This document shows positions 1-64,000 of a DNA stretch of 64,000 nucleotides, piece after piece. Position 1 is the first letter of the stretch, and every line of letters begins with the position of its first letter. Origin of the DNA: an uncultured Methanosarcinales archaeon. Lineage in GTDB: Archaea; Nanobdellota; Nanobdellia; Woesearchaeales; JAGVZT01. The notes under the pieces are model-generated. The model saw only the letters and a list, made by a program, of their open reading frames with translations, did no database searches and was not told the DNA's origin. Location: the NCBI GenBank assembly GCA_964444505.1, contig CAYUHF010000007.1, positions 6,720 through 70,719 on the forward strand. The letters are read 5' to 3'. The position numbers were made by a program, and so were the translations under genes.

Positions 1-690
1 CATGGAATGTATCTGGACTGGTCAAAGACCAATTTTGTACTTGGTTCTCTGGAGGATGAGATAAAGTGTCTTGCACGTTATGTTGATATTATCATGGCGC
101 GTGTTTACAAGAACAAGGATATTTTGGATATGGCAGAGGCCTCTTCTGTTCCTGTGATAAATGGTTTGTGTGACATGTATCATCCCTGCCAGATACTTGC
201 TGATCTGATGACCATGAAGGAGAAGCTTAAAGGATTTCCTGACATAAAGGTAGCTTATGTCGGTGATGGCAATAATGTTTGCAACAGTCTTATTATCGGA
301 TGCAGCAAACTTGGAATAAGTATTGCAGTTGCTACACCTGAGGGTTATGAACCTGATTTGGATAAATGGAAATATGTGTTGACTAATGATCCTGGAGCAG
401 CTGTAAAAGGTGCTGATGTAATCTATACTGACACCTGGATTTCAATGGGTCAGGAAGATGAAAAAAACAAGCGTATGAAGGTTTTCCCTCCTTACCAGGT
501 GAACATGGCACTGGTTGGGAAGGCAAAAAAGCATGTTATTGTGATGCACTGTCTTCCTGCACACAGGGGTTATGAGATTAGTGATGAGGTAATTGACTCT
601 GAAAAATCTGTTGTGTTTGATGAGGCAGAGAACCGTTTGCATGTGCAGAAAGCGCTATTGCTAGAATTAACTAGAAAAAACCTTACTTAG
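1..690 (+). CDS. argF: ornithine carbamoyltransferase, 5'-truncated by window edge
   Basis: Carbamoyltransferase fold with HPCQ..LADL and C-terminal HCLP motifs. The reading frame is open to position 1, so the N-terminal ~100 aa lie upstream of the window. Confidence 0.85.
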   Translation, partial: HGMYLDWSKTNFVLGSLEDEIKCLARYVDIIMARVYKNKDILDMAEASSVPVINGLCDMYHPCQILADLMTMKEKLKGFPDIKVAYVGDGNNVCNSLIIGCSKLGISIAVATPEGYEPDLDKWKYVLTNDPGAAVKGADVIYTDTWISMGQEDEKNKRMKVFPPYQVNMALVGKAKKHVIVMHCLPAHRGYEISDEVIDSEKSVVFDEAENRLHVQKALLLELTRKNLT

Positions 691-1657
691 AAATCTCCAT
701 TACCATACAATCTGTAGGGCTTGTTATGACCACTCCCTTTTTATTGAATTCCTCTTCATTCTTGACCCACAGGTGTCTATATACGAGCTGCATAAAAAAA
801 TTGTGCTGATGGCGAACTCTTGTACTTTGTGATGCTCTTTCTGACAACCACACAAGAAAGTCAAAATCAACCCTGTAGGTAATATCTGTAGTGTATAGTT
901 CAGGCACGGGTCCTCCAAAATCTACATAGTATTTTTCACCAAAATGTGCTGGGTGTTCTTCATCTCTTTGTTCAAAGATTGTAGGGGTCTGAAGATAACC
1001 ATAATCAATTACCATGATTCTTCCTTTTTTTAATACTCTGTACATCTCTGAAAGAACAATTGGAGCAAGTTGTGATACGGAAACCACTCCTTTCCTATCT
1101 GGTCTGCTTTGTCTTAGAAATGTTTCGTAAAGCTCAACAAAGCTATCTCTCTCTGTTGGTTTGAAAACATATTCGGGTGACTCCTCAAGCTCAATATATG
1201 CTTCTCCTGTAATCCTTGCTTCATCAATCCTAAATACCCTGCATGGCAGTGCATCAAAAAGTTCATTAGAAAAGATAACTCCATCAACACATTCATCTTT
1301 TAAAGGCAAATACTCTGCATTGGCCTGTAGTGTGTTTTCACCCTGTTTTGCCAGCAGATGTTTGGAGGCGTCTATTGAAACATAGTTACCTTCCGAAAAT
1401 CTCTGATAATTCTTTTTGAATTTCCCGTTACCCCCTCCAATTTCCAAAAAATCTTCATGAAGAAAATTATCCTGAATGTATAATGACAGCAATCTTGCAA
1501 AAAGAGGATGTCTGGAATGGGTTGTGAAGTCTCCTCCTTCTCTTATTCGCACATGCTCGTAGAAACCTTCTTCAGGGTTGAACAGGTTCTCCTGCATGTA
1601 TTCATCAAACCTAAGACTTCCACCTGCAGACTGCAATAATGTTACTAGTCTTTCCAT
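683..1657 (-). CDS. class I SAM-dependent methyltransferase, MidA/NDUFAF7-like (DUF185)
   Basis: Glycine-rich EIGGGNGKF motif with MidA-like length and architecture. The start is taken at MERLV, although the ORF extends to 1705. There is an 8-nt tail-to-tail overlap with argF. Confidence 0.55.
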   Translation of the reverse strand: MERLVTLLQSAGGSLRFDEYMQENLFNPEEGFYEHVRIREGGDFTTHSRHPLFARLLSLYIQDNFLHEDFLEIGGGNGKFKKNYQRFSEGNYVSIDASKHLLAKQGENTLQANAEYLPLKDECVDGVIFSNELFDALPCRVFRIDEARITGEAYIELEESPEYVFKPTERDSFVELYETFLRQSRPDRKGVVSVSQLAPIVLSEMYRVLKKGRIMVIDYGYLQTPTIFEQRDEEHPAHFGEKYYVDFGGPVPELYTTDITYRVDFDFLVWLSERASQSTRVRHQHNFFMQLVYRHLWVKNEEEFNKKGVVITSPTDCMVMEISK

Positions 1658-1750
1658 GATTGTCTTGAAAAGCGCTGAATATTTAACTCTTACTAAAAGT
1701 ACCACTTAACAATAGAAAAATATATATAGGTCTTTTTTTAGATTGCTTTT

Positions 1751-2488
1751 ATGGTTGAAGATATTGTTGAGCAATTATTAGTGCACAATGTTCGTGAAAT
1801 ACCATGCAGATTTGTGAATTCAAGGGTTTTTAGATATAAGCTTGGCCTTGTTGATAAAGTAAAATGCAGACCGTCAGAAAAGGTGGACACAAGGCCGGAA
1901 GATATTGCAGCAGTTGCAGGAGAATATGTTATTGATGTTCCTGTTTTGTCCCGCAAGCAGAAACCCAGGCACATTAATTACCCTTCTGCTAATCTTTGTG
2001 AAATGTCTATCCCTGAGGTTGTAGAGTATGATCTTGACTATGAAGAGGTGGCAAGGAGATTTTTAGAACAAGAATATCCCGTGCCCGCAACTCTTGTAGC
2101 AAAATTCACAAGGGGTTCTCCCAACTATTTAACTCCTCATGTGCTGAGTCCAAGATATGATCCGATAAGAGAATACATGCCTTTGTTTTTTTCTGATGAA
2201 ATAGACCTAGTTGATCGGGAACTTAAGCTTTGGGAAAGACTCAAACAGGTAGAGGTCAGAGTTGATTTTGGGTACAACCCATATGATCATGCCAGAACAA
2301 AAAGAGAAGCCATTGCAAATGTTTTCAATGGTTTTAGCGGTTTTTTCAGGGGATTTTTTTCCAAAAAGACTATTCAAACTCTTTATTCAGCTGCTCAGCA
2401 TGATCCTGAAGTAAGAGAGATTGTTCTGGATAAGATAGATGACTGGTGGGATTTCAGTGTTTTCAGAGGTTCCAATGAAAGTACCTGA
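1751..2488 (+). CDS. hypothetical protein
   Basis: 245-aa ORF with no recognisable motif. Its operon partner 2475..2891 overlaps it. Confidence 0.45.
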   Translation: MVEDIVEQLLVHNVREIPCRFVNSRVFRYKLGLVDKVKCRPSEKVDTRPEDIAAVAGEYVIDVPVLSRKQKPRHINYPSANLCEMSIPEVVEYDLDYEEVARRFLEQEYPVPATLVAKFTRGSPNYLTPHVLSPRYDPIREYMPLFFSDEIDLVDRELKLWERLKQVEVRVDFGYNPYDHARTKREAIANVFNGFSGFFRGFFSKKTIQTLYSAAQHDPEVREIVLDKIDDWWDFSVFRGSNEST

Positions 2489-2891
2489 TAAATTAGGAAA
2501 TGTTCTGGAGTATTTTGTAGATTACAAGCGTGCAAAGCAGGAAGGAGAATTAAGTGAATTCTATCTTCAAATATTTATTCAGAGGCGCGATGATTACATG
2601 GATGAACTCCCTGAGCAAGATGTAAGAAATTCTGTTTCCATTGATGAAAATGGACACTTTGTGGAACTTGCCTACAAATGCAGAGGTCATTATATAATTG
2701 GTTTGTGTTTCCAGCTTCAGTCTGCAGTCAGGGATGGAGTTATCAAAGATGGTAGTCTGATCAGCAGAATTCAGGAGCTCGGCCATCATGATTTCAGGTT
2801 TCATCACGGGGAGTTTACTACACCTGATGAGATTGATATGATGAATAGTGTTCTGGATGATGTAATTGAGTATCTTGATGTTTCCGAATAG
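2475..2891 (+). CDS. hypothetical acidic protein
   Basis: Start taken at MKVPDKL, overlapping the upstream stop by 14 nt. No motif recognised. Confidence 0.4.
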   Translation: MKVPDKLGNVLEYFVDYKRAKQEGELSEFYLQIFIQRRDDYMDELPEQDVRNSVSIDENGHFVELAYKCRGHYIIGLCFQLQSAVRDGVIKDGSLISRIQELGHHDFRFHHGEFTTPDEIDMMNSVLDDVIEYLDVSE

Positions 2892-2914
2892 GTTTTTGTA
2901 ACCGATACATTTAT

Positions 2915-2975
2915 ATAGAACTGGTTGTTTACTTTTGGTTAGAAATCTGAATAAAAAAATAACGGAGGGGTTAAT
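2915..2975 (+). promoter_or_regulatory. putative thermosome promoter (TATA-like tttatata) plus Shine-Dalgarno GGAGGGG 7 nt upstream of the ATG
   Basis: The sequence catttatatagaac lies ~50 bp upstream of the start, and ggagggg sits directly before the ATG at 2976. Confidence 0.4.
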
Positions 2976-4616
2976 ATGCCACAAAATGTACAACCTATAT
3001 TTATACTGCCGGAGGACTCTCAGAGAACTACTGGTAGAAATGCGCAAAGAACAAATATTATGGCTGCTGAAGCAGTAGCCGAGACCGTCAGAACAACTCT
3101 TGGTCCAAAAGGAATGGACAAGATGCTTGTTGATTCTCTTGGAGATGTTGTTGTGACAAATGATGGTGTAACAATTCTAAAGGAGATGAGTATTGAGCAC
3201 CCATCAGCAAAGATGATTGTTGAGGTTGCTAAAACTCAGGAAGATGAAGTTGGTGACGGAACAACCACAGCTGTTGTGCTGGCTGGTGAACTTCTAAAAA
3301 AAGCAGAAGACCTGCTGGAAAAAGATATTCACCCTACTGTACTTGTCAAAGGGTACAACATGGCAGCAGAAAAGGCACAGGTTGTCCTAAACAACATTGC
3401 AAAAGATGTGTCAACAGATGACACAGATCTTCTAAGAAAGATTGCAATGACTGCCATGACAGGTAAGGGAGCTGAAGCTAACAAGGGCAAGCTTGCTGAA
3501 CTGATTGTCAGAGCTGTAAAGCAGGTTGCAGATGAAGAGAATGGCAATATTGTGATTGACATTGACAATATCAAGATTGAAAAGAAAGTTGGTTCTGGGG
3601 TGGAGGACACTGAACTTGTTGAAGGTCTTATTCTTGACAAGGAAAGGGTTCATCCAGGAATGCCACGGATTGTGAAGGATGCAAAGATTGCTTTGCTGAA
3701 TGCACCTGTGGAGATAAAAAACCCTGAGACAGAGGCAAAGATCCAGATAACAGACCCGACCCAGATGCAGTCATTCCTGTCACAGGAAGAAGGCATGCTG
3801 AGAAAGATGGTCGAGAAGATTGCTGATTCTGGAGCAGATGTTGTCTTCTGCCAGAAGGGTATTGACGACATTGCACAGCACTTCCTTTCCAAAAAAGGAA
3901 TCTATGCACTAAGAAGAGTTAAAAAGAGCGACATGCAGCTTCTTGCAAGAGCAACAGGAGGAAATGTTGTCTCAAACATTGAAGACCTTGAAAAAGAAGA
4001 CCTTGGTTTTGCAGGTATTATTGAGGAAAAGAAGGTCGGAGATGAGCACATGACTTATGTCAGGGACTGCAAGAATCCAAAGTCGGTGACTATTCTTGTG
4101 AGAGGAGGAACAGAGCATGTTGTTGCTGAAGTAAAGAGGGCAATGGATGATGCTGTAGGCGGTGTTGCTTCTGCTCTTGTGGGCGGAAGAGTTGTGGCTG
4201 GTGCAGGTGCTCCTGAGATGGAGGTTGCAAGAAACCTAAGAAAGTTCTCAGAGAGTTTATCAGGAAGAGAACAGCTTGCTGTTGATGCATTTGCTGATGC
4301 AATGGAGATTATTCCAAGAACATTGGCTGAAAATGCTGGGCTTGACCCTATTGACATCTTGACTGACCTGAAGTCAGAGCATGACAAGGGCAACAAATGG
4401 CATGGTGTTGATGTGTTTGAGAAAAAGGTTGTTGATTCCTGGAAAGCAGGAGTTATTGAGCCTTTGAAAATCAAGACACAGGCAATAAAATCTGCCTCAG
4501 AAGTTGCAACTATGATCTTAAGAATTGATGATGTTATTGCATCTTCGGGATCAGGCAGAGACCAACCACAAATGCCTCCAGGAGGCATGGGTGGAATGGG
4601 CGGAATGCCCTATTAA
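2976..4616 (+). CDS. ths: thermosome subunit (group II chaperonin)
   Basis: 546 aa with a GDGTTT ATP-binding motif and the typical C-terminal GGMGGMGGM tail. Confidence 0.95.
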
Positions 4617-4640
4617 CTTTTTTCTTTTTTTCCATAATTC
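4617..4640 (+). terminator. oligo-T tract (archaeal-type terminator) after the thermosome gene
   Basis: ttttttctttttttcc lies immediately after the stop codon. Confidence 0.3.
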
Positions 4641-4669
4641 TTATATACTTTCTAATCATTACCAAAGTT

Positions 4670-5152
4670 ATGGGAATACTTGATCCAATTAAAAGATTCT
4701 TCGTGCCTTCAGGGATGAACCAACCATATGATGATCTGACAAGAAAAATAATGAGCGAGAAACCTGTACCCTCATCTGGTAATTTAGAAAAAATTGCGAA
4801 GACTGCTTATGACCTTGTCAACTTAATGTCTGATTTAATAAATATTGCAAACTCTTCTCATAATGACAAGAGAGAATCAGCTTTTATAAGGATTTCTGCT
4901 ATTGCATATGAGCGAGCAACAGAGCTTGATAAATTAATGAAGACCCTCAAAAGACAAGTTGGTGATAAAAAATGGAGAAAAATCTCAGAGTTCACAGCAT
5001 ACTCAAAACCAGTGAATCCTGTATTTAAGGGCTTTTCAAAGATAAATGATAGTGAAAAAGTTTTCAACACACTAATTAATTATATTGGATTATTTGAAAC
5101 AATAGAGGGAATGGCAAACTCTTTTCTTAAGTATATCCAGAACAATTCATAA
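4670..5152 (+). CDS. hypothetical protein
   Basis: 160-aa ORF preceded by ttatata. No recognisable domain. Confidence 0.45.
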   Translation: MGILDPIKRFFVPSGMNQPYDDLTRKIMSEKPVPSSGNLEKIAKTAYDLVNLMSDLINIANSSHNDKRESAFIRISAIAYERATELDKLMKTLKRQVGDKKWRKISEFTAYSKPVNPVFKGFSKINDSEKVFNTLINYIGLFETIEGMANSFLKYIQNNS

Positions 5153-5192
5153 TTCCCAAATATTTATATACCAAATTTGGATTATTTTTTAT

Positions 5193-6860
5193 ATGGATGA
5201 ACTAATCAGAAAATATGCACTGCATAATGCCATCAGATATAATGGAAAGGCTAATGTGGGAGCGGTTATTGGCAAGGTGTTTTCTGAAAAGAAAGTAGAC
5301 GATCCAAAAAAGCTTTCCCAAAAGGTTAGGGATGTTATTTCTGAGATCAACAAGATGGATGTCAAGGACCAGGTTGCTGAGCTAAAAGAGATTGCGCCTG
5401 AGCTTCTTGAAAAACCTGACACAAAGGAAAAAAAGGAATTACCTGAGCTTCCAAATGCTAGGGTAGGAGAGGTTGTCACGAGGATTCCTCCTGAACCAAG
5501 TAAATATAATCATATTGGTCATGCTTTGAGTTTTCTTATTAACTACATGTATTCAAAAAAATACAAAGGCGAGTGCATCATAAGGTTTGAAGATACTAAT
5601 CCTCTAAAGGCAAAGCAGGAGTATGTTGATGCCATGAAACAGGATGTTATGGAGTATCTTGATATCAAACCTGACAAGATTATTTTTGCTTCTGACAATC
5701 TTGAAAAATTGTACGGATATGCTGAACACCTGATCAAAAACCAGAAAGCATATGTGTGCAGCTGTCCCCAGGCCAAGATGAGAAGATTGAGGCATGAGGG
5801 TGTAGGGTGTGAGTGCAGGGAAAAGCCTCATGAGTTTAATATGAGGCAATGGGAAAACATGAAGGACAGAAAGTATCAGGAAGGTGAGGTTGTCTTGAGA
5901 CTTAAGGGTGATATGGAATCAGAGAATCATGTTATGAGGGATCCTGTAATTTTCCGACTTGTTTACAAAGAGCATTACAGACAGGGTAAAAAATACTGTG
6001 TATGGCCAATGTATGATTTTGAAAATGCTGTTGAGGATTCAACAAATGGAGTTACTCATATTCTAAGAAGTAATGAGTTTGGTACTATGAGAATTGAGCT
6101 CCAGAATTATATCAAGGATTTGCTTAAGATTCCAAAGCAGGAGATCATTCATTATGGCAGGTTCAATATTATTGGTGCCACAACAAAGGGAAGGGAAATT
6201 AGAGAAAAGATTGAGAACAAGGAAGTGATTGGCTGGGATGACCCAAGACTTGTCACACTAAGGGCTCTTAAGAGAAGGGGAATTGACAAGAGGACTTACT
6301 ATGATCTCGTTCACAAGTGGGGTCTGAACCTGAGTGAGACTAATGTTGACTGGGACCTTATTGCTGCAACCAACAGGCAGATTATTGACCCTGAGGTCAA
6401 CAGGTATTTTTTTGTTAATAATCCTGTAAAAATTAAGGTCAAAGGTGCACCTGACCAGATTGTAAAACTACCGCTGCATCCTGATTTTCCAGAACGAGGA
6501 GAGAGGAGTTTTTCAACCTCTGATGTTTTTTATATTGCCAGAAAAGACTATGACAGAATTGAGGATGGAAAACTCATAAGATTGATGGACTGCCTGAACT
6601 TCAGAAAGCAGGGAGAGGAGTTTGTTTTTGATTCTGTTGAGTACGAAAAGTACAGGAAAAAGGGCAAAATGATTATTCACTGGCTTCCTGTAAATCACAT
6701 CAAGGTGAATATTAGGATGCCTGATGCATCTATGATGTCTGGTATTGGTGAAGAGACCATGAAGCAGGTGGAGGAGGATGATGTTATTCAGGCTGCAAGG
6801 TTCGGATTTTTAAGATTGGACAATAAAAAAGATATGACTTTCTGGTATACTCATGATTAG
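5193..6860 (+). CDS. gltX: glutamyl-tRNA synthetase, archaeal type
   Basis: HIGH-type motif (NHIGHALSF) with archaeal/eukaryal GluRS architecture, 555 aa. Confidence 0.9.
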   Translation: MDELIRKYALHNAIRYNGKANVGAVIGKVFSEKKVDDPKKLSQKVRDVISEINKMDVKDQVAELKEIAPELLEKPDTKEKKELPELPNARVGEVVTRIPPEPSKYNHIGHALSFLINYMYSKKYKGECIIRFEDTNPLKAKQEYVDAMKQDVMEYLDIKPDKIIFASDNLEKLYGYAEHLIKNQKAYVCSCPQAKMRRLRHEGVGCECREKPHEFNMRQWENMKDRKYQEGEVVLRLKGDMESENHVMRDPVIFRLVYKEHYRQGKKYCVWPMYDFENAVEDSTNGVTHILRSNEFGTMRIELQNYIKDLLKIPKQEIIHYGRFNIIGATTKGREIREKIENKEVIGWDDPRLVTLRALKRRGIDKRTYYDLVHKWGLNLSETNVDWDLIAATNRQIIDPEVNRYFFVNNPVKIKVKGAPDQIVKLPLHPDFPERGERSFSTSDVFYIARKDYDRIEDGKLIRLMDCLNFRKQGEEFVFDSVEYEKYRKKGKMIIHWLPVNHIKVNIRMPDASMMSGIGEETMKQVEEDDVIQAARFGFLRLDNKKDMTFWYTHD

Positions 6861-8020
6861 TCCATAAGATGTTGTTCTTCTACTTTTGAGAAATATGCTG
6901 ATCCCAGTACTGCAATTCCTACCATCATAAAAGCTATACTAATGGATTTTTCCATGATCAGTCCGACTACCGGAAGAATCAAGGCCTGAAATAGTCTCTG
7001 AAAAACAGATATGGTTGATACTACTGTTGCCCTGTTTCCTGATTCAATGTATTTGTTCATGTAGCTCTGAAAAAGCACTTTTCTTGATAGCCCAAATCCA
7101 GAGATTAATACGAGCATTATGATCACAGGAACAAGATAACTGAATAATCCGATCAGAATGAATGCCAATCCTGGGATAATTGCACTCAGCAGAAGGTATT
7201 TCCTTTTTCCACCAATTGATTTTTCCAGCCAGCCAAAGCTGTTCATAAATATTATCTGGCTCCCGCTGATTGCTGCGTGTACAAAACCAAAGTATGCTAT
7301 TGGAACATTTATCTCCTTTAGAAGCGGCTGGTACATCCATATCATTGCAAAGCTTAGTGTGGATATTGCTATTGCATCAAACGAAAGTATCTGCAGTACC
7401 TTATGGTTTTTCAGATGGTGCCACCCTGACTTTACCATTTTGAGATATGATTCAGGCTTTTTTTCTACTTGTGGCTCTTTTAATGTAAGTGCAAGTATTC
7501 CTCCCAGTAAGAAGGGTACTGCCATAAACATCATTGTATATCTTAACCCAAAATAGTGTGCTATCAGGCTTCCTATGGGTGCTGCTGTCATAATCGCTAC
7601 CATTTCAAAAGTTCCAAGTCTTCCAAAGATTCTTTTTGATTTATCTTCCTGTCCAATCTGCTTTAATGTATCATAGACTAAGGCCTCAGTTGTTCCAGAA
7701 AAGAGTGCATTTGAGAATGCAAATAAGAACTCACCAATTATAAAAAGAAGCATTAGTGGATAGGAAGAGTAAATAACAGAAGCTACCGCTACAATAAGTG
7801 ATGCAAGGACTATTGTCTGCTTTCTTCCAAAATAGTCTGCCATTGCACCTGATGGAATTTCTAAAAACACAATAAATACTGAAAAAAGAGACTGCAAAAA
7901 TAATGCCTGGGAAACACTTATCTGTCCCCAGTCTGTAAAAAATATAACAAGCACACCTCCGATAAAATGAAAACTTCTAAGAAACCTAATCACATACATC
8001 TTCCAGATGTTTGATTTCAT
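6857..8020 (-). CDS. MFS transporter
   Basis: About 12 predicted TM segments with MFS-like loop motifs. Confidence 0.75.
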   Translation of the reverse strand: MKSNIWKMYVIRFLRSFHFIGGVLVIFFTDWGQISVSQALFLQSLFSVFIVFLEIPSGAMADYFGRKQTIVLASLIVAVASVIYSSYPLMLLFIIGEFLFAFSNALFSGTTEALVYDTLKQIGQEDKSKRIFGRLGTFEMVAIMTAAPIGSLIAHYFGLRYTMMFMAVPFLLGGILALTLKEPQVEKKPESYLKMVKSGWHHLKNHKVLQILSFDAIAISTLSFAMIWMYQPLLKEINVPIAYFGFVHAAISGSQIIFMNSFGWLEKSIGGKRKYLLLSAIIPGLAFILIGLFSYLVPVIIMLVLISGFGLSRKVLFQSYMNKYIESGNRATVVSTISVFQRLFQALILPVVGLIMEKSISIAFMMVGIAVLGSAYFSKVEEQHLMD

Positions 8021-9246
8021 AGAAACTCAACTGATGTGCTTTTGGTTCGGGTTTTTATGTACTTATTCTGTAAAACATCCTGGATTAGTTTTTCTGGTTC
8101 TGTATATTTTCTCTTGATTTCTGCAAAGATCCTGCCTTTTCTAACATAAGTTTCCTTGTGCTGCTCTTTGAATTTTTCAACGTGTCTTTTGTTTTTGAGC
8201 GGGGGTCCGGGGTGCTCCTTTATGATGTGGAGCTTTTTGTGGGGTACTATGTACCACAATATTCCCTTGTCTTTCCATTCCCATCCAGAATCAATTATTT
8301 TAAAATCATGGGATTTGAGCTGGTGCTTGATGTACTGGTAGGATTTCATGAGTTTTGCTCCCACAACATCTTTTTTGCCTTCTACTGGCTCTGCTTCTAT
8401 GTATATTAGTCTATTCTGTTTTGCTTTTTCCAACAGAGCTTGTTTTGTTAGTTCTTCTTTGTGAAAAAAATCTTTAGATGGGTCTTTAAGAAAATCTTTT
8501 GCTCGCGTTTTGAATTTTTTGAATTTTTTCATTGTCAGTGCTGCAGCTGCGTTTCTGTCTGGCTGTATTGGGTCTATTAAAATAAGCGGGCTTCTTTTGG
8601 ATTTGTTTATTTTTGTGCCATGGTTTTCAGGGTCAATTCTTGTGTATGGTTCCCAGTCCTGGGATGCTTTAAGCAGTTCCATAAAACCACCATAGTGGAT
8701 TGTAAGTATGTCCACAACATGTCCAGAGAATCCTCCAATATATGATTCTGCTCCATAGAGTCTGTTTGCTTTCATGAACTTTTTTGTGAGAATTATCTGG
8801 TCAATTAATTCAGGGTGGCTGGCGGTTTTTCTTTTTACCCAGTTTACGTGAAGTGGTGATGCGTCTGTTACATTTTCTGCCTGTTCAGGGCTTTTAATAT
8901 CAAGTACTGGTACAACCTCAAAATTAATTCCCTTATATTTAAATTTAAAGTAGTCTCTTGATCCTGGAACTCTTTTTGGTTCAAAGTTTTCCAAAACTTT
9001 TTCCAGTAAGATAGAAAGGTCTTCTTTTCTGTAGCTGTAATCAAACTGTGCAAAAAGGTCAACATCAAAGTCTCCCTTAAGCATTGTTCCTTTTGCTGCT
9101 GAGCCGCCAAGTGCAATTTTTGCATTAATGTTTTTTGTCTCAAAAGACATATCAATTTCCGAGATTACTTCTTCTACATTACCCAGTAGAATTTCTTTTT
9201 CCTTTTGGGATAGCTTGTTTTCTGTAATTATCTTTTGAAAATCCAT
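8017..9246 (-). CDS. cca: CCA-adding tRNA nucleotidyltransferase (archaeal class I)
   Basis: LGGSAAKGTMLKGDFDVDLF nucleotidyltransferase motif; 409 aa. Confidence 0.85.
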   Translation of the reverse strand: MDFQKIITENKLSQKEKEILLGNVEEVISEIDMSFETKNINAKIALGGSAAKGTMLKGDFDVDLFAQFDYSYRKEDLSILLEKVLENFEPKRVPGSRDYFKFKYKGINFEVVPVLDIKSPEQAENVTDASPLHVNWVKRKTASHPELIDQIILTKKFMKANRLYGAESYIGGFSGHVVDILTIHYGGFMELLKASQDWEPYTRIDPENHGTKINKSKRSPLILIDPIQPDRNAAAALTMKKFKKFKTRAKDFLKDPSKDFFHKEELTKQALLEKAKQNRLIYIEAEPVEGKKDVVGAKLMKSYQYIKHQLKSHDFKIIDSGWEWKDKGILWYIVPHKKLHIIKEHPGPPLKNKRHVEKFKEQHKETYVRKGRIFAEIKRKYTEPEKLIQDVLQNKYIKTRTKSTSVEFL

Positions 9247-9284
9247 AAAGTGTTCTGATAAGAATTAGTATAAAAAATTATCCC

Positions 9285-10670
9285 CTAGACTATGTACTTC
9301 CACCAGTTATTGTAGATTCCGTGTGTCTGACCTGGTTTTGTCGGGATGTGTCCAAGCCACCATTTCATGTAGCCATACTGGTTGCATCCCCATTCTGTAC
9401 AATCTATTGTTTTTTTGTCTCCAGTAAGGTCAGGATAATTATACCAGTCATCACAGTCTGACTCTACTTGTGCTGACCCTGTGTTGTATTCATAGTGGCA
9501 CTTTGCTGTGGGCGGGAAATGACAGTTACCGCAGTTTGCTTCTGGTTGAACTGGAGGCATATCATCACAGGCCCCGTAATTATATCTGTAGTAGTTTCCG
9601 TCAAAATCCTGCCAGAGTGCTGGCTGAAAATTCCTCATTGTCCCTTCTACTCTGTGACCCATATCATGAAGCATCTCTGTTACGCTTCTTTCATAATTAT
9701 ATCCCATGATGTGAAGTGGTTCTGTGCACGATGTGTCATCTATGACGGGCCCGTTTGTCCACCATGCATCTGGACCTGTCATGCAGGCTTCATAAAAACC
9801 AAAGTAAGGACCTCCAAACAGCCAAATTTCATCAACATTTCTTTCACATAAATCATAAGTCTCAATAACCCAGTTGTAATCCATGATATCTGCATCATGG
9901 CAGTTATCTCTCTCCTGCATACAATCCAGATATGTACTATCTGTGTACTGAAACCCGTCATTTTTTAAAGGAAAAAAGTCATATTCATCTTTTGATTGAA
10001 CAATATAGTTCACATAACCACCAGTTATCTCATTCATGTCGTCCATGTATTGGCTGATAAGTTCGTCAGGCTCATTCCAGCCATATAAAGATATCAGGTC
10101 ACCTGAATGCGACTCAATGTAAGGATTAAAGATTATTACTGCCACTTTCACATCTGCTATTTCTCCTTCATCATTGTTATCTTGATGATTAGGAAGGTCC
10201 GCAAGTGGGTAAGAAAGCAAGGCGCCTCGATTCACACCTCTGAGTGCATATTCAATCCTATTAATCCTGGATTCGAAACACAAAACATGCGGACTTGGTA
10301 TTCTCAGATCCTTAACTGTATGTGCTGACTCGAATTTACCATCTCTATAGAAGTAGATATTTTTTCCAGTACTGTAACTTTGTTCTGCATAAGGCATATC
10401 ATTAAAATCAGGATCTCCAGCCAAGTCTGCCATGCATACCTTGGTGGTCTTTGAAGGTATAGTTATTGAATACTTCTTAACTGAGCCAAAACTGGATTTT
10501 GAAATTTCAACACTTTCAGCAAGCTTTTTATTGAACTTTATTATCTGGGCCTGATGCGAACTTTCGAGCATGCCTTTTATTACCATATTGCCAAAGATAA
10601 CCACTATTGCAATAATTATGATGGACAGAATAAAAACTATTATTGTAGAGTTAATCTGGCCTCTTTTCAT
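9285..10670 (-). CDS. secreted Cys/Trp-rich protein with type IV pilin-like (class III) signal peptide
   Basis: The N-terminus is MKRGQ followed by a 22-aa hydrophobic stretch. The N-terminal 150 aa are paralogous to 11297..13120. The C-terminal domain is Cys-rich. Confidence 0.6.
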   Translation of the reverse strand: MKRGQINSTIIVFILSIIIIAIVVIFGNMVIKGMLESSHQAQIIKFNKKLAESVEISKSSFGSVKKYSITIPSKTTKVCMADLAGDPDFNDMPYAEQSYSTGKNIYFYRDGKFESAHTVKDLRIPSPHVLCFESRINRIEYALRGVNRGALLSYPLADLPNHQDNNDEGEIADVKVAVIIFNPYIESHSGDLISLYGWNEPDELISQYMDDMNEITGGYVNYIVQSKDEYDFFPLKNDGFQYTDSTYLDCMQERDNCHDADIMDYNWVIETYDLCERNVDEIWLFGGPYFGFYEACMTGPDAWWTNGPVIDDTSCTEPLHIMGYNYERSVTEMLHDMGHRVEGTMRNFQPALWQDFDGNYYRYNYGACDDMPPVQPEANCGNCHFPPTAKCHYEYNTGSAQVESDCDDWYNYPDLTGDKKTIDCTEWGCNQYGYMKWWLGHIPTKPGQTHGIYNNWWKYIV

Positions 10671-10694
10671 ACAGTTATAATAGTAGAATAGTAT

Positions 10695-11177
10695 TTAATA
10701 CTTATCCTGCTTGATGTTCATGATGTTTTCTTTTGCCTGCAGTTCCTTGAACCATGGCTCCAGCTGAATCTGGGGTTCTCTTTCAACAAATCTTTTAACA
10801 ATGGGAACTCCTTTTTCAAGAAGATTTGTGCAGTACCTGCTTGCCAGAAAAGTACTCATATTGGTCTTTGTGGCAATTTCCTCGTAGCTGAGGAAATCTT
10901 CTGATGTGTACAGGGCAAGAAAAACCTGTTTTTCTTTCTCACTTAGCTGAACTTCTCTGAGAGCATCTCTCACATACTCTAGCTCATCATCTGTGCAGAC
11001 CATCATAATTAACTCTTCGAGTTTTTCGTTTAATTTGTCAATTTTTCTCTCGAGTTTCTGGATGTATTCATAGTTGGCCTGGACTTCGTTTGTGTTCTGG
11101 TTTATTGAGTCAAGATGGTCATCCAGCTCTTCTTTTATTTTCTTGAATGTTCTTCTAAGTTTGGCTTCCCTCACCAT
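10695..11177 (-). CDS. putative transcriptional regulator (coiled-coil plus C-terminal winged HTH)
   Basis: The C-terminus (LSEKEKQVFLALY..SYEEIATKTNMSTFLASRYCTNLLEKGVPIV) resembles MarR/TrmB-like HTH. The gene lies between the two paralogous secreted-protein genes. Confidence 0.45.
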   Translation of the reverse strand: MVREAKLRRTFKKIKEELDDHLDSINQNTNEVQANYEYIQKLERKIDKLNEKLEELIMMVCTDDELEYVRDALREVQLSEKEKQVFLALYTSEDFLSYEEIATKTNMSTFLASRYCTNLLEKGVPIVKRFVEREPQIQLEPWFKELQAKENIMNIKQDKY

Positions 11178-11296
11178 AATATCTGGTTTTATCAGGGGGC
11201 TTAAATATTTTACTGAAGAGAGTATGACCTTAAACTAATTTAGTAGAATACTACTGCTTCCAGTTGGGAAAAATTGCATTTACTCAGCCTAAAGTT

Positions 11297-13120
11297 CTAA
11301 TAAAGATGAGGATATACCAGACTATTAATGTACTCCTCAATATTTGTATAACCATCACCGTCCCTATCCCCTGATGCGTCAAATGCATAATTAGGGTCCA
11401 AACCATGAGCAGTCTCCCATGTGTCAGGCATGCCGTCATTGTCTGTATCTACTGGGGGGGTGCCCGAACCAAGAGCAGGGTAACCGTAGGGGTTGTCTAT
11501 TATTCCGTCTCCATGGGTTGAGGTACCTGTTCTCACTTCCTGGACTATCCTCCTGTCAATTGCATCTCTACCTAAGCTTGCACCAGCCTTATCAAGGACT
11601 TCATCATATGCTGTGCTTGCATCAGTTGTTGTAACCTGTGCTACTGGCAGTGGCGAGCTTAATCGAGAAAGACCTCCATCCATTATCTGCCAGTCTGTTC
11701 TGGAGGATCCTTCCAATATATTTCCTGATGCATAGACTTCTGTTCTGCTGTTTCCCAAAAAAACATTATTCCTATTATTTGATGTTGCCGGACCGTTCTT
11801 AAAGTAGTTGTTCACAAAGTTAACATCAGGATATTCATCATCACCACTATACCCTGCCCTCATCCTCCAGTTGTATACAACATTGTTTCTGAAGTCAATA
11901 ATCGGACCTGGGTCATGATTGTCTTTTCCCGAAAACCTTGGATTCCTGCTCTTATGGTGAGCGTAAAGATTGTGATGGAAAGTAACTCCGTTTCCATCCA
12001 CCATGTCTCCAGCAAGAATAGAACCATATCCATGTTCGCCCTTATCATGACAATTATTATTAAGACTCTCAGTGATAAAAGTCCATTGAACTGTCACATC
12101 CTGTGTGTCATCTCCTGTAACAGAAAGAGTCTCATCTATGCTCCAGCTCGCGGAACAATGGTCAATTATGACATTTTGTGAGTTTTCCACTGACATGGAA
12201 TCATCTTCTTCATCAAATTGGCACTCCCAGTCACCAAGCCTGGTCCTGATGTATCTCACAACAATATCATGTGTGTCTTCAATCTCAAGAGATTGCTGTG
12301 CTAAAGTAATGCCCTCTCCGGGAGCTGTCTGGCCTGCTATTGTGAGATAAGGCTCATGTATTTTAAGTGAGTTAGTTAGATAAATTGTTCCGGCAACATC
12401 AAAGACACATATTCTAGGGCCACTGGCTTCAGTACATGCTCTAAGACTTCCTGGTCCTTCATTGTTCAGGTTTGTCACCTTAATTACTCTTCCGCCTCTG
12501 CCACCCTTGGAATATGCTCCAAACCCTTCTGCTCCGGGAAAGGCTGGAATCTGGTTTGCATCGGGTATATGGGGACTTGCCGGATCATGAACTGGATAAT
12601 CTGGCGGTTGATACTGCTGATTCGTCTGGATTATGTCAAGCACTTCAAAATATGGTATGAATAATGAACCATTCTGAACTCCCTCAAGCCCAAAATCAAT
12701 CATATCCTCTTCAAAGCATGCAAAGTATGGTTCTTGTAGCCGTAGATGCTCAATTTTATGGGCTTCAATAAATGTTTCATCATAGAAAAAAATGTTTTTT
12801 GTGTCCATTGCATTTTTCAAGTACGGGTAATTGTCAATTGCGGGATTGTTTCTGATCTCGGCTCTTTTTGAGTGGTCGAGTATGCAAATCTTGCTCACCT
12901 TGTCCGGAAGTTTCATCTGGAACCTTTTTCTTGCAGCATAATCTACCTTTAGAATGTCAACTCTTTCCTGAAACTCTTTCACAAATTTTATAATTTGTAC
13001 CTGGGAAGATGTATCTCCGGCACTGCTGAGAACTTTATAGCCAAAAACAACTACCATACCTATGATAATTATTGAGAGCATGAATACTATGACTGTTGAA
13101 TTGATTTGGCCAGATTTCAT
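11297..13120 (-). CDS. pectate lyase (PL1-like, right-handed beta-helix) with pilin-like signal peptide and C-terminal Ca-binding Asp-rich repeats
   Basis: PL1 signature GGRGGRVIKVTNLNNEGPGSLR..PRICVFDVAGTIYL..YLTIAGQTAPGEGI. The N-terminus is MKSGQ plus a hydrophobic stretch. The C-terminus has DTDNDGMPD/DGDGYTN repeats. Confidence 0.75.
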   Translation of the reverse strand: MKSGQINSTVIVFMLSIIIIGMVVVFGYKVLSSAGDTSSQVQIIKFVKEFQERVDILKVDYAARKRFQMKLPDKVSKICILDHSKRAEIRNNPAIDNYPYLKNAMDTKNIFFYDETFIEAHKIEHLRLQEPYFACFEEDMIDFGLEGVQNGSLFIPYFEVLDIIQTNQQYQPPDYPVHDPASPHIPDANQIPAFPGAEGFGAYSKGGRGGRVIKVTNLNNEGPGSLRACTEASGPRICVFDVAGTIYLTNSLKIHEPYLTIAGQTAPGEGITLAQQSLEIEDTHDIVVRYIRTRLGDWECQFDEEDDSMSVENSQNVIIDHCSASWSIDETLSVTGDDTQDVTVQWTFITESLNNNCHDKGEHGYGSILAGDMVDGNGVTFHHNLYAHHKSRNPRFSGKDNHDPGPIIDFRNNVVYNWRMRAGYSGDDEYPDVNFVNNYFKNGPATSNNRNNVFLGNSRTEVYASGNILEGSSRTDWQIMDGGLSRLSSPLPVAQVTTTDASTAYDEVLDKAGASLGRDAIDRRIVQEVRTGTSTHGDGIIDNPYGYPALGSGTPPVDTDNDGMPDTWETAHGLDPNYAFDASGDRDGDGYTNIEEYINSLVYPHLY

Positions 13121-14580
13121 CAGCTAATTTCAAAGCCATTTGCTTCTTTGATTATTGTTTTTGCAAACTCCATTTTTTCAGCGCTTTCTGCATAGACTGT
13201 ATAAATCAATTCTCCAGTTTCTACATTGTCCCCTTTGTGCTTTTCAAGGTAAATTCCTGCACCCTTATCAATGGGAGCTCCTGCTACTCTTGCAATTTTT
13301 GCTATTATCTTGTTATTGATATGAGATACTTTTCCCTTTTTTTCAGACTTTACTTCAAAGGTTTGTTCACCCAGGACAATTTTTGTTTCTGGATCACCAC
13401 TCTGTGCTTTAATTATTTCACACATTTTTTTATAGGCCTCTCCTGATGTTAGAATTTCTCTTGCCTTTTTTATGCTCCCGATAACACTTCCTGCAAGCAT
13501 TATTGACTTTTGTTCAAGGTCTTTTGGAGCTTTTTCATCCTGTTTTAGAACCCAGAGCACATCTCTTGCTTCAAGAGCTGGGCCAATCCCGTTACCTATC
13601 GGCTCAGATCCATCTGTTATAAGAACCTTCATTCTCATTCCAAGGGCTTTGCCGATTTTTTCAAACTTTTTTTTGTATTTTTTTGCGGTTCTCTTTTTCT
13701 CAATTTTTGCGTGTTTTCCACATGGAATATCAATTAATACATCTGTTGCATTGACTGCATGTTTTTTTGCAAGTACACTCGCAAGTACCATCCCCGGTGG
13801 GTCAAGACTAAGAGGATGTCTGAGTTTTATCAGTTTATCATCAGCTGATGCTAGTCCAAATGCACCACCCCATACAATACAGCCATTGGTTTCATTTACA
13901 ATCTGTTTCATCCTGTCAACTTCGATTGAAACATCTGCAAGTACTTCCATTGTATCGGCTGTTCCTGCAGGGCTTGTTATCGACCTTGATGATGTTTTTG
14001 GAATCTTCATTCCTGCTGCTGCAATTATGGGAACTATTACCATGGTCGTCCTGTTTCCGGGAACTCCCCCGACACAATGCTTATCCACTACTTTTTCTGC
14101 ATCTAGTTCCAGTTGTTTTCCGTTTTTTACCATGGCTTTGGTAAGATAAACTGTTTCATTATGAGTTAAGCCATTTAGATAGCAGCCTGAAACAAAGTAT
14201 GTCATCTCAACTCTACTCAATCTGTTTTCAACAACATCCTTTATTATCTCGTTGAATTCTTCTTCTGATAATTTTTGTCCTTTGAGTTTCTTTTTAATAT
14301 AATGTACTGAATCAGGTAAGCTCTCAAGAGAGATTTTGACTTCCTGGTCTCTTACTGCTCCCAGACACTCTAGTGCTTCTTCCATGAGTCCAATACTTCC
14401 TTCGGGCACTAGTCTCTGTGATTCAGCAATATCAATTATAGCAATAATATCACATGTTTCGGTTCTTATCTTTATTCTGTCTTCAAAATGCAAATCCATC
14501 TTCTGTGCATCTTTTTCATTTAGAATAGCAACTAGTGTGCTGCCTGTGGCAATATCAACATCTTTAACTTTCAGTTTCAT
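13120..14580 (-). CDS. deoA: AMP phosphorylase (thymidine phosphorylase family, archaeal long form)
   Basis: Pyrimidine-nucleoside phosphorylase motifs (GGVPGNRTT, SSRSITSPAGTADTMEV) plus the archaeal N-terminal extension; 486 aa. Confidence 0.8.
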   Translation of the reverse strand: MKLKVKDVDIATGSTLVAILNEKDAQKMDLHFEDRIKIRTETCDIIAIIDIAESQRLVPEGSIGLMEEALECLGAVRDQEVKISLESLPDSVHYIKKKLKGQKLSEEEFNEIIKDVVENRLSRVEMTYFVSGCYLNGLTHNETVYLTKAMVKNGKQLELDAEKVVDKHCVGGVPGNRTTMVIVPIIAAAGMKIPKTSSRSITSPAGTADTMEVLADVSIEVDRMKQIVNETNGCIVWGGAFGLASADDKLIKLRHPLSLDPPGMVLASVLAKKHAVNATDVLIDIPCGKHAKIEKKRTAKKYKKKFEKIGKALGMRMKVLITDGSEPIGNGIGPALEARDVLWVLKQDEKAPKDLEQKSIMLAGSVIGSIKKAREILTSGEAYKKMCEIIKAQSGDPETKIVLGEQTFEVKSEKKGKVSHINNKIIAKIARVAGAPIDKGAGIYLEKHKGDNVETGELIYTVYAESAEKMEFAKTIIKEANGFEIS

Positions 14581-15631
14581 TCTTTTCCTCCAAGTAAATC
14601 TCTATAAGTGTTAGTGTGAATGCTAATATTAGAGGACCCAGCACTAGACCTGGAATTCCAAGAAGCGCCACACCTCCAAACATTCCAAGAAGAATAATTG
14701 CTGGATTTACCTTTGATCTGTCACCAACTAATTTTGGTTTGATTATATTGTCAATAGTGCTTATTACAAAGAATCCGTATAGAAAAAGTCCAATTCCCAG
14801 ACCTGTTGTTTTGGGGCTGTTTGTACCTACACCTTCTAATGCTTTTAATATTGAAACAGGTGCCCATACAAAAGGAGAACCGACAAATGGTATAAGGGAC
14901 GCAACTGTTAAAGCAAGTCCAATTATTAGCGGACTCTGTATACCAAATATGTACATACCAATAATTCCAACAAGTCCCTGGACTAATCCAGTTATCACCT
15001 GACCATAGACTACTGCATATGTAACATCGTTGAGCTTCTTGAATAGTTCATTCTTATGTTTGACTTTCAAAGGTATTATATGTTTTAGTTTTCTTAAAAG
15101 AGACTTGCCATCTCTGAGTGAGTAGAAAAGAACAAGTACCATTATGAATAACTCAAGTAACAGTTTTGGTATTGCAGTTACTAGTGAAGGTATCCTATTC
15201 CAGAGAGTGTTTTCAAGCAAATCAAGCACATAATCCCTAAAGTATGTAAATGATGGATCAGACCATAATTCCTGATACATTGAGTTCAACTGACAAGCAA
15301 GCCCTGAATTGTTTTCACATAGGGATCCCACTATGTTACCTGTCATTATTCTTTGTTTTGTCACTACGTATGCGACTCTGGCCTGATAGCCTAGCTGCTG
15401 TATTAGAAACAAAACCGGAACAAATATTACGAGGATTGCAACTATTGTCACTATCACTGATACTGTTGATTTGTTTTTGATTTTTTTGTTGATAAAGTTG
15501 AAGAGTGGATGGAAAATTAGAGCAAGTACCAGGCCCGACAGCACTGCTGCAAAAAATGGTCTTATTACAAAAAATGACAGAATTAGGCACAATATCAGAA
15601 TATACACAAATTTTTCACTTGTATCCGCCAT
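14564..15631 (-). CDS. AI-2E family transporter (PerM/UPF0118)
   Basis: Eight-TM topology and AI-2E-like conserved C-terminal half. Confidence 0.75.
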   Translation of the reverse strand: MADTSEKFVYILILCLILSFFVIRPFFAAVLSGLVLALIFHPLFNFINKKIKNKSTVSVIVTIVAILVIFVPVLFLIQQLGYQARVAYVVTKQRIMTGNIVGSLCENNSGLACQLNSMYQELWSDPSFTYFRDYVLDLLENTLWNRIPSLVTAIPKLLLELFIMVLVLFYSLRDGKSLLRKLKHIIPLKVKHKNELFKKLNDVTYAVVYGQVITGLVQGLVGIIGMYIFGIQSPLIIGLALTVASLIPFVGSPFVWAPVSILKALEGVGTNSPKTTGLGIGLFLYGFFVISTIDNIIKPKLVGDRSKVNPAIILLGMFGGVALLGIPGLVLGPLILAFTLTLIEIYLEEKNETES

Positions 15632-15632
15632 C

Positions 15633-16517
15633 TTAGTTCAGATATAGTCTGTAGTTCATATGTGTGCTTGGCTTTTTGAAGATGTTCATAGCCATGGTGT
15701 CAAAAAATGTCGGGGGGTCACGGTACTCAACTTTGTTGACTGAATCTAAACCAGTCAAGTTCTTTATCATATCGACCGCTTGTTCTTCTCCTCCAATCAT
15801 GTCAACAAGTCCAAGCTCCTGTGATTCAAGACCAAAATAGAAAAGTCCTGATGATACTTCATCTTTCTGATCTGAAGTAAGTTCCCTGCTCTTGACAACA
15901 TCATCTAAGAATACTGCATGAGCCTTGTCCAGCTTTTCTTCTAGTATTTGTCTTTCTTCAGGTGTGAGTTCTTTTAGTGGAGTTCCAATATCTTTCTTGT
16001 CTCCTGCTACAAGTCTCTGATATGTGACGTTGTAGTCGTCCATAAGTCCTGAGAATTCAAGATAGGATGATATTACACCAATGCTTCCTGTGACACTTAG
16101 TTCATTTGCAACAATACCGTCACATGCAGATGCAGCCCAGTAGGCTCCGCTTGCTCCTGCTTCTCTTATCCATGCAACAGAAGGCTTCTCCATATTTTTT
16201 ATAGCTTGAACAATCTCGCTTGAAGCTACTGCTCCTCCACCTCCACTGTTGATTTCAAAAATTACTCCCTTAACAGAAGGATTGTTTTCTGCTTTTTCTA
16301 TTCTCTCAATTATTTTTGTTGATGATGCAACTCCAGAAGAAAAAAAATCAGTTGATGCATCTGTTGTAATCATTCCCTTTATTGGAATATATGCAATATT
16401 TCCTCCAACTACCTGCTCTCCGCTGACAAGCATATACATGCTAACCAAAATAAGCGATAGAAACAATACAATAGCTGCAGAAATACCTACAATTATCCAG
16501 GTAGACCTCTTTTTCAT
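15633..16517 (-). CDS. sppA: signal peptide peptidase SppA (S49)
   Basis: N-terminal TM anchor and S49-family core (GGGGAVASSE..SGAYWAA). Confidence 0.8.
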   Translation of the reverse strand: MKKRSTWIIVGISAAIVLFLSLILVSMYMLVSGEQVVGGNIAYIPIKGMITTDASTDFFSSGVASSTKIIERIEKAENNPSVKGVIFEINSGGGGAVASSEIVQAIKNMEKPSVAWIREAGASGAYWAASACDGIVANELSVTGSIGVISSYLEFSGLMDDYNVTYQRLVAGDKKDIGTPLKELTPEERQILEEKLDKAHAVFLDDVVKSRELTSDQKDEVSSGLFYFGLESQELGLVDMIGGEEQAVDMIKNLTGLDSVNKVEYRDPPTFFDTMAMNIFKKPSTHMNYRLYLN

Positions 16518-16570
16518 AACCTAAGAATAAAAAAGTACAATTTATAAATGTTTTTGTATCGGTGTGTTAT

Positions 16571-17218
16571 ATGCTGTATATTGTTGCAACTCCTATTGGA
16601 AATCTTGAAGACATTTCTCTTAGGGGGAAGAGAATTCTATCAGATGTTGATTTAATACTTGCTGAAGACACAAGAAGGGCAGGCAGGCTCCTTTCGCATT
16701 TTGAAATCAAAAACAAGTTGAAGAGTTACAATGATTACAACAAAGAGAAGATTACTCCTGAGTTGGTGAAGTATTTAAAACATAATGATGCTGCTCTTGT
16801 TAGTGATGCCGGCACCCCAGGTATTTCTGATCCAGGGTTTTACCTTGTGAGAGAATGCATAAAGGAGGATATACCTGTTGTTCCTGTTCCAGGCCCAAGT
16901 GCAATAATTACTGCTCTTTGTGCCTCTGGTCTTCCTACTGACAAATTTAGTTTTCATGGTTTTCTTCCAAAAAGTAAAAAGAAAGTAACTGATTTTTTGG
17001 AATTTGTAAAGAACAGGGATGAGACGATTGTAGTATATGAAAGTCCATACAGGGTTGAGAAAACCTTAAAGACAATGAGTGAAGTGATTCCACAGCATGA
17101 TGTGGTTGTTGCAAGAGAGCTTACCAAAAAGTTTGAGGAGTTCATCCGGGGAAAACCCTCTGAGATTCTTGAAAAGATTGTTCTCAAGGGTGAGTTTGTG
17201 ATTTTGTTTCACAAATAG
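16571..17218 (+). CDS. rsmI: RsmI-like tetrapyrrole-methylase-fold RNA 2'-O-methyltransferase (short form)
   Basis: Matches the RsmI signature LYIVATPIGNLEDISLR..DLILAEDTRRAGRLL..ALVSDAGTPGISDPG. The start is taken at MLYIV. Confidence 0.7.
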   Translation: MLYIVATPIGNLEDISLRGKRILSDVDLILAEDTRRAGRLLSHFEIKNKLKSYNDYNKEKITPELVKYLKHNDAALVSDAGTPGISDPGFYLVRECIKEDIPVVPVPGPSAIITALCASGLPTDKFSFHGFLPKSKKKVTDFLEFVKNRDETIVVYESPYRVEKTLKTMSEVIPQHDVVVARELTKKFEEFIRGKPSEILEKIVLKGEFVILFHK

Positions 17219-17352
17219 ATTTGGTTTAAGAACTAATGGAGTGCATGAGGTTGCAATTTACAAGCGTGTAAATCATTGCCCCTGGCCACAGCATAAATTC
17301 TGTGCCAAGTGTGAGAAAATATCAGATAAATTATTTTCAAGCAAGTTCAGAA

Positions 17353-17508
17353 CTATTCTTTCTTTTTGTACTCTGTGTACTGGCACTTGCCGCAGACGTA
17401 CCTGTTTTTGTGTTCTGCCATCAGAGTTCCCTGGCCGCACTTTGGACAGGACCTGTTTTTTCGCTTTATGTCGTCTTTGTCTTTGTCGTATCTTTCCCAG
17501 ATTTTCAT
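17353..17508 (-). CDS. rps27ae: 30S ribosomal protein S27ae
   Basis: Hand translation gives a 51-aa zinc-ribbon protein, MKIWERYDKDKDDIKRKNRSCPKCGQGTLMAEHKNRYVCGKCQYTEYKKKE. It is below the ORF-track length cutoff. Its start codon abuts the S24e stop codon. Confidence 0.8.
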   Translation of the reverse strand: MKIWERYDKDKDDIKRKNRSCPKCGQGTLMAEHKNRYVCGKCQYTEYKKKE

Positions 17509-17777
17509 TTTTCGTGTCTTTTTGTCAAATAATTTGGAACCTGTTTCATGCTTTCCTTGTTCTTATATGAATATGCTTCAATCATTGCCTTCCTGAAGCC
17601 AAAATCAGTTGATATTCTTTTGACTATTACAAGCTCTTCTTTTGTGTCAAGCTTTTCTGCCAACATCTTTCTTACTGTTGCTCTGCTTGGTGTCTCTGCT
17701 TCAAATGTTAATTCTCCCAGCACCACTTTTCTTGATAATAGCGGCTGGTCTTTTTCGTCTGTTACTTTTAATTCCAT
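17505..17777 (-). CDS. rps24e: 30S ribosomal protein S24e
   Basis: The S24e-like sequence begins MELKVTDEKDQPLLSRK..TPSRATVRKMLAEKL. Confidence 0.85.
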   Translation of the reverse strand: MELKVTDEKDQPLLSRKVVLGELTFEAETPSRATVRKMLAEKLDTKEELVIVKRISTDFGFRKAMIEAYSYKNKESMKQVPNYLTKRHEK

Positions 17778-17778
17778 T

Positions 17779-17970
17779 TTAAATCCTCAATGCATACTCT
17801 CCTTTTACATCAGTATCTATTTTTTCTGCGATTTTTGATTTTTTTGCGTCAACAATGTAAATTCTTCCTTTCCAGGAAGTCTCAAAATCTTCTCCTTTAC
17901 AAATAGGGCATTTATCCCCTTTTACAAAATATTTGCATTTTTTACAGACTTTTTTACTCATCTTCCTCAA
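17779..17970 (-). CDS. spt4: transcription elongation factor Spt4 (RpoE'')
   Basis: 63 aa with a CxxC..CxxC zinc ribbon and a KGEYAL motif. It sits in the canonical position after rpoE. Confidence 0.8.
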   Translation of the reverse strand: MRKMSKKVCKKCKYFVKGDKCPICKGEDFETSWKGRIYIVDAKKSKIAEKIDTDVKGEYALRI

Positions 17971-18487
17971 CCCAGTCTAATCTTCCGAGTCCCTGCTGTC
18001 TCATTGTAAGACCAATTTTTGGATTTGTAACATCCTTGTATGAGACTGCTATAACTCTTGCCCGGCACTTATCACCAACTTTTAGTGATTTGTTTGTCTC
18101 CTTTCCCTGGAGTGACTTGTCCTTTGAAAAAGAGACAAAATCATCCATTGTCTGCGAGATGTGTACCATTCCTTCTATAGGGCCGATGTTAAGAAATGCT
18201 CCAAAATCAGCAATATCTTTGATCTTGCCCAGAACAACTTCGTGAAGTTCTGGTTTGAATGTGATTATCTCAAAATCAGTCTTAAAGTATGCTGCCCCAT
18301 CACCTGGAACAATTACTCCTTCGCCAATTTCAATCACTTTTGAAACATCAATAACAATCCCAAGGTCTTTTGAGATGTGTCCTTCATAATCCTGTTTTAC
18401 TTGCTTGAGTACTGCCTTTTCAACGTTTTCCCCAAAAAGGTTTGGCGGTACTCTGACATGGTCATTTATTTGTGTCCTATAGAACAT
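17954..18487 (-). CDS. rpoE: DNA-directed RNA polymerase subunit E' (Rpo7)
   Basis: Rpb7-like N-terminus plus an S1 domain. Confidence 0.85.
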   Translation of the reverse strand: MFYRTQINDHVRVPPNLFGENVEKAVLKQVKQDYEGHISKDLGIVIDVSKVIEIGEGVIVPGDGAAYFKTDFEIITFKPELHEVVLGKIKDIADFGAFLNIGPIEGMVHISQTMDDFVSFSKDKSLQGKETNKSLKVGDKCRARVIAVSYKDVTNPKIGLTMRQQGLGRLDWVEEDE

Positions 18488-18530
18488 TTTGTAGTTGGTA
18501 GTTTTTAGTCATTTTTAAAGGTTTTGGATT

Positions 18531-18905
18531 TTAAGGTTTTGTCATTATCAAATACTGCTTTTTTCTCATTACAATGACAGGTATTCCTTTTTTCAGGAGC
18601 TTTTTTTTAAGTTCCCTGTCTTCTGTTGCAACTGCATAGTCTCCTTTGTACTTTAATATTGCCCTGTCTGCATAGTCATATTCTGATTTTTCTATCTTCA
18701 CCTTTTTGTTTTTTAATAGTGCCAGACCTACTTTTGCTGCCTGGCCGTCTTTTGAGTTTGACTGTGCAAGTTTTTCTAATTCTTTGTAGGATGGTTCAAG
18801 AATGATGATTTCATACTGGTCAAGCAATCTCCTGAATTCTGAGAATATGTCTATGTGGTGTTTTTCAGGTATTAACAGAAAATTTGTATCAAGTATTAGT
18901 TTCAT
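18531..18905 (-). CDS. PIN-domain protein (conserved neighbour of rpoE)
   Basis: MKLILDTNFL PIN motif with acidic residues. The start is taken at MKL; the ORF extends to 18980. Confidence 0.6.
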   Translation of the reverse strand: MKLILDTNFLLIPEKHHIDIFSEFRRLLDQYEIIILEPSYKELEKLAQSNSKDGQAAKVGLALLKNKKVKIEKSEYDYADRAILKYKGDYAVATEDRELKKKLLKKGIPVIVMRKKQYLIMTKP

Positions 18906-18940
18906 AGAATGAATAAGAAACAAGAATAATATAAATCTTG

Positions 18941-19507
18941 TTAATCCCAAAGACCTTCGTAGATTACCTTTTGTTCCCAAAGAATATCTCTATGGTTTCC
19001 ATCCAGCAGGTTTTCAAGATCTTTCTGCTCTGTTTCACTAAGATCAGATATTACAATCTCCTCTACCCTATCTCCCATTGTGTATGCTTCACTGAAATCT
19101 GGCAAATCATAATGCATAAGCACAAATTCAGCTTCATCTAAATTCTCCAGATACACTTTCTGAAGTTCTATGTCAGTTATTATTCTCCTTAAATCAGCTT
19201 GCGTCAACTCCTCGTTAATATCAACCCTGTTATCGTCAAAATACTCCTGGACTTCAGCTGTCCACAGAAAAATGGTTTCATCAAAGCATGCCATGTAACC
19301 GAATTCCCTTGCAGCACACTCTGCACTGCAACCATAACTTTCTGCTACTGCATGGACTGCCATGTTATAAGTCTCATTCAGATCTCTAACCTGATTGCCA
19401 AAAATCATTGCTGACCTTATTCTGTCTCTTTTCCTTGGCTGCATCCTATGTGAAGAAACTACTGGATTTTCAGGAAGGTCATATTGCTCTGTAATATCAT
19501 TCATCAT
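18941..19507 (-). CDS. hypothetical acidic protein
   Basis: 188-aa ORF with no motif recognised. Confidence 0.4.
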   Translation of the reverse strand: MMNDITEQYDLPENPVVSSHRMQPRKRDRIRSAMIFGNQVRDLNETYNMAVHAVAESYGCSAECAAREFGYMACFDETIFLWTAEVQEYFDDNRVDINEELTQADLRRIITDIELQKVYLENLDEAEFVLMHYDLPDFSEAYTMGDRVEEIVISDLSETEQKDLENLLDGNHRDILWEQKVIYEGLWD

Positions 19508-19575
19508 ATCTCACCATGATATACTTAAAAATAACCAGAATAAATATTTTTCGTAGTTTTGGCCAAATAAAGTAA

Positions 19576-19643
19576 ATCCGCTGTGGAGGCTGATCCCCAC
19601 AGTAAACTGTGGGGTATTTACGCCTCCAGTTTTGAAAGCGGAT
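19576..19643. ncRNA. candidate structured RNA: nested three-tier hairpin
   Basis: ATCCGCT/AGCGGAT, TGGAGGC/GCCTCCA and CCCCACAG/CTGTGGGG form nested stems with a TAAA loop, inside a 337-bp intergenic gap. Confidence 0.3.
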
Positions 19644-19843
19644 AATTGAAAATTGAACATTTTCAAGTGCCATAAATCTTCCATGTCTGAGCATTACGGA
19701 ACTTGTAAATGGCATTTGCTGTTGACACAATGAACATTTTGTTTAATTAAAACCTCGCCCCAAAGGGTCGGTTTTCATCAACCCAGCTGAAAATCTGAAG
19801 CAAGATGTTCAAATAATTATAGAAATTCTTGGTTTGAGAATAT

Positions 19844-22210
19844 TTATGGTTGAATTTCTGGTTCTCCAAATTCAACTGTTTCTGCTTTTATTGTTGCTTT
19901 AATGTCATCAAGCATTGGCTCAACATAATGGTATTTTTCGTCAATTACTACTTTTGAGAGTGGTTCAGCAAGACTCATCTGGTTGTCTGTTTTGTATTTT
20001 CTTACCTTGTCAATTATTTCAACTGCTGCTCTTCCTGCTTTTAATAATTCCTTATCGCATTCTCCTGTTTTTGGCCAGGATGTGTTGTGAATGCTTTTTT
20101 GCGGTTCATGGTTTACAAAGTATAAGTGGTATATTTCCTCTGTAATATGCGGCATTATTGGTGCCATGAGTTTTAATGTTGCAAAGACTGCTTTGTAAAG
20201 AGTGTACTGAGCTGATAGTCTTGCACCTTTTCCTCGCTTTTCTGGATTGTATACTCTGTCTTTAACAATCTCGAGATAATAGTCGCAGAATATGTTTTTG
20301 AAAAAGTTCTCGCTTTCTGCTCTTGATTTAGAGTATTCATATTTGTCAAAGCTTTGTGTGCATATATTTACTGTGTTCTGGAGTTCAGCAAGTATCCACT
20401 TGTCTGTCGGGTGCAGTTCTGGCTGCTGCTTTTCATATTCTTCAAGGTGCATTAGTGCAAATCTTGATGCATTCCAGAGTTTTTTTATCATTTTTTTTGC
20501 TGTGACAAGGTCTTTTTCCTTGAAAGCAAGGTCTTCTCCAAGTTTTGAGCCTGCTGCCCAGAATCTTAAGCAGTCTGCACTGTACTTTTGAGTCATCTTT
20601 CTTGGGTCAATTACATTTCCCTTGGATTTTGACATTTTCTGTCCTTTTGGGTCAAGCGCCCATCCTGAGATTACACAGTCTCTCCATGGGTTTATATTGT
20701 TGTGAAGTCGTGATTTGACAACTGTATTGAACAGCCAAAACGTGATTATATCGTGTGCCTGAGGTCTAAGTGTACTTGGGTAAAGGTCATTATATCTCTC
20801 TGGTACAAGTGATGCTGCTATTTGTGGTGATAGTGATGAGGTTGCCCATGTGTTTATTATGTCTGTTTCCGGGATGATTTTGTCTGAACCGCATTTCGGG
20901 CATTTATCAACAGGGGGGTCATCCACTATTGGATCTACCGGAAGGTCTTCTTCTGGTGCCAGGATTACTTCATCGCACTCTTCACAATACCATACTGGAA
21001 ATGGTATTCCAAAGAAGATCTGTCTGGAGATGCACCAGTCCCACTGTAGTCCTTTGACCCAGTTTTCATACCTGTTTCTCATATGGTCAGGATACCAGTT
21101 TAGTTCTTTTCCCCACTCAAGCATCTCTTCTTTTAAGTCCAAATATTTTACAAACCACTGTTTCGAATGAATAAACTCGATTTCTGTGCCGCACCTTTCG
21201 TGCACATTCACTGTGTGTTCTATAGGTCTTTCTTTTATTAGAAGATCTTTTTGTTTCATATCTTCGATCATTTGTGCTCGTGCCTTTTTCATATTGATAC
21301 CCTGGTATTTACCGGCAAGCTCTGTCATTTTTCCTTCTTTTGTTATTGCTTCTTTTATCGGAAGGTTGTATGCTTTCTGCCACTCTGTGTCTGTCAGGTC
21401 GCCAAACGTGCAGCACATAACTATGCCACTTCCTTTTTCAGGGTCAACTCTTTCGTCTTCCATAATAGGAACCTTGAAATCAAATAGTGGTGGCTTGGCC
21501 TGTTTTCCCTCAAGATGCTTGTACCTTGTATCTTCTGGATGATAGAATACTGCAACACATGCAGGGAGTAGTTCTGGCCGTGTTGTTGCTATTACAACAT
21601 CTTCTCCTTCTGTTTTGAATATGATATCAACAAATTTTGATGGTTTTACTGCATCTTCACACTCTACCTGTGATATTGCTGTCATACATTTTGGACAGTA
21701 CATTGCTGGTGCTTCTTTTCTGTATTCTCTTCCTTTTTTGTATAAATCAATGAATGATTTTTGTGAGATCTTTCTTGGTCTGTCTTTTATTGTCTTATAG
21801 ATTAATGAGAAATCACAGCTCATTCCGATGTTTTTCCAGTCCTGAATAAACTCGGGTCTTATTTCCTTATCAAGTGTTTCCATGCACAGCTTTCTGAATT
21901 TTTCTCTTCCCAAATCCACTGCACGTACTCCTTTCTTTTTTTCTATAAGAAGTTGTGTGGGAAGACCATTTCCATCTGTTCCAAATGGATAAAAAACATT
22001 AAAACCAGCCATTTTCTTGTACCGTGCAATAAAATCCTGCTGAGAATATGAAAATGCGTGTCCAAGGTGCATTCTTCCGGATATTGTTGGCGGCGGGGTG
22101 TCTATGCTGAATATTGGTTTTTTTGATTTCTTATCAAATTTGTTTATCCCTTCTTTTTCCCAGAAGTTCTGCCAGTGGGGCTCTTGTTCCTGTGCATTGT
22201 ATTTTGCCAT
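19844..22210 (-). CDS. valS: valyl-tRNA synthetase
   Basis: Class Ia aaRS with PPPTISGRMHLGHAFSYSQQDFIARYKKM (ValRS-type HIGH region) and KMSKSKGN; 788 aa. Confidence 0.8.
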   Translation of the reverse strand: MAKYNAQEQEPHWQNFWEKEGINKFDKKSKKPIFSIDTPPPTISGRMHLGHAFSYSQQDFIARYKKMAGFNVFYPFGTDGNGLPTQLLIEKKKGVRAVDLGREKFRKLCMETLDKEIRPEFIQDWKNIGMSCDFSLIYKTIKDRPRKISQKSFIDLYKKGREYRKEAPAMYCPKCMTAISQVECEDAVKPSKFVDIIFKTEGEDVVIATTRPELLPACVAVFYHPEDTRYKHLEGKQAKPPLFDFKVPIMEDERVDPEKGSGIVMCCTFGDLTDTEWQKAYNLPIKEAITKEGKMTELAGKYQGINMKKARAQMIEDMKQKDLLIKERPIEHTVNVHERCGTEIEFIHSKQWFVKYLDLKEEMLEWGKELNWYPDHMRNRYENWVKGLQWDWCISRQIFFGIPFPVWYCEECDEVILAPEEDLPVDPIVDDPPVDKCPKCGSDKIIPETDIINTWATSSLSPQIAASLVPERYNDLYPSTLRPQAHDIITFWLFNTVVKSRLHNNINPWRDCVISGWALDPKGQKMSKSKGNVIDPRKMTQKYSADCLRFWAAGSKLGEDLAFKEKDLVTAKKMIKKLWNASRFALMHLEEYEKQQPELHPTDKWILAELQNTVNICTQSFDKYEYSKSRAESENFFKNIFCDYYLEIVKDRVYNPEKRGKGARLSAQYTLYKAVFATLKLMAPIMPHITEEIYHLYFVNHEPQKSIHNTSWPKTGECDKELLKAGRAAVEIIDKVRKYKTDNQMSLAEPLSKVVIDEKYHYVEPMLDDIKATIKAETVEFGEPEIQP

Positions 22211-22324
22211 ACAGAAAAGTTATATTAACTGATATTTAAATCTTAAGAAAGATGATTTTGAAAAGCTGATTTACATTTGACAAATTCACAAGTTTTTTAA
22301 ATAAGGCCATTTTACCTATTAAGC

Positions 22325-22606
22325 ATGGCAAGACTAGGCGGCAAGCGGAGAAAAACACGGCACAAATTAAAGAAAAAAATACGTGATCGTGGAAAAGTCA
22401 CTATAAGTAGACATATGCAGGAGTTTAAAGAGGGTGACAGAGTAAACCTTGTTACTGAGCCTGCTGTTCAGAAAGGGCAGTTTGATCCTAAGTTTCACGG
22501 AAAATCAGGAGTTGTGAAAGCGAAAAAAGGATCATGCTATATTGTGACTATAAATGATAAGGGAAAGCAAAAAGAATTAATAGTACATCCTGTTCACATG
22601 AAATAA
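22325..22606 (+). CDS. rpl21e: 50S ribosomal protein L21e
   Basis: The N-terminus is MARLGGKRRKTRHKLKKK and the KGD..VQKG core is present. Confidence 0.9.
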   Translation: MARLGGKRRKTRHKLKKKIRDRGKVTISRHMQEFKEGDRVNLVTEPAVQKGQFDPKFHGKSGVVKAKKGSCYIVTINDKGKQKELIVHPVHMK

Positions 22607-22607
22607 A

Positions 22608-22952
22608 ATGGGAGATCCAAAACTTATCTCAGAAGAACCAATGAGTATGTTGGAACTTCGAGAGGAACTGAAATCCATCAAAAAAAGAGATGAAGAACTT
22701 AGTTTTAGAGCCTCTAAGATGGAAGATTACCTGAATTCTTTTGTTACAAATGAGAAGAAAGAGGCAGAAAAGATCCAAAAAGAGATTGAAGAGCTTGAAG
22801 TCCCAAGACTAAGAGACCTTCATATCAAAAAGATTCTTGATCTTATGCCTTCTACAATGGAACAGCTTAAGCTTGTTCTAGATGGCTATTCACTGACTGT
22901 TAAGCAGTCTAACATGAAAAAGATTCTAAAGGTTCTTAAGAGCCATCAGTAG
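22608..22952 (+). CDS. rpoF: RNA polymerase subunit F (Rpo4/Rpb4-like)
   Basis: Canonical position after L21e; 114-aa helical acidic protein. Confidence 0.65.
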   Translation: MGDPKLISEEPMSMLELREELKSIKKRDEELSFRASKMEDYLNSFVTNEKKEAEKIQKEIEELEVPRLRDLHIKKILDLMPSTMEQLKLVLDGYSLTVKQSNMKKILKVLKSHQ

Positions 22953-22990
22953 AAAGATTTATAAAATATCTTGACATTTGAGAGTATACA

Positions 22991-23542
22991 ATGGTTAAGG
23001 AAGATTACGGGGTGGTGCTAGACTATCTGTCTCATGGTTATCCATTTGATAAGAGGCCCATGCACAGAAAGACACCAATTGTACAGGTTTTAGGTAAAGA
23101 TCATTATGTTCTTTTAGAGCTTGTTCCCAAAAAAAATGTTGCTCCTCAGTTGCAGGATGAAGTTTATATTGGGGAGGGTAAAAGGGAAAAGATTCACCAC
23201 ATTGTTGGTAAGCTTCCTTATGAAAAACTTACGAGCACTGCAAAGGCTGAACTGAAGTATGCTGTGAAAAATCTTGTTGAAGAAAGAGAACAGGAATATG
23301 TGAAGTTTTTTAACAAGGCCAGGCCTTTGAGCACCAGGATGCATTCTCTTGAGCTTTTGCCAGGACTTGGCAAGAAGAGGATGTGGGATATAATAAAGGA
23401 AAGAAAGGTTGAGCCTTTCAAGAGTTTTGATGACATTAAAGATAGAGTTAAACTTATGCCGGATCCAAAAAAATTAATCATCAAGAGGATTATGGAAGAG
23501 ATTGCCGGACATGAGAAGCATCATCTGTTTGTTGAGAGATAG
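22991..23542 (+). CDS. DUF655 predicted RNA-binding protein
   Basis: Conserved third gene of the archaeal L21e-rpoF-DUF655 block. The N-terminus is MVKEDYGVVLDYLSHGYP. Confidence 0.65.
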   Translation: MVKEDYGVVLDYLSHGYPFDKRPMHRKTPIVQVLGKDHYVLLELVPKKNVAPQLQDEVYIGEGKREKIHHIVGKLPYEKLTSTAKAELKYAVKNLVEEREQEYVKFFNKARPLSTRMHSLELLPGLGKKRMWDIIKERKVEPFKSFDDIKDRVKLMPDPKKLIIKRIMEEIAGHEKHHLFVER

Positions 23543-23662
23543 AGTTTCTTCAGATGTAGAATCGCATTTTGAGTTTGTGCTTAACATTTGAATAACTAGT
23601 ATTTCACTAATTAGTAGTAAAATAACGAAATATTTATATACTTGTAAATCAATTTATTAATT

Positions 23663-24121
23663 ATGCAATCCAAAAAAAGTGGTACTCCTGTTGACTCCAT
23701 TTCACCTAGCCGTGTTGAACTTATTGCAAAGAGTATTGAAGACGGCTTAATTGGGAGTTCAGATGATCTAAAAACAAGATTAGAACATCTTGATTCTGAA
23801 GATCTTTACTTTTTAAGATCAATAGATATTTATGATGAATTCTTTTTCAATGGAGAAACATGGGATTATGCTTTTCATGAAGGTCAGAATTTTGAGACTG
23901 ATCTCGGGGCCATGGTTCAGATGTACTCAGAAGGTGTAAACAGAGGTTTGGTAATTTTGTTTGAGCCTGAAGAATTTGCAGAATATCTTACTGTAGGTGA
24001 CAACGGCTACTTCCAGTGCAGAAAGGATTTTGTTGGTGAGGTAAGTATGTACTTTGTGCAGGACGAACTGCAATATTACGATGACAATGAATTAAAAACC
24101 AGAAAGATGTTTTCTTTTTAA
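23663..24121 (+). CDS. hypothetical acidic protein
   Basis: 152-aa ORF. Confidence 0.4.
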   Translation: MQSKKSGTPVDSISPSRVELIAKSIEDGLIGSSDDLKTRLEHLDSEDLYFLRSIDIYDEFFFNGETWDYAFHEGQNFETDLGAMVQMYSEGVNRGLVILFEPEEFAEYLTVGDNGYFQCRKDFVGEVSMYFVQDELQYYDDNELKTRKMFSF

Positions 24122-24215
24122 CTGGTTATGTGATTCTTCTCCATATATTGAACACTCTAGATTTTAGCTTACTACACAGTAGTACGATTACAAAAAATTA
24201 ATATAACTGAATAAA

Positions 24216-24887
24216 TTGCTTGACAAAATGGATGCAAAACAGATTCAAAGACAGTATAATTCATTATCACCTTTCTATGATATGCTTCACCATCTGCAGA
24301 CTCTCTGGGCAGATGATATTCACAGAAAGGCAGTGGTTGAAGCAATCCATAGCAAGCCAGGTTACAGAATATTAGACATTGGTACTGGTACAGGTTTAAC
24401 TGCAGTTATGGCTGGGCAAGAGCATCCACAAGCTGTGATTGTTGGAATTGATTTTTCCAATGGTCAGATTAAACAGGCTTGCAAGAAGATTTCAGGTGAT
24501 CTTGAGAACAGAGTAGAATTTGTCTGCGCTGACGCTACAAAAATGCAATTCTCTAATGATTCTTTTGATTGTGTCATATCTGCTTATGGAATGGGTGGGA
24601 TTGTTGATATTGATTGTGCTTTAAATGAGATAAAAAGGGTTGCAAAACCTGATGCACAGCTAGTTTTTGCTGAGATGTCAGATACTCCACAAAAATACAG
24701 AGTGAGAAAAACAATCCATAACTACATCGTGGAGCCGATCATTAAAATGATATGGGGGTTTAGAGATCTTGACCTGCCGAATCTTTTTAAAAAACATGGA
24801 CTTGAAATAGAAACAGAGCAGTTTTTTAATGACAGATATTTGGGGAGCACAACTCTTGTCAGGGGATATAATTCCCAACAGAATTAA
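24216..24887 (+). CDS. class I SAM-dependent methyltransferase (UbiE/Methyltransf_11-like)
   Basis: Contains ILDIGTGTGLTAVMAG motif I and an acidic motif II. Confidence 0.75.
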   Translation: MLDKMDAKQIQRQYNSLSPFYDMLHHLQTLWADDIHRKAVVEAIHSKPGYRILDIGTGTGLTAVMAGQEHPQAVIVGIDFSNGQIKQACKKISGDLENRVEFVCADATKMQFSNDSFDCVISAYGMGGIVDIDCALNEIKRVAKPDAQLVFAEMSDTPQKYRVRKTIHNYIVEPIIKMIWGFRDLDLPNLFKKHGLEIETEQFFNDRYLGSTTLVRGYNSQQN

Positions 24888-24963
24888 TGCGGTCTGATTC
24901 CTTTAGATTGCCATTATTTAATAGTAATATTTATATCTACAGACTTATTGTAATATAATCACA

Positions 24964-25209
24964 GTGAAGGTTTCATATATTATTGGGGTTGCGGTATTTG
25001 CTTTATTAATTGTAATGGCGTTAGTTTTGATGAGCTTGACTGATTCGCAAAGTGATATGAACTATAATTCTAATGAGGAATCTGAGTGCATAGACAAGTG
25101 TATTACAGATTGCTCAAGCGAAGTTGATTGCGTAAAAAATTGTCTTCACACTAAATGTGGTATGAAAACAAATAAAGGAAGTATGGAAGCTATCACTACA
25201 ACTATTTGA
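24964..25209 (+). CDS. small secreted/membrane Cys-rich protein
   Basis: GTG start, N-terminal hydrophobic segment and 8 Cys in the C-terminal half. Confidence 0.3.
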   Translation: MKVSYIIGVAVFALLIVMALVLMSLTDSQSDMNYNSNEESECIDKCITDCSSEVDCVKNCLHTKCGMKTNKGSMEAITTTI

Positions 25210-25299
25210 TATCTTAATGGTTCAACAGACTCAAGTTGTTTTATAACAAATGGTTAATTTGATCAACAATCGCGGCGTTAGAATCCCCATTGAAAGACA

Positions 25300-25557
25300 T
25301 TAAAAACCTTCTTGTCCAATATTTCGCAATACATCCTTGATCTCATCAATCACTTTTTTCTGGTTCTTCTTGTCAGACATTCTCACAAATTTTATTACAA
25401 GGTCTTTTAGTTCTTCTTGTTTTAGAAACTTAATCTTGTATCCATCATTTGCGAAGTAGAATCGGAAATTTTTGTACATGATTTCCTTGATGAGAATCCT
25501 TCCAACAACTCCGATTTCTTTTCCATTTTTTGGATTTTTCTTTAATTTCCTCATCAA
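25300..25557 (-). CDS. hypothetical small basic protein
   Basis: 85-aa ORF adjacent to the TA pair. Confidence 0.3.
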   Translation of the reverse strand: MMRKLKKNPKNGKEIGVVGRILIKEIMYKNFRFYFANDGYKIKFLKQEELKDLVIKFVRMSDKKNQKKVIDEIKDVLRNIGQEGF

Positions 25558-25580
25558 TGAGAAAAATTAAACTCTACGTA

Positions 25581-25883
25581 TTACTGTTTATCCTTATGTG
25601 AAAATTCCACAATTCTTATGATTTTTTCTTTTGAATAATATTTGAAGTAAAGTCTAAATGAATTAAGATAAACTTCCCTTTCTCCTTTTCTTGTGTATCT
25701 CAGCCGCTTACCAATCTTCGGGTTCTTGACAATCTTTAGAATCTGTTTGAATAGTTGGACCTTTTTGCTGTTATCCCTGATCTTTTTTACTTGTTTATCA
25801 AATTCATGAGAAAAACGTATGGAAACTTGGGTTTCACTGGCAGTTTCAACAATTCTCTTTCGAAGATCATCAACTTGGCTCAT
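25581..25883 (-). CDS. RelE/ParE-family toxin
   Basis: C-terminal RYTRKGEREVYLNSFRLYFKYY..IIRIVEFSHKDK matches the RelE/ParE pattern. There is a 4-nt overlap with the upstream antitoxin. Confidence 0.55.
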   Translation of the reverse strand: MSQVDDLRKRIVETASETQVSIRFSHEFDKQVKKIRDNSKKVQLFKQILKIVKNPKIGKRLRYTRKGEREVYLNSFRLYFKYYSKEKIIRIVEFSHKDKQ

Positions 25884-26161
25884 TTTAGAACATCTTCTGC
25901 CTCGAGTTCTTTACCGTCCTCCATATCAGTTAGTATCTTATCATGTCTCATTGCTCTTATAAAATCTTCAGCGTATTTACTTTTGATTTTCTTAATCTTA
26001 AGAACATCCTTGACTGGTCTGATAACTATCTCATTATCTTCAGACATCACCACGAGTTGTTCATCTTTAACCAAGCCAAGTTTGGTCCGAATATTCTTGG
26101 GTATTACTATCTGTCCTTTTGTACTCATCTTAGAGATTCCGATTTCCATAAACTTCACCAA
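25880..26161 (-). CDS. AbrB/MazE-family antitoxin
   Basis: Swapped-hairpin motif MSTKGQIVIPKNIRTKLGL. Confidence 0.55.
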   Translation of the reverse strand: MVKFMEIGISKMSTKGQIVIPKNIRTKLGLVKDEQLVVMSEDNEIVIRPVKDVLKIKKIKSKYAEDFIRAMRHDKILTDMEDGKELEAEDVLK

Positions 26162-26246
26162 AAGTAAGAAAAGTAAGACAGTTTATATGGTTTTTGTTCT
26201 GGAAGTCAAAAATGTTCTATGTTTAAATGTCAATTTTGCAAATATT

Positions 26247-26933
26247 TCATGACTGACTTTTACCATCCTCAACTATCAGCGCATGATATTCCTGAAACAT
26301 CTTGTAGTCTTTCTCTAGATTATCTTCCAACAAAGTTTTTATCTCATCATACTTTGCTTTCTTTGAAATCAATCTTTTCTTTAGCAAAAACCTTTTTGTG
26401 TAAGCATCTACAACAAACTCCGGCTGTTTATAGGCATACAACAGAATTGAATCTGCTGTCTCTGGTCCTATTCCCCAGATATCAAGGAGTTGTTCTCGTG
26501 TTGGTATTTTTCCATCCAATCCAATGAAAAACTTTGAAAAAATCTTGAGTTTCTTTGTCTTCTGTCTGAAGTAGCCTGCTGGTCTAATGGTTTTTTGGAG
26601 TTTTTCTTTGGGTGTTTTGATTATTGATTCCGGGTCGAGAAGATCTTGTTTGTACAGATTAAGAAGTGCTTTTGAGGCCTGGTTCCATGATGTGTTTTGT
26701 GTTAAGATTGCTCCGCAACAGATTTCAAATTTCTGTTCTTGTGTTTTTGGATATGAATAATCTCCGGGGTGGTACCCTCCATAGTTTTTGTTTCCCTTTT
26801 TGTATTTGACTTGTCCAATTTCTATTAGGGGCCACCATCCCTGTAGTCCGTACTTTTTTAAGAGTTTTTCATAGATTTTTTTCATAATAGCTTGAGCAGA
26901 ATAATTCTTTATTAGTTTTTCTAAGATTGGCAA
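26247..26933 (-). CDS. HhH-GPD superfamily DNA glycosylase (EndoIII/MagIII-like)
   Basis: Helix-hairpin-helix LLDIWGIGPETADSILLYA followed by a catalytic Asp (VVDAYTKR). Confidence 0.6.
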   Translation of the reverse strand: MPILEKLIKNYSAQAIMKKIYEKLLKKYGLQGWWPLIEIGQVKYKKGNKNYGGYHPGDYSYPKTQEQKFEICCGAILTQNTSWNQASKALLNLYKQDLLDPESIIKTPKEKLQKTIRPAGYFRQKTKKLKIFSKFFIGLDGKIPTREQLLDIWGIGPETADSILLYAYKQPEFVVDAYTKRFLLKKRLISKKAKYDEIKTLLEDNLEKDYKMFQEYHALIVEDGKSQS

Positions 26934-26967
26934 AAAGTTTATATTTGACTATTGTAAAGTAAATAAC

Positions 26968-27738
26968 ATGATTGCCACTTATGATGAGATTGAAAAAGCA
27001 TCTGAGATTGTGTACAGAGTTTTTAATCATGCTGTTTTCACTGATCCTGATTTTTATTCTGATTCCTCCCGTGTTCCTGACTATTTGGTATTGACTGAGT
27101 TCAACCAAAACCCTCATGAAAGACTAGGTCAGTTTAAGAGCCCCACAATAGATAGATATCTTAAAGTCTTTCCAGCTGGCGGGGTTATGGGAGCAAAGAG
27201 TTCTATTGAACTTTGCGTTGATAATGCAGAGTCAGATGGAAATTGTACAATTGAAGATTATCTTGACATGTTTTACAGAGGACCATATGAAGAAGGTTGG
27301 GCTCTTGGGATCTCTCCAATCATTGTGTTTAAGGGTGAATGCATTGCACAGTGTGTACAAGTTGATTTTGAGGTCGGACCGGACCACTATTCTACTGTGA
27401 AAGAAATGCTTACATCAAGACACCAGGCAGACAAAGACCTATGTTTTCCAACCGAAGGACTTTTTGTGGTAAGTTCTACTGAAGGTATGCACTTTCACTC
27501 ATCATTGTATTTTCCACGACCTTCTGGTAACTCCTGTGTATCTCATGGGTATGGTACTTTTCTTCTTTTGAACCATGATGAGCTAAGGCTTGTGGATGAC
27601 AGACAGATTGGACACAATCTGAGATCTCTTCATGAAGAATGGCCTGAAAATAAATTACCAATCGGTCCTTCTGAACTGGGTTGTCTTAGAATTACGAGAA
27701 GCAAAATAAAACCAAGCATGCCAGAAATTATTGATTAG
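26968..27738 (+). CDS. hypothetical protein
   Basis: 256-aa ORF divergent from the TGase-like gene. Confidence 0.4.
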   Translation: MIATYDEIEKASEIVYRVFNHAVFTDPDFYSDSSRVPDYLVLTEFNQNPHERLGQFKSPTIDRYLKVFPAGGVMGAKSSIELCVDNAESDGNCTIEDYLDMFYRGPYEEGWALGISPIIVFKGECIAQCVQVDFEVGPDHYSTVKEMLTSRHQADKDLCFPTEGLFVVSSTEGMHFHSSLYFPRPSGNSCVSHGYGTFLLLNHDELRLVDDRQIGHNLRSLHEEWPENKLPIGPSELGCLRITRSKIKPSMPEIID

Positions 27739-28361
27739 GGTACTTCAATATAATGCTGGTTTTTTTCCCAGTTTTCCCACGGGATTTCTCCAAATTCACA
27801 TTCACTGCATGTCCAATCAAGATATATCCAGCCATCGTTTTTGTATCTTCTTGGGGCTTCATCAAGCTTTATTCGAACATATGCATGTCCATGAACAATT
27901 ACCAGCTGAGCATCAACACCTACAGCTTCCATCAAAGATGCAAGGAGTATTGAACCTGACTCACAGTCTCCGCCACCAGAGGACATAACTTTCACAGGAT
28001 GCTCAATATATTCTGTGCTTAATGGATCAGAGATGTACTGGATTCTGTCCCTTACAAAATAGTAGATTGCCTTTGCATAGCATATCTTGTTGTCCTCACA
28101 AGAGACTGATGCAATTTTATTTGCTGAATATTTAACTTCTGATGGGATTACTGCTGATCTTAAACCATCAACTTCTGAAAAGTTTTGGGAAGGGTCCAGA
28201 ACTTCACTTATCTCTGGAATGCTTGATGGAGATGGATTTTGTCCAATTCCATAATAGGGCACAATAGTTACTATAAGTATAAAAACAAGAATAAGTGCAA
28301 GCATAATCCTAATTGGATTTCTCCAGCTTTGGTCCTCTTGTTCAGACTCTTCCATATTCAT
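27735..28361 (-). CDS. membrane-anchored transglutaminase-like cysteine protease
   Basis: N-terminal TM segment plus a Cys-His-Asp core (GGDCESGSILLASLMEAVG..VIVHGHAYVRI..DWT). It lies 26 nt downstream of the giant gene on the same strand. Confidence 0.65.
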   Translation of the reverse strand: MNMEESEQEDQSWRNPIRIMLALILVFILIVTIVPYYGIGQNPSPSSIPEISEVLDPSQNFSEVDGLRSAVIPSEVKYSANKIASVSCEDNKICYAKAIYYFVRDRIQYISDPLSTEYIEHPVKVMSSGGGDCESGSILLASLMEAVGVDAQLVIVHGHAYVRIKLDEAPRRYKNDGWIYLDWTCSECEFGEIPWENWEKNQHYIEVP

Positions 28362-28387
28362 AGCATATCAAACAGAATTTAAAAGCC

Positions 28388-31300
28388 TTACTTAAAAACA
28401 TCGATAACGAGTTTAGTTGGCTTTCCTCTGAAAACAACTACTCTTACTTGTCTTACCAGATGTTCAACATCAGATGCTGCTGTGTCAACCACTCTTAGTT
28501 CTTGGGTTTCGTAGGGTTCTCCCTCACAGCAGATAATTTCATGTGTACTATTATATGCTCTTACCCATCCATCATTTTTGTTGTTGCAGATTCTTGTTGT
28601 ATTTGCATCAAAGAATTCACATCCAACCTTGCCGTTACATTCCCTATGACATATTCTGTCATTAATGTAAGTACAGTCTGATTCACATGGTTCAAATTCC
28701 CAGACTATTGTGAAGTTAATTTCTTTCACATCGAAGATTTCTACTTCTTGTTTTGTTACTGTATCTGACCTAAAGCCAATTTTTGATGCCATTAGGTCGT
28801 ATGTAGCATTAGCAATCACGTAGCTTTCATAATAACCTGAACCATTGGTTGTAACATTGTATCTATAAGTTACTTTCCTTACATCATCATAGCCTACAAA
28901 TTCCACAGTGGCATTTGGTACTCCCTGTCCTGTAGAGTTCTTGACCCAGCCAAAGAATACTGCATTTGTGTCGCCAAAGTGCCATTCACCAGGATCACAC
29001 AACTCCTGCCAGCCATCCCCGTCAATATCTGTGTAGATTTGATCGTGCAGATCATGCTGGTTGTATATTCTTATCCTGCACTCACCGTCAACCCACTGAC
29101 ATCTGTCGTCTTCATTACACTCTTTCATATCAATCCTAGGATTATCATTATCTTCATACTGTGAACATTCACTTGCTAACTGCTGTTCATCTAATTCGAG
29201 CTGTGCATAAACAATATCATAGTCTTTGTAGCACTTTCCTTCAAACACACAATCAGTTTCATTATCACAGCAGGCATTATCTGAATAATTTATCCTGTCC
29301 ATAAAAAATCCTTCAATAAGTGATTCTTTGCTTGTGCTTACTACTTCACGGAACCTAAATGTTTCTCCAAGATCATCACCACAGCATTCTGTTGATGTGC
29401 TCAGATCATATTCACCAAATGAGAAAGTCTCTCCATTTTGTGTCCAGTTCAAATCACAGAGTTGACATTGGGCACTACCACTATCACAATCATACCACCT
29501 GTCAAATCCTGGTTCGCACAATGCTATATTGTCATTTCCTGTCGGATTAAAGTTGTTTGCATTTTCGTTATCTTCATAACAGGCACCACTTACATTAACA
29601 CAATCATTCGTGTTATTGCAGCATCCATTTGTATTTGGGTCATCGGGCCACACCATTGAAATATCATTGTTGACATCTGCATTTCTTTTCAAATACTTGT
29701 ATGTCTCGTTAAGATCATCTCCACAACACTCATAGTCATCAAGAACATTTGTGTATTCGCCTACAAACTCACCTGCTCTTGTCCAATGTGCTTCAAGTCC
29801 TACTGTACCCAGTAGTGCATTGCATCCAGTACACTTGGCCATTTCATAATCACAATCAATCCACTGGTCACTTTCTAATGCCTCTCCACAATAAGCTACT
29901 CTGTCATAATCATCTGTATCATTAAGGAATCCTGCATTATTCTCCTGCACACATAGATTGTCTTTGTCCACACAGTTATTGTCTTCCCTGCAGCAAGCTT
30001 CTGTGTTGAGCTCCTTGTTGACAAATGCATTTGCCCCCCCAACATATTTTGTAAAGTTTTTGTAGTACTCAAATGAGTCATCTCCACAGCATCTGGGTGT
30101 GGTCAGGTCATAGTACTCTCCAACATTTGATTCTCCGGCAGTGACGGCATTGTGATCCGTATCAGGAGCATAAGTTCTATCACCATAAAGTTTTGGAGGA
30201 TTCTGTGGACCGCAAATATCTGCGCACCAGAAGTCCATAAAGTCAGCATCGTCACAGTCAAGCCAGGTTCCATTACCGTTTGAATCTAAGCCACTATAGC
30301 AATGTGAGTAAGTGTCATTACCTCCAATGTTCAGATTACCAGTTGTTGCTTCGATTATATCTGATTGACCTTCATTTTGAGTGTTTGACGAGTAGCAATT
30401 GCTTCCGTTCACACAGTCTGTCTGTGAATCACAGCAGGCATCTTCATTGTCATCAAATTCAATTTCGCTTAGTCCACTCACATGTTCTTCAAGTGATTCT
30501 TCATATCTGATAAACTCTGGAACGTCATCTCCGCAACATTCATCTCCTCCCACTTCTCCGCCTATCTGCCAGCCATAATCATTTTCTAAACAGTAATTCT
30601 CATCATCAATATCATACCATCCACCTTCATAGCACATCACTTCATGCTGTCCACCGTCTACCCAAATTGTAGTACTATTTTCAAAGCATTCTCCGTTGAA
30701 GACACAATCTGTTTCTTTATCACAGCATGCATCATCGTTAGTGTCAGTAACAATACTGGAATCTCCCTGATCTTGAACATCTCTGAATACATAATATTCT
30801 GAAAGATCATCACCACAGCATTCTGTTGATGTGCTGAGATCATATTCGCCAAATGAAGATGTCTCCCCATTTTCTGCATAGTCAAATCCACACTGGTTTT
30901 CACAGAAACTCTGTGAGCCGTCACAATCTCTCCATTCTCCTGAAACACACCTTTCTCCTGCTACTGTATCCAAGTTAACATCTAACATTGTGCCTGAGGC
31001 ATAGCAATCACCGTCAAATACACAATCTCCTGAATTATCACAACATGCCTCATCCCCACTATTTGATCCTCCAGTACAGTTCTCATTTGTTCGGTCATTG
31101 CACGTACTAGCTGCATAATCTCTACGGTAGTTGTATTCTTCATTTGCATCATCACCGCAACAACACATCTGACTGGCGTGGTCTCCTGAAGCAATGTTGC
31201 AGAAGTTGGGTCTGGTGTGACCAAAAGCATCATAGTAATATCCATCTTCTGATACTGCTTCTCCACCCACATTCCAGAAGTATGTGGGTTCGCATACACC

Positions 31301-34300
31301 TATTGCGTAATCGAGATTAAGCCAGCTCCCATCGTCTCCCTGACTTTCTGGCAGACAGAAATAATCTTCTCTTCCATCGTTATCATAATCAATATATTCT
31401 CCTGGATCATAGCAAATTCCATTGAAAACACATTTATCAGCGCCTGTACAGCAGGCATTATCTGTGGTATCATTCTGTGCTTTTCCATGGTCTTCTTCCT
31501 GCGGCATATTTGGCCTGAATAATCTGAAATAATTATAGTACTCGTCTTCATCATCACCACAGCAATTAAGTTGTCCTCCCCCAGCTGTCCAGTCTATACC
31601 CATATCACCTGCTGTTGTGTCACAGGTTGAATCACAGTATGACTGGAGTTCATCTGGATCCTGCCATCGTGCATTGCTGCAATAAGACTTGTGGCCTGTA
31701 CCAAAACCATGGCATTGCCCCTGTACAACACAATCACCAGTTGTATTAACACAGTCTGTTGCAGAGCTACAGCAAGCTTCGTCTGCCCCAGAACACCAAG
31801 CATTATTGGAATTGTCTGAATCATAGCATTCCACATAATTTTCAAAGAAATCATCACCACAACAGTTTGCGACGCCTGACTCAAATATCCAGGAAGTACT
31901 ATAACAACTGCTTCCCGGAGGACAAGCATCCATAAACTCATCTATATTATTATCAACCTGATCAGAAGGAACAAGTCCAGTCTCATTATCACAACATGCA
32001 GAGTCAGGAATTCCCCCATCCGTAAAGGTATCTGGATTGCACACTTGGTCTTCACACTGGCAAGTATCATAATCACATTCTTGGTAACCAGAACATGCTG
32101 TGCTTCCATCACATGTTGCAGTGCAATTCTCAAAAGTACATACTGCAGGCCCACAATCTGCTGCCATATCCCCAGTATCTTCTACACATGTACCGTAGTT
32201 TGGATAGTATTTATTTCCATCACATTCTGTATCACACCATCTGCAACCTGCTGTTGCACAATCAGTTGGATTATCAATTTCAGAACAAGTACCAGGGATA
32301 CATGTTATTGACTGGTTTTTATCTGTTCCATTCTGGTGCGAACGATCAATAGTCTCAGCATCATTACCACTATATACACCGCAAACAATATGTACTGTAT
32401 CCTGACCGTCACAATCTATTTGCTCATTATTGAAATATACATCATCATATGTTGCACTCCACGTATCATCTCCATCTTCCCAGCCCAGATCTTCGTCACC
32501 TGAACTATAAACACCATTCTGGTCTCTGTCAATGTAAGCAAAGATACTATCATATCCCTGACCTGATGGTGCTGTGGGGTCAACTGTACAGGTAATATCA
32601 ATATCACTACCTGATACAACTTCTGGTGCCGAGAGTGAGATATCAATTATTCCGACATCACATCCATCATCCCCGTGAATCCCGTCACGGTTATCATAGT
32701 CTGTTTCGCCATCTCCATCATTATCAATACCATCATTGCAGTTACCTGCGATGTGAGATTCCTCTGTCTGGCAGTGCGGATCCTCAAGATCAGTCAATCC
32801 GTCGCAGTCATTATCTATTCCATCATCACATGTTAATTCCCTATCCCATTCAGTCTGGCAGTGACCAGTAAGGTCAACACAATTACTTAAATCTGAACAG
32901 CATCTTTCAGGACCCAAACCAGCTGTCACATAAATCTCATCAACGTCATCTCCACAGCATTCAGTTTCACCTGGCTGATACTCTCCGTGGCCAAAATCTT
33001 CTCCTGATTCAACATAGCAGTCTATACCTGAACAGTCAGGGAGGTTTGTCCCGGAATCACAGTAAGCGCATGTAGTTGACGAGTTATCACAATCATACCA
33101 CTTGCCATCACCAGCTTCAGCTATACAGACTGCATCAGATTCTGAGTCACCAATACCAAGATGATATCCTATATTTAGTGCAGCATAACAATCACCATTA
33201 TAAACACAGTCATCAGTGTTGTCACAGCATGAATTATCTGTAGTAACATCTGCTGGACAAAACATTCCTGCTCCAGATGTGTGGCAATGCCTGTACTCAA
33301 AAAACTCATCTTGGTCATCACCACAGCAAAGTCCCTGTGTTCCTACACCAAACCCAATATCATAGCATGAACTTCCAGGTGGACAGTTTTCTGCAAAGTT
33401 TTCTATTGGCTGCGAAACATCCACGTTTGGATAGTATCCTGTTTCATTATCACAACATTGTTGGCCTGCGTCAGGGTCGCATTCCTCGTCTGTGCACAAG
33501 CAGGTATCAGTATCGCAGGTTGCAGGAAGTGTGCATCCTCCGCTCATACCACACCCGTCCACAATACACTTTCCTTGTGTACAAACTGGGTCTGCACATC
33601 CAGTGCTTGCATCCACACATGTAAGATAGTCTGGATAATATTTTGGTCCATCACACTCCTGATCACACCAAGTACATTGTGGATCTGCATTACAATCTCC
33701 CTCTTCAAGGTCTCCACACCCTTCCAAACAGGTAACTGTCTGCCACACGTCAGGACCGTTCTGGTAGGATCTATTATATTTTTCTCTGGAATCATTATAG
33801 ACACCACATGCAATATCCACACTCGGTGCACTTAGGCAGTTTATTGTTTCATTTCTGAAAACAACTTCATCATCATTCGGCCAGTAATCATCTGAATCCC
33901 ATGTAAAATCTGTATCTCCGGCGTCATATATTCCGTTTCCATTTCTGTCAATATACGCAAAGATACTATCATAACCTGTGCCTGCTGGAGCAGTTGGATT
34001 GACATTACATGTTATGTTAAGTTTTCTCCCAGAGATTACTTCTGTATCTGAAAGTGTGATTGAATCAATTCCGACAGGACAACCATCGTCTCCATGAGGA
34101 GATGGCCCACTAGCTCCCCTGTTTTGAGTGTCATAATCCCATTCTCCATCACAATCTGTATCATTACCGTCATTACACTGGCTCTCTTGCACACCAAACT
34201 CATCTCTGCAGAGGTTTAGGCTGTCAACACAGTTCTTACCATCCTGACAACATCTTGGGTCTCCAACTCCGTCCGAGACATAATTTTCATTATCATCATC

Positions 34301-37300
34301 TCCACAGCACTCCGAGGCAGTTCCAGAGTTGTATTCTCCAAATTGTGATGATTCTCCTCCCTGGACATAATCAAGACCACATAATGCCCCAGTACATGTT
34401 GTAGAATCAGCATCACAGTCCCTCCACTCGCCAGCAATACATATCGCACCAGGAATACTATCTGCATCCGGGTCACCTTTTGTATCTTCAATATAGCAGT
34501 CTCCACCATATACGCAATCATTCTCCCCACTGCAACAAAACTTATCTGAAGGATCTGAACCTCCTACACAGTTATTATCATAAATATCAGAGCATGCACT
34601 TCCTCCCTGATCAACCAAGTAGGTGAAATATTCTGAATCATCATCTCCGCAGCAAATTCCGTTTGATTTAATATTATAACAGGAAGTCCCTGGGGGACAG
34701 TTCTCTGCAAAGTTTTCTATTGGCTGCGAAACATCCACGTTTGGATAGTATCCTGTTTCATTATCACAGCACTGCGGGCTTGAATCAGGGTCGCATTCCT
34801 GATCCTCACACTGGCATGTATCATAGTCACATTCCTGATTGCCTGAACATGCTGTGCTTCCATCACATGTTGCAGTGCAATTCTCAAAAGTACATACTGC
34901 AGGCCCACAATCTGCTGCCATATCTCCGGTATCTTCAACACACATACCGTAGTTTGGATAGTATTTATTTCCATCACATTCTGTATCACACCATCGGCAA
35001 CCTGCTGTTGCACAGTCGACTGAGTTTTCAATTTCAGAACAAGTGCTTGGGATACATGTTATTGAGTGGGATTTATCTGTTCCATTCTGGTATGATCTGT
35101 CCCATGGTTCAGTTGGAGAGGAATATACTCCACAAACAACATGTACTGTATCCTGACCGTCGCAATCTATTTGCTCATTATTGAAATAAACTTCACCATA
35201 GGTCGGATCCCAAGTATCATCTCCATCTTCCCAGCTCAGATCCTCGTCACCTGAACTCCACACACCATTCTGATCCCTGTCAACATACGCAAAAATACTA
35301 TTATATCCTCTATCTTTTGGTGCTGTCGGATCAACTGTACAAGTAATGTCAATATCATTACCTGATACTACTTCTGCTGCCGAGAGTGAGATATCAATTA
35401 TTCCTACATCGCATCCATCATCTCCATGCTCAGGATCATTCATATTATCATAATCAGTCAAATCATCCCCGTCATTATCGATACCATCATTACAGTTACC
35501 TGCGATGTGAGATTCCTCTGTCAAGCAGTTTGGATCTTCATCGTCCGTCAGACCGTCACAGTCATTGTCAATATCATCATCACAATTCACACCCAGCGTT
35601 TCAGTACCAGATCTGCAATTGTTTGTTCCATCAACGCATGTATTCCCGTCTGCACAGCATCTGGGTTCACCAACTCCTGCTGTAATGTAATTCTCACCTG
35701 CATCGTCTTCACAACATTCCTCTTCGGCACCTGTGTCGTATTCACCAAATTGAACAGATTCACCACCATAAACATAGTTATAGTCACAGATTGTCTCGCA
35801 AGCATAATTATTTGAGTCACAATCCGACCACCTTCCAGGATTATCACCTGACAAATCCCAATCGTTACACCATTCACCCAGTACACCATCTCCGTCAATA
35901 TCTGCCATATCAAGATCATTATAACAAGTGCTCTCAAAGACACATTGTTGACTTTGAGGGCAACAAGTACCGTCTGTAACATCATCACTTTTTCCGACAC
36001 ACACAGGATTAGTTATGTCGTTGCATCCATTTGTGGCATATTGGTCATAGTAAACATAATATTCTTGGTTATCATCTCCACAGCAAGCTGCATTTCCTTC
36101 AAGAAATGTCCAATCTTCGCTATAACAACTACCAGACGAAGACGCAGGACATTGGTTGTCAAAAACACTTGGTTCATTATCAGTATTCATATTAGGTAAA
36201 TAACTTCCTTCACTATCACAGCAAGCTTGGCTTAAATCAGGATCACATGGTGTTGCTTCATAGCAGTTGCCACTGGCATCAACTATTTTATCTGACTCAT
36301 TACAACATCTGGCAGGGTTTACACCATCATTGATATAGTATTCGTTAGGGTCGTCACCACAGCATTCTTCTTCAGAATCAAAATTACATCCCAGGTTTTC
36401 ACACTCTGTCTTATCACTTAAAACTGAACAATCACCCATATTTGTACACTCATCTAAAAAACTGTCCCATGCACATCCCGCTTCACTTAAGCCATTACAG
36501 CAGGATAATGATCCTCCACAAGCAGCATAGCAATCAAATGTTCCAGAGCAACGCAATTCATATTCTCCATGGTCTGTTAATTCACCTGAATAAGCTACTC
36601 CTGTATTAACTCCTTCTGAGGCTCCCCACTCTTCACAATAATCATAGTCAGGATCTATCCAATATCTATCCTTACAATAGAAACTTTGAGATATTGAATT
36701 CCCATTGCAATTCATATCCTCTCCATATCTAAAAGTTGTATCACTAGGATAACAGCAACGTGGACCAACAATAGGATATGCACCCCCTATACAATCTGTC
36801 TCTGACTGACAGCAAGCAACACTATTGGTGTTGTGTACCTCAGAAGTATCATCCTCATCAGTGTAAGCCATATTATGTATAGCATAATCAAATAAACCAT
36901 CACAACAAACTGGTGAGCTAGCATTCACTATAATTTCAGTTTTTCCCCATTGGGCCCAGTCGTATCCTGTATCTCCCTCCCAGGAATTTCTTTCAGGATG
37001 TGTAGTAAACCAAAATCGTTGGATTGATCCAGCATAATTACTAAGATCTACAGCAAAAGGTACCCACCCTGTATCATTTACTAAAAGTCCACTCCATACA
37101 ACGCTATCAGATACGCTATTGAGATCCATTTTTGAAGTGGTGCTTATTCTAATAGTGAACCAAACACCCCCGCTATTTCTGGAACCATCGGCTATACCCG
37201 CATAGCCCACAAGATATGCATCATCCGGAACAAATTTATCGTATATATGTACTGTTGTTCCAGTTCCTACTGCCGTATTCCATGAAGGATGTGCCTGTCT

Positions 37301-38692
37301 TGCGACCATTGCCTCACCCCCCACAGTCGGATATCCAATATTCTGCTGCTGACATACATCCCAGAACATTCCCTCATTAGTTTTTGTCCCATTTCTTCCG
37401 GGTTTTGGATCTGAATAGAAATCACTGTATACATCTCCTGATGACTTAAAGAATTCATTAGCATCATCTCCACAACACCCTGTTTCCAAAAGAATGGAGT
37501 CTCCCGCTCTTATTGCAATGTCATCAAAATAAATTGGCATTCCATCCGCATTGTCGCCATCTGTAACTGCTCTTATTCTGACAGTACCACTAGAATCAGA
37601 TGTAAAATTACATTGCACATATTCCCACTGGTTGTATACGCCAGCAGTGGTTCCTGCATGACACTCATATACTGCATCATGAAGATCAAGATAAGCATTT
37701 CCTGGATAGAAAAGATCAGTCTTTTCTCTGTATATATAGCCTGTGAGATTGAACATTGTATTTTTTGGTACATCAACTTCCTGCCAGGTGCTTACCCCTG
37801 GACCTGTTCCTGTCCAACTGCTCTTCAAAGAGTAACTTCCTGAATGGGCCCTCTCATCAGACCTAGTATGATCAGCATGCTCATTCCAATCTTCAGCATC
37901 GTTACTTGATCCTCTTTCAAATCCTGAGTTTTTAACCACTCCTCTGTATTCTCCATGTGGTGTCCTTTCCCCACTCTGGACTCCCGCGGGACTACCACAA
38001 TATGCATTTGGATAGTCCCAATCCGAATTTGTACAGGCACCACTATCCCAGGAATCACAACTTGGATTACACCAGTTCTTGAACCAATTGTTTGAGTCAC
38101 AGTCAAGCCAGGTCGCTGGCTGGGAATCTGGGGCGGATGGACTTTGATCATAGAGACAATATGCTAGATTATCATTACGACCTGGATGAAGCCCCACATG
38201 AATAAAATCACCGAATTGTGAAAAACTGCTGCCTGATGGATGAGGATCTCCTTCCTTATCAAGGCACTCCGCACTTAAACTAACTCTGGTATCAGCGTGG
38301 TTACAAAAACCTATTGTCTGATATCCCCACTTGTCAATGTGAGCACATCTGTTAACAAAAAAGCCAGAGAATATAGTGTCATTGTCACAGTCCTCCGGAT
38401 AATCTGGATTCGAGGGATTACAACCATCCTCACAGCTTCTCGCATCATAAAAGCCAGGCTCTCCAATTACCTGTGTACATGTTTGCCCGTCTGCCTCATC
38501 AAAAGTACCACATGCATTACATGTGCATGAATCTTCTCCTCGACTGCATTCAAAATAATTTTCTCCCCATGAAGGGGGTTGGTAACAGCAAACAACAGTT
38601 TCCCCAGCAACTTGTAAGACTAAAAATAGACATAATACACTAATTATCCAAAAATGCTTCCTCATATCCAGCCTCTTTTTTATTTTTTTCAA
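28388..38692 (-). CDS. giant secreted cysteine-rich surface protein (3434 aa)
   Basis: The start shows a Sec signal peptide. A CBM4/9-like jelly-roll domain (GFERGS..W..AHSGSYSLK) follows. There are more than 10 CCGDD...CC...CY modules and three ~460-aa tandem repeats. A C-terminal carboxypeptidase-regulatory-like domain is present. The protein has no TM anchor other than the signal peptide. Confidence 0.85.
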   Translation of the reverse strand: MKKIKKRLDMRKHFWIISVLCLFLVLQVAGETVVCCYQPPSWGENYFECSRGEDSCTCNACGTFDEADGQTCTQVIGEPGFYDARSCEDGCNPSNPDYPEDCDNDTIFSGFFVNRCAHIDKWGYQTIGFCNHADTRVSLSAECLDKEGDPHPSGSSFSQFGDFIHVGLHPGRNDNLAYCLYDQSPSAPDSQPATWLDCDSNNWFKNWCNPSCDSWDSGACTNSDWDYPNAYCGSPAGVQSGERTPHGEYRGVVKNSGFERGSSNDAEDWNEHADHTRSDERAHSGSYSLKSSWTGTGPGVSTWQEVDVPKNTMFNLTGYIYREKTDLFYPGNAYLDLHDAVYECHAGTTAGVYNQWEYVQCNFTSDSSGTVRIRAVTDGDNADGMPIYFDDIAIRAGDSILLETGCCGDDANEFFKSSGDVYSDFYSDPKPGRNGTKTNEGMFWDVCQQQNIGYPTVGGEAMVARQAHPSWNTAVGTGTTVHIYDKFVPDDAYLVGYAGIADGSRNSGGVWFTIRISTTSKMDLNSVSDSVVWSGLLVNDTGWVPFAVDLSNYAGSIQRFWFTTHPERNSWEGDTGYDWAQWGKTEIIVNASSPVCCDGLFDYAIHNMAYTDEDDTSEVHNTNSVACCQSETDCIGGAYPIVGPRCCYPSDTTFRYGEDMNCNGNSISQSFYCKDRYWIDPDYDYCEEWGASEGVNTGVAYSGELTDHGEYELRCSGTFDCYAACGGSLSCCNGLSEAGCAWDSFLDECTNMGDCSVLSDKTECENLGCNFDSEEECCGDDPNEYYINDGVNPARCCNESDKIVDASGNCYEATPCDPDLSQACCDSEGSYLPNMNTDNEPSVFDNQCPASSSGSCYSEDWTFLEGNAACCGDDNQEYYVYYDQYATNGCNDITNPVCVGKSDDVTDGTCCPQSQQCVFESTCYNDLDMADIDGDGVLGEWCNDWDLSGDNPGRWSDCDSNNYACETICDYNYVYGGESVQFGEYDTGAEEECCEDDAGENYITAGVGEPRCCADGNTCVDGTNNCRSGTETLGVNCDDDIDNDCDGLTDDEDPNCLTEESHIAGNCNDGIDNDGDDLTDYDNMNDPEHGDDGCDVGIIDISLSAAEVVSGNDIDITCTVDPTAPKDRGYNSIFAYVDRDQNGVWSSGDEDLSWEDGDDTWDPTYGEVYFNNEQIDCDGQDTVHVVCGVYSSPTEPWDRSYQNGTDKSHSITCIPSTCSEIENSVDCATAGCRWCDTECDGNKYYPNYGMCVEDTGDMAADCGPAVCTFENCTATCDGSTACSGNQECDYDTCQCEDQECDPDSSPQCCDNETGYYPNVDVSQPIENFAENCPPGTSCYNIKSNGICCGDDDSEYFTYLVDQGGSACSDIYDNNCVGGSDPSDKFCCSGENDCVYGGDCYIEDTKGDPDADSIPGAICIAGEWRDCDADSTTCTGALCGLDYVQGGESSQFGEYNSGTASECCGDDDNENYVSDGVGDPRCCQDGKNCVDSLNLCRDEFGVQESQCNDGNDTDCDGEWDYDTQNRGASGPSPHGDDGCPVGIDSITLSDTEVISGRKLNITCNVNPTAPAGTGYDSIFAYIDRNGNGIYDAGDTDFTWDSDDYWPNDDEVVFRNETINCLSAPSVDIACGVYNDSREKYNRSYQNGPDVWQTVTCLEGCGDLEEGDCNADPQCTWCDQECDGPKYYPDYLTCVDASTGCADPVCTQGKCIVDGCGMSGGCTLPATCDTDTCLCTDEECDPDAGQQCCDNETGYYPNVDVSQPIENFAENCPPGSSCYDIGFGVGTQGLCCGDDQDEFFEYRHCHTSGAGMFCPADVTTDNSCCDNTDDCVYNGDCYAALNIGYHLGIGDSESDAVCIAEAGDGKWYDCDNSSTTCAYCDSGTNLPDCSGIDCYVESGEDFGHGEYQPGETECCGDDVDEIYVTAGLGPERCCSDLSNCVDLTGHCQTEWDRELTCDDGIDNDCDGLTDLEDPHCQTEESHIAGNCNDGIDNDGDGETDYDNRDGIHGDDGCDVGIIDISLSAPEVVSGSDIDITCTVDPTAPSGQGYDSIFAYIDRDQNGVYSSGDEDLGWEDGDDTWSATYDDVYFNNEQIDCDGQDTVHIVCGVYSGNDAETIDRSHQNGTDKNQSITCIPGTCSEIDNPTDCATAGCRWCDTECDGNKYYPNYGTCVEDTGDMAADCGPAVCTFENCTATCDGSTACSGYQECDYDTCQCEDQVCNPDTFTDGGIPDSACCDNETGLVPSDQVDNNIDEFMDACPPGSSCYSTSWIFESGVANCCGDDFFENYVECYDSDNSNNAWCSGADEACCSSATDCVNTTGDCVVQGQCHGFGTGHKSYCSNARWQDPDELQSYCDSTCDTTAGDMGIDWTAGGGQLNCCGDDEDEYYNYFRLFRPNMPQEEDHGKAQNDTTDNACCTGADKCVFNGICYDPGEYIDYDNDGREDYFCLPESQGDDGSWLNLDYAIGVCEPTYFWNVGGEAVSEDGYYYDAFGHTRPNFCNIASGDHASQMCCCGDDANEEYNYRRDYAASTCNDRTNENCTGGSNSGDEACCDNSGDCVFDGDCYASGTMLDVNLDTVAGERCVSGEWRDCDGSQSFCENQCGFDYAENGETSSFGEYDLSTSTECCGDDLSEYYVFRDVQDQGDSSIVTDTNDDACCDKETDCVFNGECFENSTTIWVDGGQHEVMCYEGGWYDIDDENYCLENDYGWQIGGEVGGDECCGDDVPEFIRYEESLEEHVSGLSEIEFDDNEDACCDSQTDCVNGSNCYSSNTQNEGQSDIIEATTGNLNIGGNDTYSHCYSGLDSNGNGTWLDCDDADFMDFWCADICGPQNPPKLYGDRTYAPDTDHNAVTAGESNVGEYYDLTTPRCCGDDSFEYYKNFTKYVGGANAFVNKELNTEACCREDNNCVDKDNLCVQENNAGFLNDTDDYDRVAYCGEALESDQWIDCDYEMAKCTGCNALLGTVGLEAHWTRAGEFVGEYTNVLDDYECCGDDLNETYKYLKRNADVNNDISMVWPDDPNTNGCCNNTNDCVNVSGACYEDNENANNFNPTGNDNIALCEPGFDRWYDCDSGSAQCQLCDLNWTQNGETFSFGEYDLSTSTECCGDDLGETFRFREVVSTSKESLIEGFFMDRINYSDNACCDNETDCVFEGKCYKDYDIVYAQLELDEQQLASECSQYEDNDNPRIDMKECNEDDRCQWVDGECRIRIYNQHDLHDQIYTDIDGDGWQELCDPGEWHFGDTNAVFFGWVKNSTGQGVPNATVEFVGYDDVRKVTYRYNVTTNGSGYYESYVIANATYDLMASKIGFRSDTVTKQEVEIFDVKEINFTIVWEFEPCESDCTYINDRICHRECNGKVGCEFFDANTTRICNNKNDGWVRAYNSTHEIICCEGEPYETQELRVVDTAASDVEHLVRQVRVVVFRGKPTKLVIDVFK
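31300..35700 (-). repeat. three ~1.38-kb tandem intragenic repeats; copies 1 and 3 are near-identical
   Basis: The DNA string acagttacctgcgatgtgagattcctctgt (encoding TEESHIAGNC) recurs at ~32740 and ~35490. Antisense ORFs 31942..32154 and 34717..35031 are near-identical. Confidence 0.7.
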
Positions 38693-38785
38693 ACAATTGC
38701 CTTTAAATATTTTCCGATTTAGAATAGTTATTTAGCAGGATACAAATAATTATATATGAATTTCCCAGATTATATTTTCTAGTTT

Positions 38786-39466
38786 TTGGGTGGTAGATTG
38801 ACTATTGACAGAGTATTCGAGATTTGTTTTGAGGGACCTATTGCATCAGGTAAAACAACCTGCGCCAGACATCTTAAAAAAAACTTGGGTGCCGGCGGAT
38901 TTAGATTAGTGCATGAAGACCCATATGAGAATGAGTTCTTTGGGGATTATTACAGGGCTATGGTGGCTGTGCGTGCAGGAAAACCCGTTCCCTCAGATAT
39001 TGAAGAAGGAATATTTTACATGGCCCAGGACAGGTTTCTTGACTTGACTGTAGAGAGAGAAAGTGCAGGCAATAGTGTGAATAGGGTATCAGACCGGCAT
39101 GTATGGGCTGACATTAATATCTTTGCTGAGGGACTTATAGAAAGAGGTTTGTTTTCACCAGAACACGCCTGCATGTACAGAAAAAAAGCATCAACTATAA
39201 ATATTAATTATCCTGACTTTTTGGTATATCTTGCCACAAGTGATCTGGTTTGTTACCATAGGGCACAAAACCGAAGCAGAGATGAAGAGATGAATGTTTC
39301 ATTTTCGCATTTCGAGTTTATTGGTCAGCGGTACAGGGAGCTGATGCCCACATATCCGGGAAGAGTTTTAACACTTCCAACTGATGAACTTAATCTTGAA
39401 TCTGAGCCTGATGATATCAACTATATGCTTGAACAAGTAGCAGGAGCTCTGGCAAAATTAAATTGA
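38786..39466 (+). CDS. deoxynucleoside kinase (dNK family)
   Basis: P-loop FEGPIASGKTT plus VSDRHVWAD (ERS/DRS-type motif); 226 aa. Confidence 0.7.
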   Translation: MGGRLTIDRVFEICFEGPIASGKTTCARHLKKNLGAGGFRLVHEDPYENEFFGDYYRAMVAVRAGKPVPSDIEEGIFYMAQDRFLDLTVERESAGNSVNRVSDRHVWADINIFAEGLIERGLFSPEHACMYRKKASTININYPDFLVYLATSDLVCYHRAQNRSRDEEMNVSFSHFEFIGQRYRELMPTYPGRVLTLPTDELNLESEPDDINYMLEQVAGALAKLN

Positions 39467-40809
39467 TCAAGATTGGAAAAGATCCGTATCTAAAAAAAGA
39501 AATACACAAAGTTCTCTTTGATGACCGTCCCAAGGTTCAGTACTTTAACCAGTCTGATGTTTATCTTGGCCATCCGAGTTCAAATATTGCTGTTGCATTT
39601 ATTTACACCTGGAAAGATGACCACCCTCCAGAACATGTCAAAAAGTTCATGGAAAAACTCTCAAACTACGCATATATTTCTGGTTTCTGGCGAACCACAA
39701 ATGGTGCCAGGTATGTGTTTTCTAATATTCTTGCAAATCCTAATGTGAACAAGCTTTTTGTTTTTGTGTTTGACTACAAGGACAATGGTCATGCTCTTGT
39801 GAATGCCTTGAAAAACTTCTGGAAAAACGGGATAAGAAATGACGGCACAATAAAGGGCTCAATTGCACAAAACCCCAAGTTTGAGCAGATACCTCATGAT
39901 GCACTCCAGAGGATAAGAAAACAGTGTGATCTGGTTGTGGTTGATAAGATAGACAAAAAAGAGTTTGGCAAGATTGAATATATGGTGAAAAACTCAATTA
40001 ATGAGCCAAAAAATCCTGTCAATCTGGAAGAGTGTGAGCTTTCGCCTGTGTTTATTTCAAATGTTGTTGATAAAAAAATTCTTTATGATGATGGAGCCAG
40101 GTTTAAGGAACCATACCACATTGATCTGTCACAGAATGCCTCAACTGTGGAATACAGGGAGAGAAATCTTTCAAATGTTCTTGGCCAGTCTATCCAGGCA
40201 GAAACCCTTGATGAAGCACTGAAATCTGCTGTTGCCTTTATTTTCAAGAATGGTTCTGTTCATGTTGATGACAGGGGGATTATTACAATTGAGTGCAGAA
40301 GCTTTACAGTTACTATTACTGATGCTCTATCAAAAGTGCCTGATGGTTTTTCAAATGGCTATATTAAAAATTATGTTGAAGAGTTTATGGAAGGGCCCAA
40401 AAACCCTATGGAGTACAATTATCACGAGAGAATCTTCAAGCGATGGGGAAATCAGGTAGAAAGAGTTGTTGAGATGCTTGAGGATCATTCTTCAACACGG
40501 AGGATGGTTATTTCTCTTTGGGACCAGAAAAGTGATCTTGAGAATCCGTGTCCCCCTTGCCTTGATATTATCTGGGTGTGCATTCGAAATGACAAGCTGG
40601 AGATGCATGTTTTGTTCAGGAGTCATCATATAGCTACTGTTACAGAGGATGGAAAACTGATGAAAGGCGAGGGTGCTTTTGTTCCAAATATTATTGCACT
40701 TGTTAATCTCCAGAATTACATTGCCAAGAAACTGGAAGTGGAGAGAGGTGCTTTTGTTTTGTCTGAGTTTTCGGGTCATTTATACACAAGCAAGGTGAAA
40801 AATGGGTAA
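39463..40809 (+). CDS. thymidylate synthase-fold enzyme (ThyA/dUMP hydroxymethylase family) with ~210-aa N-terminal domain of unknown function
   Basis: The C-terminal half aligns to the ThyA core: RRMVISLWDQ..NPCPPCLDIIWVC..LFRSHHIA..GAFVPNIIALVNL..GHLY. This corresponds to SRR..W, PPCH, YQRSxD, PFNIASYALL and GDAHIY. Start and stop overlap the neighbouring genes. Confidence 0.6.
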   Translation: MIKIGKDPYLKKEIHKVLFDDRPKVQYFNQSDVYLGHPSSNIAVAFIYTWKDDHPPEHVKKFMEKLSNYAYISGFWRTTNGARYVFSNILANPNVNKLFVFVFDYKDNGHALVNALKNFWKNGIRNDGTIKGSIAQNPKFEQIPHDALQRIRKQCDLVVVDKIDKKEFGKIEYMVKNSINEPKNPVNLEECELSPVFISNVVDKKILYDDGARFKEPYHIDLSQNASTVEYRERNLSNVLGQSIQAETLDEALKSAVAFIFKNGSVHVDDRGIITIECRSFTVTITDALSKVPDGFSNGYIKNYVEEFMEGPKNPMEYNYHERIFKRWGNQVERVVEMLEDHSSTRRMVISLWDQKSDLENPCPPCLDIIWVCIRNDKLEMHVLFRSHHIATVTEDGKLMKGEGAFVPNIIALVNLQNYIAKKLEVERGAFVLSEFSGHLYTSKVKNG

Positions 40810-41461
40810 ACTAATTGTTCTAGAGGGATTGGATGGTTCTGGTAAGCTGACGCAGCTGAAGATGCTGAAAGAGAGACTTATTAAAGATGGTTATCCTGTT
40901 GACACTTTTGACTTTCCCCAGTATGATTCTTTTTTTGGTGCTCTTGTGGGTAAATACCTGCGGGGTGAATTTGGTTCTATGGTTGAACTTCCAGTTGAGA
41001 TTCCGACTCTGTTGTATGCTCTTGACAGGTACTATGTGAGGGATGATATTGAAGAGTCTCTTGAGGAAAATATTGTTCTTCTTAATAGATACACTCCTTC
41101 AAATACCTGTTTTCAGGGTGCAAAGCTTAAGGGTAAGGACCGAGACAAGTTTATCAAGTGGGTTGGTGCTGTCGAGGCAAGGCTTCCACGACCTGACCTT
41201 GTGCTGTTTCTTGATGTTCCAAGATATATTGCAAGAAATCTAATTGGAAACAAGGATCTTAGAAAGTACCTGAATGGAAAAAAGCAGGATATTCATGAGA
41301 AAAATGATCCTTACCAGGAAGAGGTTGAGAGTCTTTACAGAAGACTTGTGAGGGAGAGGAAAAACTGGATCGGTATCAAATGTGTTGAGTATGACCTACT
41401 GCTAAAGGTGGAGGAAATTCATGATAAAATATGGAAGGTAGTAAAACGGGAGTTAGGGTAG
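40802..41461 (+). CDS. tmk: thymidylate kinase
   Basis: IVLEGLDGSGKLTQ P-loop, ALDRYY (DRY motif) and an LNRYTPS lid. Confidence 0.8.
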   Translation: MGKLIVLEGLDGSGKLTQLKMLKERLIKDGYPVDTFDFPQYDSFFGALVGKYLRGEFGSMVELPVEIPTLLYALDRYYVRDDIEESLEENIVLLNRYTPSNTCFQGAKLKGKDRDKFIKWVGAVEARLPRPDLVLFLDVPRYIARNLIGNKDLRKYLNGKKQDIHEKNDPYQEEVESLYRRLVRERKNWIGIKCVEYDLLLKVEEIHDKIWKVVKRELG

Positions 41462-42111
41462 AATTTGTTGGGCCAAAGTGCAGCGGAAAGAGTGTTCTTC
41501 TGAAGGCACTAAAATGCTGGTCATTGCAGCAAGGGCTAGGAATAGTTGACATGGAGAGCTATTGGAAGAGATATCAAAGGTATCCTGAGTTTGATGATTC
41601 ATTTGCTAGTTTATATGATGTTGTTTTGACTGTGGAACCAACATGGGTTGGTGCTGGCAGATCTATAAGGGAGAGATTTGGCGGTGAGTACCAGGAGGTT
41701 TTGCTTCCTGGCAAGAGTGCTCAGGACAGAGGAGATCATTATGGTAGTCTTATAGAACCTGCTCTTGAAAATGGTTTTTATGTTTTCCAGGAAGGCGGAC
41801 TTGCAGAGGATATAGTAAGGTGGGGTGTAGATGTTCTTGATTTTCAGGGAAACCAGATATCAATGCAAAGACATCCTGATTATGTTTTCTTGACAAGGTG
41901 CAGTCCGATTACTGCTGCGCTAAGGATAGACAAGGAGACATGTTCAAACAGAGGCACTTACAGTATTGATGAGATTGTTAAAGAGCATCAGGCATACAGG
42001 ATGGTTGAAGAAGCTGGTATTTATGACAATCTTATTGTTTTTGACACTGAAGATTCAGTTCTCAATACCAAAATGAAGATTATTGAAATGTGGGAAAGCT
42101 TGGTTGAGTGA
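41431..42111 (+). CDS. Tmk-like P-loop nucleotide kinase (divergent paralog A)
   Basis: GPKCSGKS P-loop plus VEPTWVGAGRSIRE, which matches KEPTQNYVGRAISE in 42695..43372. Confidence 0.5.
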   Translation: MEGSKTGVRVEFVGPKCSGKSVLLKALKCWSLQQGLGIVDMESYWKRYQRYPEFDDSFASLYDVVLTVEPTWVGAGRSIRERFGGEYQEVLLPGKSAQDRGDHYGSLIEPALENGFYVFQEGGLAEDIVRWGVDVLDFQGNQISMQRHPDYVFLTRCSPITAALRIDKETCSNRGTYSIDEIVKEHQAYRMVEEAGIYDNLIVFDTEDSVLNTKMKIIEMWESLVE

Positions 42112-42232
42112 TTCTTGTACAAAGAATAGTCTCCATATAGCAACTCTGTTTGTGGAATCCTCCAAATAGTTCTTTGATTGCCAGCCATTCGATTGGAACC
42201 ATTATGCACAAAGCTTTATTATCTTTAGCCAG

Positions 42233-42600
42233 CCTACCTCGGCACAGACGGCCACTTGCGTGTGTCCTATTCCATTAACCTTGTGTATTCGGTTAATTCC
42301 ATCTGGCCAAGGCTGGCCATAGAGGGATTCCTAAATATTATTGGAGCTGTCTTTTATGAATAATTCTTAGGGATAGAAATTAAATACCATGGCTTAATAT
42401 GGTGATGTCAACTATTTCTTTCGATCTAATTTTATCCTTTTTTTGGTCGCTTGCAGTATTTGAGCAAGCTATGCACGTTTGCTTGTGCACTGCACAACCT
42501 CGGCAAGGCATTATGAGTTTTCTGCAGAAATAAGAAGTTCCTGGCCAGATGGAGTTAAACGGAATAGGCCATACGCAAATGGCCGTCTGTGCCAGGTAGG
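42233..42600. repeat. MITE-like element bounded by ~20-bp inverted repeats
   Basis: cctacctcggcacagacgg (42233..42251) matches the reverse complement of ccgtctgtgccaggtagg (42583..42600). The interior contains a TGGCCA-AGGC-TGGCCA hairpin and a ggtcgcttgca motif. Confidence 0.35.
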
Positions 42601-42694
42601 AATTTCCAATAAACATTTTGCTAACAACAATACAACCTCACATAACTTGACACAACCTAAAACTATATAAACTCGAAATACCAATTAGTTCTCT

Positions 42695-43372
42695 ATGGGG
42701 AAATTTGTGATTGTAGATGGTATTGACGGCTCTGGAAAAGGGGCTGTTATGGATGCTTTCAGGGAGTGGACAGAAGAAAAGGAACTCTCATCTATTGATG
42801 TTAGTGAGTACTGCAGAAAACATGAGACTTTCCCGGATATTTCTGAGTATGATGTTGTTTTTTCAAAGGAGCCTACCCAGAATTATGTTGGAAGGGCAAT
42901 TTCTGAAGAGTTTATAAAAGATAGAAGCTATAGTGTTACTTCTACTGCATGGGCTTTTGCTCTTGACAGGGAGATTTTGTACAAAAAAGTTATTATTCCT
43001 GCTCTCAAGGCTGACAAGTTTATTTTCCAGGAAAGAGGTATAACAACGTCTCTTGTTTACCAGCCAGTGCAGGGGAGAATAACCTTAAAGGAACTGATTG
43101 GTATTCCTGGAAACAGGCTTGCCATAAAAAACCAGCCTGATCTTGTTATTGTGACAAAGGTTGAACCCAAGGTTGTTATCCAGAGGATGAGGGTTTCGGG
43201 CAAGCTTGGTTCTGACAGGTTCAGTGAACTGAATTTCCAGAGAAAGATTGACCAGAGATATTCAAGTCCGTGGTTAAGAAAGGTTTTTTCTGACAAGATA
43301 AGGTATATTGATACAAATCCTCCGAATACTGTTAGTGACACCAAGAAAAAGGCAATTGAATATGCTTTCTGA
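42695..43372 (+). CDS. Tmk-like P-loop nucleotide kinase (divergent paralog B)
   Basis: IVDGIDGSGKG P-loop, ALDRE motif and QERGITTSLVYQ. Confidence 0.55.
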   Translation: MGKFVIVDGIDGSGKGAVMDAFREWTEEKELSSIDVSEYCRKHETFPDISEYDVVFSKEPTQNYVGRAISEEFIKDRSYSVTSTAWAFALDREILYKKVIIPALKADKFIFQERGITTSLVYQPVQGRITLKELIGIPGNRLAIKNQPDLVIVTKVEPKVVIQRMRVSGKLGSDRFSELNFQRKIDQRYSSPWLRKVFSDKIRYIDTNPPNTVSDTKKKAIEYAF

Positions 43373-44021
43373 GATCTTTGGTTCAAGTGGTGTAGTTCTG
43401 TCTCACAGAATACCGATCATTGATGGGTCTAAGACAAAAATAGAAGTTTCTTCTGGAAGTAGTTACTGGGGTCTATCTGATATTCTTGATGCAATTGACA
43501 AGGTGCATTCAGAAAATCATGATAAGCATGTACCTTCCAGTTTTGTTGATGGTAATGTTATGGCTCCAGAATGGGACATTCCAATAGGACTGCCCAGCCT
43601 TGATCATGTGCTGCAGGAGAATAATAATTACCCCACTCTTGACAGGGTTATTGATGAGTATCCTGAGATACTGCAGTATGCTGCTGCCAATATTTATAGG
43701 GTTGAGAGATTTGAGCAGTACAACGAGAACACTATTTACTCTTATTTTTCACAGGAAAACGAGAGCTACTATCTTTTCACTCCTGACTGGGTGACTGTTG
43801 TGAGGGCATCGCAGGCTGAACTTGGACATGGTGTTCTGGGATTGGCTATGCCTGGAACTAATGTCATCAAGATTCTTGATACATTGTATGGAAATGACTA
43901 TGTTGAGGTAAAGCAGCATGAACTACTGCACATTTTTTTCCCGCACAAGTCAGAGCCTGAGATAAGAAAAATGACTCCCTGGCACCTGAATTTTCTCCCA
44001 AAATTCCACAAGGCGCAGTAA
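43362..44021 (+). CDS. hypothetical protein with HELLH (HExxH) motif
   Basis: VKQHELLHIFFPHKSEPE. The start is taken at MLSEIF, overlapping the upstream kinase gene. Confidence 0.4.
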   Translation: MLSEIFGSSGVVLSHRIPIIDGSKTKIEVSSGSSYWGLSDILDAIDKVHSENHDKHVPSSFVDGNVMAPEWDIPIGLPSLDHVLQENNNYPTLDRVIDEYPEILQYAAANIYRVERFEQYNENTIYSYFSQENESYYLFTPDWVTVVRASQAELGHGVLGLAMPGTNVIKILDTLYGNDYVEVKQHELLHIFFPHKSEPEIRKMTPWHLNFLPKFHKAQ

Positions 44022-44024
44022 ACT

Positions 44025-44321
44025 CTATTTCAAAGAGCTCTTCACAAGGTGCAGTATAAGTGCAATGTTTAACAAGACTACACCTACACCAACCAGCACT
44101 GCATCTGTTGGGAAAAATCTCATCAGGAAAAGCACAAACCCAAGTCCAATTACAAAAACACCCAGCAAAAGAAAAAACATCCCTGCTATTGACAGGGCAA
44201 TCATTTTCTGGATTGTTTTTATCCTGTGCATGAGCCGCATTTCTGCTCTTTGTACTGATCTGTCAAGTATGTTTCCAAGCTCTGCAATAATATCTGTTAA
44301 AGCCTGGAGAACTCCAATCAT
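44025..44321 (-). CDS. small membrane protein (2 TM)
   Basis: Two hydrophobic helices; 98 aa. Confidence 0.35.
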   Translation of the reverse strand: MIGVLQALTDIIAELGNILDRSVQRAEMRLMHRIKTIQKMIALSIAGMFFLLLGVFVIGLGFVLFLMRFFPTDAVLVGVGVVLLNIALILHLVKSSLK

Positions 44322-44509
44322 CTTTTTCTCCGAAGTAAAGACAGTGCCAGTGCTCCTGCAAGCACTCCTGCGCCAAAAGATATTGCAAGTGCTTCTTTTG
44401 GTTTTTCTGATACTTTTCCTTCCAGGTCCTTTTCTAGTTTTGTAATCTTTTGTTTTAAAGCATCTATCCGCTCTTCTATTACATCTTTATTTACAACTGA
44501 TTTTGCCAT
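44318..44509 (-). CDS. small coiled-coil protein with C-terminal TM
   Basis: 63 aa; translationally coupled to 44025..44321. Confidence 0.3.
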   Translation of the reverse strand: MAKSVVNKDVIEERIDALKQKITKLEKDLEGKVSEKPKEALAISFGAGVLAGALALSLLRRKR

Positions 44510-44639
44510 AAATTATCCCCCCATGTTGTATCTATATTATAATGGTACTACTTATAAACTTTTTGTTTAATTTGTTGTCACTGGAGTAGTCGAATTACTG
44601 GGCTAAATATCATAAGCAAATTATTTATAGAGAGAAACT

Positions 44640-45065
44640 TTGATGTGTTTTATGCAAGGTATTGATACTGCTGTGAAAGCAATAATCATGAGGGATAATA
44701 GGGTTCTTATTCTAAAAGCAGAGGATAATGGTATTTTATGGACAGATCTTCCTGGAGGAAGGATGGAATACGGTGAATCACCGACTGAAGCACTTAAGAG
44801 AGAAGTAAGAGAAGAAACAACACTTGATATTGAAGTTGGAGATATTTTAGGTGCATGGTGGTTTTTCCGATCTCTTGATGGTTCACAGGTTATCTGCATT
44901 ACATATCTTTGTGATTCAGTTGGTGAGGTTGATATCACATGCAATCCTGCTGATGAAGATGTATGCAGCTACGAGTGGGTCGATATTGATGATCTAGATA
45001 GTCTGAAGAACCTTCCTCATGAAAGTATAAAAGAGATTTTCAGAAAGATCAAAGATATGCATTGA
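44640..45065 (+). CDS. NUDIX hydrolase
   Basis: Nudix box GGRMEYGESPTEALKREVREETTL. Confidence 0.8.
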   Translation: MMCFMQGIDTAVKAIIMRDNRVLILKAEDNGILWTDLPGGRMEYGESPTEALKREVREETTLDIEVGDILGAWWFFRSLDGSQVICITYLCDSVGEVDITCNPADEDVCSYEWVDIDDLDSLKNLPHESIKEIFRKIKDMH

Positions 45066-45351
45066 TTTTTTTCTTAAGTATTGTTCTTAGTTCGGGGTCG
45101 TTGTAAGAGTAAGTGTCTGGGATACTCAGGTTTATTATTCTGTTCATGTTGTAGAGTTTGGGAAACTCTCTTTCTATCGTCCTCCTGTGCCATGATTCCA
45201 TCACAAAAACAACATCTGCCCACTCCAGCTGCTTTTTTGTGATATAGTTGTTTAGAATTCCAGCTGAGTCAACATTGTGCTTATCTTTAAAGAGGTCTTC
45301 TGCTGTCTTGCTCCTGTGCTGGTTCATGGAACAGACGAATAATAGGTTCAT
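45049..45351 (-). CDS. LMW protein-tyrosine phosphatase / ArsC-like (short)
   Basis: LLFVCSMNQHRS (CX5R(S) P-loop) with a downstream DP motif. The start is taken at MNLLFVC. Confidence 0.5.
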   Translation of the reverse strand: MNLLFVCSMNQHRSKTAEDLFKDKHNVDSAGILNNYITKKQLEWADVVFVMESWHRRTIEREFPKLYNMNRIINLSIPDTYSYNDPELRTILKKKINAYL

Positions 45352-45388
45352 ATTAATATTATTGTGTGTCTTGTTTAAATAGTTTTTG

Positions 45389-45955
45389 TTAATGATAACC
45401 GCAGGAAGCAAGAGACCTTTTTTCTTTAGAGATTTTTGCCAGTCTTTCCACATGTCTAATTTTTTCATCAAGTCGCATATCTCCTGATCCAAAAAAATAA
45501 CATTCTGAGTCTTTACAATGCTCAACAAGATGGATATGCTTTGCTTCATGATTTCCGACAATTCTTGCTAGATAAAAACCATTAGAAGTATCTAATCCAT
45601 AAGAAGAACAAATAACCTCACCACTCCACTGCTTTCCCCTGGTATACTTGTCTCGGACATTTATACCAAGAACTGCTTCATGACCTTTATGATCAAAAAA
45701 GGGCATGTCTGTGATGGTAAGTCTCCAATAGTCTGTTAATCCTCTTGTTGCAGCAAGACATCTTAAGTAATTTTCCAACCGGTCTCCTTTCAATTGCTGC
45801 ACTCTCGTCTCAAGATCAACAATATCAATTGTGTCTGGCTCTATTCTAAATTTGTATCCAATTTCTCCTGCTTTTTCTGTGAATCCCACAATGTAGCCGT
45901 TTACAGTATCAGTATTCACGTTTGGACTAATGTTTAGTTTTAATCTCATATCCAT
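45389..45955 (-). CDS. hypothetical protein with GNHE (metallophosphoesterase-like) motif
   Basis: IVGNHEAKH. The C-terminal end overlaps the out-of-frame 45049..45561 ORF, so a frameshift or fusion is possible. Confidence 0.35.
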   Translation of the reverse strand: MDMRLKLNISPNVNTDTVNGYIVGFTEKAGEIGYKFRIEPDTIDIVDLETRVQQLKGDRLENYLRCLAATRGLTDYWRLTITDMPFFDHKGHEAVLGINVRDKYTRGKQWSGEVICSSYGLDTSNGFYLARIVGNHEAKHIHLVEHCKDSECYFFGSGDMRLDEKIRHVERLAKISKEKRSLASCGYH

Positions 45956-46047
45956 AGTATTTGAAAACTATTATTTAAAATTTATTATTTAATAGTAATT
46001 ACACCTTTTGAAAACTCTTATAAATAAGGTTATCAGTTTTTGAAATC

Positions 46048-46593
46048 ATGTATTTTGTCACTGGAAATCCCGGAAAGTTTAGAGAAGCCAAAGAGATTAT
46101 TCCAGAGCTCAAGCAGATTGAGCTTGATTTGACAGAGATTCAGGAGTTTGATATGCAGAAGATTGTCAAGGCAAAACTAATTGAAGCTTCCAAAAAAGTT
46201 GAGGGTGAAGTTGTGGTTGAGGATACTGGACTTTTTCTTGATTGTCTGAATGGTCTTCCAGGTCCTATGATCAAGTGGTTTTTGAAAAGAGTCGGCAACA
46301 AGGGTTTGTTTGAGATTTGTGATAGTCTGGGTCAATATGGTGCTAAGGCTAAGACAGTTGTAGGATTGTATGATGATGATTTTCATTTTTATGAAGGTTG
46401 TGTCAGGGGAAAGATTGTTTCTCCTAGAGGAGAGGGTTTTGGGTGGGATCCTGTTTTCCAGCCTGAAGGTTATTCTAAAACTTTTGGTGAGATTGGTTTT
46501 AAGAATGATATTAGTATGAGAAGGAAGGCTTTTGAAAAGTTATGGACAGACCGGGACTTTCAAGACGACAAGTCTCAAAAAGGCCATGCATAG
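46048..46593 (+). CDS. non-canonical purine NTP pyrophosphatase (Ham1/ITPase)
   Basis: Ham1 family; the N-terminus is MYFVTGNPGKFRE. Confidence 0.85.
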   Translation: MYFVTGNPGKFREAKEIIPELKQIELDLTEIQEFDMQKIVKAKLIEASKKVEGEVVVEDTGLFLDCLNGLPGPMIKWFLKRVGNKGLFEICDSLGQYGAKAKTVVGLYDDDFHFYEGCVRGKIVSPRGEGFGWDPVFQPEGYSKTFGEIGFKNDISMRRKAFEKLWTDRDFQDDKSQKGHA

Positions 46594-46782
46594 CCTGAAA
46601 CTCAGCCGTCTTTTGAACCCGGGGCCTCCCGCCAGCCAAGCGGGCATTCTGCCAGGCTGAACTATCTGCCCATGAAGTAAATGTATTTTGTTTCTCTTTT
46701 AAATTTTTGCTTCCGAGTCCAAATGGAATCACAACATGGCCAGACAGAGCTCTTGAAGAGTGGAGTAGGGCATCTTGGATGA

Positions 46783-46807
46783 CCGTCTGTGCCAAGGGGT
46801 GGGATTC
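46783..46807. repeat. copy of conserved intergenic element CCGTCTGTGCCAAGG(N)GGTGGGATTC
   Basis: The same ~25-28-nt element occurs at 42583..42605, 63128..63154 and, inverted, at 42233..42253. Confidence 0.4.
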
Positions 46808-46957
46808 AAAAATTTCTTTTTCTATACCAGTCTTAATACTTTAGAGGTCGCTTGCACTGTACAAAAAGTGAACTGCGACAGCTCAAGTTTCCCCAAGCAA
46901 ATTTTCCAAATCGAAATCTTTATAAATATTGAATCAGTAAATTATCTAAAAAAGAGT

Positions 46958-47506
46958 ATGAAACAGATTTTTGAACTGACAATTATTGGACGTGGAGGCC
47001 AGGGCGCAAAAACAGCTTCTGAGGTATTGGCTATGGGGGCCCTTAGAAAAGGGAAGTATATCCAATCTTTTTCTGAATATGGTGCTGAGAGAGGTGGGGC
47101 ACCAATATTCAGCTATGTCCGTATCAGTAATGATCCTATTACTATCCACACTAGTGTTCTTAATCCTGATGTGGTTGTTGTGATTGATGACTCTCTTCTT
47201 CATCTTGCTCCTGAATTTGACGGGAAATTAATTGTCAATACTGCACAATCAGATGATTTTGTCAAAAATGAAACTGGCCATACAGGTAAAGTTTTTACTA
47301 TTGACGCTACTTCGATTTCAGTTGATATTCTGGGGAGAAATATTCCAAACACCCCGACACTAGGTGCTATTGCACGTGTATCAGATATTTTGCCAAAGAA
47401 TATTATTGTTGAAGAGCTTAGAAACAAGCTTGAAAAAAAGATAGGCAAAGAGTTAATGGATAGAAATATTGAATGTCTTAACAGGGCTTATGAGGAAGTA
47501 AAATGA
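46958..47506 (+). CDS. porG: pyruvate/2-oxoacid:ferredoxin oxidoreductase gamma subunit
   Basis: IIGRGGQGAKTA motif. ATG start at 46958, preceded by ctttataaata. Confidence 0.85.
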   Translation: MKQIFELTIIGRGGQGAKTASEVLAMGALRKGKYIQSFSEYGAERGGAPIFSYVRISNDPITIHTSVLNPDVVVVIDDSLLHLAPEFDGKLIVNTAQSDDFVKNETGHTGKVFTIDATSISVDILGRNIPNTPTLGAIARVSDILPKNIIVEELRNKLEKKIGKELMDRNIECLNRAYEEVK

Positions 47507-47880
47507 GTAAAAAAGCAAGTGGTTTTTTATCTGCGTCAGGAAAGGCCAAGGGATGGAAAGATATCCCAAAGGCAGGTCTTGTTGTAGATGCAGGAAATTC
47601 TGAAGAGTATTTTACAGGAGGGTGGAGAACTTTCAGGCCTCTTGTTGACAAGAAGAGATGCATAAACTGCATGAGGTGCTGGATTATGTGTCCGGACAGT
47701 GCAATCTATGCCAAGGAAGGAAACATGGAAGGTTTTGATTATGATCACTGCAAGGGCTGCGGCATCTGCAAAGAGGTCTGCCCTGTCAAATGTATTAAGA
47801 TGGTTAAGGAAGATGGTTTTGAAAGTGATGATTTTGATGAAAAGGGAAGAACTGAGACGGTGGAGATAAATGAAGATTAA
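47503..47880 (+). CDS. porD: pyruvate:ferredoxin oxidoreductase delta subunit (2x[4Fe-4S] ferredoxin)
   Basis: Ferredoxin-type cysteine motifs CINCMRCWIMCP and CKGCGICKEVCP. Confidence 0.85.
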   Translation: MSKKASGFLSASGKAKGWKDIPKAGLVVDAGNSEEYFTGGWRTFRPLVDKKRCINCMRCWIMCPDSAIYAKEGNMEGFDYDHCKGCGICKEVCPVKCIKMVKEDGFESDDFDEKGRTETVEINED

Positions 47881-49045
47881 AGCTATGACTGGTGCAGATT
47901 CTGCAGGTTTTGCTATGAAGCAGATTGAGCCGGATGTTGTTGCTGCTTATCCTATTACTCCTCAGACTCCGGTGATGCACAAGTTTGCCAGTTATATTGC
48001 TGATGGAAAGATCAGAACAGAACTGATAAGAGTGGAGTCAGAGCATTCTGCAATGTCTGCTTCTGTTGGTGCTGCTTCTGCTGGCGCTAGAGTGATGACG
48101 GCTACTGCTGCAAATGGTCTAGCTCTTATGATTGAGATTGTTTATATTGCTTCTTCATTAAGACTTCCGATTGTCATGAATGTTGTGAACAGGGCATTGA
48201 GTGCTCCGATTAATATTCACTGTGATCATTCTGATTCTATGATGTGCAGGGATACAAGCTGGATACAGCTTTATTCTGAGAATCCGCAGGAAGTTTATGA
48301 TAACACGATTATTGCTATGAAGCTTGCTGAAGATGAAAAAGTTCATCTTCCAACTATGGTTTGCCAGGATGGTTTTATTACAAGCCATTCTGTTGAGCGT
48401 GTTGAAGTTGTTGAAGACCAGAAAGTAAAAGATTTTGTTGGGGAGCACAAACCATGGTATCCTCTGCTTGATGTTGACAAGCCGGTAACATATGGTCCTC
48501 TGGACTTGTTTGATTACTATTTTGAACACAAGAGACAGCAGAGTGAGGCCATGACTCATGTTTTTGATACTTTTAACAGGGTAAGTTCTGAGTATGAAAA
48601 ATTAACAGGAAGAAAACTGAATATTATTGAGCCGTACAGGTTAGAGGATGCTGAATATGCTGTTGTTGCTCTTAGCTCAAGTGCTGGTACAGCAAAGTAT
48701 GTTGTTGACCAGATGAGAGAAAAGGGTGTCAAGGCAGGATTACTTAAGATAAGAATGTTTAGGCCTTTTCCCAAGGTGAGAATTGTTAATGCCCTGAAGC
48801 ATGTCAAGGCTTTTGCTGTTCTTGACAGGTCTGAGACTTTTAGCCTGCAGGGTGGGCCTTTGTTTATTGAGACAAGGTCAGCTTTTTATCAGGAAAAGAA
48901 CAGGCCAAAAGTTATCAATTATATTTACGGACTTGGAGGCAGGGAACTAAAGCTTTCTCATATCGAAAGAGTTTTTGACGAACTGCAGGAAGTTGATGAG
49001 AATAATTACATTAGATACCTGGGGGTCAGAAATGGTGAATCTTAA
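47870..49045 (+). CDS. porA: pyruvate:ferredoxin oxidoreductase alpha subunit
   Basis: PFOR domain I; 391 aa. The gene order gamma-delta-alpha-beta is the archaeal arrangement. Confidence 0.85.
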   Translation: MKIKAMTGADSAGFAMKQIEPDVVAAYPITPQTPVMHKFASYIADGKIRTELIRVESEHSAMSASVGAASAGARVMTATAANGLALMIEIVYIASSLRLPIVMNVVNRALSAPINIHCDHSDSMMCRDTSWIQLYSENPQEVYDNTIIAMKLAEDEKVHLPTMVCQDGFITSHSVERVEVVEDQKVKDFVGEHKPWYPLLDVDKPVTYGPLDLFDYYFEHKRQQSEAMTHVFDTFNRVSSEYEKLTGRKLNIIEPYRLEDAEYAVVALSSSAGTAKYVVDQMREKGVKAGLLKIRMFRPFPKVRIVNALKHVKAFAVLDRSETFSLQGGPLFIETRSAFYQEKNRPKVINYIYGLGGRELKLSHIERVFDELQEVDENNYIRYLGVRNGES

Positions 49046-49955
49046 AGAATTATCGAAAAGGCCTGACAGGTTAAGGCCAGGTCACAGGATGTGTATTGGG
49101 TGCGGTGTACCTATTGGTATCAGGCAGATTCTTAAAGGGACTGACAAGCCTGTTGTTGTTGGAAATGCAACTGGTTGTCTTGAGGTCTGTACTACGATTT
49201 ATCCTTATACTGCATGGAATACTCCTTTTATTCACAATGCTTTTGAGAATGTTGGTGCCACCATGGCTGGTGTTGAAACTGCCTACAGAAAACTAAAAGA
49301 GAGAGGCAAAATTGACAAGGATATCAAATTTTTAGCTATTGGTGGTGACGGCGGCACTTATGATATCGGGCTGCAGAGTATGTCTGGTATGCTTGAGCGT
49401 GGTCACAATGTTTTTTATGTCTGCTATGACAATGAGGCCTATATGAACACTGGTATTCAGAGAAGTTCTGCTACTCCTTATGGGGCCAGTACAAAAACAG
49501 ATCCTGCTGGCAAGGCCAGTCCTGGAAAGCAGGAGTTCAAGAAGGACTTGACAAAGGTTGTTGCTGCCCATAATATTCCTTATGTGTGCCAGGCTTCTAT
49601 TCATAATTACACTGATACTATAAGAAAGGCAAAGAAAGCTTTTGAAACTGATGGTCCTGCGTTTATGAATATCTTAACTCCGTGCACTGCAGGGTGGGTT
49701 TTTCCACAGAATAAGACTGTTGAGATTTCTGAACTTGCAACAAAGACTTGTTTCTGGCCTTTGTATGAGATTGAGAATGGCAAATATAAACTGAACTATG
49801 ATCCTGGTGATAATAAGCTGCCTGTTACAGAATGGTTCAAGACCCAGAGAAGATTTAGTCATCTTTTCAAGCCTGAGAATAAGCATCTTCTTGAGAAGAT
49901 TCAGGCGCATGTTGATGAAGAGTGGGAGAGTCTCAAAAATTTATGTAATGCTTAG
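49032..49955 (+). CDS. porB: pyruvate:ferredoxin oxidoreductase beta subunit (TPP-binding)
   Basis: CIGCG motif and TPP fold (GGDG). The start is taken at MVNLKEL, overlapping porA. Confidence 0.85.
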   Translation: MVNLKELSKRPDRLRPGHRMCIGCGVPIGIRQILKGTDKPVVVGNATGCLEVCTTIYPYTAWNTPFIHNAFENVGATMAGVETAYRKLKERGKIDKDIKFLAIGGDGGTYDIGLQSMSGMLERGHNVFYVCYDNEAYMNTGIQRSSATPYGASTKTDPAGKASPGKQEFKKDLTKVVAAHNIPYVCQASIHNYTDTIRKAKKAFETDGPAFMNILTPCTAGWVFPQNKTVEISELATKTCFWPLYEIENGKYKLNYDPGDNKLPVTEWFKTQRRFSHLFKPENKHLLEKIQAHVDEEWESLKNLCNA

Positions 49956-50585
49956 GAACTCTTTTGCTTTTACTCCAATGATTGGTGAGAATCTGGGATT
50001 GTTCTTTATAGACTCAAGGTATTTCAAATACTCTTCAAGGTCATCAATAGGAACAGACATCCTGCCAAAATAAGCAGGAGAGATGTACTCGTCTACTTTT
50101 TTTCGTGCAGCTTCCCATTCATCTGCAAATTCACTGAAGACTCTCTTAAGCTCCTCTTCAGATAGTTTGTGTTGTTTTGCCAGGTTCCTCAGGCCTGCTT
50201 CAAGCTTTCTGCGCAAAATCGGGTTTTGAAGTGCTGAGCTCCCTCTATACTGGTATCTATGAGTAATAAAACCTCCAAGAGTCATCTCCCCGCGTACATC
50301 ATATAGTTCTTCATAGATTTCTTTTATTCGTGCCTGCAGATGCCTGTATCTTTTTACCTTTTTCTCAATCTTTTTCTTGAGCTTTTCCATGTGATTAACA
50401 TCCCTCATAACTCTCAATTCATCTTTTTCAAGTAATTTCAAGACATTTTCCAGAAGTTGCCTGTCAACTGGAGTTTCTGAATCAACATCGTATTGGTGTA
50501 TGAGTCCAAGGAGCTCTCTGTGGTGGTGTTTCTCCTTTTCAAGAATATCTCTCACTGTTCTTATGAGTTCCTGCTTTTCGCGCAT
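49941..50585 (-). CDS. hypothetical coiled-coil protein
   Basis: 214 aa, rich in charged heptads. Confidence 0.4.
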   Translation of the reverse strand: MREKQELIRTVRDILEKEKHHHRELLGLIHQYDVDSETPVDRQLLENVLKLLEKDELRVMRDVNHMEKLKKKIEKKVKRYRHLQARIKEIYEELYDVRGEMTLGGFITHRYQYRGSSALQNPILRRKLEAGLRNLAKQHKLSEEELKRVFSEFADEWEAARKKVDEYISPAYFGRMSVPIDDLEEYLKYLESIKNNPRFSPIIGVKAKEFLSIT

Positions 50586-50679
50586 GTGAATTAAACAGAG
50601 TAATGTGTATAAAGGTTTTTCTAAAACAATACAAAAGCTTCAGGTAAATTATTTATATTAATAAAATTCAAGAGTTGAC

Positions 50680-51312
50680 ATGAGGTACAAAGTGGATGGA
50701 GTAGTATTTGATTGCTGGAATACTCTTTTTCATACTTATTATGACAGACACCATTATGACATTGTCAGGAAAAGATTGGATATATCCTATTCTAAGTATA
50801 TGAAGAAATTTGAAGAAAAAATGATGTTAAGAAGGATTGATGATTACGAGCAGTCTATTAGGGATTTCTTCACTGATCTCGGTATTGATTTTTCAGAGAA
50901 TGATGTTATTGAGTTTGCAGGAATAAACATGAAAAGACTTAGCACAGCAAGACCTTATCCTGAAACAAACAAGATTATTTGTAAGTTAAATGCATTCAAG
51001 CTTGGCATTATCACCAATACACAGAAAATTGCATTTGAAAAAATCAGAAAATTCAAAATCATCAAGGAATTTGATGTAATAATAACCTCTTTTGAAAATG
51101 GACTACTTAAACCAGACAGGCGGATATTTGAACTCATGATAGACAAGATGGAAACTGACAACCTGTTGATGGTGGGTGACAATCTTCATGATGATGTCCT
51201 GGCTGCTGAATCATGTGGTTTTAAAGCCATTCTAATTGACAGGAAAAACAGATACCCTGGGTATTCAAAAAGAATCAAAAACCTGAGTCAGTTGGTAAGC
51301 ATACTTGAATAA
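50680..51312 (+). CDS. HAD-superfamily hydrolase
   Basis: N-terminal FDCWNTLF (motif I-like) and C-terminal VGDNLHDD (motif IV). Confidence 0.6.
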   Translation: MRYKVDGVVFDCWNTLFHTYYDRHHYDIVRKRLDISYSKYMKKFEEKMMLRRIDDYEQSIRDFFTDLGIDFSENDVIEFAGINMKRLSTARPYPETNKIICKLNAFKLGIITNTQKIAFEKIRKFKIIKEFDVIITSFENGLLKPDRRIFELMIDKMETDNLLMVGDNLHDDVLAAESCGFKAILIDRKNRYPGYSKRIKNLSQLVSILE

Positions 51313-52919
51313 AGGCATTCTAATGGTTTTATCCAGTAAGGGTTCAGAACAGACTGATTATTCTGTATGATGAACGGAGAGCAGTCACAAGTGTCAGGCA
51401 CACCAAGTATTCTAAAAAGCTGCCTTCCCTTTTCAATGGGCTGTCCATTTTCCAGACTCCCACCTCCGATACTTACGCGGAAACTTCCATTTGCAGGTGA
51501 TACAGTTTTTGGAAAACTTTCACTGTAGCCTGACCATTCCCAGCTCCAGCCATCCTGCACTGGAATAACATCATATATTCCCTGAGGTAAATCCCGTCTT
51601 GCAAGTAAACTTTCCTTAGAGGCAACTTTGATATAGAAAGAACCTTTCCTGTTAGTGCTGTATGCCTGTCCTATCTCATAATTTGCTTGTCTCAACTCAC
51701 TTACAAGCTGCTGCATATAGGGCTCAGAAAAGTCAGCAAAAGTGTTTAGAAATGCCAGTTTTGTCAATGATGGTAAGCCTACTTTTTCAGCATCTTCACT
51801 CATTCGCTCTGAAGGACCCTGCGGTCTGCTGTTGATCTCATTGACATATACTTGCCCTGAGTCATCAAATATTAAATCACATCCAGCAACATTTGTCCAT
51901 CCAAGAGTTGCAAGAAAATGTGAAAGTTTATTTCCAATATCACTTATCTTTTCACGCTGTTCTTTTGGGTAAACATAAGCCAATGAATTGCCAACACCAC
52001 TGCTTTCCTTTGGCGTGAGCATGGGTTCTCCTACAACTTTGAGTGTTGCCCGTCCCGAAATTCCATAAACAGTGCTTCTGCCGATTCCTTCCTGCAATGA
52101 CATGGCGAGAAGCTTTTCAACCTGCCCATGGTCGCCCACATCAAAATCAGGAGGAATCTCAACTCTTTTGCAGCCATATCTGGCGGGCATCATGTTTCCG
52201 CATACAAAAGAAAGGTTTCCTTCAGAGCCTGATATGTAGCTGGACATCTTCACATTACCTTCTCTCTGTGCCACTATCTTTAATGTCTTTTCCAGTGTTG
52301 TGGTTATCACAGTTCCCCTGCCACCAGCAGACCTCCACCCTTCTTCCAGTCCACACTGGATCACTACTCTTCCTTCTTCGTCCCTTAATGTGTTGTAATA
52401 ATCTGTAACTTTTTCAGGGCTTTGTCTTGATTCAAAAACTTTATTTGGTATCACATGTTTTTTTAGACCAGCATAAGTAAGGATTGTCTCAAGGTTCAGC
52501 TTGTTTTCAATAAATGACCTCAGTGTTCCCCCAGGAGAAGCGAGAATGTTTATTTCAGGGTGTTCTGACTGAAAAACAGAACTCCAGCTCGGGCTCAGTG
52601 GTGAATACGTGTAAATAAAAACATCTGAATAGTCTCCGTTATAAGGATACTGCTGGACAATTTTTCTGGTAGTCTCAGAAGACTTTGACATGCCTCGAGT
52701 GTCAACACCAGGGACACCGACCTGTGGAATATCAGGAAAAACACGGTCACCTTCAGGTCCACCAATTATTATTGAATCCAGTCCATAGTGGTGTGCAAGA
52801 TCCAGTTGGTGCATACGCTCAGGGAGATATGTCAATCCTACAAGCAGAGCATCCTGTTGAATCATGTTTTGGACAGTTCTCTGGAAGGCATTTACCACCT
52901 TTTGCTTTAAATCAGCCAT
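51288..52919 (-). CDS. multidomain ATP-grasp-containing protein
   Basis: Central VYVNEINSRPQG (ATP-grasp E-x-N-x-RP motif). The C-terminal domain is Trp-rich (DGWSWEWSGY). Confidence 0.45.
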   Translation of the reverse strand: MADLKQKVVNAFQRTVQNMIQQDALLVGLTYLPERMHQLDLAHHYGLDSIIIGGPEGDRVFPDIPQVGVPGVDTRGMSKSSETTRKIVQQYPYNGDYSDVFIYTYSPLSPSWSSVFQSEHPEINILASPGGTLRSFIENKLNLETILTYAGLKKHVIPNKVFESRQSPEKVTDYYNTLRDEEGRVVIQCGLEEGWRSAGGRGTVITTTLEKTLKIVAQREGNVKMSSYISGSEGNLSFVCGNMMPARYGCKRVEIPPDFDVGDHGQVEKLLAMSLQEGIGRSTVYGISGRATLKVVGEPMLTPKESSGVGNSLAYVYPKEQREKISDIGNKLSHFLATLGWTNVAGCDLIFDDSGQVYVNEINSRPQGPSERMSEDAEKVGLPSLTKLAFLNTFADFSEPYMQQLVSELRQANYEIGQAYSTNRKGSFYIKVASKESLLARRDLPQGIYDVIPVQDGWSWEWSGYSESFPKTVSPANGSFRVSIGGGSLENGQPIEKGRQLFRILGVPDTCDCSPFIIQNNQSVLNPYWIKPLECLYSSMLTN

Positions 52920-53157
52920 TTTGTGTTTTATACTCCTAATTAGTATCTAAAACACCTCAATTTTTTGTAATATTTCAAAAATCAGCCTATCTGATAAACT
53001 TGTATAAGTAAATTATATATGATTATGTAAATTATATCATTTTATATAACATAATAGTTAAATTAGTAACTAATATATAAATTTTTCCTAATTGTAATAA
53101 CTATTGAGTAATAAATATTATGATAATCATGCCATAATTTCAGTAAAAAGTAAAGAA

Positions 53158-54885
53158 CTAATTAAATAACTCCTCAATCATCTCAATATACATTGCATTG
53201 CTCCAGCCTTGTGAAAAGCAGCCGTTGCTTTCCTGTCTTGCTGCTGAAGAGACTTCTGCGTGTCTTCCTGATGCTCCCATCCAGAGTATCTCATCTGTTG
53301 ATGCATGGAGTATTGGGAATATGTATTTTCTGAAATTCAATGTTCCTAGTCTGTGCATGTTTAGTGCTGCCATGTTGTTGATCCAGTACCAGGAGTCACC
53401 GCGGTGATAGCTCTTGTTGTCCTGGCCTGTGTAGTACAGCTGGAACAGTTCATGGTCTTTATCTATTGTTGACAATCCCCCCCATGAAAGCCAGAGTTTT
53501 GGTATTGATCTTTCATAGCATTTTATCCAGTCCTTTTTTGATAAAAGTTCAGGGTATACATAGTGTGCGATTATAAAGTTTGGTCTTATGGTGAAGTCAT
53601 TGAGGCCGTCTGCAAGTATCTCCCCGTTCCAGAACTTTTCCTGGACTCTGTAGAGCATCTCTGTTTCCATTTCTTCAAATCTTTCTTGTTTTGTCAGTTT
53701 GTATAACAGTCTGTAGAAAACAAGCTGGAGTGCCTGGATTTCTATTCTTGCTCCTTCTCTGGTGTCGCCTTTGTATTCTGTGTCCATCCAGGTTTCTTTG
53801 GGTTTGTTGTAGACAAGTCCGTTTTTTACATAGTTTTTGTGGAACCTTTCAAACATGTACTGGAGTTTTGCCTTCAAAAAAATGATCTCAGATTGATCAA
53901 GCTGGTCAGCTTCATAAAGCTGCAGGAATCTCTTTAGACACCAGCCAAGTGAGTCTGCTGAGCCAAGGTCACTATGGGGTGTTCTGTTTGGTATTCTGCC
54001 GTCTGCATCAACATATCCTATTTCTTTGAAGAGTATTTCTTTTGCTATATGGTGTCTGTTTTGGGCAATGTATGCTCCCATTGATATTGCCTCATCTCTT
54101 GTCCAGAACTGGAAAAACCACGGAAGTCCTGCAAACATTCTGCCGACAACGAGGTCATCCAGTGCCTGGACTGCTAATGTGTATGCAAAGTCAACTTCTG
54201 GATGTGATATTTTTTGATATTTTGTGTTCATCTTCTGCGGGTGTTTGAAAACAGAGTTAGCGTCATCTATTGCCTGGTTCTTATCCTTTGATGCGGTAAT
54301 TACTATTTTAGGAGCTTTTATTCTCAGCGGCTGGAAAACATGCCTGCTGTATGGTTGTGAGCCTCTGTTTTTGTCCCATTCATAATGTTTTTCAACCCAT
54401 TTTTCATCTATTGAATGCAGTCCGTTGTGTCTTACTGCAACATGCATGTCAAACTCTTTTTCACCATGTGTGGGGTCTTCTCTTGAGTCTGTTGTTTTTG
54501 TGTAGTTTATCAGTGTGCAGTCTTTTTCTTGTATGGTGTAGTTTCTGCCCCACACTCTTGCATCATAGCTTTGTCTTATGTCAAAGTTTAGTTTTACAGG
54601 GTAATTTGTATGGATTGTAAGTGCGTTTTTTGTCGGGTGAAGATAGAATCTTGCTGTGTCTGCCTCAACATATTCTATGTTGTTTTTAAGGATTTTAAAG
54701 TCAATATCAAGAGAATCAAGTATCTTGTACATTGTCTCATCAAAAACAAAGAAGCCGTCATATCTGGACTTATCTCCAGATGGCTGCATAAAGTAGCTGC
54801 CTCTCCTGTTTGAGAGAAGAAGCCTTATATCATTTACCTCTTTTTTGATGGCATTACTGCCATAACTGTACTCCACCCCAACCAT
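53158..54885 (-). CDS. archaeal-type glycogen debranching enzyme (amylo-alpha-1,6-glucosidase, GDE_C family)
   Basis: MFAGLPWFFQFWTRDEAIS (GDE_C signature). N-terminal domain plus (alpha/alpha)6 catalytic domain; 575 aa. Confidence 0.65.
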   Translation of the reverse strand: MVGVEYSYGSNAIKKEVNDIRLLLSNRRGSYFMQPSGDKSRYDGFFVFDETMYKILDSLDIDFKILKNNIEYVEADTARFYLHPTKNALTIHTNYPVKLNFDIRQSYDARVWGRNYTIQEKDCTLINYTKTTDSREDPTHGEKEFDMHVAVRHNGLHSIDEKWVEKHYEWDKNRGSQPYSRHVFQPLRIKAPKIVITASKDKNQAIDDANSVFKHPQKMNTKYQKISHPEVDFAYTLAVQALDDLVVGRMFAGLPWFFQFWTRDEAISMGAYIAQNRHHIAKEILFKEIGYVDADGRIPNRTPHSDLGSADSLGWCLKRFLQLYEADQLDQSEIIFLKAKLQYMFERFHKNYVKNGLVYNKPKETWMDTEYKGDTREGARIEIQALQLVFYRLLYKLTKQERFEEMETEMLYRVQEKFWNGEILADGLNDFTIRPNFIIAHYVYPELLSKKDWIKCYERSIPKLWLSWGGLSTIDKDHELFQLYYTGQDNKSYHRGDSWYWINNMAALNMHRLGTLNFRKYIFPILHASTDEILWMGASGRHAEVSSAARQESNGCFSQGWSNAMYIEMIEELFN

Positions 54886-55086
54886 TAGAGTATTTTAGAG
54901 GGAAGTGGTATTTAAATTTAATGCTTTTATTCTCTTTGATCTGAACATGCCTTTTTAACTAACTGGTGGTTATTGTAAGAAAATTAGGATTTTATCTATC
55001 AATACTAAAGAGATAAGTTGCTTAAAGCAGTATTTACATAAAAAGAATTTAAAAAAGCTCATCAAAAATAAAAAAAAATATTGGAA

Positions 55087-55494
55087 CTACAATGCAAGTC
55101 CTTGGAGAGCTCTTCTTTTATGCAACTTAGGAATCTTGTCCACAAAATTCCAGCTGTAATTGTGCCCTATCCTTTTTTCAAGGTCTTCAAACTCATCTGT
55201 TAAAGCATCCAAAACTGATTGCTCAGTATCTAATTCAACAAATACTGAATACTGTCTGTCCCATTCTAAGGTCACCAATGCAACTGGATCTGTCTCTTGC
55301 TTAGAGAGAAGTCCACAGAGGCATTTTTTAGTACCAAGCTGCTCTTCAAGCAAATATGAAACATCTTCGTTAATGCTTTCGTGTGTGTACCCTTCTCTTA
55401 CATTATACAGTCCAGACAAGTTCTCTGCAACTGACTCTAATGCTTCATAAGTTAGCTCTTTCACAGCGGATTGAGTGTATTCTATTTTTTCCAT
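55087..55494 (-). CDS. hypothetical acidic protein
   Basis: 135-aa ORF. Confidence 0.35.
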   Translation of the reverse strand: MEKIEYTQSAVKELTYEALESVAENLSGLYNVREGYTHESINEDVSYLLEEQLGTKKCLCGLLSKQETDPVALVTLEWDRQYSVFVELDTEQSVLDALTDEFEDLEKRIGHNYSWNFVDKIPKLHKRRALQGLAL

Positions 55495-56285
55495 TGTACT
55501 AAGTAGAATGTATTTACTATTTATAAATTTTTTGATATTTTGTTACTAAAAGGTGGCAAACATTGTGTTATCTGGATTGGTGTTCATTTTTACAGTCCAT
55601 AATTAAATCTATTATATACTGCAAATTTCTCCTACTTGTTCAGAAATTGATGTATATCCACCTGAGATTTACGTAGTTCAGGGGTCGAAATCATTGAGAA
55701 TCTTTTACTTGATATTCTGAGCTTTGATCTGTTCTTGCATCTGGACTTGAAAATAACTAAGAATCACAGCAGGGCCATATGGGTTACAAAGTATATATCC
55801 TTTTACCTACCATCAGCAGAAGAAATCATCTTTAAAAAAAGTTCAATAATTTTTTGATGATTTCTGTGATTTTTCTACCAACTTCTTGAAGATACCCAGA
55901 AATCTTTGATCTCTTTCAGATAATCTTTCAGGATGCAATTGTGTCTCTAGAATGAATCTATGATTTTTGGATTCAATTGCTTAAATAGAATCATTAAGAC
56001 ACCTTGCTGATACTAAGAAAGAATCGGATATTCCTATCAAGGTCTGCCTAGGGGTGCTATTCACCTTTATTTTTCCCCTATTAGCGAATAAAGACTACTA
56101 TTTTCATCTAAAATGATTTGGTGATTCTGCCCGTATGGATGATTTTTTCTTGTGTCTATGTCAAGTTCAAACCCTGCATATTTTCCAATCATCTGATGCC
56201 CCCCTCATGTGCCCACCAATAAAGGTACATTCTTTTCCGGAAACAGCCGTTTTTCCTATGCATAACGTACGAAATACTGACTTGA

Positions 56286-57317
56286 TTAAGCCAATATTCT
56301 TTTCATCTCCCTATAACCCGACTGAGACAATTGGGAAGGACGACCTAGGTGGTTATTGTATCTTACTAATGCAGACTGTACAATCTCGTCCAATAATTCT
56401 GAACCAGAAATGCCTGTTGCAACAGCCATTCTACCCACATAGCTGATAGGATTCTCAACTGGGATGCAAGCAAGTCCTGCAAAAGTATTTGCTTCCAAAA
56501 TAAATGGCCCTTCATCTGTCAAAATAGTGTCTATACGACCATAATCTCTCATACCAACTGCATGGTAAGCACTGAGTCCAATATTTTGCATCAAACCTGT
56601 CAGTCTTTCACTCAGATCTGCAGGACATATGAACTCAGCAAGTTCCTTTTCCTTATTTTCGAATCCTAGTACAAAATCGTCAGGATACTCAATCTCAAGC
56701 AGAGGAAGTGCTCTAGCAGGATCATTACCAAGTACACCGATAGTTATTTCACGACCTTGCAAATACCTTTCAACTAACGCAGGCTGTCCCATTTTATCTA
56801 TTATTTTGCTTGTTTTTCTGACTAACTCTTCGTAACTCTCCACCACAGAAAAATCATCAATACCTGCACTGCCCCTTCCATAGACTGGTTTCACGAAAAA
56901 TGGAAAAGCAAATGGTGGATCATCGCTAAATACTTCACAATCTTCTTTGCTACCAACTACTCTAAAGGGAGAGGTTGGCAGACCATTGAGTTGCCAAATC
57001 CTCTTTGCTAAAGATTTATCGGTTGCTACTGCAATAGAAAACTGATCTGATCCCACATATGGAATAGACAGCTCTTCTGCTAAGGCTGCTTCTATCATTG
57101 TTGACACATTGAAAAGCAAGTCAACATCAGCATTCCTAATTTTGTATAATATGTCATCTCCCCAATTAATCACTTCAACATGATATCCTGCTTTTCTCAG
57201 TGCTTCTTCATGATGTTTTACTTCTTCTTCTGTATGATCAACTACTTCTCCACCGAGTTTTTCCTGTAAAACTACATTTTCTCTCTTTTTACTCATCAAG
57301 CCGATTTTTATTTCCAT
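56286..57317 (-). CDS. ATP-grasp ligase, D-alanine--D-alanine ligase family
   Basis: Ddl-like N-terminal domain and ATP-grasp core; 343 aa. Confidence 0.65.
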   Translation of the reverse strand: MEIKIGLMSKKRENVVLQEKLGGEVVDHTEEEVKHHEEALRKAGYHVEVINWGDDILYKIRNADVDLLFNVSTMIEAALAEELSIPYVGSDQFSIAVATDKSLAKRIWQLNGLPTSPFRVVGSKEDCEVFSDDPPFAFPFFVKPVYGRGSAGIDDFSVVESYEELVRKTSKIIDKMGQPALVERYLQGREITIGVLGNDPARALPLLEIEYPDDFVLGFENKEKELAEFICPADLSERLTGLMQNIGLSAYHAVGMRDYGRIDTILTDEGPFILEANTFAGLACIPVENPISYVGRMAVATGISGSELLDEIVQSALVRYNNHLGRPSQLSQSGYREMKRILA

Positions 57318-57430
57318 TTAATTACCTCCTGATTTCAAGATCAAAGACAGAGGATACACAATTCTTCTCTGATGAAGTATGTTGGTAGTCAACCACAGTT
57401 CTTCCACTGTAATAACATACCAAAACCTAC

Positions 57431-59329
57431 TTACCACTCCATGTCAACTAATAGTGGACTATCTTGCTCCACTCTTAACTCCAAATTAGGCTCCCATAGC
57501 CCAAGTCTTTCCATTTCCGTGATCTTCTCCCCATTTCTGATTGGGTATCTGCATCCATCAATCACTTTTGTATCAATATCAGATGCATTAGGATATGGAT
57601 CATAGTCTATTCCAGGAGCTGCCAGTATTCCATCTTCAAGTGCCCTATCAATTATATGAGGCTTAACAAGATTCTCTACCAGTCCATCTGAAACAATATC
57701 ATTGCCTCTGTAACCATTTAGCCTCCCTATGGCATTAAGTATAACCTTAGCCTCACTAATTAATTCCTGCCTTCTTGACCTTACTCTAGTATCATTTTCA
57801 AAATCAGGCATCTCCTGCCAATTGTTTCTGAAATAATCGATTGCAGTGAGGGCAAGCTTTGCACTATGCACAACATTATCAACATCTGCTGCGCCTCGTG
57901 CTTCATCTGTATTAACAACATGCATCAGTGTTGGTCCAGATGTTCTACCCAAAACATTATCAACCCTTGGATTTATCATCATCTGTAGAAGAGTAGATGT
58001 TGCTAACTGCCTATCAGCGATATCCCCTGGCTTCAAGTACATCAGGCCGGTTCTTGTTTCAACATGCATAGGACCCTTCCTAATCATTTTAGCAATTTCA
58101 AGAGATGCTGACATTCTGGCGTAGTCTCCCCATGATGATATTGGAGGCGTGTTAAACATCAGCTGAATTATGTAATCATTTACACTGCATACATTTGCAG
58201 CGGCTGCTGCCAACCCGTGTGCTGCTACTGTGATAGTATCATGTCCGTACCTTAATGCATAGTGATGTGCATAGTTTGATTCTATTGGAACATTCTTACT
58301 AGCCAGAAATTTTGCAAGGTTAATATGCTCTCTAACTGCCGCTTCTGGGGTCAATGGGCCCCTTCGGTCTAACAAGCTAAACCATTCTCCTGGTAGTGGA
58401 ACTGCCTGCATTGCTTCATCAATTTTCAGAAATCTTAGTGCTGCCTCATTAAAATTCCTCATATTATCAGTACCACAGTAGGGTTTTATACTCGGGAAAT
58501 TTCCCCTCCTTGTTGCTTCATAAAGCTTCATCATGTCTAGTGAGTCTCTTATTACAACTCCACCATCATCAGGACCTAATTCCGAATCAGGGTCCCAATA
58601 TTTCCTATGTCCGAAAAACCTACCCAGTTGGGTACGCTGTGAAGAACCAAGAGACATTAATCCAATTATGTATTCTTCTGCAATTCTCTCAATTCCATTA
58701 ATTGTTGGGACAGGCGAGTGTGGATCTGTGGGTCCAAAGTGAGTCCTAAGAGTCACGGTACCTTTAAGCTCATCCTCGCGCATTCTGACAATAAGACTTT
58801 TTTTTGCTTTGTCGCTTGGTTCCTCTACACCAGAATGTGCAAAATAGTCCTTTTCAAGAATTCTTTCTGCATGTTCAATTAATCGAGGATCATCCCCAAT
58901 CTGTGACATTCTGTGGCATGTGTATTTTTGTGCATTATCCTTTGGTACACCAAGCGCGGTAAGCACCTCCATAATATCTTTTTCAGGGTAATCACTTTGG
59001 GCAAAAACTTCAATCTCCGGAAACCTTGATTTCACCTGTTCTGTAGCTGGACCCAGTCCCCCAAAAAAAATCCTGCGTCCGTCATAGAGCCCATTTTGCT
59101 TAAGTCCCGCTACCAACTCTTCTGCAAAAACTACAGCTCTATCTGGGCTTAACCTATAACTAATAGCAACAATTCCAGGGTCTTCTGAGTAGACCTGATC
59201 AAGAAGACCAGAAATGTCTTCTGCAATAGGCAGTAGTGAGTACCCATGATCTTTTGCAATAGATGTAAAATTCTGTATTCCTGCTTTGTGCGCACAATCC
59301 CCCATAACATAAGGTGAAATCTTTCTCAT
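57431..59329 (-). CDS. fused cobalamin-binding domain protein (glutamate-mutase S-like domain plus ~500-aa E-like domain)
   Basis: The N-terminal ~130 aa align positionally with glutamate mutase MutS (GDCAHKAG = DxHxxG; ...GGLG...). No radical-SAM CxxxCxxC motif is present. Confidence 0.45.
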   Translation of the reverse strand: MRKISPYVMGDCAHKAGIQNFTSIAKDHGYSLLPIAEDISGLLDQVYSEDPGIVAISYRLSPDRAVVFAEELVAGLKQNGLYDGRRIFFGGLGPATEQVKSRFPEIEVFAQSDYPEKDIMEVLTALGVPKDNAQKYTCHRMSQIGDDPRLIEHAERILEKDYFAHSGVEEPSDKAKKSLIVRMREDELKGTVTLRTHFGPTDPHSPVPTINGIERIAEEYIIGLMSLGSSQRTQLGRFFGHRKYWDPDSELGPDDGGVVIRDSLDMMKLYEATRRGNFPSIKPYCGTDNMRNFNEAALRFLKIDEAMQAVPLPGEWFSLLDRRGPLTPEAAVREHINLAKFLASKNVPIESNYAHHYALRYGHDTITVAAHGLAAAAANVCSVNDYIIQLMFNTPPISSWGDYARMSASLEIAKMIRKGPMHVETRTGLMYLKPGDIADRQLATSTLLQMMINPRVDNVLGRTSGPTLMHVVNTDEARGAADVDNVVHSAKLALTAIDYFRNNWQEMPDFENDTRVRSRRQELISEAKVILNAIGRLNGYRGNDIVSDGLVENLVKPHIIDRALEDGILAAPGIDYDPYPNASDIDTKVIDGCRYPIRNGEKITEMERLGLWEPNLELRVEQDSPLLVDMEW

Positions 59330-59330
59330 T

Positions 59331-60626
59331 TTAGCCTCCGTAATTCACAAGATTTACAATATCATCAACTTTCATTCCATTAATACCCATCCTATCCAGA
59401 GTCCTACCATCTGATCTGAGATCTTTTTGAAGCAGGTCTGAAGCAATATCTACTGTATACGACAGCCTAGGAGTTTCCAAATCAGCAATTGATGCTAGCT
59501 CCGAGATAGGTAATGCCGATGTTCGAGCATCTTCAAACAGGTATCTATGATTCAGTGTATCTGGGACTGACAAACCCGCGTATGCAGGATTGTTCCTCAT
59601 TGATTCTGCTAACGTGGTTCCCGCCACACCATATGTTCTCTGTAACCATTTTCTAGCTGAATCTACATAAACTCCAAAGGATTCTGCAACCTTAACTCTC
59701 TCTCTATCAGCTGCTTCAAGGACACGCCCCATATTGTCAGTAACATCGCTATAGTGCTGAACATGCGCAAAAATCTGGTCCTTATGCTGCATTTCAATAA
59801 CTCCTGACCATAATGTCATCAATACTGCATGGAAAATCGTTCCAACATTATCAAAACTCGTGTATAGAACATTTCCAGTAGGAGAATGCATAGTCTGCGG
59901 ATAGAACTCTTTAAGGTATCTTACAAGATCTGTTGTGTTCCCGTTTGGACTTTCTCTATCTTTTGTTGCAGGCATTGCCGCAACAGTCAACGAATCTTTT
60001 GCCTTCAGTACATAACCTCTTCTGGGCGCATACTTACGAGCAGCAAATATAAAAGTTCCTGCTTCACCCAATACTATTTTCTCAAGTCTGTCTTCTTCAA
60101 CAGCAGTGTCTCTTAAGGTGTTATAGAATTCAACTGCACCAAAGGTTCTACCAGGTTCAAGGAGAACATATTGTTTTTTATCCTGACCTAAAAAGGGAGC
60201 CAGCTTTCTAGCTACATCCCTATGACCAGTGGAAACAGTTATAATTCTAACAAGATCTGCTTCCCTTACAACTTCTTCCAATTCTTCATCTTCAAATGAT
60301 ACTGCTTTTTGTATCGGACACTCCAATGAAACAAGATTATCTACTCCTATCTTTTCATATAATTCTCCATTGACAGGATGACCTTCAAAAACAGATTTGT
60401 CTAATCCAAGTGTTCCTGCCCGAAAAAGATTCTCCACTTGATCTGATTTGTAAATAAGTTCTATGCTCCCTGCACTCTGAATCTCAGTCAAAGGACCAGG
60501 ATTTCTATTTATAATTGAAACATCATGACCATATGCAGCCATATGGGCGGCAGAACATACTCCTCCGTTTCCGGCGCCTACAATAAGCACTTTTTGCTTT
60601 TCCATTTCGTTTCCCCCATATCCCAT
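59331..60626 (-). CDS. opine dehydrogenase-family NAD(P)H oxidoreductase
   Basis: KVLIVGAGNGGVCSAAHMA Rossmann motif and LLEPGRTFGAVEF match octopine/CENDH-type dehydrogenases. The 1-nt spacing to 57431..59329 suggests an operon. Confidence 0.6.
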   Translation of the reverse strand: MGYGGNEMEKQKVLIVGAGNGGVCSAAHMAAYGHDVSIINRNPGPLTEIQSAGSIELIYKSDQVENLFRAGTLGLDKSVFEGHPVNGELYEKIGVDNLVSLECPIQKAVSFEDEELEEVVREADLVRIITVSTGHRDVARKLAPFLGQDKKQYVLLEPGRTFGAVEFYNTLRDTAVEEDRLEKIVLGEAGTFIFAARKYAPRRGYVLKAKDSLTVAAMPATKDRESPNGNTTDLVRYLKEFYPQTMHSPTGNVLYTSFDNVGTIFHAVLMTLWSGVIEMQHKDQIFAHVQHYSDVTDNMGRVLEAADRERVKVAESFGVYVDSARKWLQRTYGVAGTTLAESMRNNPAYAGLSVPDTLNHRYLFEDARTSALPISELASIADLETPRLSYTVDIASDLLQKDLRSDGRTLDRMGINGMKVDDIVNLVNYGG

Positions 60627-60686
60627 TTACCTAAATAATCAAACAATTGTAATCAAAAAACCCCTCTAATTACTCTTCTTCCATTA

Positions 60687-61928
60687 TCACATCATCCCGT
60701 CCTGATGTGCAGGAGGTATTTTTCCTTCATATGCTGCTTGCATGTATGACTTTGCAAGTGGAGAAGATGCAAAGTTATCTGCTGCTCTAACTACTCCTCC
60801 TCTCAGATTATTCCATACTCTTGAAACTGGTGAATTAGGCCTCCATGGATGGCCATCTGTAAAAGAATTAACTCCTCTCTCACTTGCTGCTGAGCCAGGG
60901 CATCCTAAAAGTGAGGCATAACCTGTTGAAATTTCTCTGAGTTTAGCATTTTTAGGTACATTTATCCAGGCAGGCTCAGCTCCGTTTACATATACTCTTT
61001 CCCCATGTATTTCTCCTGTTTCCGGGTGAACCAACACAGCACCATCAATGTCAACAAGATTATCAAGGTATGCCTGAACCTCTGTCTCTCCATCCAATAA
61101 ATTTGGACCATGGACATATCCTCCTCCCGGAAGGAAAGTTCCAAGCGAATAACCATTATCATCAGGTGTCATTATTCGATCATCAGCAACAATCAATGAA
61201 AGTCCATCTTCAGGGTGTTTTCTGTGGAAGCTCTCAGCTGCTTTGTGTACCTTCTGCAGCAATCCATCCTGGATTTCAGACTCGTAAGCCTGAACAAAAG
61301 GCTCATAGATTTTTTTAGGTTCTTTTCCCAAAGCGCACTCAAGTCTGTCACAGAACTCTTTTGAATCAAGATAATTGTCTGCCTCGAGCTGTCTTGTTCT
61401 CCCATCCCTGTGATAAAGTGTAAGTGGAACTGTTGTTGTCACATATTCTCCGTTTACAAGCGCTACAAGTCCACCCATTTCTTCACTGACTGCAATTACT
61501 ACATCCTTGGGTTTTCTTGCAGATCTGTCTACTGCTGCAGTTCCTCTACCATTATTAAAGTACCATAAATTATGATCTCTTCTTGCATTTGGGAATGCTC
61601 TCATGTAAAGATTTTGATATGTGCCATCATGGCTAACAACAATTGCGCCAGGCTCTTCAAGCAGACCGGCTAATGTTGGTGTATGAATAATGCTATCACA
61701 GCCTCTTGCTGATCTTAAAACAGGTTTTTCACCAATTTTATATGATGGATCATTTAGATAATCTTCTGTCATGACAAGAAGTATTCCGCCGTCCAATTCC
61801 CCCCCGTTCTTTCTTAGCTCTGGTAACAGGTCATACAGGGCTTTGTACATTTCGTGAACTTTTGCCGGAACAAAACTAGCTTCTCCATTATTCCCTCTTT
61901 GTGCCGCAATTCTGTCTATTAAATCCAT
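60687..61928 (-). CDS. hypothetical protein (413 aa)
   Basis: First gene of the minus-strand cluster, downstream of the AT-rich region. No motif recognised. Confidence 0.4.
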   Translation of the reverse strand: MDLIDRIAAQRGNNGEASFVPAKVHEMYKALYDLLPELRKNGGELDGGILLVMTEDYLNDPSYKIGEKPVLRSARGCDSIIHTPTLAGLLEEPGAIVVSHDGTYQNLYMRAFPNARRDHNLWYFNNGRGTAAVDRSARKPKDVVIAVSEEMGGLVALVNGEYVTTTVPLTLYHRDGRTRQLEADNYLDSKEFCDRLECALGKEPKKIYEPFVQAYESEIQDGLLQKVHKAAESFHRKHPEDGLSLIVADDRIMTPDDNGYSLGTFLPGGGYVHGPNLLDGETEVQAYLDNLVDIDGAVLVHPETGEIHGERVYVNGAEPAWINVPKNAKLREISTGYASLLGCPGSAASERGVNSFTDGHPWRPNSPVSRVWNNLRGGVVRAADNFASSPLAKSYMQAAYEGKIPPAHQDGMM

Positions 61929-62302
61929 TTTCCCCCAAATAAAATATATTTTTTGTTTTTCATTATGTCAAAATAATATTTTTTGATATGTTTTATTTGT
62001 TTATTAAATATTATTGATAATTATTAATACATATCATATATATAAATGTTTTGCAATTATGGTTATTCTCTTTAATTCATTCTTAATTTGTTAATCGAAG
62101 CATATAATGGTCTTATTTAGCTTAATTTAACTATTAAATTATCTCTTATTTTGCTTAATATCAACTTAATTAAGGTTATTTTTATTTTAATAGGTCAATT
62201 TGAGCTTTTCTATTTATGTTAGAATTTTTAATCTGAATCTGTTGTTACACCTGGATTTATAACAAATTTTATATAGATGTATTTGTCGACAAAATATCGG
62301 GA

Positions 62303-62788
62303 ATGAGGGTAAGAGAAGCAATCAAAAGAGTTGAATCGTCCAAAGCCTACCAAGAGTGGGCTGGCAGGGATAAATGCTTTCTTGTTCATGCGTTTAATTC
62401 AAAAAATGATGAAATGAATTTCTGGCAGATTGGCTATTATAATCCTGATACAGAAGTTGTTACTGTTTTTCAGGCTGGCGACGATATTGAGATCATTGCT
62501 GAGGATGAGATTCTCAAGAGGGGGAATGGTCCAAAAGAGCTTGACAGAGAAAAGATTGATGTTTCTTTTGAGAATGCTCTTGAGGTTGCTGAAGAAGAGT
62601 CGCTTGAAAAATATCCAAATATTGAGCTGAACAAATCCATAGGGATTCTCCAGATGATAAAAAACCATCCTGTTTGGAATCTGACTTTTGTTACTAATTC
62701 TCTTGACGTTTTGAACTGCCAGGTTAGTGCTGAAGATAAATCTGTGCGTGACATCACACTTAAACCACTATTCCGTTTTGACAGGTGA
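62303..62788 (+). CDS. hypothetical protein
   Basis: 161-aa ORF. Confidence 0.4.
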   Translation: MRVREAIKRVESSKAYQEWAGRDKCFLVHAFNSKNDEMNFWQIGYYNPDTEVVTVFQAGDDIEIIAEDEILKRGNGPKELDREKIDVSFENALEVAEEESLEKYPNIELNKSIGILQMIKNHPVWNLTFVTNSLDVLNCQVSAEDKSVRDITLKPLFRFDR

Positions 62789-63127
62789 GTTCTTAAATAT
62801 TTTGGAAAGTGTTTTACCATGTCAATAATAACTCTTTGTATTATATATTTTGGAATTTGATATTACTTATAAAGTCGAGTCATTTATAGAAAATTACCAG
62901 GAAAAAGGGTGACAAAAAGAGGATGGAAAACGGAATCAGCTACAAAACAATACTTGGAAACAAGAGATTATCAGATTTCGTAAAAGAGGAGGAAGAAGAA
63001 TAAAACCTCTTTCTCCTCAAACTAATCTCTGTCAAATTTTTGGTTTCTTGGACTTACACACCTGACAATATTTTCTTGCATGTTTCGTGGCCTATTTGAT
63101 TTTGAGCAAATATAGGGTTTTTGACTG

Positions 63128-63154
63128 GCGGTCTGTGCCAAGGTGGTGGAATTC
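63128..63154. repeat. copy of conserved intergenic element GCGGTCTGTGCCAAGGTGGTGGAATTC
   Basis: Shared with 46783..46807 and 42583..42605. Confidence 0.4.
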
Positions 63155-63241
63155 GATAACATTATAAACAAATGGCCAGGCTGACGCATAACTTGTTAAA
63201 AAACATAACCTTTAAAAGGAATACTTAAACACATATTCTAC

Positions 63242-63934
63242 ATGAGTTTTAAAAGGACACTGAAACAGGTATGGCATTTTATCTGGGAAGAAGACAGTAT
63301 ATGGAGCTGGATTGCCAATATTGTGCTTGCTTTTGTTTTGATAAAATTTGTAATATATCCCGGGCTTGGTTTTCTGATGGGGACAAGTTATCCTATTGTT
63401 GCTGTTGTTTCAAGTTCTATGGAGCACAGGACTGTTAAAAACTGTAACTCAGATTATCTCTTGAGTTTCTGCCCTGATGCACAGCCAACTATATGCGGGA
63501 ACATGATTGCGACCCAGAGATTTAATCTTGACGAGTACTGGGCGCTTTGCGGTGACTGGTATCTTAGAAATACAAATATAACAAGAGAAGAATTCCAGGA
63601 TTTTCCTTTCAAGAATGGCTTTAACAAAGGGGATATTATGATACTTTTGGGAAGGAATCCTGAAAAAATTGATGTGGGTGATGTTATTGTTTTTAGAGGC
63701 CAGAGACCTGATCCCATAATTCACAGGGTTGTTAATAAGTGGCAGGAAGATGGAGAGTATTATTTTTCAACCAAGGGAGACAACAATGCCGGCATGCATA
63801 ATAACTTGTACCTTAATGAACAGAAAATCAGTGAAGAGAGGATTCTTGGGAAAGCTTTTATAAGGGTTCCTTTGTTAGGGTATATCAAGATAGTTGCGTT
63901 TGGTTTATTGCAATATGTTGTGAGCGTGATATAG
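63242..63934 (+). CDS. signal peptidase I (archaeal/eukaryal Sec11 type)
   Basis: TM anchor followed by the SSSMEH (SxSMxP-like) catalytic Ser box. S26 fold with a GDNN box near the C-terminus. Confidence 0.7.
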   Translation: MSFKRTLKQVWHFIWEEDSIWSWIANIVLAFVLIKFVIYPGLGFLMGTSYPIVAVVSSSMEHRTVKNCNSDYLLSFCPDAQPTICGNMIATQRFNLDEYWALCGDWYLRNTNITREEFQDFPFKNGFNKGDIMILLGRNPEKIDVGDVIVFRGQRPDPIIHRVVNKWQEDGEYYFSTKGDNNAGMHNNLYLNEQKISEERILGKAFIRVPLLGYIKIVAFGLLQYVVSVI

Positions 63935-64000
63935 ATGTTTTGTCCTGAATGTGGTTCAATTCTTTTACCAAAAAAACAGAATGATAAGACTACTCTTTGC
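63935..64000 (+). CDS. transcription factor S / RpoM-like zinc ribbon protein, 3'-truncated by window edge
   Basis: MFCPECGSILLP is the N-terminal zinc ribbon typical of TFS/Rpb9. Only 22 codons lie in the window. Confidence 0.5.
   Translation, partial: MFCPECGSILLPKKQNDKTTLC

What the first reader, a model, noticed from the sequence alone, without database searches (positions are those of the whole stretch)
31300..35700. Near-identical ~1.38-kb tandem repeats inside the giant gene
- Three consecutive ~460-aa units occur, each containing CDDGIDNDCDGLTD..EESHIAGNCNDGIDNDGD..GDDGCDVGIIDISLS.. and so on.
- Copies 1 and 3 are nearly identical at the DNA level.
- The string acagttacctgcgatgtgagattcctctgt recurs with ~2750-bp spacing, and antisense ORFs 31942..32154 and 34717..35031 are almost identical.
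- Copy 2 between them is clearly diverged.
- This pattern indicates recent unequal recombination or gene conversion.
- It is a hot spot for copy-number variation and also for short-read assembly collapse or expansion.
Basis: seen in the sequence. Interest (0 to 1): 0.55.

Follow-up and report, generated by a model that had tools for sequence, protein, structure and literature searches.

The report
Old triplicated module in giant archaeal gene
A 10.3-kb gene for a secreted, cysteine-rich giant protein of an uncultured DPANN-type archaeon carries three tandem ~1.4-kb units, parts of which were later re-copied between units; this is real but old and ordinary for giant surface proteins, not a recent duplication or an assembly hazard.

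Summary
The repeat is real. The ORF 28388..38692 (-) of 3,434 aa holds three ~440-480-aa super-units, and a self-comparison shows clear off-diagonals at 2754/2751 nt and 1314 nt. "Near-identical" is overstated. Copies 1 and 3 share only an ~800-nt tract at 83.5% DNA identity. In that tract dS is about 0.70, dN about 0.10 and omega about 0.14. The rest of these units is 40-60% identical, with synonymous sites saturated. Copy 2 is 49% identical in protein to copy 1. It nevertheless shares a separate 154-nt tract (84%) with the neighbouring units.

Maximal chi-square breakpoints are sharp (0 of 300 permutations). The array is therefore an old triplication that was patched at least twice by gene conversion between units, and both converted copies have since been under purifying selection. 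The longest exact shared run is 80 nt, so collapse in short-read assembly is unlikely. Every repeat offset is a multiple of 3, so unit gain or loss would stay in frame, but no related strain was available to test copy number.

The repeated core is a ~260-aa module with no Pfam match: an Asp/Cys motif, a beta-sandwich with an EF-hand-like loop, and a Cys-rich tail. About 20 cysteine-rich secreted proteins from metagenomes carry it, usually as one copy.

The parts
28388..38692 (-). Giant gene of 3,434 aa (TTG start; the NCBI model of 3,425 aa starts at the ATG at 38665). The protein is acidic (pI 4.05) and about 376 kDa, with 284 Cys (8.3%), 13% Asp and 16 CC[GE]DD modules.
38600..38692 (-). N-terminal signal-peptide-like segment (MKKIKKRLDMRKHFWIISVLCLFLVLQVAG|E). 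It is the only strongly hydrophobic stretch of the protein.
   Evidence: Kyte-Doolittle scan; read directly from the sequence; no signal-peptide predictor was available
35588..36250 (-). HM0, aa 815-1035: a 'head' (CCDSEG...) plus two CC[GE]DD modules that precede module copy a.
34799..35587 (-). Module copy a, aa 1036-1298: double Asp/Cys motif, beta-sandwich, Cys-rich tail.
34178..34798 (-). HM1, aa 1299-1505: head (CCDNETG...) plus two CCGDD modules.
33485..34177 (-). Module copy b, aa 1506-1736: diverged, and lacks the first 30-aa motif.
32834..33484 (-). HM2, aa 1737-1953: head plus two CCGDD modules.
32045..32833 (-). Module copy c, aa 1954-2216: 85% aa identity to copy a.
31433..32044 (-). 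HM3, aa 2217 to about 2420: a fourth, diverged head plus two CCGDD modules. No module follows it.
34784..35584 (.). Homogenised tract 1, upstream copy. It pairs with 32030-32830 at 83.5% identity and offset 2754/2751. It contains the 80-nt exact run 34845-34924 (= 32091-32170) and the 51-nt run starting at 34945 (= 32191).
32030..32830 (.). Homogenised tract 1, downstream copy.
34670..34823 (.). Homogenised tract 2 (end of module a plus head 1). It pairs with 33356-33509 at 84.4% identity and offset 1314. It contains the 65-nt exact run 34704-34768 (= 33390-33454).
33356..33509 (.). Homogenised tract 2, second copy (end of module b plus head 2).
28706..28951 (-). CarboxypepD_reg-like beta-sandwich (aa 3248-3329). 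It is the only Pfam domain in the protein, and relatives P0004 and P0022 have it too.

Best explanation
The region is the middle of a gene for a secreted, acidic, cysteine-rich giant protein of a Woesearchaeota-like (DPANN) archaeon.

Layout. The protein is built from ~110-aa CCGDD modules. In its centre a super-unit of ~440-480 aa occurs three times in tandem. Each super-unit is a 'head', two CCGDD modules and a ~260-aa module.

History. The triplication happened inside this lineage and is old, because most of each unit is saturated at synonymous sites. Later, at least two non-reciprocal copying events (intragenic gene conversion by homologous recombination) overwrote parts of units. An ~800-nt tract was copied between the modules of units 1 and 3. 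A ~154-nt tract was copied between the heads that follow modules 1 and 2. These events are themselves old (dS about 0.65-0.70). Both copies have since evolved under purifying selection (omega about 0.14), so all three modules are probably functional. Exact runs of 51-80 nt nested in the tracts suggest that further short conversions came later.

Function (inferred, not shown). Each module is a calcium-stabilised, disulfide-rich binding unit. Tripling it adds reach or avidity to a surface or extracellular adhesin-like protein.
For: Shown:
- A single open frame of 3,434 aa.
- Off-diagonals at 2754/2751 and 1314 nt.
- Unit map and per-window identities.
- Module a-c: dS 0.70, dN 0.10, omega 0.14. 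Head 1-2: dS 0.64. All other pairs: dS above 1.6 or saturated.
- Sharp breakpoints. U0-U2 goes from 51% to 84% and U1-U2 from 92% to 57%, each with 0 of 300 permutations. U0-U1 has no significant breakpoint.
- A run of 26 identical codons, P = 1.5e-4 by codon permutation.
- Copies a, b and c are monophyletic against 14 module copies from 13 other proteins (99.6% bootstrap), and a+c are sisters at 100%.
- The whole module recurs in about 20 representative proteins, nearly always once per protein. P0004 has two. P0004 also keeps the same CCGDD module directly upstream of its first module.
- There are exactly three modules in the 64-kb window.
- AlphaFold with 12 sequences gives mean pLDDT 72, with a beta-sandwich at module residues 59-180 at about 75-93.
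- Archaeal, Woesearchaeota-like host. ValRS is 62-67% identical to Woesearchaeota MAGs, though the top hit (66%) and some other close hits carry an 'uncultured Methanosarcinales' label. The window also holds a thermosome, an archaeal CCA-adding enzyme and an MtrA-ThyA fusion.

Inferred from sequence pattern and general knowledge:
- The family-wide conserved loop D-x-[DN]-x-N-G-[VI]-Y-x-x-G-D (columns D102, N106, G107, Y109, G112, D113) fits the 12-residue EF-hand/dockerin calcium loop.
- C-N-D-G-I-D-N-D-G-D-G-x-x-D-Y-D fits DxDxDG-type calcium motifs.
Against: - No reads, strains or orthologues were available. Neither copy number nor the direction or count of the conversion events could be verified.
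- dS for the head tract rests on only about 27 synonymous sites.
- Codon-usage constraint could lower dS somewhat.
- An ~800-nt duplicative replacement is hard to tell apart from gene conversion.
- The functional reading (calcium binding, adhesion) has no Pfam, NCBIfam or PDB support.
- The fold search gave only generic Ig-V-like beta-sandwich matches (TM about 0.5 or less, rmsd 5-8 A).
- The protein has no C-terminal membrane anchor, so attachment to the cell is not shown.
Confidence: 0.7

Rival explanations
1. Recent unequal crossing-over or duplication: an actively expanding and contracting array that is a hot spot for copy-number variation.
For: - Tandem layout with in-frame offsets of 2754, 2751 and 1314 nt, all multiples of 3.
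- Exact shared tracts of 80, 65 and 51 nt could support homologous recombination.
- The run of 26 identical codons is longer than chance allows.
Against: - dS is about 0.70 and 0.64 in the best-conserved tracts and saturated elsewhere.
- Overall identity is 83.5%, not near 100%.
- The most similar copies are not adjacent, and their flanks are only about 51% identical.
- A simple A-B-A-B block duplication is excluded. The 'middle' segments of units 1 and 3 are saturated (dN 0.62), and head 1 matches head 2 rather than head 3.
Confidence: 0.1
2. Assembly artefact: strain variants or collapsed repeats were joined wrongly, creating an apparent extra unit.
For: The source is evidently a metagenome-assembled contig: the gene's product is on record on a single 74.8-kb contig and no isolate relative was found. 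Repeats are a classical cause of misjoins. Read mapping could not be done.
Against: - The frame stays open for 10.3 kb across all junctions.
- The copies differ at 16.5% of sites, with a substitution pattern typical of purifying selection. Codon position 3 is 71% identical against 88-91% for positions 1 and 2. This is far beyond strain variation.
- The longest exact repeat is 80 nt, too short to confuse assemblers working with 100-150-nt reads.
- A clearly different copy b lies between a and c.
Confidence: 0.05
3. No conversion at all. The three modules arose by ordinary stepwise duplication: b split first, and a and c split later through a duplicative insertion of the module alone. The head similarity would reflect strong constraint.
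For: - The tree ((a,c),b) fits two successive duplications.
- Copies a and c share a derived extra 30-aa motif that b and most relatives lack.
Against: - Copy c sits in exactly the same slot of an older, already diverged head-plus-CCGDD scaffold as a and b do. This is what replacement of an existing module predicts, not a new insertion.
- The second tract (head 1 and head 2) has low dS (0.64) as well as low dN, so constraint on the protein cannot explain it.
- Three segments give three different groupings.
Confidence: 0.15

Closest known systems
Tandem-repeat surface adhesins of bacteria that evolve in concert (for example staphylococcal Aap/SasG G5-E repeats, streptococcal alpha-C/Rib, Bap-type and giant RTX adhesins). 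Named from general knowledge, not tested here.
   Same: A large secreted protein with an N-terminal signal peptide. Beta-sandwich modules are reiterated in tandem, the repeat offsets are in frame, and there is evidence of sequence exchange between repeats.
   Different: Those arrays usually have many copies that are nearly identical in DNA, with documented strain-to-strain changes in copy number. Here there are three copies at 57-84% DNA identity, the exchange is patchy and old, the unit is very long (about 1.4 kb) and composite, and no copy-number data exist.
Giant surface proteins of DPANN archaea (nanohaloarchaeal 'SPEARE' proteins SVXNc_0300 and BNXNv_0298; PMC10266531).
   Same: A small-genome DPANN-type archaeon spends over 10 kb on one secreted, acidic (pI about 4) protein with Ig-like modules. 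Related giant proteins there also differ by a block of tandem Ig/fibronectin-like domains.
   Different: No sequence relationship was found. This protein shows no VirB4/TraG-like ATPase domain and no membrane anchor. It is 3.4 kaa rather than 8.9-9.4 kaa, and it is exceptionally rich in cysteine (8.3%), which is not a feature reported for those proteins.
Asp/Cys 'putative metal-binding motif' repeats (Pfam PF11617 Cu-binding_MopE), bacterial TSP3 repeats (PF18884) and the DUF4215 cysteine-rich repeat.
   Same: The N-terminal motif C-x-D-G-x-D-N-D-C-D-G-x-x-D looks like the second half of the MopE-type motif. Most of the 488 library hits match only this ~50-aa part. Relatives P0005, P0007 and P0009 carry true PF11617 hits elsewhere in their sequence.
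   Different: None of the three module copies reaches any Pfam model, even at E <= 5. The beta-sandwich and the Cys-rich tail are not covered by these families.
An unnamed family of cysteine-rich secreted proteins from metagenomes (P0004, P0005, P0007-P0014, P0022, P0023, P0036, P0042 and others).
   Same: They share the whole ~230-260-aa module (E from 1e-44 to 1e-15). They also have signal-peptide-like N-termini, about 5-10% Cys, often a CarboxypepD_reg domain, and in several a similar C-terminal strand ending in W.
   Different: They are 0.6-2.5 kaa with one module (two in P0004). The window's protein has three modules and 16 CCGDD modules. Module identity is only 30-42%.

Membership tests
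Concertedly evolving tandem-repeat adhesins (high-identity repeat arrays) | Repeat copies are nearly identical at the DNA level (typically above 95%). | tested here: not met
   The best pair is 83.5% over 806 columns with dS 0.70. Other pairs are 48-67%.
Concertedly evolving tandem-repeat adhesins (high-identity repeat arrays) | Copy number varies among strains. | not testable with these tools
   No close relative of the gene was found in the protein database, genome contigs or metagenome contigs.
Concertedly evolving tandem-repeat adhesins (high-identity repeat arrays) | Sequence exchange between repeats (a mosaic, non-tree-like pattern). | tested here: met
   Two tracts give conflicting groupings with sharp breakpoints, and 0 of 300 permutations reach the observed value.
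Pfam PF11617 Cu-binding_MopE (putative metal-binding motif) | A match to the profile at or above the gathering score. | tested here: not met
   No hit for the whole protein at E <= 0.1, nor for the three modules scanned alone at E <= 5.
Pfam PF18884 TSP3_bac / thrombospondin type-3-like calcium repeats | A match to the profile. | tested here: not met
   No hit in the giant protein. The DxDxDG-like pattern was seen by eye only.
Diversity-generating retroelement target (variable repeat and template repeat) | Mismatches between the two repeats are confined to adenines of one copy, and a reverse transcriptase lies nearby. | tested here: not met
   The mismatch spectrum is symmetric (38 A, 36 T, 29 C, 27 G), with 71 transitions and 59 transversions, mostly at third codon positions. 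No RVT domain appeared among the roughly 40 window ORFs scanned.
DPANN giant 'SPEARE'-type surface proteins | A VirB4/TraG-like ATPase domain and membrane anchoring, as described in PMC10266531. | tested here: not met
   The only Pfam domain is CarboxypepD_reg. The only hydrophobic segment is the N-terminal one.
Unnamed module family (Asp/Cys motif + beta-sandwich + Cys-rich tail) | A full-length profile match, including the 23 invariant columns such as H53-G54, C58, C82, D102, Y109, W118, R164-S165 and the Cys of the tail. | tested here: met
   All three copies match (domain E 1e-77 to 1e-84 against the 12-sequence profile, which includes copies b and c, so those two matches are partly circular). 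Relatives score E 1e-44 to 1e-15 against the 3-copy profile.
Pfam PF13620 CarboxypepD_reg | A match above the gathering score (32.3 bits). | tested here: met
   34-35.7 bits at aa 3248-3329. This lies outside the repeat region.

The most novel reading that the evidence does not exclude
The triplicated ~260-aa unit may be an undescribed, calcium-binding, disulfide-knotted adhesion module. It is so far seen only in cysteine-rich secreted proteins from metagenomes; two of these sit in an archaeal gene context (this window and L024), while the taxonomy of the others was not determined. Under this reading, the nested exact tracts show that short-tract gene conversion is still shuffling sequence between copies. 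Conversion would then keep two of three binding modules alike while a third diverges. That would be a small-scale concerted-evolution system in the host-contact protein of an episymbiotic archaeon.
Probability: 0.3. Interest if true: 0.35.

Novelty: new member of a known kind. Interest (0 to 1): 0.2.

Why it matters
Annotation and assembly. The three-unit structure can be trusted about as much as any metagenomic contig, and it need not be flagged as a collapse-prone repeat.

Biology. The case shows how a genome-reduced archaeon enlarges a presumed surface protein: it reiterates a composite module and then patches the copies by gene conversion. It also points to a conserved module of about 260 aa and a CCGDD repeat that no curated family covers. 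Both could be defined as new domain families and tested for calcium-dependent binding.

None of this would surprise a specialist in repeat-containing surface proteins.

Tried and rejected
Searches for relatives
- Close relatives that could show copy number: a word-index search with the whole protein returned only the protein itself plus two distant proteins sharing CCGDD modules.
- An exact-product contig look-up found nothing.
- Scans of genome contigs and metagenome contigs with the whole protein found nothing.
- A word-index search with the 3-copy module profile gave one marginal hit.

Family and fold assignment
- Pfam and NCBIfam on the whole protein, and Pfam on its pieces, gave no hit except CarboxypepD_reg.
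- A PDB sequence profile search gave only E > 0.2 noise.
- Foldseek against the PDB, with both models, gave only generic antibody-V-like beta-sandwiches with TM about 0.5 or less.
- The first AlphaFold run, with only 3 sequences, was poor (pLDDT 50).

Alternative explanations
- DGR-type mutagenesis was rejected because the mismatch spectrum is symmetric.
- An A-B-A-B block duplication and single unequal-crossover models were rejected. They predict similar 'middle' segments, or head 1 matching head 3, and neither is seen.
- A conserved partner gene was rejected. The transglutaminase-like gene downstream here is not next to the relative P0004 in L024.

Other
- BLASTP of the protein against itself returned only the trivial hit, so the unit alignments were made by hand-anchored MAFFT.
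- Two literature searches found nothing on this protein family.
Full report
**What is at the coordinates**

The finding lies inside one open reading frame, 28388..38692 on the minus strand. It is 3,434 codons long and starts at a TTG. The public protein model P0001 is identical but starts nine codons later.

The product has a single hydrophobic segment, at its N-terminus, that looks like a signal peptide. It is acidic (pI 4.05, about 376 kDa) and has 284 cysteines (8.3%) and 13% aspartate. The motif CC[GE]DD occurs 16 times. Each occurrence is embedded in a loosely conserved ~110-aa module of the form W.DCD...C...GGE..FGEY...ECCGDD..E.Y...CC...CV..G.CY. Pfam recognises only a CarboxypepD_reg beta-sandwich near the C-terminus (aa 3248-3329), and NCBIfam recognises nothing.

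**Host and setting**

The flanking genes are ordinary archaeal housekeeping genes. They include a thermosome subunit, an archaeal CCA-adding enzyme, GluRS, ValRS, PFOR subunits and an MtrA-like/thymidylate-synthase fusion. The ValRS is 62-67% identical to Woesearchaeota MAGs; its top hit (66%) and some other close hits carry an 'uncultured Methanosarcinales' label, and there is nothing closer in the species-representative genome set. The window is therefore chromosomal DNA of an uncultured DPANN-type archaeon. GC content is about 38-40% and rises to 42-43% inside the gene.

**Checking the observation**

A k-mer self-comparison of the gene gives strong off-diagonals. Offset 2754 has 142 shared 14-mers, offset 2751 has 45 and offset 1314 has 55. 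A weaker one lies at 1434. The repeat finder and BLASTN agree on the following tracts:
- 34784-35584 vs 32030-32830, 83.5% over 806 columns
- 34670-34823 vs 33356-33509, 84.4% over 154 nt
- 30797-30888 vs 29363-29455, 86% over 93 nt (outside the finding)
- 33944-34097 vs 32525-32678, a faint 71% over 155 nt (module b vs module c)

The module starts at aa 1037, 1506 and 1955 give periods of 469 and 449 aa. The ~2.75-kb off-diagonal and the three units are therefore real.

Three details in the finding are wrong:
- Copies 1 and 3 are 83.5% identical, not nearly identical, and only over ~800 nt of the ~1,400-nt unit.
- The quoted peptide strings are absent from copy 2, which lacks the first 30-aa motif.
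- The two 'antisense' ORFs are same-strand, out-of-frame shadows of the gene. They resemble each other only across the 80-nt exact run.

**Anatomy of the array**

I aligned the units anchored on the conserved 'head' (ECDPD..CCDNETG). The pattern is HM0 - Ia - HM1 - Ib - HM2 - Ic - HM3. H is a ~45-aa head, M is two CCGDD modules and I is a ~230-263-aa module. A six-frame search with the module profile finds exactly three modules in the 64-kb window.

Identity in 30-codon windows shows a mosaic:
- Ia and Ic are 71-93% identical in DNA (85% in protein).
- Ib is 48-68% identical to either.
- H1 and H2 are 83-90% identical, whereas H0 and H3 are diverged.
- The M segments are 40-67% identical in every pairing.

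Maximal chi-square tests place sharp breakpoints. U0-U2 rises from 51% to 84% at the start of the module. U1-U2 falls from 92% to 57% after the head. Each result was reached by 0 of 300 permutations. U0-U1 has no significant breakpoint.

**Age and selection**

Nei-Gojobori estimates:

| Comparison | dS | dN | omega |
|---|---|---|---|
| Ia vs Ic | 0.70 | 0.10 | 0.14 |
| H1 vs H2 | 0.64 | 0.08 | 0.13 |
| every other pairing | above 1.6 or saturated | | |

For Ia vs Ic, codon position 3 is 71% identical, against 88-91% for positions 1 and 2. The H1-H2 estimate rests on about 27 synonymous sites.

The shared tracts are thus younger than the array but not recent, and both copies have been kept under purifying selection.

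Inside tract 1 there is a run of 26 identical codons (the 80-nt exact run), which is improbable under codon permutation (P = 1.5e-4). Tract 2 contains a 65-nt exact run. These nested runs suggest later short conversion events, although local codon constraint cannot be excluded.

The mismatch spectrum is symmetric with no adenine bias. This excludes a DGR template/variable-repeat pair.

**History**

A neighbour-joining tree of 17 module copies from 14 proteins puts a, b and c together (99.6% bootstrap), with a and c as sisters (100%). All three therefore arose within this lineage.

The most similar copies are not adjacent, their flanks are about half identical, and different segments support different groupings. 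A simple tandem duplication, an A-B-A-B block duplication or a single unequal crossover does not fit. Each of those predicts similar M segments, or H1 resembling H3, and neither is observed.

The most economical reading is an old triplication followed by at least two non-reciprocal exchanges. Notably, Ia and H1 are contiguous in the gene (915 nt), while their partners Ic and H2 are separated. The same region therefore took part in both events. A duplicative replacement of the module alone remains a weaker alternative.

**What the module is**

A full HMMER scan of 1.84 billion representative proteins with the three-copy profile found 488 hits at E <= 1e-3. Most match only the first ~50 positions, the widespread Asp/Cys motif. 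About 20 proteins carry the complete module at E from 1e-44 to about 1e-15, normally once. P0004 has two, and these are also sisters in the tree.

These proteins are 0.6-2.5 kaa with signal-peptide-like N-termini and about 5-10% Cys. Some have a CarboxypepD_reg domain, and several have a similar C-terminal strand ending in W. P0004 lies on a metagenome contig next to a DRG-type GTPase, which indicates an archaeal context. It has the same CCGDD module directly upstream of its first module. The 'CCGDD module + module' adjacency therefore predates the triplication.

The 12-sequence alignment has 23 invariant columns. Eleven are cysteines. One is H53-G54 of the HGDD motif, and another is R164-S165 of the DRSYQ motif. 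The loop D-x-[DN]-x-N-G-[VI]-Y-x-x-G-D fits the 12-residue EF-hand/dockerin calcium loop. That fit is my reading of the pattern and was not tested.

AlphaFold with this alignment gives mean pLDDT 72. It shows a well-supported beta-sandwich at residues 59-180 and a small mixed Cys-rich tail. Foldseek against the PDB returns only generic Ig-V-like sandwiches. No Pfam, NCBIfam or PDB sequence match exists.

**Assembly and copy number**

The longest exact repeats in the gene are 80, 65 and 51 nt. That is below ordinary read length and well below what causes collapse. The frame is intact across all junctions, and the copies differ far more than strains do. A misassembly is therefore unlikely, although only reads can exclude it.

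All offsets (2754, 2751, 1314, 1434) are multiples of three. Recombination between the exact tracts would thus add or remove one or two units in frame. The potential for variation exists, but there is no evidence that it occurs, because no close relative of the gene was found anywhere.

**Comparison with known systems and verdict**

The phenomenon is tandem reiteration of beta-sandwich modules in a very large secreted protein, with exchange between repeats. It is well known from bacterial adhesins. DPANN archaea are known to encode giant surface proteins implicated in host contact, and related versions of those differ by blocks of tandem Ig-like domains (PMC10266531).

This protein is not a member of those families. 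It has no VirB4-like ATPase and no membrane anchor, its repeats are not highly identical, and the MopE and TSP3 profiles do not match.

It is a new, expanded member of an uncurated family of cysteine-rich proteins, and its repeat history is ordinary.

Noticed in passing
window 38786-43372 (+): A nucleotide-salvage cluster lies divergent from the giant gene. It holds a deoxynucleoside kinase (38786..39466), a 448-aa fusion of an MtrA-like domain with the C-terminal part of thymidylate synthase (39463..40809), and two thymidylate-kinase-like ORFs (40802..41461, 42695..43372). Two ORFs with no Pfam match lie among them.
   Followed up: partly
window 27735-28361 (-): A 208-aa protein with a transglutaminase-core domain and an N-terminal hydrophobic segment starts 26 nt downstream of the giant gene's stop, on the same strand. 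It could process or cross-link the giant protein. The pairing is not conserved next to the relative P0004 (L024).
   Followed up: partly
window 29363-29455 vs 30797-30888: A third short high-identity tract inside the giant gene, outside the finding: 86% over 93 nt at offset 1434, with a 33-nt exact run. It links two distant CCGDD modules (FSFGEYDLSTSTECCGDDL). Patchy exchange is therefore not confined to the three super-units.
   Followed up: partly
window 9285-10670 (-) and 11297-13120 (-): Two ORFs share a nearly identical N-terminus (MK[RS]GQINST[IV]IVF[IM]LSIIII...) that resembles an archaeal class III (type IV pilin-like) signal peptide. The longer ORF also has a pectate-lyase fold domain and a bacterial TSP3 repeat.
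   Followed up: no
window 56286-57317 (-) and 59331-60626 (-): A D-Ala-D-Ala-ligase-like ATP-grasp protein and an octopine/nopaline-dehydrogenase-like protein sit in an archaeal context. They flank a 632-aa ORF with no Pfam match (57431..59329).
   Followed up: no
relatives P0004, P0012, P0022, P0023, P0025, P0037 and window aa 3400-3434: Several proteins of the module family end with a similar strand (...V.[MI].[VI].[TV]W[KED]), and two of them (P0004, P0022) have a CarboxypepD_reg domain shortly before it. The window protein ends ...KLVIDVFK. This may be a shared C-terminal sorting or attachment element.
   Followed up: no
window 1-64000: No tRNA gene (ARAGORN) and no Rfam family at gathering threshold were found in the 64 kb.
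   Followed up: yes
window 34720-35184 (+): A 154-aa ORF lies antisense to the giant gene, within module a and head 1. It has no support beyond being open, and it is probably a by-product of the skewed codon composition of the gene.
   Followed up: no

What the first reader, a model, noticed from the sequence alone, without database searches (positions are those of the whole stretch)
38786..44021. Translationally coupled dNK / ThyA-fold / Tmk + two divergent Tmk-like kinases island: candidate non-canonical pyrimidine deoxynucleotide system
- Gene content and order:
  - Deoxynucleoside kinase (38786..39466)
  - Thymidylate-synthase-fold enzyme (39463..40809)
  - Canonical thymidylate kinase (40802..41461)
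  - Two mutually paralogous, divergent Tmk-like P-loop kinases (41431..42111 and 42695..43372; shared VEPTxVGxxRSI/KEPTxxVGRAIS block)
  - An HExxH protein (43362..44021) closing the run
- The first three genes have overlapping stop/start codons (ATGA-type coupling), so they form one operon.
- A NUDIX hydrolase, a LMW phosphatase and an ITPase follow within 2.5 kb.
- One dNK plus one Tmk would suffice for salvage in a reduced genome. Three Tmk-fold kinases alongside a ThyA-fold enzyme resemble phage hypermodified-pyrimidine systems, which pair dUMP/dCMP hydroxymethylases with dedicated dNMP or hmU-DNA kinases. Such a system is, to my knowledge, not described in archaea.
- This is an inference from domain content.
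Basis: partly seen in the sequence, partly recalled or inferred. Interest (0 to 1): 0.8.

Follow-up and report, generated by a model that had tools for sequence, protein, structure and literature searches.

The report
Thymidylate operon with MtrA-ThyA fusion
This is a native thymidine-nucleotide supply operon of a small DPANN (Woesearchaeota-like) archaeon, not a demonstrated modified-DNA system. Its one unusual part is a conserved, apparently undescribed enzyme that joins a corrinoid-protein-like (MtrA) domain to an archaeal thymidylate synthase domain.

Summary
The six ORFs exist as described. Their families are confirmed for dNK, the ThyA-fold protein, Tmk1 and one Tmk-like kinase (TmkL_B).

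- **Third kinase.** The "third Tmk" (TmkL_A, 41431-42111) has no orthologue among 1.84 billion representatives. It has lost most dTMP-binding and catalytic residues.
- **HExxH, LMW phosphatase, ITPase.** None is conserved next to the cluster. A NUDIX homologue recurs in one other locus.

What related genomes show:
- The fusion occurs in at least 130 Woesearchaeota/Nanoarchaeota protein clusters and in no viral contig.
- A Tmk gene follows it directly in 14 of about 32 loci.
- The order dNK-FUS-Tmk1-TmkL_B recurs in four genomes.
- In 11-12 loci the fusion sits beside a canonical thymidylate synthase plus SHMT (ThyA-DHFR in nine, ThyX in two or three).

Best reading: a thymidylate salvage and synthesis operon. 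The fusion does Cys-dependent C5 chemistry on dUMP, most likely making dTMP with help from the MtrA-like domain. A 5-hydroxymethyl-dUMP-type product is not excluded (about 0.1). No paper describing this fusion was found in the open-access library searched.

The parts
38750..38757 (+). TATA-like box (TTATATAT), about 30 nt upstream of the dNK start. Putative archaeal promoter of the dNK-FUS-Tmk1-TmkL_A unit.
   Evidence: Read directly from the sequence. Inference only; no promoter model for archaea was run.
38786..39466 (+). Deoxynucleoside kinase (dNK), 226 aa, TTG start.
   Evidence: PF01712, 86 bits. Best solved relatives are insect and bacterial dNK/dGK. Orthologues lie directly upstream of FUS in L002, L009 and L014.
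39463..40032 (+). FUS N-terminal MtrA-like domain (aa ~1-190). The D107-N108-G109-H110 motif is invariant.
40183..40809 (+). FUS C-terminal compact methanogen-type ThyA domain (aa ~241-448), joined to the N-domain by a linker carrying the conserved LYDDGARF motif.
40802..41461 (+). Tmk1, a thymidylate kinase of the eukaryote/archaeal/M. tuberculosis type, overlapping FUS by 8 nt.
   Evidence: PF02223, 77 bits; NF005923, 120 bits. Best PDB matches are human TMPK (E 4e-15) and M. tuberculosis TMPK. Orthologues lie directly after FUS in L001, L002, L009, L014, L024, L026, L034 and L035.
41431..42111 (+). TmkL_A, an orphan and degenerate duplicate of the TmkL_B family.
   Evidence: No Pfam or NCBIfam hit. 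28% identical to TmkL_B. Best non-self hit among 1.84e9 representatives is 31% identical, E 6e-14; the one hit cross-identified (P0233) is a TmkL_B-family protein. The stacking Phe, motif Arg, Ser, Tyr and Gln of the dTMP site are replaced by S, G, D, R and W.
42232..42605 (.). Inverted-repeat element inside the 583-bp gap. Not a demonstrated part of the system.
   Evidence: Arms 42241-42281/42553-42593 (85% complementary) and 42290-42309/42542-42561. RNA fold z -9.4 on the + strand and -7.8 on the - strand. No Rfam or tRNA hit.
42664..42671 (+). TATA-like box (TATATAAA), about 27 nt upstream of the TmkL_B ATG. Putative second promoter giving a leaderless transcript.
   Evidence: Read from the sequence. 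Inference only.
42695..43372 (+). TmkL_B, a bacterial-type thymidylate kinase family conserved across Woesearchaeota.
   Evidence: TIGR00041, 83.3 bits (cut-off 83.25); PF02223, 66 bits. 407 homologues, 47-63% identical among the 120 listed. Keeps the equivalents of S. aureus Tmk F66, R70, R92, S97, Y100 and Q101. Directly follows FUS in L006, L007, L018, L028 and L036.
43362..44021 (+). HExxH-containing ORF (219 aa from the ATG at 43362). Co-transcribed by position, but not a conserved member.
   Evidence: No Pfam, NCBIfam, PHROG, PADLOC or PDB match. No counterpart in any related locus.
44640..45065 (+). NUDIX hydrolase, loosely associated.
   Evidence: PF00293, 73 bits; weak NudG/MutT-like hits. 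A 34%-identical NUDIX lies next to FUS in L028.
46048..46593 (+). ITPase (Ham1/RdgB). A neighbour, not conserved with the cluster.
   Evidence: PF01725, 128 bits. Absent from related loci.

Best explanation
The island is the native thymidylate-supply operon of a Woesearchaeota-type DPANN archaeon.

**Proposed flow (inferred).**
- dNK phosphorylates salvaged deoxynucleosides, giving dUMP and dTMP.
- The fusion protein FUS binds dUMP and performs Cys366-initiated chemistry at C5, as all ThyA-family enzymes do. The most likely product is dTMP.
- Tmk1 and/or TmkL_B, which are translationally coupled to FUS, convert the product to the diphosphate.

**Role of the MtrA-like domain (inferred).**
- The FUS catalytic domain is a compact methanogen-type ThyA.
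- It lacks the C-terminal lid, and His replaces the pterin-binding Asp169.
- The always-present N-terminal MtrA-fold domain is therefore inferred to hold or recycle the cofactor that supplies the C1 unit or the reducing equivalents.
- Candidates are a corrinoid on His110, or a flavin or pterin.

**Other parts.**
- TmkL_A is a decaying or neofunctionalised private duplicate.
- The HExxH, phosphatase and ITPase genes are neighbours, not parts.

**Shown:** gene families, active-site residues, fold, the fusion's conservation, and synteny. **Inferred:** substrate flow, product identity and the cofactor role.
For: **Families and organism.**
- Gene families.
- Homologues are all Woesearchaeota/Nanoarchaeota.
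- The rest of the window is ordinary archaeal chromosome with the same GC content.

**FUS catalytic domain.**
- It keeps the equivalents of ThyA C146, R126/R127, R166, S167, N177, H207 and Y209. All but Y441 (105 of 110) are invariant across the 110 sequences.
- It aligns end to end with a methanogen-type ThyA (E 1e-23).

**Coupling to a Tmk.** A Tmk gene lies immediately downstream in 14 loci, often overlapping or within about 10 nt. Both Tmk types retain dTMP-site residues.

**Neighbourhood.** It is thymidylate and dNTP metabolism throughout: Dut, NrdG, SHMT, DHFR, FolC-like, ThyA or ThyX.

**One hint of redundancy.** In L024 the ThyA domain of FUS has decayed while a canonical ThyA-DHFR-SHMT operon is present. 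This fits FUS and ThyA doing the same job.

**N-domain.**
- His84 equivalent invariant.
- As conserved as the catalytic domain: 53% against 55% mean identity.
Against: - FUS is co-encoded with a canonical ThyA or ThyX plus SHMT in 11-12 of about 32 loci, and in one operon in L018, L034 and L036. That is odd for two isofunctional enzymes in reduced genomes.
- TIGR03283 scores 113 bits, below its 174.55 cut-off.
- MtrA Glu54 is replaced by Thr, and no corrinoid, MtrH or methyl-donor gene was seen nearby.
- To my knowledge, not checked here, no methanogen-type ThyA has had full dTMP synthesis reconstituted in vitro.
- Whether this genome has another thymidylate synthase is unknown, because only 64 kb is available.
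Confidence: 0.55

Rival explanations
1. FUS is a dUMP hydroxymethylase or other non-reductive C5-modifying enzyme. It uses SHMT-derived methylene-folate, works in parallel with the canonical ThyA or ThyX, and one Tmk paralogue (TmkL_B or Tmk1) is the dedicated kinase for the modified dUMP. Some thymine in Woesearchaeota DNA would then be replaced or supplemented by a modified base.
For: - FUS coexists with canonical ThyA or ThyX, and SHMT ends about 10 nt before FUS in L018, L034 and L036.
- Two distinct Tmk families lie in the FUS locus in four genomes (window, L002, L009, L014).
- The lid-less active site and the Asp169-to-His and His147-to-Leu changes differ from reductive ThyA.
Against: - By sequence the domain is methanogen-type ThyA.
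- Both Tmks keep the ordinary thymine-site residues.
- There are no glycosyl-, amino- or phospho-transfer DNA-modification genes, no dTMPase and no thymidylate synthase inhibitor nearby.
- No viral relatives were found.
- In L024 the FUS catalytic domain has decayed where canonical ThyA is present, which fits redundancy.
- The MtrA-like domain has no role in this scheme.
Confidence: 0.12
2. FUS is not a nucleotide-producing enzyme in vivo. On this view the ThyA-like domain serves as a dUMP/dTMP-binding sensor, or as a scaffold in a dNTP-synthesis complex. Alternatively the MtrA-like domain carries the main, unknown activity. The kinase cluster would then be ordinary salvage genes that happen to be adjacent.
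For: - The N-domain survives on its own. It is fused to a MafI2-like domain in bacterial contigs (L025, L031), and it sits beside a decayed ThyA domain in L024.
- No cofactor-supply genes are linked to FUS.
Against: - All of the catalytic and substrate-binding ThyA residues checked are invariant across 110 sequences 45-60% identical to the window protein, except Tyr441 (105 of 110). That argues for catalysis.
- FUS is tightly translationally coupled to Tmk genes.
Confidence: 0.15
3. The island is an anti-virus defence or horizontally acquired viral module that manipulates nucleotide pools.
For: - Weak PADLOC hits: VakA to dNK and Tmk1, and PDC-S07 to NUDIX.
- The upstream kinase-like gene c2 in related loci resembles the N-terminus of anti-phage dCTP deaminase (31 bits).
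Against: - GC content equals the flanks.
- The cluster is conserved in chromosomal context across species-level genomes.
- No IMG/VR relative was found.
- The PADLOC scores are those expected for generic P-loop and NUDIX folds.
- No integrase or mobile-element genes flank the cluster.
Confidence: 0.03

Closest known systems
Methanogen-type thymidylate synthase (NCBIfam TIGR03283; e.g. ORF59 of Methanobacterium virus PhiF1)
   Same: The same compact domain of about 200 aa. It aligns end to end (31% identity, hhalign E 1e-23). It shares the TRR, P-C-L, R-S-H, P-N and H-x-Y motifs, and it also lacks the canonical C-terminal lid.
   Different: - FUS always carries an extra N-terminal MtrA-like domain of about 190 aa plus a conserved linker.
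- It has R-S-H-H instead of R-S-H-D.
- It has a 12-residue insertion before the Asn motif.
- It scores below the family cut-off (113 against 174.55 bits).
- It occurs in non-methanogenic DPANN archaea, next to folate-cycle genes.
MtrA and the cytoplasmic MtrA homologues of methanogens (PF04208; PDB 5l8x, 5laa)
   Different: - Only about 27% identical.
- Thr replaces Glu54, the hydrogen-bond partner of His84.
- There is no transmembrane helix and no mtr genes nearby.
- It is fused to a nucleotide-modifying enzyme.
- Corrinoid binding is untested.
Bifunctional DHFR-TS of protozoa and plants
   Same: An N-terminal cofactor-handling alpha/beta domain is fused to a C-terminal ThyA-family domain. 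The fusion links the two halves of a cofactor cycle.
   Different: The N-domain is MtrA-fold, not DHFR. Separate DHFR genes coexist in many FUS loci. The analogy rests on architecture only.
Phage dUMP/dCMP hydroxymethylase plus dNMP-kinase modules (SPO1/T4-type; general knowledge) and phage HY126 flavin-dependent dCMP hydroxylase (PDB 9iqc/9iqu)
   Different: - FUS has the uracil-specifying Asn.
- By sequence it groups with archaeal ThyA.
- It has no viral relatives.
- Its kinases look like ordinary Tmks.
- No downstream DNA-modification genes are present.
Genomes with two thymidylate synthases (ThyA plus ThyX in mycobacteria; ThyA plus ThyB in Bacillus subtilis; general knowledge)
   Same: Two enzymes acting on dUMP coexist in one genome.
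   Different: Here the second enzyme is a new fusion architecture. It is often in the same operon as the canonical enzyme and SHMT.

Membership tests
ThyA family (PF00303) / methanogen-type ThyA (TIGR03283) | Profile score at or above the curated cut-off | tested here: inconclusive
   PF00303 scores 30.0 bits against a 24.3 cut-off, so it passes. TIGR03283 is the top NCBIfam hit at 112.9 bits but falls below its 174.55 cut-off.
ThyA family | Catalytic Cys nucleophile in the P-C motif (E. coli C146) | tested here: met
   C366 in 'PPCL' aligns with the canonical 'PPCH' and is invariant in 110 sequences.
ThyA family | dUMP-binding residues: R126'/R127', R166/S167, N177 (uracil), H207/Y209 (3'-OH) | tested here: met
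   R346/R347, R386/S387, N409 and H439/Y441. Asn rather than Asp argues for uracil, not cytosine.
ThyA family | Folate-site Asp169 and the C-terminal lid that closes over methylene-tetrahydrofolate | tested here: not met
   H389 (invariant) replaces Asp169 and L367 replaces His147. The protein ends 7 residues after Y441, whereas canonical ThyA continues for about 50 residues.
ThyA family | ThyA fold | tested here: met
ThyA family | Catalyses dUMP to dTMP | not testable with these tools
   Needs an enzyme assay or complementation.
MtrA (PF04208) corrinoid-binding domain | Profile score above the cut-off, and the MtrA fold | tested here: met
MtrA corrinoid-binding domain | Cobalt-ligand His84 | tested here: met
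   H110 aligns with His84 (chain residue 87 of 5l8x) and is invariant, within an invariant D-N-G-H motif.
MtrA corrinoid-binding domain | Glu54 hydrogen-bonded to His84, and the meander consensus GAIPF(Y/F)xEN | tested here: not met
   T79 (invariant) replaces Glu54. The meander reads xxNPxFEx, so only Pro and Glu align exactly.
MtrA corrinoid-binding domain | Part of the membrane MtrA-H complex (C-terminal transmembrane helix, mtr operon) | tested here: not met
   There is no transmembrane segment, because the domain is followed by ThyA. No mtr genes occur in the roughly 32 FUS loci examined.
MtrA corrinoid-binding domain | Binds a corrinoid | not testable with these tools
   Needs reconstitution, UV-vis spectroscopy or cobalt analysis.
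dTMP kinase (Tmk; PF02223 / TIGR00041): Tmk1 | Profile score; P-loop; stacking aromatic, Arg to O4, and D/N-R-Y motif | tested here: met
   PF02223 scores 77.4 bits. TIGR00041 scores 74.4 bits, below 83.25. Aligns with human TMPK F72/R76/D96-R97-Y98/S101/F105 as Y/R/N-R-Y/S/F.
dTMP kinase: TmkL_B | Profile score; dTMP-site residues (S. aureus F66, R70, R92, S97, Y100, Q101) | tested here: met
   TIGR00041 scores 83.3 bits against 83.25. F88, R92, R114, S119, Y122 and Q123 are conserved in the family. The P-loop is GSGKG, with no Ser or Thr after the Lys.
dTMP kinase: TmkL_A | Profile score; dTMP-site residues | tested here: not met
   No Pfam or NCBIfam hit. The equivalents of F66, R92, S97, Y100 and Q101 are S, G, D, R and W. 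Only the P-loop and the R70 equivalent remain.
Phage-type hypermodified-pyrimidine system | ThyA-fold enzyme grouping with phage dUMP/dCMP hydroxymethylases | tested here: inconclusive
   By sequence the best phage hit is a methanogen-type ThyA, and the PHROG hits are 'thymidylate synthase' at 51-54 bits. By structure the nearest are a hydroxylase and a hydroxymethylase.
Phage-type hypermodified-pyrimidine system | Dedicated dNMP or hmU-DNA kinase, plus downstream modification or thymine-exclusion genes | tested here: not met
The kinases match only Tmk families.
Phage-type hypermodified-pyrimidine system | Non-canonical pyrimidine present in DNA | not testable with these tools
   Needs LC-MS of nucleosides.
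Deoxynucleoside kinase (PF01712) | Profile score above the cut-off | tested here: met
   86 bits against a 27 cut-off, covering 1-199 of 203 model positions.

The most novel reading that the evidence does not exclude
FUS may be a third mechanistic kind of thymidylate synthase. An MtrA-type domain, carrying a corrinoid on His110 or another redox cofactor, would deliver the methyl group or the reducing equivalents to a lid-less methanogen-type ThyA domain. dTMP synthesis would then not depend on folate as hydride donor.

Read as a 'Rosetta-stone' fusion, it would also link two things that, to my knowledge, are still unexplained: the orphan cytoplasmic MtrA homologues of methanogens, and the full dTMP-forming reaction of methanogen-type ThyA, which has not been reconstituted.
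Probability: 0.15. Interest if true: 0.85.

Novelty: new variant of a known kind. Interest (0 to 1): 0.5.

Why it matters
- **Annotation.** The island itself is ordinary nucleotide housekeeping. The 'three-Tmk modified-DNA system' should not be propagated as an annotation.
- **A missing link.** The MtrA-like::ThyA fusion is conserved, equally constrained in both halves, and not found described in the searched literature. Fusions of this kind usually mark proteins that work together. This one therefore gives a concrete, testable handle on two questions that, to my knowledge, remain open:
  - which cofactor methanogen-type thymidylate synthases really use;
  - what the soluble MtrA homologues outside the Mtr complex do.
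- **DPANN dependence on hosts.** Its regular co-occurrence with ThyA or ThyX plus SHMT in very small genomes says the two dUMP-acting enzymes are not simply redundant. That bears on how DPANN symbionts secure dTTP with scavenged cofactors.
- **Evolutionary inference.** 'MtrA' hits in DPANN genomes should not be read as remnants of methanogenesis.

Tried and rejected
- **RNA in the gap.** Rfam at gathering threshold on the whole window, Rfam at E<=1 on 42050-42750, and ARAGORN on the whole window all found nothing. The gap does not hold a known RNA gene.
- **Pseudogene in the gap.** blastx of the gap against all neighbouring ORFs found no remnant.
- **Other copies of the gap element.** An exact scan of metagenome contigs for the inverted-repeat arm gave 0 hits.
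- **Defence reading.** PADLOC gave only generic P-loop and NUDIX hits, so this reading was rejected.
- **Viral origin.** IMG/VR gave no confirmed relative of FUS. The phage collection gave only distant ThyA or Tmk hits at 24-31% identity. The gene upstream of the PhiF1 viral methanogen-type ThyA is not MtrA-like.
- **Own contig.** A look-up of the window's own FUS protein found nothing on record, so the rest of the 74.8-kb contig could not be read.
- **Literature.** Eight full-text searches found nothing on the fusion. Topics covered were MtrA with thymidylate synthase, Woesearchaeota salvage, Woesearchaeota with Mtr, MJ0757, 'methanogen type', dCMP hydroxylase, AfhB, and DPANN with thymidylate synthase and Tmk.
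- **Ideas considered and dropped.**
  - That the HExxH ORF, LMW phosphatase and ITPase belong to the system: none is syntenic.
  - That most genomes use either Tmk type interchangeably.

Full report
**1. Observation**

| Coordinates | Name used here | Profile evidence |
|---|---|---|
| 38786-39466 | dNK | PF01712, 86 bits |
| 39463-40809 | FUS (ThyA-fold protein) | PF00303, 30 bits; TIGR03283 methanogen-type thymidylate synthase, 113 bits (aa 243-444) |
| 40802-41461 | Tmk1 | PF02223, 77 bits |
| 41431-42111 | TmkL_A | no Pfam or NCBIfam hit |
| 42695-43372 | TmkL_B | PF02223, 66 bits; TIGR00041, 83.3 bits (cut-off 83.25) |
| 43362-44021 | HExxH ORF | no hit |

- The NUDIX, LMW-phosphatase and Ham1/ITPase neighbours are also real.
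- The junctions read directly from the sequence:
  - a 4-nt TTGA overlap between dNK and FUS;
  - an 8-nt ATGGGTAA overlap between FUS and Tmk1;
  - a 31-nt overlap between Tmk1 and TmkL_A;
  - a 583-bp non-coding gap;
  - an 11-nt overlap between TmkL_B and the HExxH ORF.
- TATA-like boxes lie about 30 nt before dNK and about 27 nt before TmkL_B. This suggests two transcription units, which is inference only.

**2.

The 448-aa 'ThyA-fold enzyme' is a fusion.
- Residues about 30-190 match PF04208, the corrinoid-binding subunit A of the methanogen Mtr methyltransferase (49 bits).
- They also match the MtrA crystal structures 5l8x and 5laa (E 3e-11).
- An AlphaFold2 model built from 110 homologues is confident throughout (pLDDT 94.4, pTM 0.82).

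**3. Organism and context**

- The exact FUS protein is on record from a 74.8-kb NCBI contig.
- Every named homologue is from Woesearchaeota, Nanoarchaeota or Nanobdellota.
- The rest of the window is ordinary archaeal chromosome: thermosome, aminoacyl-tRNA synthetases, CCA-adding enzyme, AMP phosphorylase and 2-oxoacid:ferredoxin oxidoreductase.
- GC content is the same as in the island.
- No ThyA, ThyX, DHFR or SHMT lies within the 64 kb.

**4. The kinases**

*Tmk1.*
- It resembles human and M. tuberculosis TMPK (E 4e-15 and 3e-14).
- It keeps the stacking aromatic, the Arg that reads O4, and the N-R-Y motif.

*TmkL_B.*
- It belongs to a large Woesearchaeota family: 407 hits, 47-63% identical among the 120 listed, often annotated as dTMP kinase.
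- It aligns with S. aureus Tmk and keeps the equivalents of F66, R70, R92, S97, Y100 and Q101.
- Its P-loop is GSGKG.

*TmkL_A.*
- It is only 28% identical to TmkL_B.
- Five of those six site residues are replaced, by S, G, D, R and W.
- It lacks the FQRK segment.
- Among 1.84 billion representative proteins its best non-self match is 31% identical (E 6e-14). The one hit cross-identified, P0233, is a TmkL_B-family protein.
- It is therefore a private, degenerate duplicate. 'Three Tmk-fold kinases' is not a conserved property of any system.

**5. Synteny**

About 32 FUS loci were examined: 27 from species-level genomes plus metagenome contigs.

| Feature in the held flank | Loci |
|---|---|
| Tmk gene as the next gene after FUS, often overlapping or within about 10 nt | 14 |
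| Order dNK-FUS-Tmk1-TmkL_B | window, L002, L014, L009 (L009 has one ORF between the two Tmk genes) |
| Canonical 288-aa ThyA (TIGR03284, 296 bits) with DHFR, usually followed by SHMT and sometimes a FolC-like gene | 9 |
| ThyX with SHMT | 2 clear (L018, L036); L008 has a weaker ThyX-like match with no SHMT found |
| dUTPase | 12 |
| NrdG-type activase | 7 |
| Small P-loop kinase-like gene diverging upstream | 17 |

- In L034 the order is ThyA-DHFR-SHMT-FUS-SDR-Tmk, in one direction and with minimal spacers.
- In L018 and L036 it is ThyX-SHMT-FUS-TmkL_B.
- The HExxH ORF, LMW phosphatase and ITPase never recur.
- A NUDIX homologue recurs once, in L028.

**6. The ThyA domain**

Profile alignment to a canonical ThyA and column counts over 110 FUS sequences give these equivalences:

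| FUS residue | E. coli ThyA residue | Role |
|---|---|---|
| C366 | C146 | nucleophile |
| R346/R347 | R126/R127 | dUMP phosphate binding |
| R386/S387 | R166/S167 | dUMP phosphate binding |
| N409 | N177 | specifies uracil |
| H439/Y441 | H207/Y209 | binds the 3'-OH |

- All are invariant in the 110 sequences except Y441, which is conserved in 105.
- H389 replaces the pterin-binding D169 and is invariant. L367 replaces H147.
- A 12-residue insertion precedes the Asn motif.
- The chain ends 7 residues after Y441, so the canonical C-terminal lid is absent.
- The domain aligns end to end with the methanogen-type ThyA of Methanobacterium virus PhiF1 (31% identity, E 1e-23). That protein has R-S-H-D where FUS has R-S-H-H.
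- The best solved structural neighbours are, in order:

**7. The MtrA-like domain**

- It is as conserved as the catalytic domain: 53% against 55% mean identity, and 29% against 32% of columns at least 90% conserved.
- H110 aligns with the MtrA cobalt ligand His84 and sits in an invariant D-N-G-H motif.
- The Pro and Glu of the MtrA 'meander' motif are kept, but Thr replaces Glu54.
- The domain also occurs without an active ThyA partner:
  - in L024 the ThyA half has lost every catalytic motif, next to a canonical ThyA operon;
  - in bacterial contigs it is fused to a MafI2-like domain.
- No corrinoid, MtrH or methyl-donor genes are linked to it.

**8. Interpretation**

The best-supported reading is a thymidylate supply operon.
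- dNK feeds dUMP and dTMP.
- FUS performs Cys-initiated C5 chemistry on dUMP.
- A coupled Tmk phosphorylates the product.
- dTMP is the most economical product, because both Tmks keep thymine-site residues and FUS decays in L024, where ThyA is present.
- The MtrA-like domain is inferred to hold or recycle a cofactor that stands in for the missing folate-site elements.
- I give this reading 0.55.

- For it: FUS is co-encoded and co-oriented with canonical ThyA or ThyX and SHMT, its nearest structural neighbours are non-reductive enzymes, and there are two Tmk families.
- Against it: by sequence FUS belongs with archaeal ThyA, the kinases look ordinary, there are no modification genes, and there are no viral relatives.

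A non-catalytic or other role gets about 0.15, and a defence or viral module about 0.03.

**9. Novelty**

- The island as a whole is a known kind of system.
- The fusion architecture appears undescribed. Eight full-text searches returned nothing on it.
- The MtrA structure paper only notes that MtrA homologues of unknown function exist in non-methanogens.
- Sources annotate FUS as 'thymidylate synthase', as 'MtrA', or as both. This could mislead inferences about methanogenesis remnants in DPANN.

**10. Limits**

- Only 64 kb of this genome is visible, so whether it has another thymidylate synthase is unknown.
- Model coordinates could not be inspected, so the His110-to-Cys366 geometry is unknown.
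- Product, cofactor and kinase specificities are all inferred.

Noticed in passing
window 42232-42605 (inside the 42112-42694 gap): An element of about 370 bp bounded by imperfect inverted repeats (41-nt arms 85% complementary, plus 20-nt arms). It folds far better than shuffles (z -9.4 on the + strand, -7.8 on the - strand). It has no Rfam or tRNA hit, no second copy in the window, and no exact arm match in metagenome contigs. It may be a MITE-like insertion or a structured RNA. Together with TmkL_A it looks inserted, relative to L002 and L014 where Tmk1 and TmkL_B are about 80 nt apart.
   Followed up: partly
window 28388-38692 (- strand): A giant 3434-aa ORF, very rich in Cys, Asp, Asn and Gly. 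It has internally repeated CCGDD/CCDN modules and an N-terminal signal-like segment. It lies immediately upstream of the operon, where related genomes carry a small kinase-like gene instead.
   Followed up: no
L025 7986-8993 and L031 8001-9008 (Desulfobacterales-like bacterial contigs): The FUS N-domain (46-50% identical, D-N-G-H kept) occurs in 330-335-aa bacterial proteins. There it is fused to a C-terminal region annotated PF26541 (MafI2, an immunity-protein family) instead of ThyA.
   Followed up: partly
L024 7986-9131: A FUS orthologue whose N-domain is intact (D-N-S-H). Its ThyA half has lost the TRR, PPC, RSHH, PN and GHxY motifs. It lies between a FolC-like gene and Tmk1, with canonical ThyA-DHFR-SHMT upstream.
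   Followed up: partly
L034 7322-8002: A short-chain dehydrogenase/reductase gene is wedged between FUS and Tmk, overlapping both, in a ThyA-DHFR-SHMT-FUS-SDR-Tmk operon. It could be a pteridine-reductase-type partner. It was seen in this locus only.
   Followed up: partly
L036 3307-4686 and L018 5239-6678: The ThyX genes next to SHMT-FUS encode about 459-480 aa, roughly twice the usual ThyX length.
   Followed up: no
e.g. L001 6572-7153 (-); 15 of 28 clustered loci, and also L033 and L036; absent from the window: A conserved P-loop protein of about 190 aa (AAA_17/AAA_18; NF006226, 54 bits) diverges upstream of FUS. It weakly resembles the kinase-like N-terminus of anti-phage dCTP deaminases (31 bits).
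   Followed up: partly
window 42695-43372 and its family (alignment A3): In most aligned members of the TmkL_B family the P-loop reads G-x-D-G-S-G-K-G, with no Ser or Thr after the Lys, and Q-E-R-G replaces the usual D-R-Y/H motif. The window copy is about 10-15 residues shorter at the C-terminus than its orthologues, where the HExxH ORF overlaps it.
   Followed up: partly
window 45049-45561 and 45389-45955 (both - strand): The two listed ORFs overlap by 173 nt. The LMW-phosphatase match, including the CX5R(S) motif, begins only at residue about 74, so the true phosphatase start is probably an internal Met. The upstream 188-aa ORF has no family match.
   Followed up: no
window 13120-14580 (- strand): An archaeal AMP phosphorylase / thymidine-phosphorylase-like gene (TIGR03327, 535.5 bits; cut-off 535). 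This is another nucleoside-salvage gene, about 24 kb from the operon.
   Followed up: no

What the first reader, a model, noticed from the sequence alone, without database searches (positions are those of the whole stretch)
39463..40809. ThyA-fold enzyme with a ~210-aa novel N-terminal domain and altered active-site neighbours
- The C-terminal ~240 aa align motif-by-motif to thymidylate synthase (SRR..W, PPC, RS.., PFNIASYALL, GDAHIY equivalents).
- The catalytic Cys is present in PPC, but the invariant His after it (PCH) is Leu (PPCL).
- The YQRSxD Asp is replaced by His (FRSHH).
- The uracil-specifying Asn is retained (FVPNIIAL), so the substrate is predicted to be dUMP-like rather than dCMP.
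- The N-terminal 210 aa match nothing I recognise. This is not a DHFR-TS fusion, because no DHFR glycine motifs are present.
- These changes are typical of ThyA paralogs that have switched chemistry, for example hydroxymethylases.
Basis: partly seen in the sequence, partly recalled or inferred. Interest (0 to 1): 0.7.

Follow-up and report, generated by a model that had tools for sequence, protein, structure and literature searches.

The report
B12-binding domain fused to ThyA
A small symbiotic-type (DPANN) archaeon joins a vitamin-B12-binding domain of the methanogen MtrA type to an archaeal-type thymidylate synthase domain in one protein. The gene sits in an operon of DNA-precursor kinases, so it probably makes dTMP by a B12-assisted route that nobody has tested.

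Summary
The ORF (39463-40809, +, 448 aa, TTG start) is real and is a single gene.

The "novel" N-terminal 210 aa are not novel. They form a complete MtrA-type corrinoid-binding domain:
- Pfam PF04208, E 5e-13; profile vs PDB 5LAA, E 1e-18.
- The cobalt-ligand His (H110) and five cobalamin contacts (T78, N80, G81, N88, N108) are invariant in 108 homologues. Only MtrA Glu54 is lost (T79).

The C-domain is a divergent methanogen-type ThyA. PC-L is general to that type. Asp169→His (RSHH) and a 12-aa insert next to it are specific to this Woesearchaeota/Nanoarchaeota clade.

The gene overlaps a deoxynucleoside kinase upstream and a dTMP kinase downstream. In relatives it sits beside SHMT, and often beside a canonical ThyA-DHFR or ThyX.

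Best reading (about 0.45): a corrinoid-assisted thymidylate synthase isozyme acting on dUMP. The C1 route is unresolved. The alternatives I kept open are a conventional TS with an accessory domain, or a different C5 product.

Databases label the protein "thymidylate synthase". I found no paper on it. I rate it a new variant of a known kind.

The parts
39463..40809 (+). Whole gene: 448-aa MtrA-like / ThyA-like fusion protein (TTG start; stop 40807-40809)
   Evidence: The start overlaps the upstream stop by 4 bp (TTGA). The stop overlaps the downstream ATG by 8 bp.
39463..40107 (+). N-terminal domain, aa 1-215. A short N-terminal beta-hairpin extension (aa 1-29) is followed by a complete MtrA-type Rossmann-like corrinoid-binding domain. 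It ends in LYDDGARF, which aligns with the MtrA soluble-domain end KDPGAFEE.
39694..39705 (+). T78-T79-N80-G81 loop, equivalent to the MtrA T53-E54-N55-(L)-G57 cobalamin-contact loop. Glu54 is replaced by an invariant Thr.
   Evidence: HMMER alignment. MtrA contacts from PMC4915002. Invariant in 108 of 108 sequences.
39781..39792 (+). D107-N108-G109-H110. H110 is equivalent to MtrA His84, the lower axial cobalt ligand.
   Evidence: All four residues are invariant in 108 of 108 sequences.
40108..40188 (+). Inter-domain linker, aa 216-242. It is less conserved and has lower pLDDT (76-83).
40189..40806 (+). C-terminal archaeal (methanogen-type) ThyA-like catalytic domain, aa 243-448
40558..40560 (+). 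Cys366, equivalent to the catalytic nucleophile Cys146 of E. coli ThyA
   Evidence: Invariant in 108 of 108 sequences.
40618..40629 (+). R386-S387-H388-H389, equivalent to R166-S167-C168-D169. The pterin-binding Asp169 is replaced by an invariant His.
   Evidence: Other subfamilies and the stand-alone archaeal ThyA proteins have RS[HN]D.
40633..40668 (+). 12-residue clade-specific insert ATVTEDGKLMKG, between the RSHH motif and the GAFVPN motif at the cofactor side of the active site
   Evidence: The MAFFT alignment shows it is absent from E. coli ThyA and from all stand-alone archaeal-type ThyA proteins. It is present in the clade and in P0127 and P0131. Conservation.
40687..40689 (+). Asn409, equivalent to Asn177, the uracil-specifying residue
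   Evidence: Invariant.
38786..39466 (+). Upstream operon partner: deoxynucleoside kinase (226 aa)
   Evidence: PF01712, E 3.7e-24. 4-bp overlap with the fusion start.
40802..41461 (+). Downstream operon partner: dTMP kinase (219 aa)
   Evidence: PF02223, E 1.5e-21; NF005923, E 7.6e-35. 8-bp overlap with the fusion stop. A TMK follows the fusion gene directly or within about 200 bp in at least 12 related loci.
41431..42111 (+). Diverged P-loop kinase (226 aa) that overlaps the TMK gene. Its similarity to thymidylate kinase is weak.
   Evidence: PF02223, E 0.012. tblastn relation to the TMK paralogues.
42695..43372 (+). Second dTMP-kinase paralogue (225 aa). It is of the type that follows the fusion gene in L002, L007, L012, L013 and L019.
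   Evidence: PF02223, E 5.7e-18; TIGR00041, 83.3 bits. 48% identity to the L002 TMK.

Best explanation
The gene encodes a two-domain enzyme of a clade found in Woesearchaeota and Nanoarchaeota (DPANN).

Shown:
- The N-terminal half is a complete MtrA-type corrinoid (vitamin B12) binding domain. It keeps the histidine that ligates cobalt and the residues that hold the cofactor's nucleotide tail and propionamides.
- The C-terminal half is an archaeal, methanogen-type thymidylate-synthase domain. It keeps everything needed to bind dUMP and attack its C6: the Cys nucleophile, four phosphate-binding Arg, Ser, the uracil-specifying Asn, and the His/Tyr that read the 3'-OH.
- The C-domain has lost the Asp that holds the pterin ring, and it has gained a 12-residue loop at that spot.

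Inferred:
- The protein is a thymidylate synthase isozyme. In the window, a deoxynucleoside kinase, this enzyme and a dTMP kinase are translationally coupled in pathway order.
- The covalent Cys-dUMP enolate is methylated with the help of the bound corrinoid.
- The simplest chemistry, by analogy with MtrA's own role as a methyl carrier, is attack of C5 on methyl-Co(III), leaving Co(I).
- The alternative is that methylene-tetrahydrofolate from the adjacent SHMT supplies the carbon and the corrinoid supplies the electrons.
- In either case no dihydrofolate is produced.
- Where a canonical ThyA or ThyX lies next to it, the pair would be B12-dependent and B12-independent isozymes, like MetH/MetE.
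For: Architecture:
-.
- AF2 model: pLDDT 93.7, pTM 0.78.

Corrinoid site:
- The MtrA contacts listed in PMC4915002 map as follows. T53, N55, G57, N64, N82 and H84 map to T78, N80, G81, N88, N108 and H110, each 108 of 108 invariant.
- D17 maps to D32 (107 of 108) and K52 to R/K77.

dUMP site:
- R271, R346, R347, C366, R386, S387, N409 and H439 are invariant. Y441 is present in 103 of 108.

Loss of the pterin anchor:
- D169 is replaced by H389 in 108 of 108 sequences.
- Other MtrA-ThyA subfamilies and the stand-alone archaeal ThyA proteins keep RS[HN]D.

Pathway context:
- 4-bp and 8-bp gene overlaps with the deoxynucleoside kinase and the TMK.
- TMK lies directly downstream, or within about 200 bp, in at least 12 of 22 related loci.
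- SHMT ends within about 10 bp of the fusion start in L005, L007 and L019.
- SHMT is present without DHFR in L006, L007, L019 and L023. DHFR appears only where a canonical ThyA is present.
- dUTPase/DCD is nearby.

Other points:
- All catalytic and cofactor residues stay invariant in genomes that also carry ThyA or ThyX (P0017, P0098 and P0010 are in A1).
- Own knowledge: polar methyl transfer from methylcobalamin to an sp2 carbon has a precedent in TsrM. B12-dependent and B12-independent isozyme pairs (MetH/MetE, NrdJ/NrdAB) commonly coexist.
Against: - No activity data exist, and no cofactor can be placed in the model. The tool returns no coordinates, so I could not measure whether H110 faces C366.
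- MtrA Glu54, the partner of the His ligand, is replaced by Thr.
- No gene for loading a methyl group onto the corrinoid was seen in any neighbourhood: no MtrH/MeTr-like gene, no MetF and no reductive activase. No B12 transport or salvage gene was seen either.
- 8 of 22 loci carry a canonical ThyA or ThyX right beside the gene. A TS function would be redundant there, so a different product is possible.
- The ThyA domain scores below the TIGR03283 cut-off (112.9 vs 174.55).
- The best structural neighbours are ThyA-fold enzymes with changed chemistry (AfhB, MilA) rather than canonical TS.
- 80 stand-alone archaeal-type ThyA loci have no MtrA-like neighbour. No independent Rosetta-stone support was found.
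Confidence: 0.45

Rival explanations
1. Conventional pterin-dependent archaeal thymidylate synthase. The ThyA domain uses methylene-tetrahydrofolate (or another pterin) both as carbon donor and as reductant. The MtrA-like domain is an accessory, serving as structural scaffold, regulator or cofactor store, and takes no part in catalysis.
For: - NCBI and JGI pipelines name it thymidylate synthase.
- It is related to TIGR03283.
- It is linked to SHMT and TMK.
- In the large ~480-aa MtrA-ThyA-DUF4346 subfamily the His ligand is often lost, so the N-domain can evidently persist without it.
Against: - The pterin-anchoring Asp169 is replaced by His in all 108 members.
- The C-terminal tail and the W80/W83 segment that close over the folate are absent.
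- The loci with SHMT but no canonical ThyA (L006, L007, L019, L023) have no DHFR within the fetched flanks to recycle dihydrofolate.
- Strict invariance of six cobalamin-contact residues, including the cobalt ligand, is hard to explain for a passive domain.
Confidence: 0.2
2. A ThyA paralogue with a different product. It binds dUMP but makes another C5-modified nucleotide, such as 5-hydroxymethyl-dUMP. The product is then phosphorylated by one of the extra TMK-like kinases. Genuine dTMP would come from the ThyA or ThyX that often sits beside it.
For: - It coexists with canonical ThyA-DHFR-SHMT in 6 loci and ThyX-SHMT in 2 of 22 loci.
- There are two TMK paralogue types. Both are present in the window, L009 and L014, and the window has a third diverged kinase.
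- The Asp169 position is also the one changed (to Asn) in 5-hydroxy-dCMP synthases (PMC13326640).
- A hydroxymethylase would also release THF and need no DHFR.
Against: - 12 of 22 loci, and the 64-kb window, show no other TS nearby.
- The gene sits exactly between a deoxynucleoside kinase and a dTMP kinase, with overlapping codons.
- No glycosyl- or other group-transferases of the kind that accompany modified bases were seen.
- The family was absent from IMG/VR viral contigs.
- The family is conserved across a whole cellular lineage.
- A role for a corrinoid in hydroxymethylation is not obvious.
Confidence: 0.2
3. A catalytically inactive relic or a regulatory nucleotide-binding protein.
For: Sub-threshold TIGR03283 score.
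Against: About 60 residues are invariant across 108 sequences that are only 45-60% identical to the query. These include the nucleophile Cys, all substrate-binding residues and the cobalt ligand. The structure model is high-confidence.
Confidence: 0.03

Closest known systems
Methanogen-type (archaeal) thymidylate synthase, NCBIfam TIGR03283 / Pfam PF00303
   Same: - Short ~200-aa ThyA fold without the W80/W83 segment and without the C-terminal tail.
- PC-L instead of PC-H.
- Conserved Cys, Arg quartet, Asn, and His-x-Tyr.
   Different: - Scores 112.9 bits against a 174.55 cut-off.
- RSHH instead of RS[HN]D.
- 12-aa insert after that motif.
- Carries an N-terminal MtrA-like domain.
- According to PMC9931769, archaeal thymidylate synthases have not been followed up experimentally. 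From my memory of the TIGR03283 description, the full reaction of the methanogen-type enzyme was never reconstituted.
MtrA, the corrinoid-binding subunit of methyl-H4MPT:coenzyme M methyltransferase, and its cytoplasmic homologues (PF04208; PDB 5LAA, 5L8X)
   Same: - His84 ligand.
- T53/N55/G57/N64/N82 contacts.
- NPNI motif.
- P..E of the meander.
- Terminal DPGAF-like motif.
   Different: - No transmembrane helix and no mtr operon.
- Glu54 replaced by Thr.
- Tyr18 replaced by Val.
- Extra 29-aa N-terminal hairpin and a longer first helix.
- Covalently joined to a nucleotide-binding catalytic domain rather than working with MtrH/MtrE.
Other MtrA-ThyA fusions of uncultivated archaea. Subfamily b: ~390-475 aa, in Thermoprotei, Aenigmarchaeota and Nanohaloarchaea MAGs. 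Subfamily c: ~470-540 aa, with PF14251 PterinBD-DUF4346.
   Same: Same domain order. The GH ligand is kept in subfamily b. The ThyA part is of the methanogen type. These proteins are also uncharacterised.
   Different: - They keep Asp169 (RS[HN]D) and lack the 12-aa insert.
- Subfamily b scores above the TIGR03283 cut-off (P0133, 210 bits).
- Subfamily c adds a DUF4346 domain and often lacks the His.
- Their gene contexts differ. L024 lies beside CdhD and RACo. L108 and L109 are not in a dTMP operon.
Bifunctional DHFR-TS of protozoa and plants
   Same: A cofactor-related domain is fused N-terminally to a ThyA domain.
   Different: The N-domain here is MtrA-like, not DHFR. The DHFR-TS structures align only through the TS half. 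A separate DHFR gene accompanies the canonical ThyA in relatives.
ThyA-fold enzymes with switched chemistry: phage AfhB / 5-hydroxy-dCMP synthase (PDB 9IQC/9IQU), MilA, T4 dCMP hydroxymethylase
   Same: - Compact fold.
- The change is at the Asp169 position.
   Different: - Those enzymes act on cytosine nucleotides and have Asp at the Asn177 position. This protein keeps Asn.
- AfhB uses a flavin and O2. The organism here has an anaerobe-type PFOR/ferredoxin cluster.
- None of them has a corrinoid domain.
ThyX (flavin-dependent thymidylate synthase)
   Same: If the corrinoid supplies the electrons or the methyl group, the outcome would be the same as for ThyX: dTMP without dihydrofolate. This fits the absence of DHFR where no canonical ThyA is present.
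   Different: The fold and the cofactor are unrelated. ThyX itself is encoded next to this gene in L007 and L019.

Membership tests
ThyA superfamily (PF00303) | Profile score above the Pfam gathering threshold, and the ThyA fold | tested here: met
   [not shown]
ThyA superfamily (PF00303) | Catalytic Cys146; phosphate-binding R21, R126', R127', R166 and S167 | tested here: met
   C366, R271, R346, R347, R386 and S387 are all invariant in 108 homologues.
Canonical folate-dependent thymidylate synthase (ThyA) | Pterin-binding Asp169, His147, the W80/W83 segment, and the C-terminal tail that closes over the folate | tested here: not met
   H389, L367, segment absent, and the protein ends 7 residues after Y441.
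Canonical folate-dependent thymidylate synthase (ThyA) | Converts dUMP and CH2-THF to dTMP and DHF | not testable with these tools
   Needs an enzyme assay.
Methanogen-type thymidylate synthase (TIGR03283) | Score at or above the curated equivalog cut-off of 174.55 | tested here: not met
   112.9 bits. Subfamily-b fusion P0133 and the stand-alone P0155 pass with 210-213 bits.
MtrA family (PF04208) | Profile score above the gathering threshold, and the MtrA Rossmann-like fold | tested here: met
   [not shown]
MtrA family (PF04208) | His84 lower axial cobalt ligand | tested here: met
   H110, invariant in 108 of 108.
MtrA family (PF04208) | Glu54 hydrogen-bonded to the His ligand (His-Glu linkage) | tested here: not met
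   T79, invariant.
MtrA family (PF04208) | Cobalamin tail and propionamide contacts T53, N55, G57, N64 and N82 | tested here: met
   T78, N80, G81, N88 and N108 are all invariant.
MtrA family (PF04208) | Meander consensus GAIPF[YF]xEN | tested here: inconclusive
   The window protein has A-Q-N-P-K-F-E-Q (the family consensus has P in place of the window's Q136). Of the MtrA consensus, only the P and E positions are shared (P138 108 of 108, E141 102 of 108); N137 is invariant within the family but is not an MtrA consensus residue.
MtrA family (PF04208) | C-terminal membrane anchor and membership of the mtrEDCBAFGH operon | tested here: not met
   No such segment is present. The neighbours are nucleotide kinases.
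MtrA family (PF04208) | Binds a corrinoid | not testable with these tools
   Needs reconstitution and UV-vis or EPR spectroscopy.
DHFR-TS | N-terminal DHFR domain (PF00186) | tested here: not met
   No DHFR hit was found. The N-domain is MtrA-like.
dCMP hydroxymethylase / 5-hydroxy-dCMP synthase | Asp at the Asn177 position (cytosine specificity), and Asn at position 169 for the hydroxylases | tested here: not met
   N409 and H389.
dUMP hydroxymethylase | Hydration rather than reduction of the exocyclic methylene intermediate | not testable with these tools
   I know of no reliable sequence signature. The Leu143-equivalent position is variable here (N/S/T/C).

The most novel reading that the evidence does not exclude
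This would be a third mechanistic class of thymidylate synthase. It would be a cobalamin-dependent enzyme in which the ThyA-type Cys-dUMP enolate takes its methyl group from, or is reduced by, a corrinoid held on a covalently attached MtrA-type domain. dTMP would then be made without oxidising a folate. By extension, the many uncharacterised MtrA-ThyA fusions of Thermoprotei, Aenigmarchaeota and other archaea would share this chemistry.
Probability: 0.3. Interest if true: 0.9.

Novelty: new variant of a known kind. Interest (0 to 1): 0.66.

Why it matters
Only two ways of making thymidylate are known: ThyA and ThyX. According to PMC9931769, archaeal thymidylate synthases have not been followed up experimentally.

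This family joins a ThyA catalytic core to a domain that has every hallmark of binding vitamin B12. At the same time it has lost the residue that anchors the pterin. That gives a concrete, cheap hypothesis to test: does B12 take part in dTMP synthesis?

If it does, three things follow:
- It would add a new B12-dependent reaction.
- It would explain how folate-poor, host-dependent DPANN archaea make DNA precursors without DHFR.
- It would flag a B12 dependency relevant to their symbioses.

If it does not, the family still shows a new use of the MtrA fold outside methanogenesis.

Tried and rejected
1. Split gene or wrong start. Rejected: the ORF is continuous, 108 full-length homologues share the N-terminus, and AF2 gives one confident two-domain model.

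2. DHFR-TS. Rejected: there is no DHFR domain.

3. Viral or mobile origin of the window gene. The family gave no confirmed hit in IMG/VR, and the window is ordinary archaeal chromosome with thermosome, aaRS, CCA enzyme, Rpb7 and PFOR. One distant relative, P0127, does sit in an integrase/methylase context.

4. Rosetta-stone test. I asked whether stand-alone archaeal-type ThyA genes sit next to MtrA-like genes. There were none in 80 metagenome loci (691 kb) using two N-domain HMMs. Those loci also lack TMK, SHMT and DHFR.

5. B12 riboswitch near the adjacent ThyA/ThyX or elsewhere. No Rfam family was found in the window or in 7 loci.

6. B12 transport, salvage or methyl-loading genes near the fusion. 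None appeared among the Pfam-annotated neighbours or the window ORFs I scanned.

7. Literature. Six searches found no paper on an MtrA-ThyA fusion.

8. Technical dead ends:
- The exact-sequence contig look-up for the window protein found nothing.
- The afdb50 fold library was unavailable.
- The first metagenome query alignment was too diverse.
- One Rfam call exceeded the size limit.
- The structure tool returns no coordinates, so I could not measure the His110-Cys366 distance.
Full report
**1. The observation**

The window has one uninterrupted ORF at 39463..40809 on the + strand (448 aa, TTG start). Its TTG overlaps the stop of the upstream gene by 4 bp (aaTTGAtc). Its stop overlaps the ATG of the downstream gene by 8 bp.

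An identical protein is on record from an NCBI contig of 74.8 kb. 129 further homologues were found, almost all 440-470 aa and covering 99-100% of the query. An alignment of 108 full-length members (A1) shows about 60 invariant residues. It also shows a conserved N-terminus, so the start is right and the N-terminal region is not a separate gene.

| Window residue(s) | E. coli ThyA equivalent |
|---|---|
| R271 | R21 |
| E307 | E58 |
| Y320 | Y94 |
| R346/R347 | R126/R127 |
| P365-C366-L367 | P145-C146-H147 |
| F385-R386-S387-H388-H389 | Q165-R166-S167-C168-D169 |
| N409 | N177 |
| S437/H439/Y441 | D205/H207/Y209 |

Codon positions were checked.

**2. What the N-terminal half is**

It is not an unknown domain.

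- Pfam finds MtrA (PF04208) at aa 68-181, E 5.3e-13. NCBIfam MtrA models match aa 30-182.
- The best PDB sequence matches are the two crystal structures of MtrA, 5L8X and 5LAA. E is 2.6e-11 with the single sequence and 1.3e-18 with the family profile.
- An AlphaFold2 model built on A1 is confident (mean pLDDT 93.7, pTM 0.78).

The MtrA structure paper (Wagner et al. 2016, PMC4915002) lists the residues that hold cobalamin:
- His84 is the lower axial cobalt ligand.
- Glu54 is hydrogen-bonded to His84.
- Asn55 and Asn82 contact the propionamides.
- Asp17, Lys52, Thr53, Gly57 and Asn64 hold the nucleotide tail.
- Tyr18 and Val61 sandwich the base.
- A 'meander' with consensus GAIPF[YF]xEN completes the site.

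In the HMMER and MAFFT alignments these map as follows, with counts:

| MtrA residue | Fusion residue | Conservation in 108 sequences |
|---|---|---|
| His84 | H110 | 108/108 |
| Thr53 | T78 | 108/108 |
| Asn55 | N80 | 108/108 |
| Gly57 | G81 | 108/108 |
| Asn64 | N88 | 108/108 |
| Asn/Gln82 | N108 | 108/108 |
| Asp17 | D32 | 107/108 |
| Lys52 | R/K77 | all R or K |
| Val61 | V/A85 | V 61, A 46 |
| meander P..E | P138, E141 | 108/108 and 102/108 |

The conserved linker motif LYDDGARF corresponds to the KDPGAFEE end of the MtrA soluble domain.

Two contacts differ. Glu54 is an invariant Thr (T79), and Tyr18 is Val/Ile. I conclude that the domain very probably still binds a complete corrinoid, base-off and His-on. 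That is a homology inference, not a measurement.

**3. What the C-terminal half is**

It is a divergent member of the short 'methanogen-type' ThyA group. TIGR03283 matches aa 243-444 with E 1.4e-32, but at 112.9 bits against a cut-off of 174.55.

All residues that bind dUMP and start catalysis are invariant, apart from Y441, which is present in 103 of 108.

Leu in place of His147 is not special. Every stand-alone archaeal-type ThyA in the alignment has PC-L or PC-M.

Three features mark this clade, and its two distant relatives P0127 and P0131:
- His in place of the pterin-anchoring Asp169. The motif is RSHH here and RS[HN]D in all other subfamilies.
- A 12-residue insert, ATVTxDGKLMxG, directly after that motif.
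- An end only 7 residues after Tyr441.

The pterin side of the active site has therefore been rebuilt, while the nucleotide side has not.

**4. The wider family**

A profile search of 1.84 billion representative proteins gave 2672 hits at E≤1e-3. They fall into five groups:
- (a) This clade collapses into one 50% cluster. Source names are Woesearchaeota, Nanoarchaeota and Nanobdellota.
- (b) Fusions of 390-475 aa have a strongly MtrA-like N-domain with the GH ligand and an Asp169-containing ThyA domain. P0133 scores 141 bits to PF04208 and 210 bits to TIGR03283. They come from Thermoprotei, Aenigmarchaeota, Nanohaloarchaea and other MAGs.
- (c) A large group of 470-540 aa has a degenerate MtrA-like domain, often without the His. 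It also has a ThyA domain and PF14251 'PterinBD-DUF4346'.
- (d) Stand-alone ThyA proteins of 200-250 aa.
- A few proteins have the clade-type N-domain joined to unknown C-termini.

The MtrA-ThyA fusion is therefore widespread in uncultivated archaea and is visible to annotation pipelines. One JGI name reads 'thymidylate synthase/tetrahydromethanopterin S-methyltransferase subunit A'. Six full-text searches found no paper that discusses it. A 2023 study of archaeal thymidylate metabolism states that archaeal thymidylate synthases have not been followed up experimentally (PMC9931769).

**5. Genomic context**

In the window the gene is the second of a tightly packed + strand block:
- deoxynucleoside kinase (38786-39466);
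- the fusion gene;
- dTMP kinase (40802-41461);
- a diverged P-loop kinase (41431-42111);
- a second dTMP-kinase paralogue (42695-43372);
- further on, NUDIX and Ham1 house-cleaning enzymes.

The first three genes follow pathway order: nucleoside to dNMP, dUMP to dTMP, dTMP to dTDP.

I tallied 22 related loci by tblastn:
- A dTMP kinase follows the fusion gene directly or within about 200 bp in at least 12 loci.
- dUTPase/DCD is usually within 3 kb.
- SHMT is within 10 kb in 10 loci, and ends within about 10 bp of the fusion start in L005, L007 and L019.
- A canonical 288-aa ThyA with DHFR and SHMT is adjacent in L002/L003, L005, L010, L012 and L013. In L017 the ThyA is adjacent and the contig then ends.
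- ThyX plus SHMT is adjacent in L007 and L019.
- L006 and L023 have SHMT only.
- The other 12 loci, and the window, have none of these genes within reach.
- DHFR occurs only where a canonical ThyA occurs.

The fusion proteins from genomes that also carry ThyA or ThyX keep every invariant residue.

**6. Most likely mechanism**

Shown:
- a dUMP-binding, Cys-nucleophile ThyA core;
- an intact MtrA-type corrinoid site on the same chain;
- loss of the pterin anchor;
- operon linkage to dTMP kinase, a deoxynucleoside kinase and SHMT.

Inferred: the enzyme makes dTMP, and the corrinoid takes part in catalysis.

MtrA's own job is to carry a methyl group on cobalt. The simplest proposal is therefore that the C5 carbanion of the Cys-dUMP adduct attacks methyl-Co(III), giving dTMP and Co(I). 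From my own knowledge, polar methyl transfer from methylcobalamin to an sp2 carbon has a precedent in TsrM. What reloads the cobalt is unknown, because no methyltransferase, MetF or activase gene is nearby.

The alternative fits the SHMT linkage better. Methylene-THF would supply the carbon as in ThyA, and the corrinoid rather than the pterin would supply the two electrons.

Both versions predict THF rather than DHF as by-product. This fits the absence of DHFR wherever a canonical ThyA is absent. Coexistence with ThyA or ThyX would then be a B12-dependent/independent isozyme pair, as with MetH/MetE (own knowledge). I put this explanation at about 0.45.

**7. Rivals**

- (i) A conventional pterin-dependent TS with a passive N-domain (0.2). 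The invariant cofactor contacts, the lost Asp169 and the missing DHFR argue against it.
- (ii) A paralogue that makes another C5-modified dUMP, such as 5-hydroxymethyl-dUMP (0.2). The adjacent genuine TS genes, the extra TMK paralogues and the structural closeness to AfhB and MilA argue for it. Arguing against it are the loci without any other TS nearby, the kinase-TS-kinase operon order, the absence of downstream modification genes, and the absence of the family from viral contigs.
- (iii) An inactive relic (0.03). The conservation pattern contradicts this.

**8. Negative and inconclusive tests**

- Eighty metagenome loci around stand-alone archaeal-type ThyA genes contain no MtrA-like ORF. 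The fusion is therefore not backed by conserved neighbourhood in organisms where the two are separate.
- No cobalamin riboswitch or any other Rfam family was found in the window or in seven loci.
- The contexts of subfamily b are uninformative, except that L024 lies next to the corrinoid protein CdhD and the corrinoid activase RACo of an acetyl-CoA pathway cluster.
- The structure tool gives no coordinates, so the geometry between His110 and Cys366 is untested.

**9. Verdict**

The interesting point is not an unknown domain. It is a recognisable B12-binding domain in an unexpected place, paired with a ThyA core whose pterin anchor has been replaced.

It is a new variant of known kinds, ThyA and MtrA. 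Databases already hold it under an automatic name, and it is functionally untested. It offers a directly testable route to a possible third type of thymidylate synthesis.

Noticed in passing
window 28388-38692 (-): A giant 3434-aa ORF with a signal-peptide-like N-terminus. It is extremely Cys-, Asp- and Gly-rich and has long internal repeats (recurring CCGDD...EYY units and 'CDDGIDNDCDG' modules). Its only Pfam hit is a CarboxypepD_reg domain near the C-terminus. It is probably a surface or adhesion protein of the DPANN cell, and is transcribed divergently from the kinase/ThyA operon.
   Followed up: partly
window 38786-43372 (+): Four P-loop nucleotide or nucleoside kinases lie in a row around the fusion gene: a dNK, a TMK, a very diverged TMK-like kinase and a second TMK paralogue. 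The two TMK types are distinct lineages, only weakly similar to each other by tblastn. Related loci carry one type or the other. Both types are present in the window, L009 and L014. Their substrate division is unknown.
   Followed up: partly
window 43308-44021 (+) and 44065-44445 (+): Two ORFs of 237 aa and 126 aa lie directly after the kinase block and before NUDIX (44640-45065) and Ham1 (46048-46593). Neither has a Pfam match. They may belong to the same nucleotide-metabolism island.
   Followed up: no
L022 9986-10993 (contig JADGEQ010000023.1, labelled Desulfobacteraceae bacterium MAG): A 335-aa ORF whose first ~230 aa are 46% identical to the N-domain plus linker of the fusion (TTNG, DNGH and YDNGARF all present). 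Its last ~100 aa are unrelated to ThyA. It sits among bacterial peptide-ABC-transporter and aminotransferase genes. This could be horizontal transfer with loss of the ThyA half, or an assembly chimera.
   Followed up: partly
L026/L027 8001-9416 (protein P0127): A distant RSHH-type member of the fusion family (471 aa). It lies in a mobile-element-like region with an integrase, a C5 DNA methyltransferase, an Orc/Cdc6-like protein, HD-CE, HhH-GPD and many ORFs without families.
   Followed up: no
proteins P0128, P0130, P0140, P0142: Proteins of 290-360 aa that carry the clade-type MtrA-like domain (TTNG or TVYG, DN[TV]H, YDDGARF-like). It is joined to C-terminal segments of ~100 aa with no Pfam match and no ThyA domain. 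The same corrinoid-type module seems to be paired with other partners.
   Followed up: no
proteins P0136, P0137, P0139, P0163, P0165, P0221, P0245: A large uncharacterised family of ~470-620 aa combines an MtrA-like domain, a methanogen-type ThyA domain and PF14251 PterinBD-DUF4346. In P0165 the order is MtrA-DUF4346-ThyA. The same DUF4346 ends a dihydropteroate-synthase-like family (TIGR00284) and a 390-aa 'MtrA' family (NF002128), which hints at a pterin/corrinoid docking module.
   Followed up: partly
L009, L013, L014, L016, L019, L020, L023 (record titles): Several GTDB representative records that carry this DPANN-type gene are titled 'uncultured Methanosarcinales archaeon'. Their local gene content (NMD3, TFIIS, TMK, DCD) looks like the Woesearchaeota loci. 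The titles may be placeholder or wrong taxonomy.
   Followed up: no
L002 12074-12832, L004 14439-15170, L006 10217-10942, L023 about 12185-12913: A Fer4_12 + radical-SAM protein of about 250 aa recurs between the dTMP kinase and dUTPase/DCD in the related loci. It resembles an anaerobic ribonucleotide-reductase activase or QueE. It is part of the conserved nucleotide island and is absent from the window's version.
   Followed up: no
window 46775-49955 (+): A four-gene pyruvate/2-oxoacid:ferredoxin oxidoreductase cluster (gamma, delta-ferredoxin, alpha, beta). It indicates an anaerobic, ferredoxin-based metabolism. This is relevant to how a Co(I) state could be maintained.
   Followed up: no
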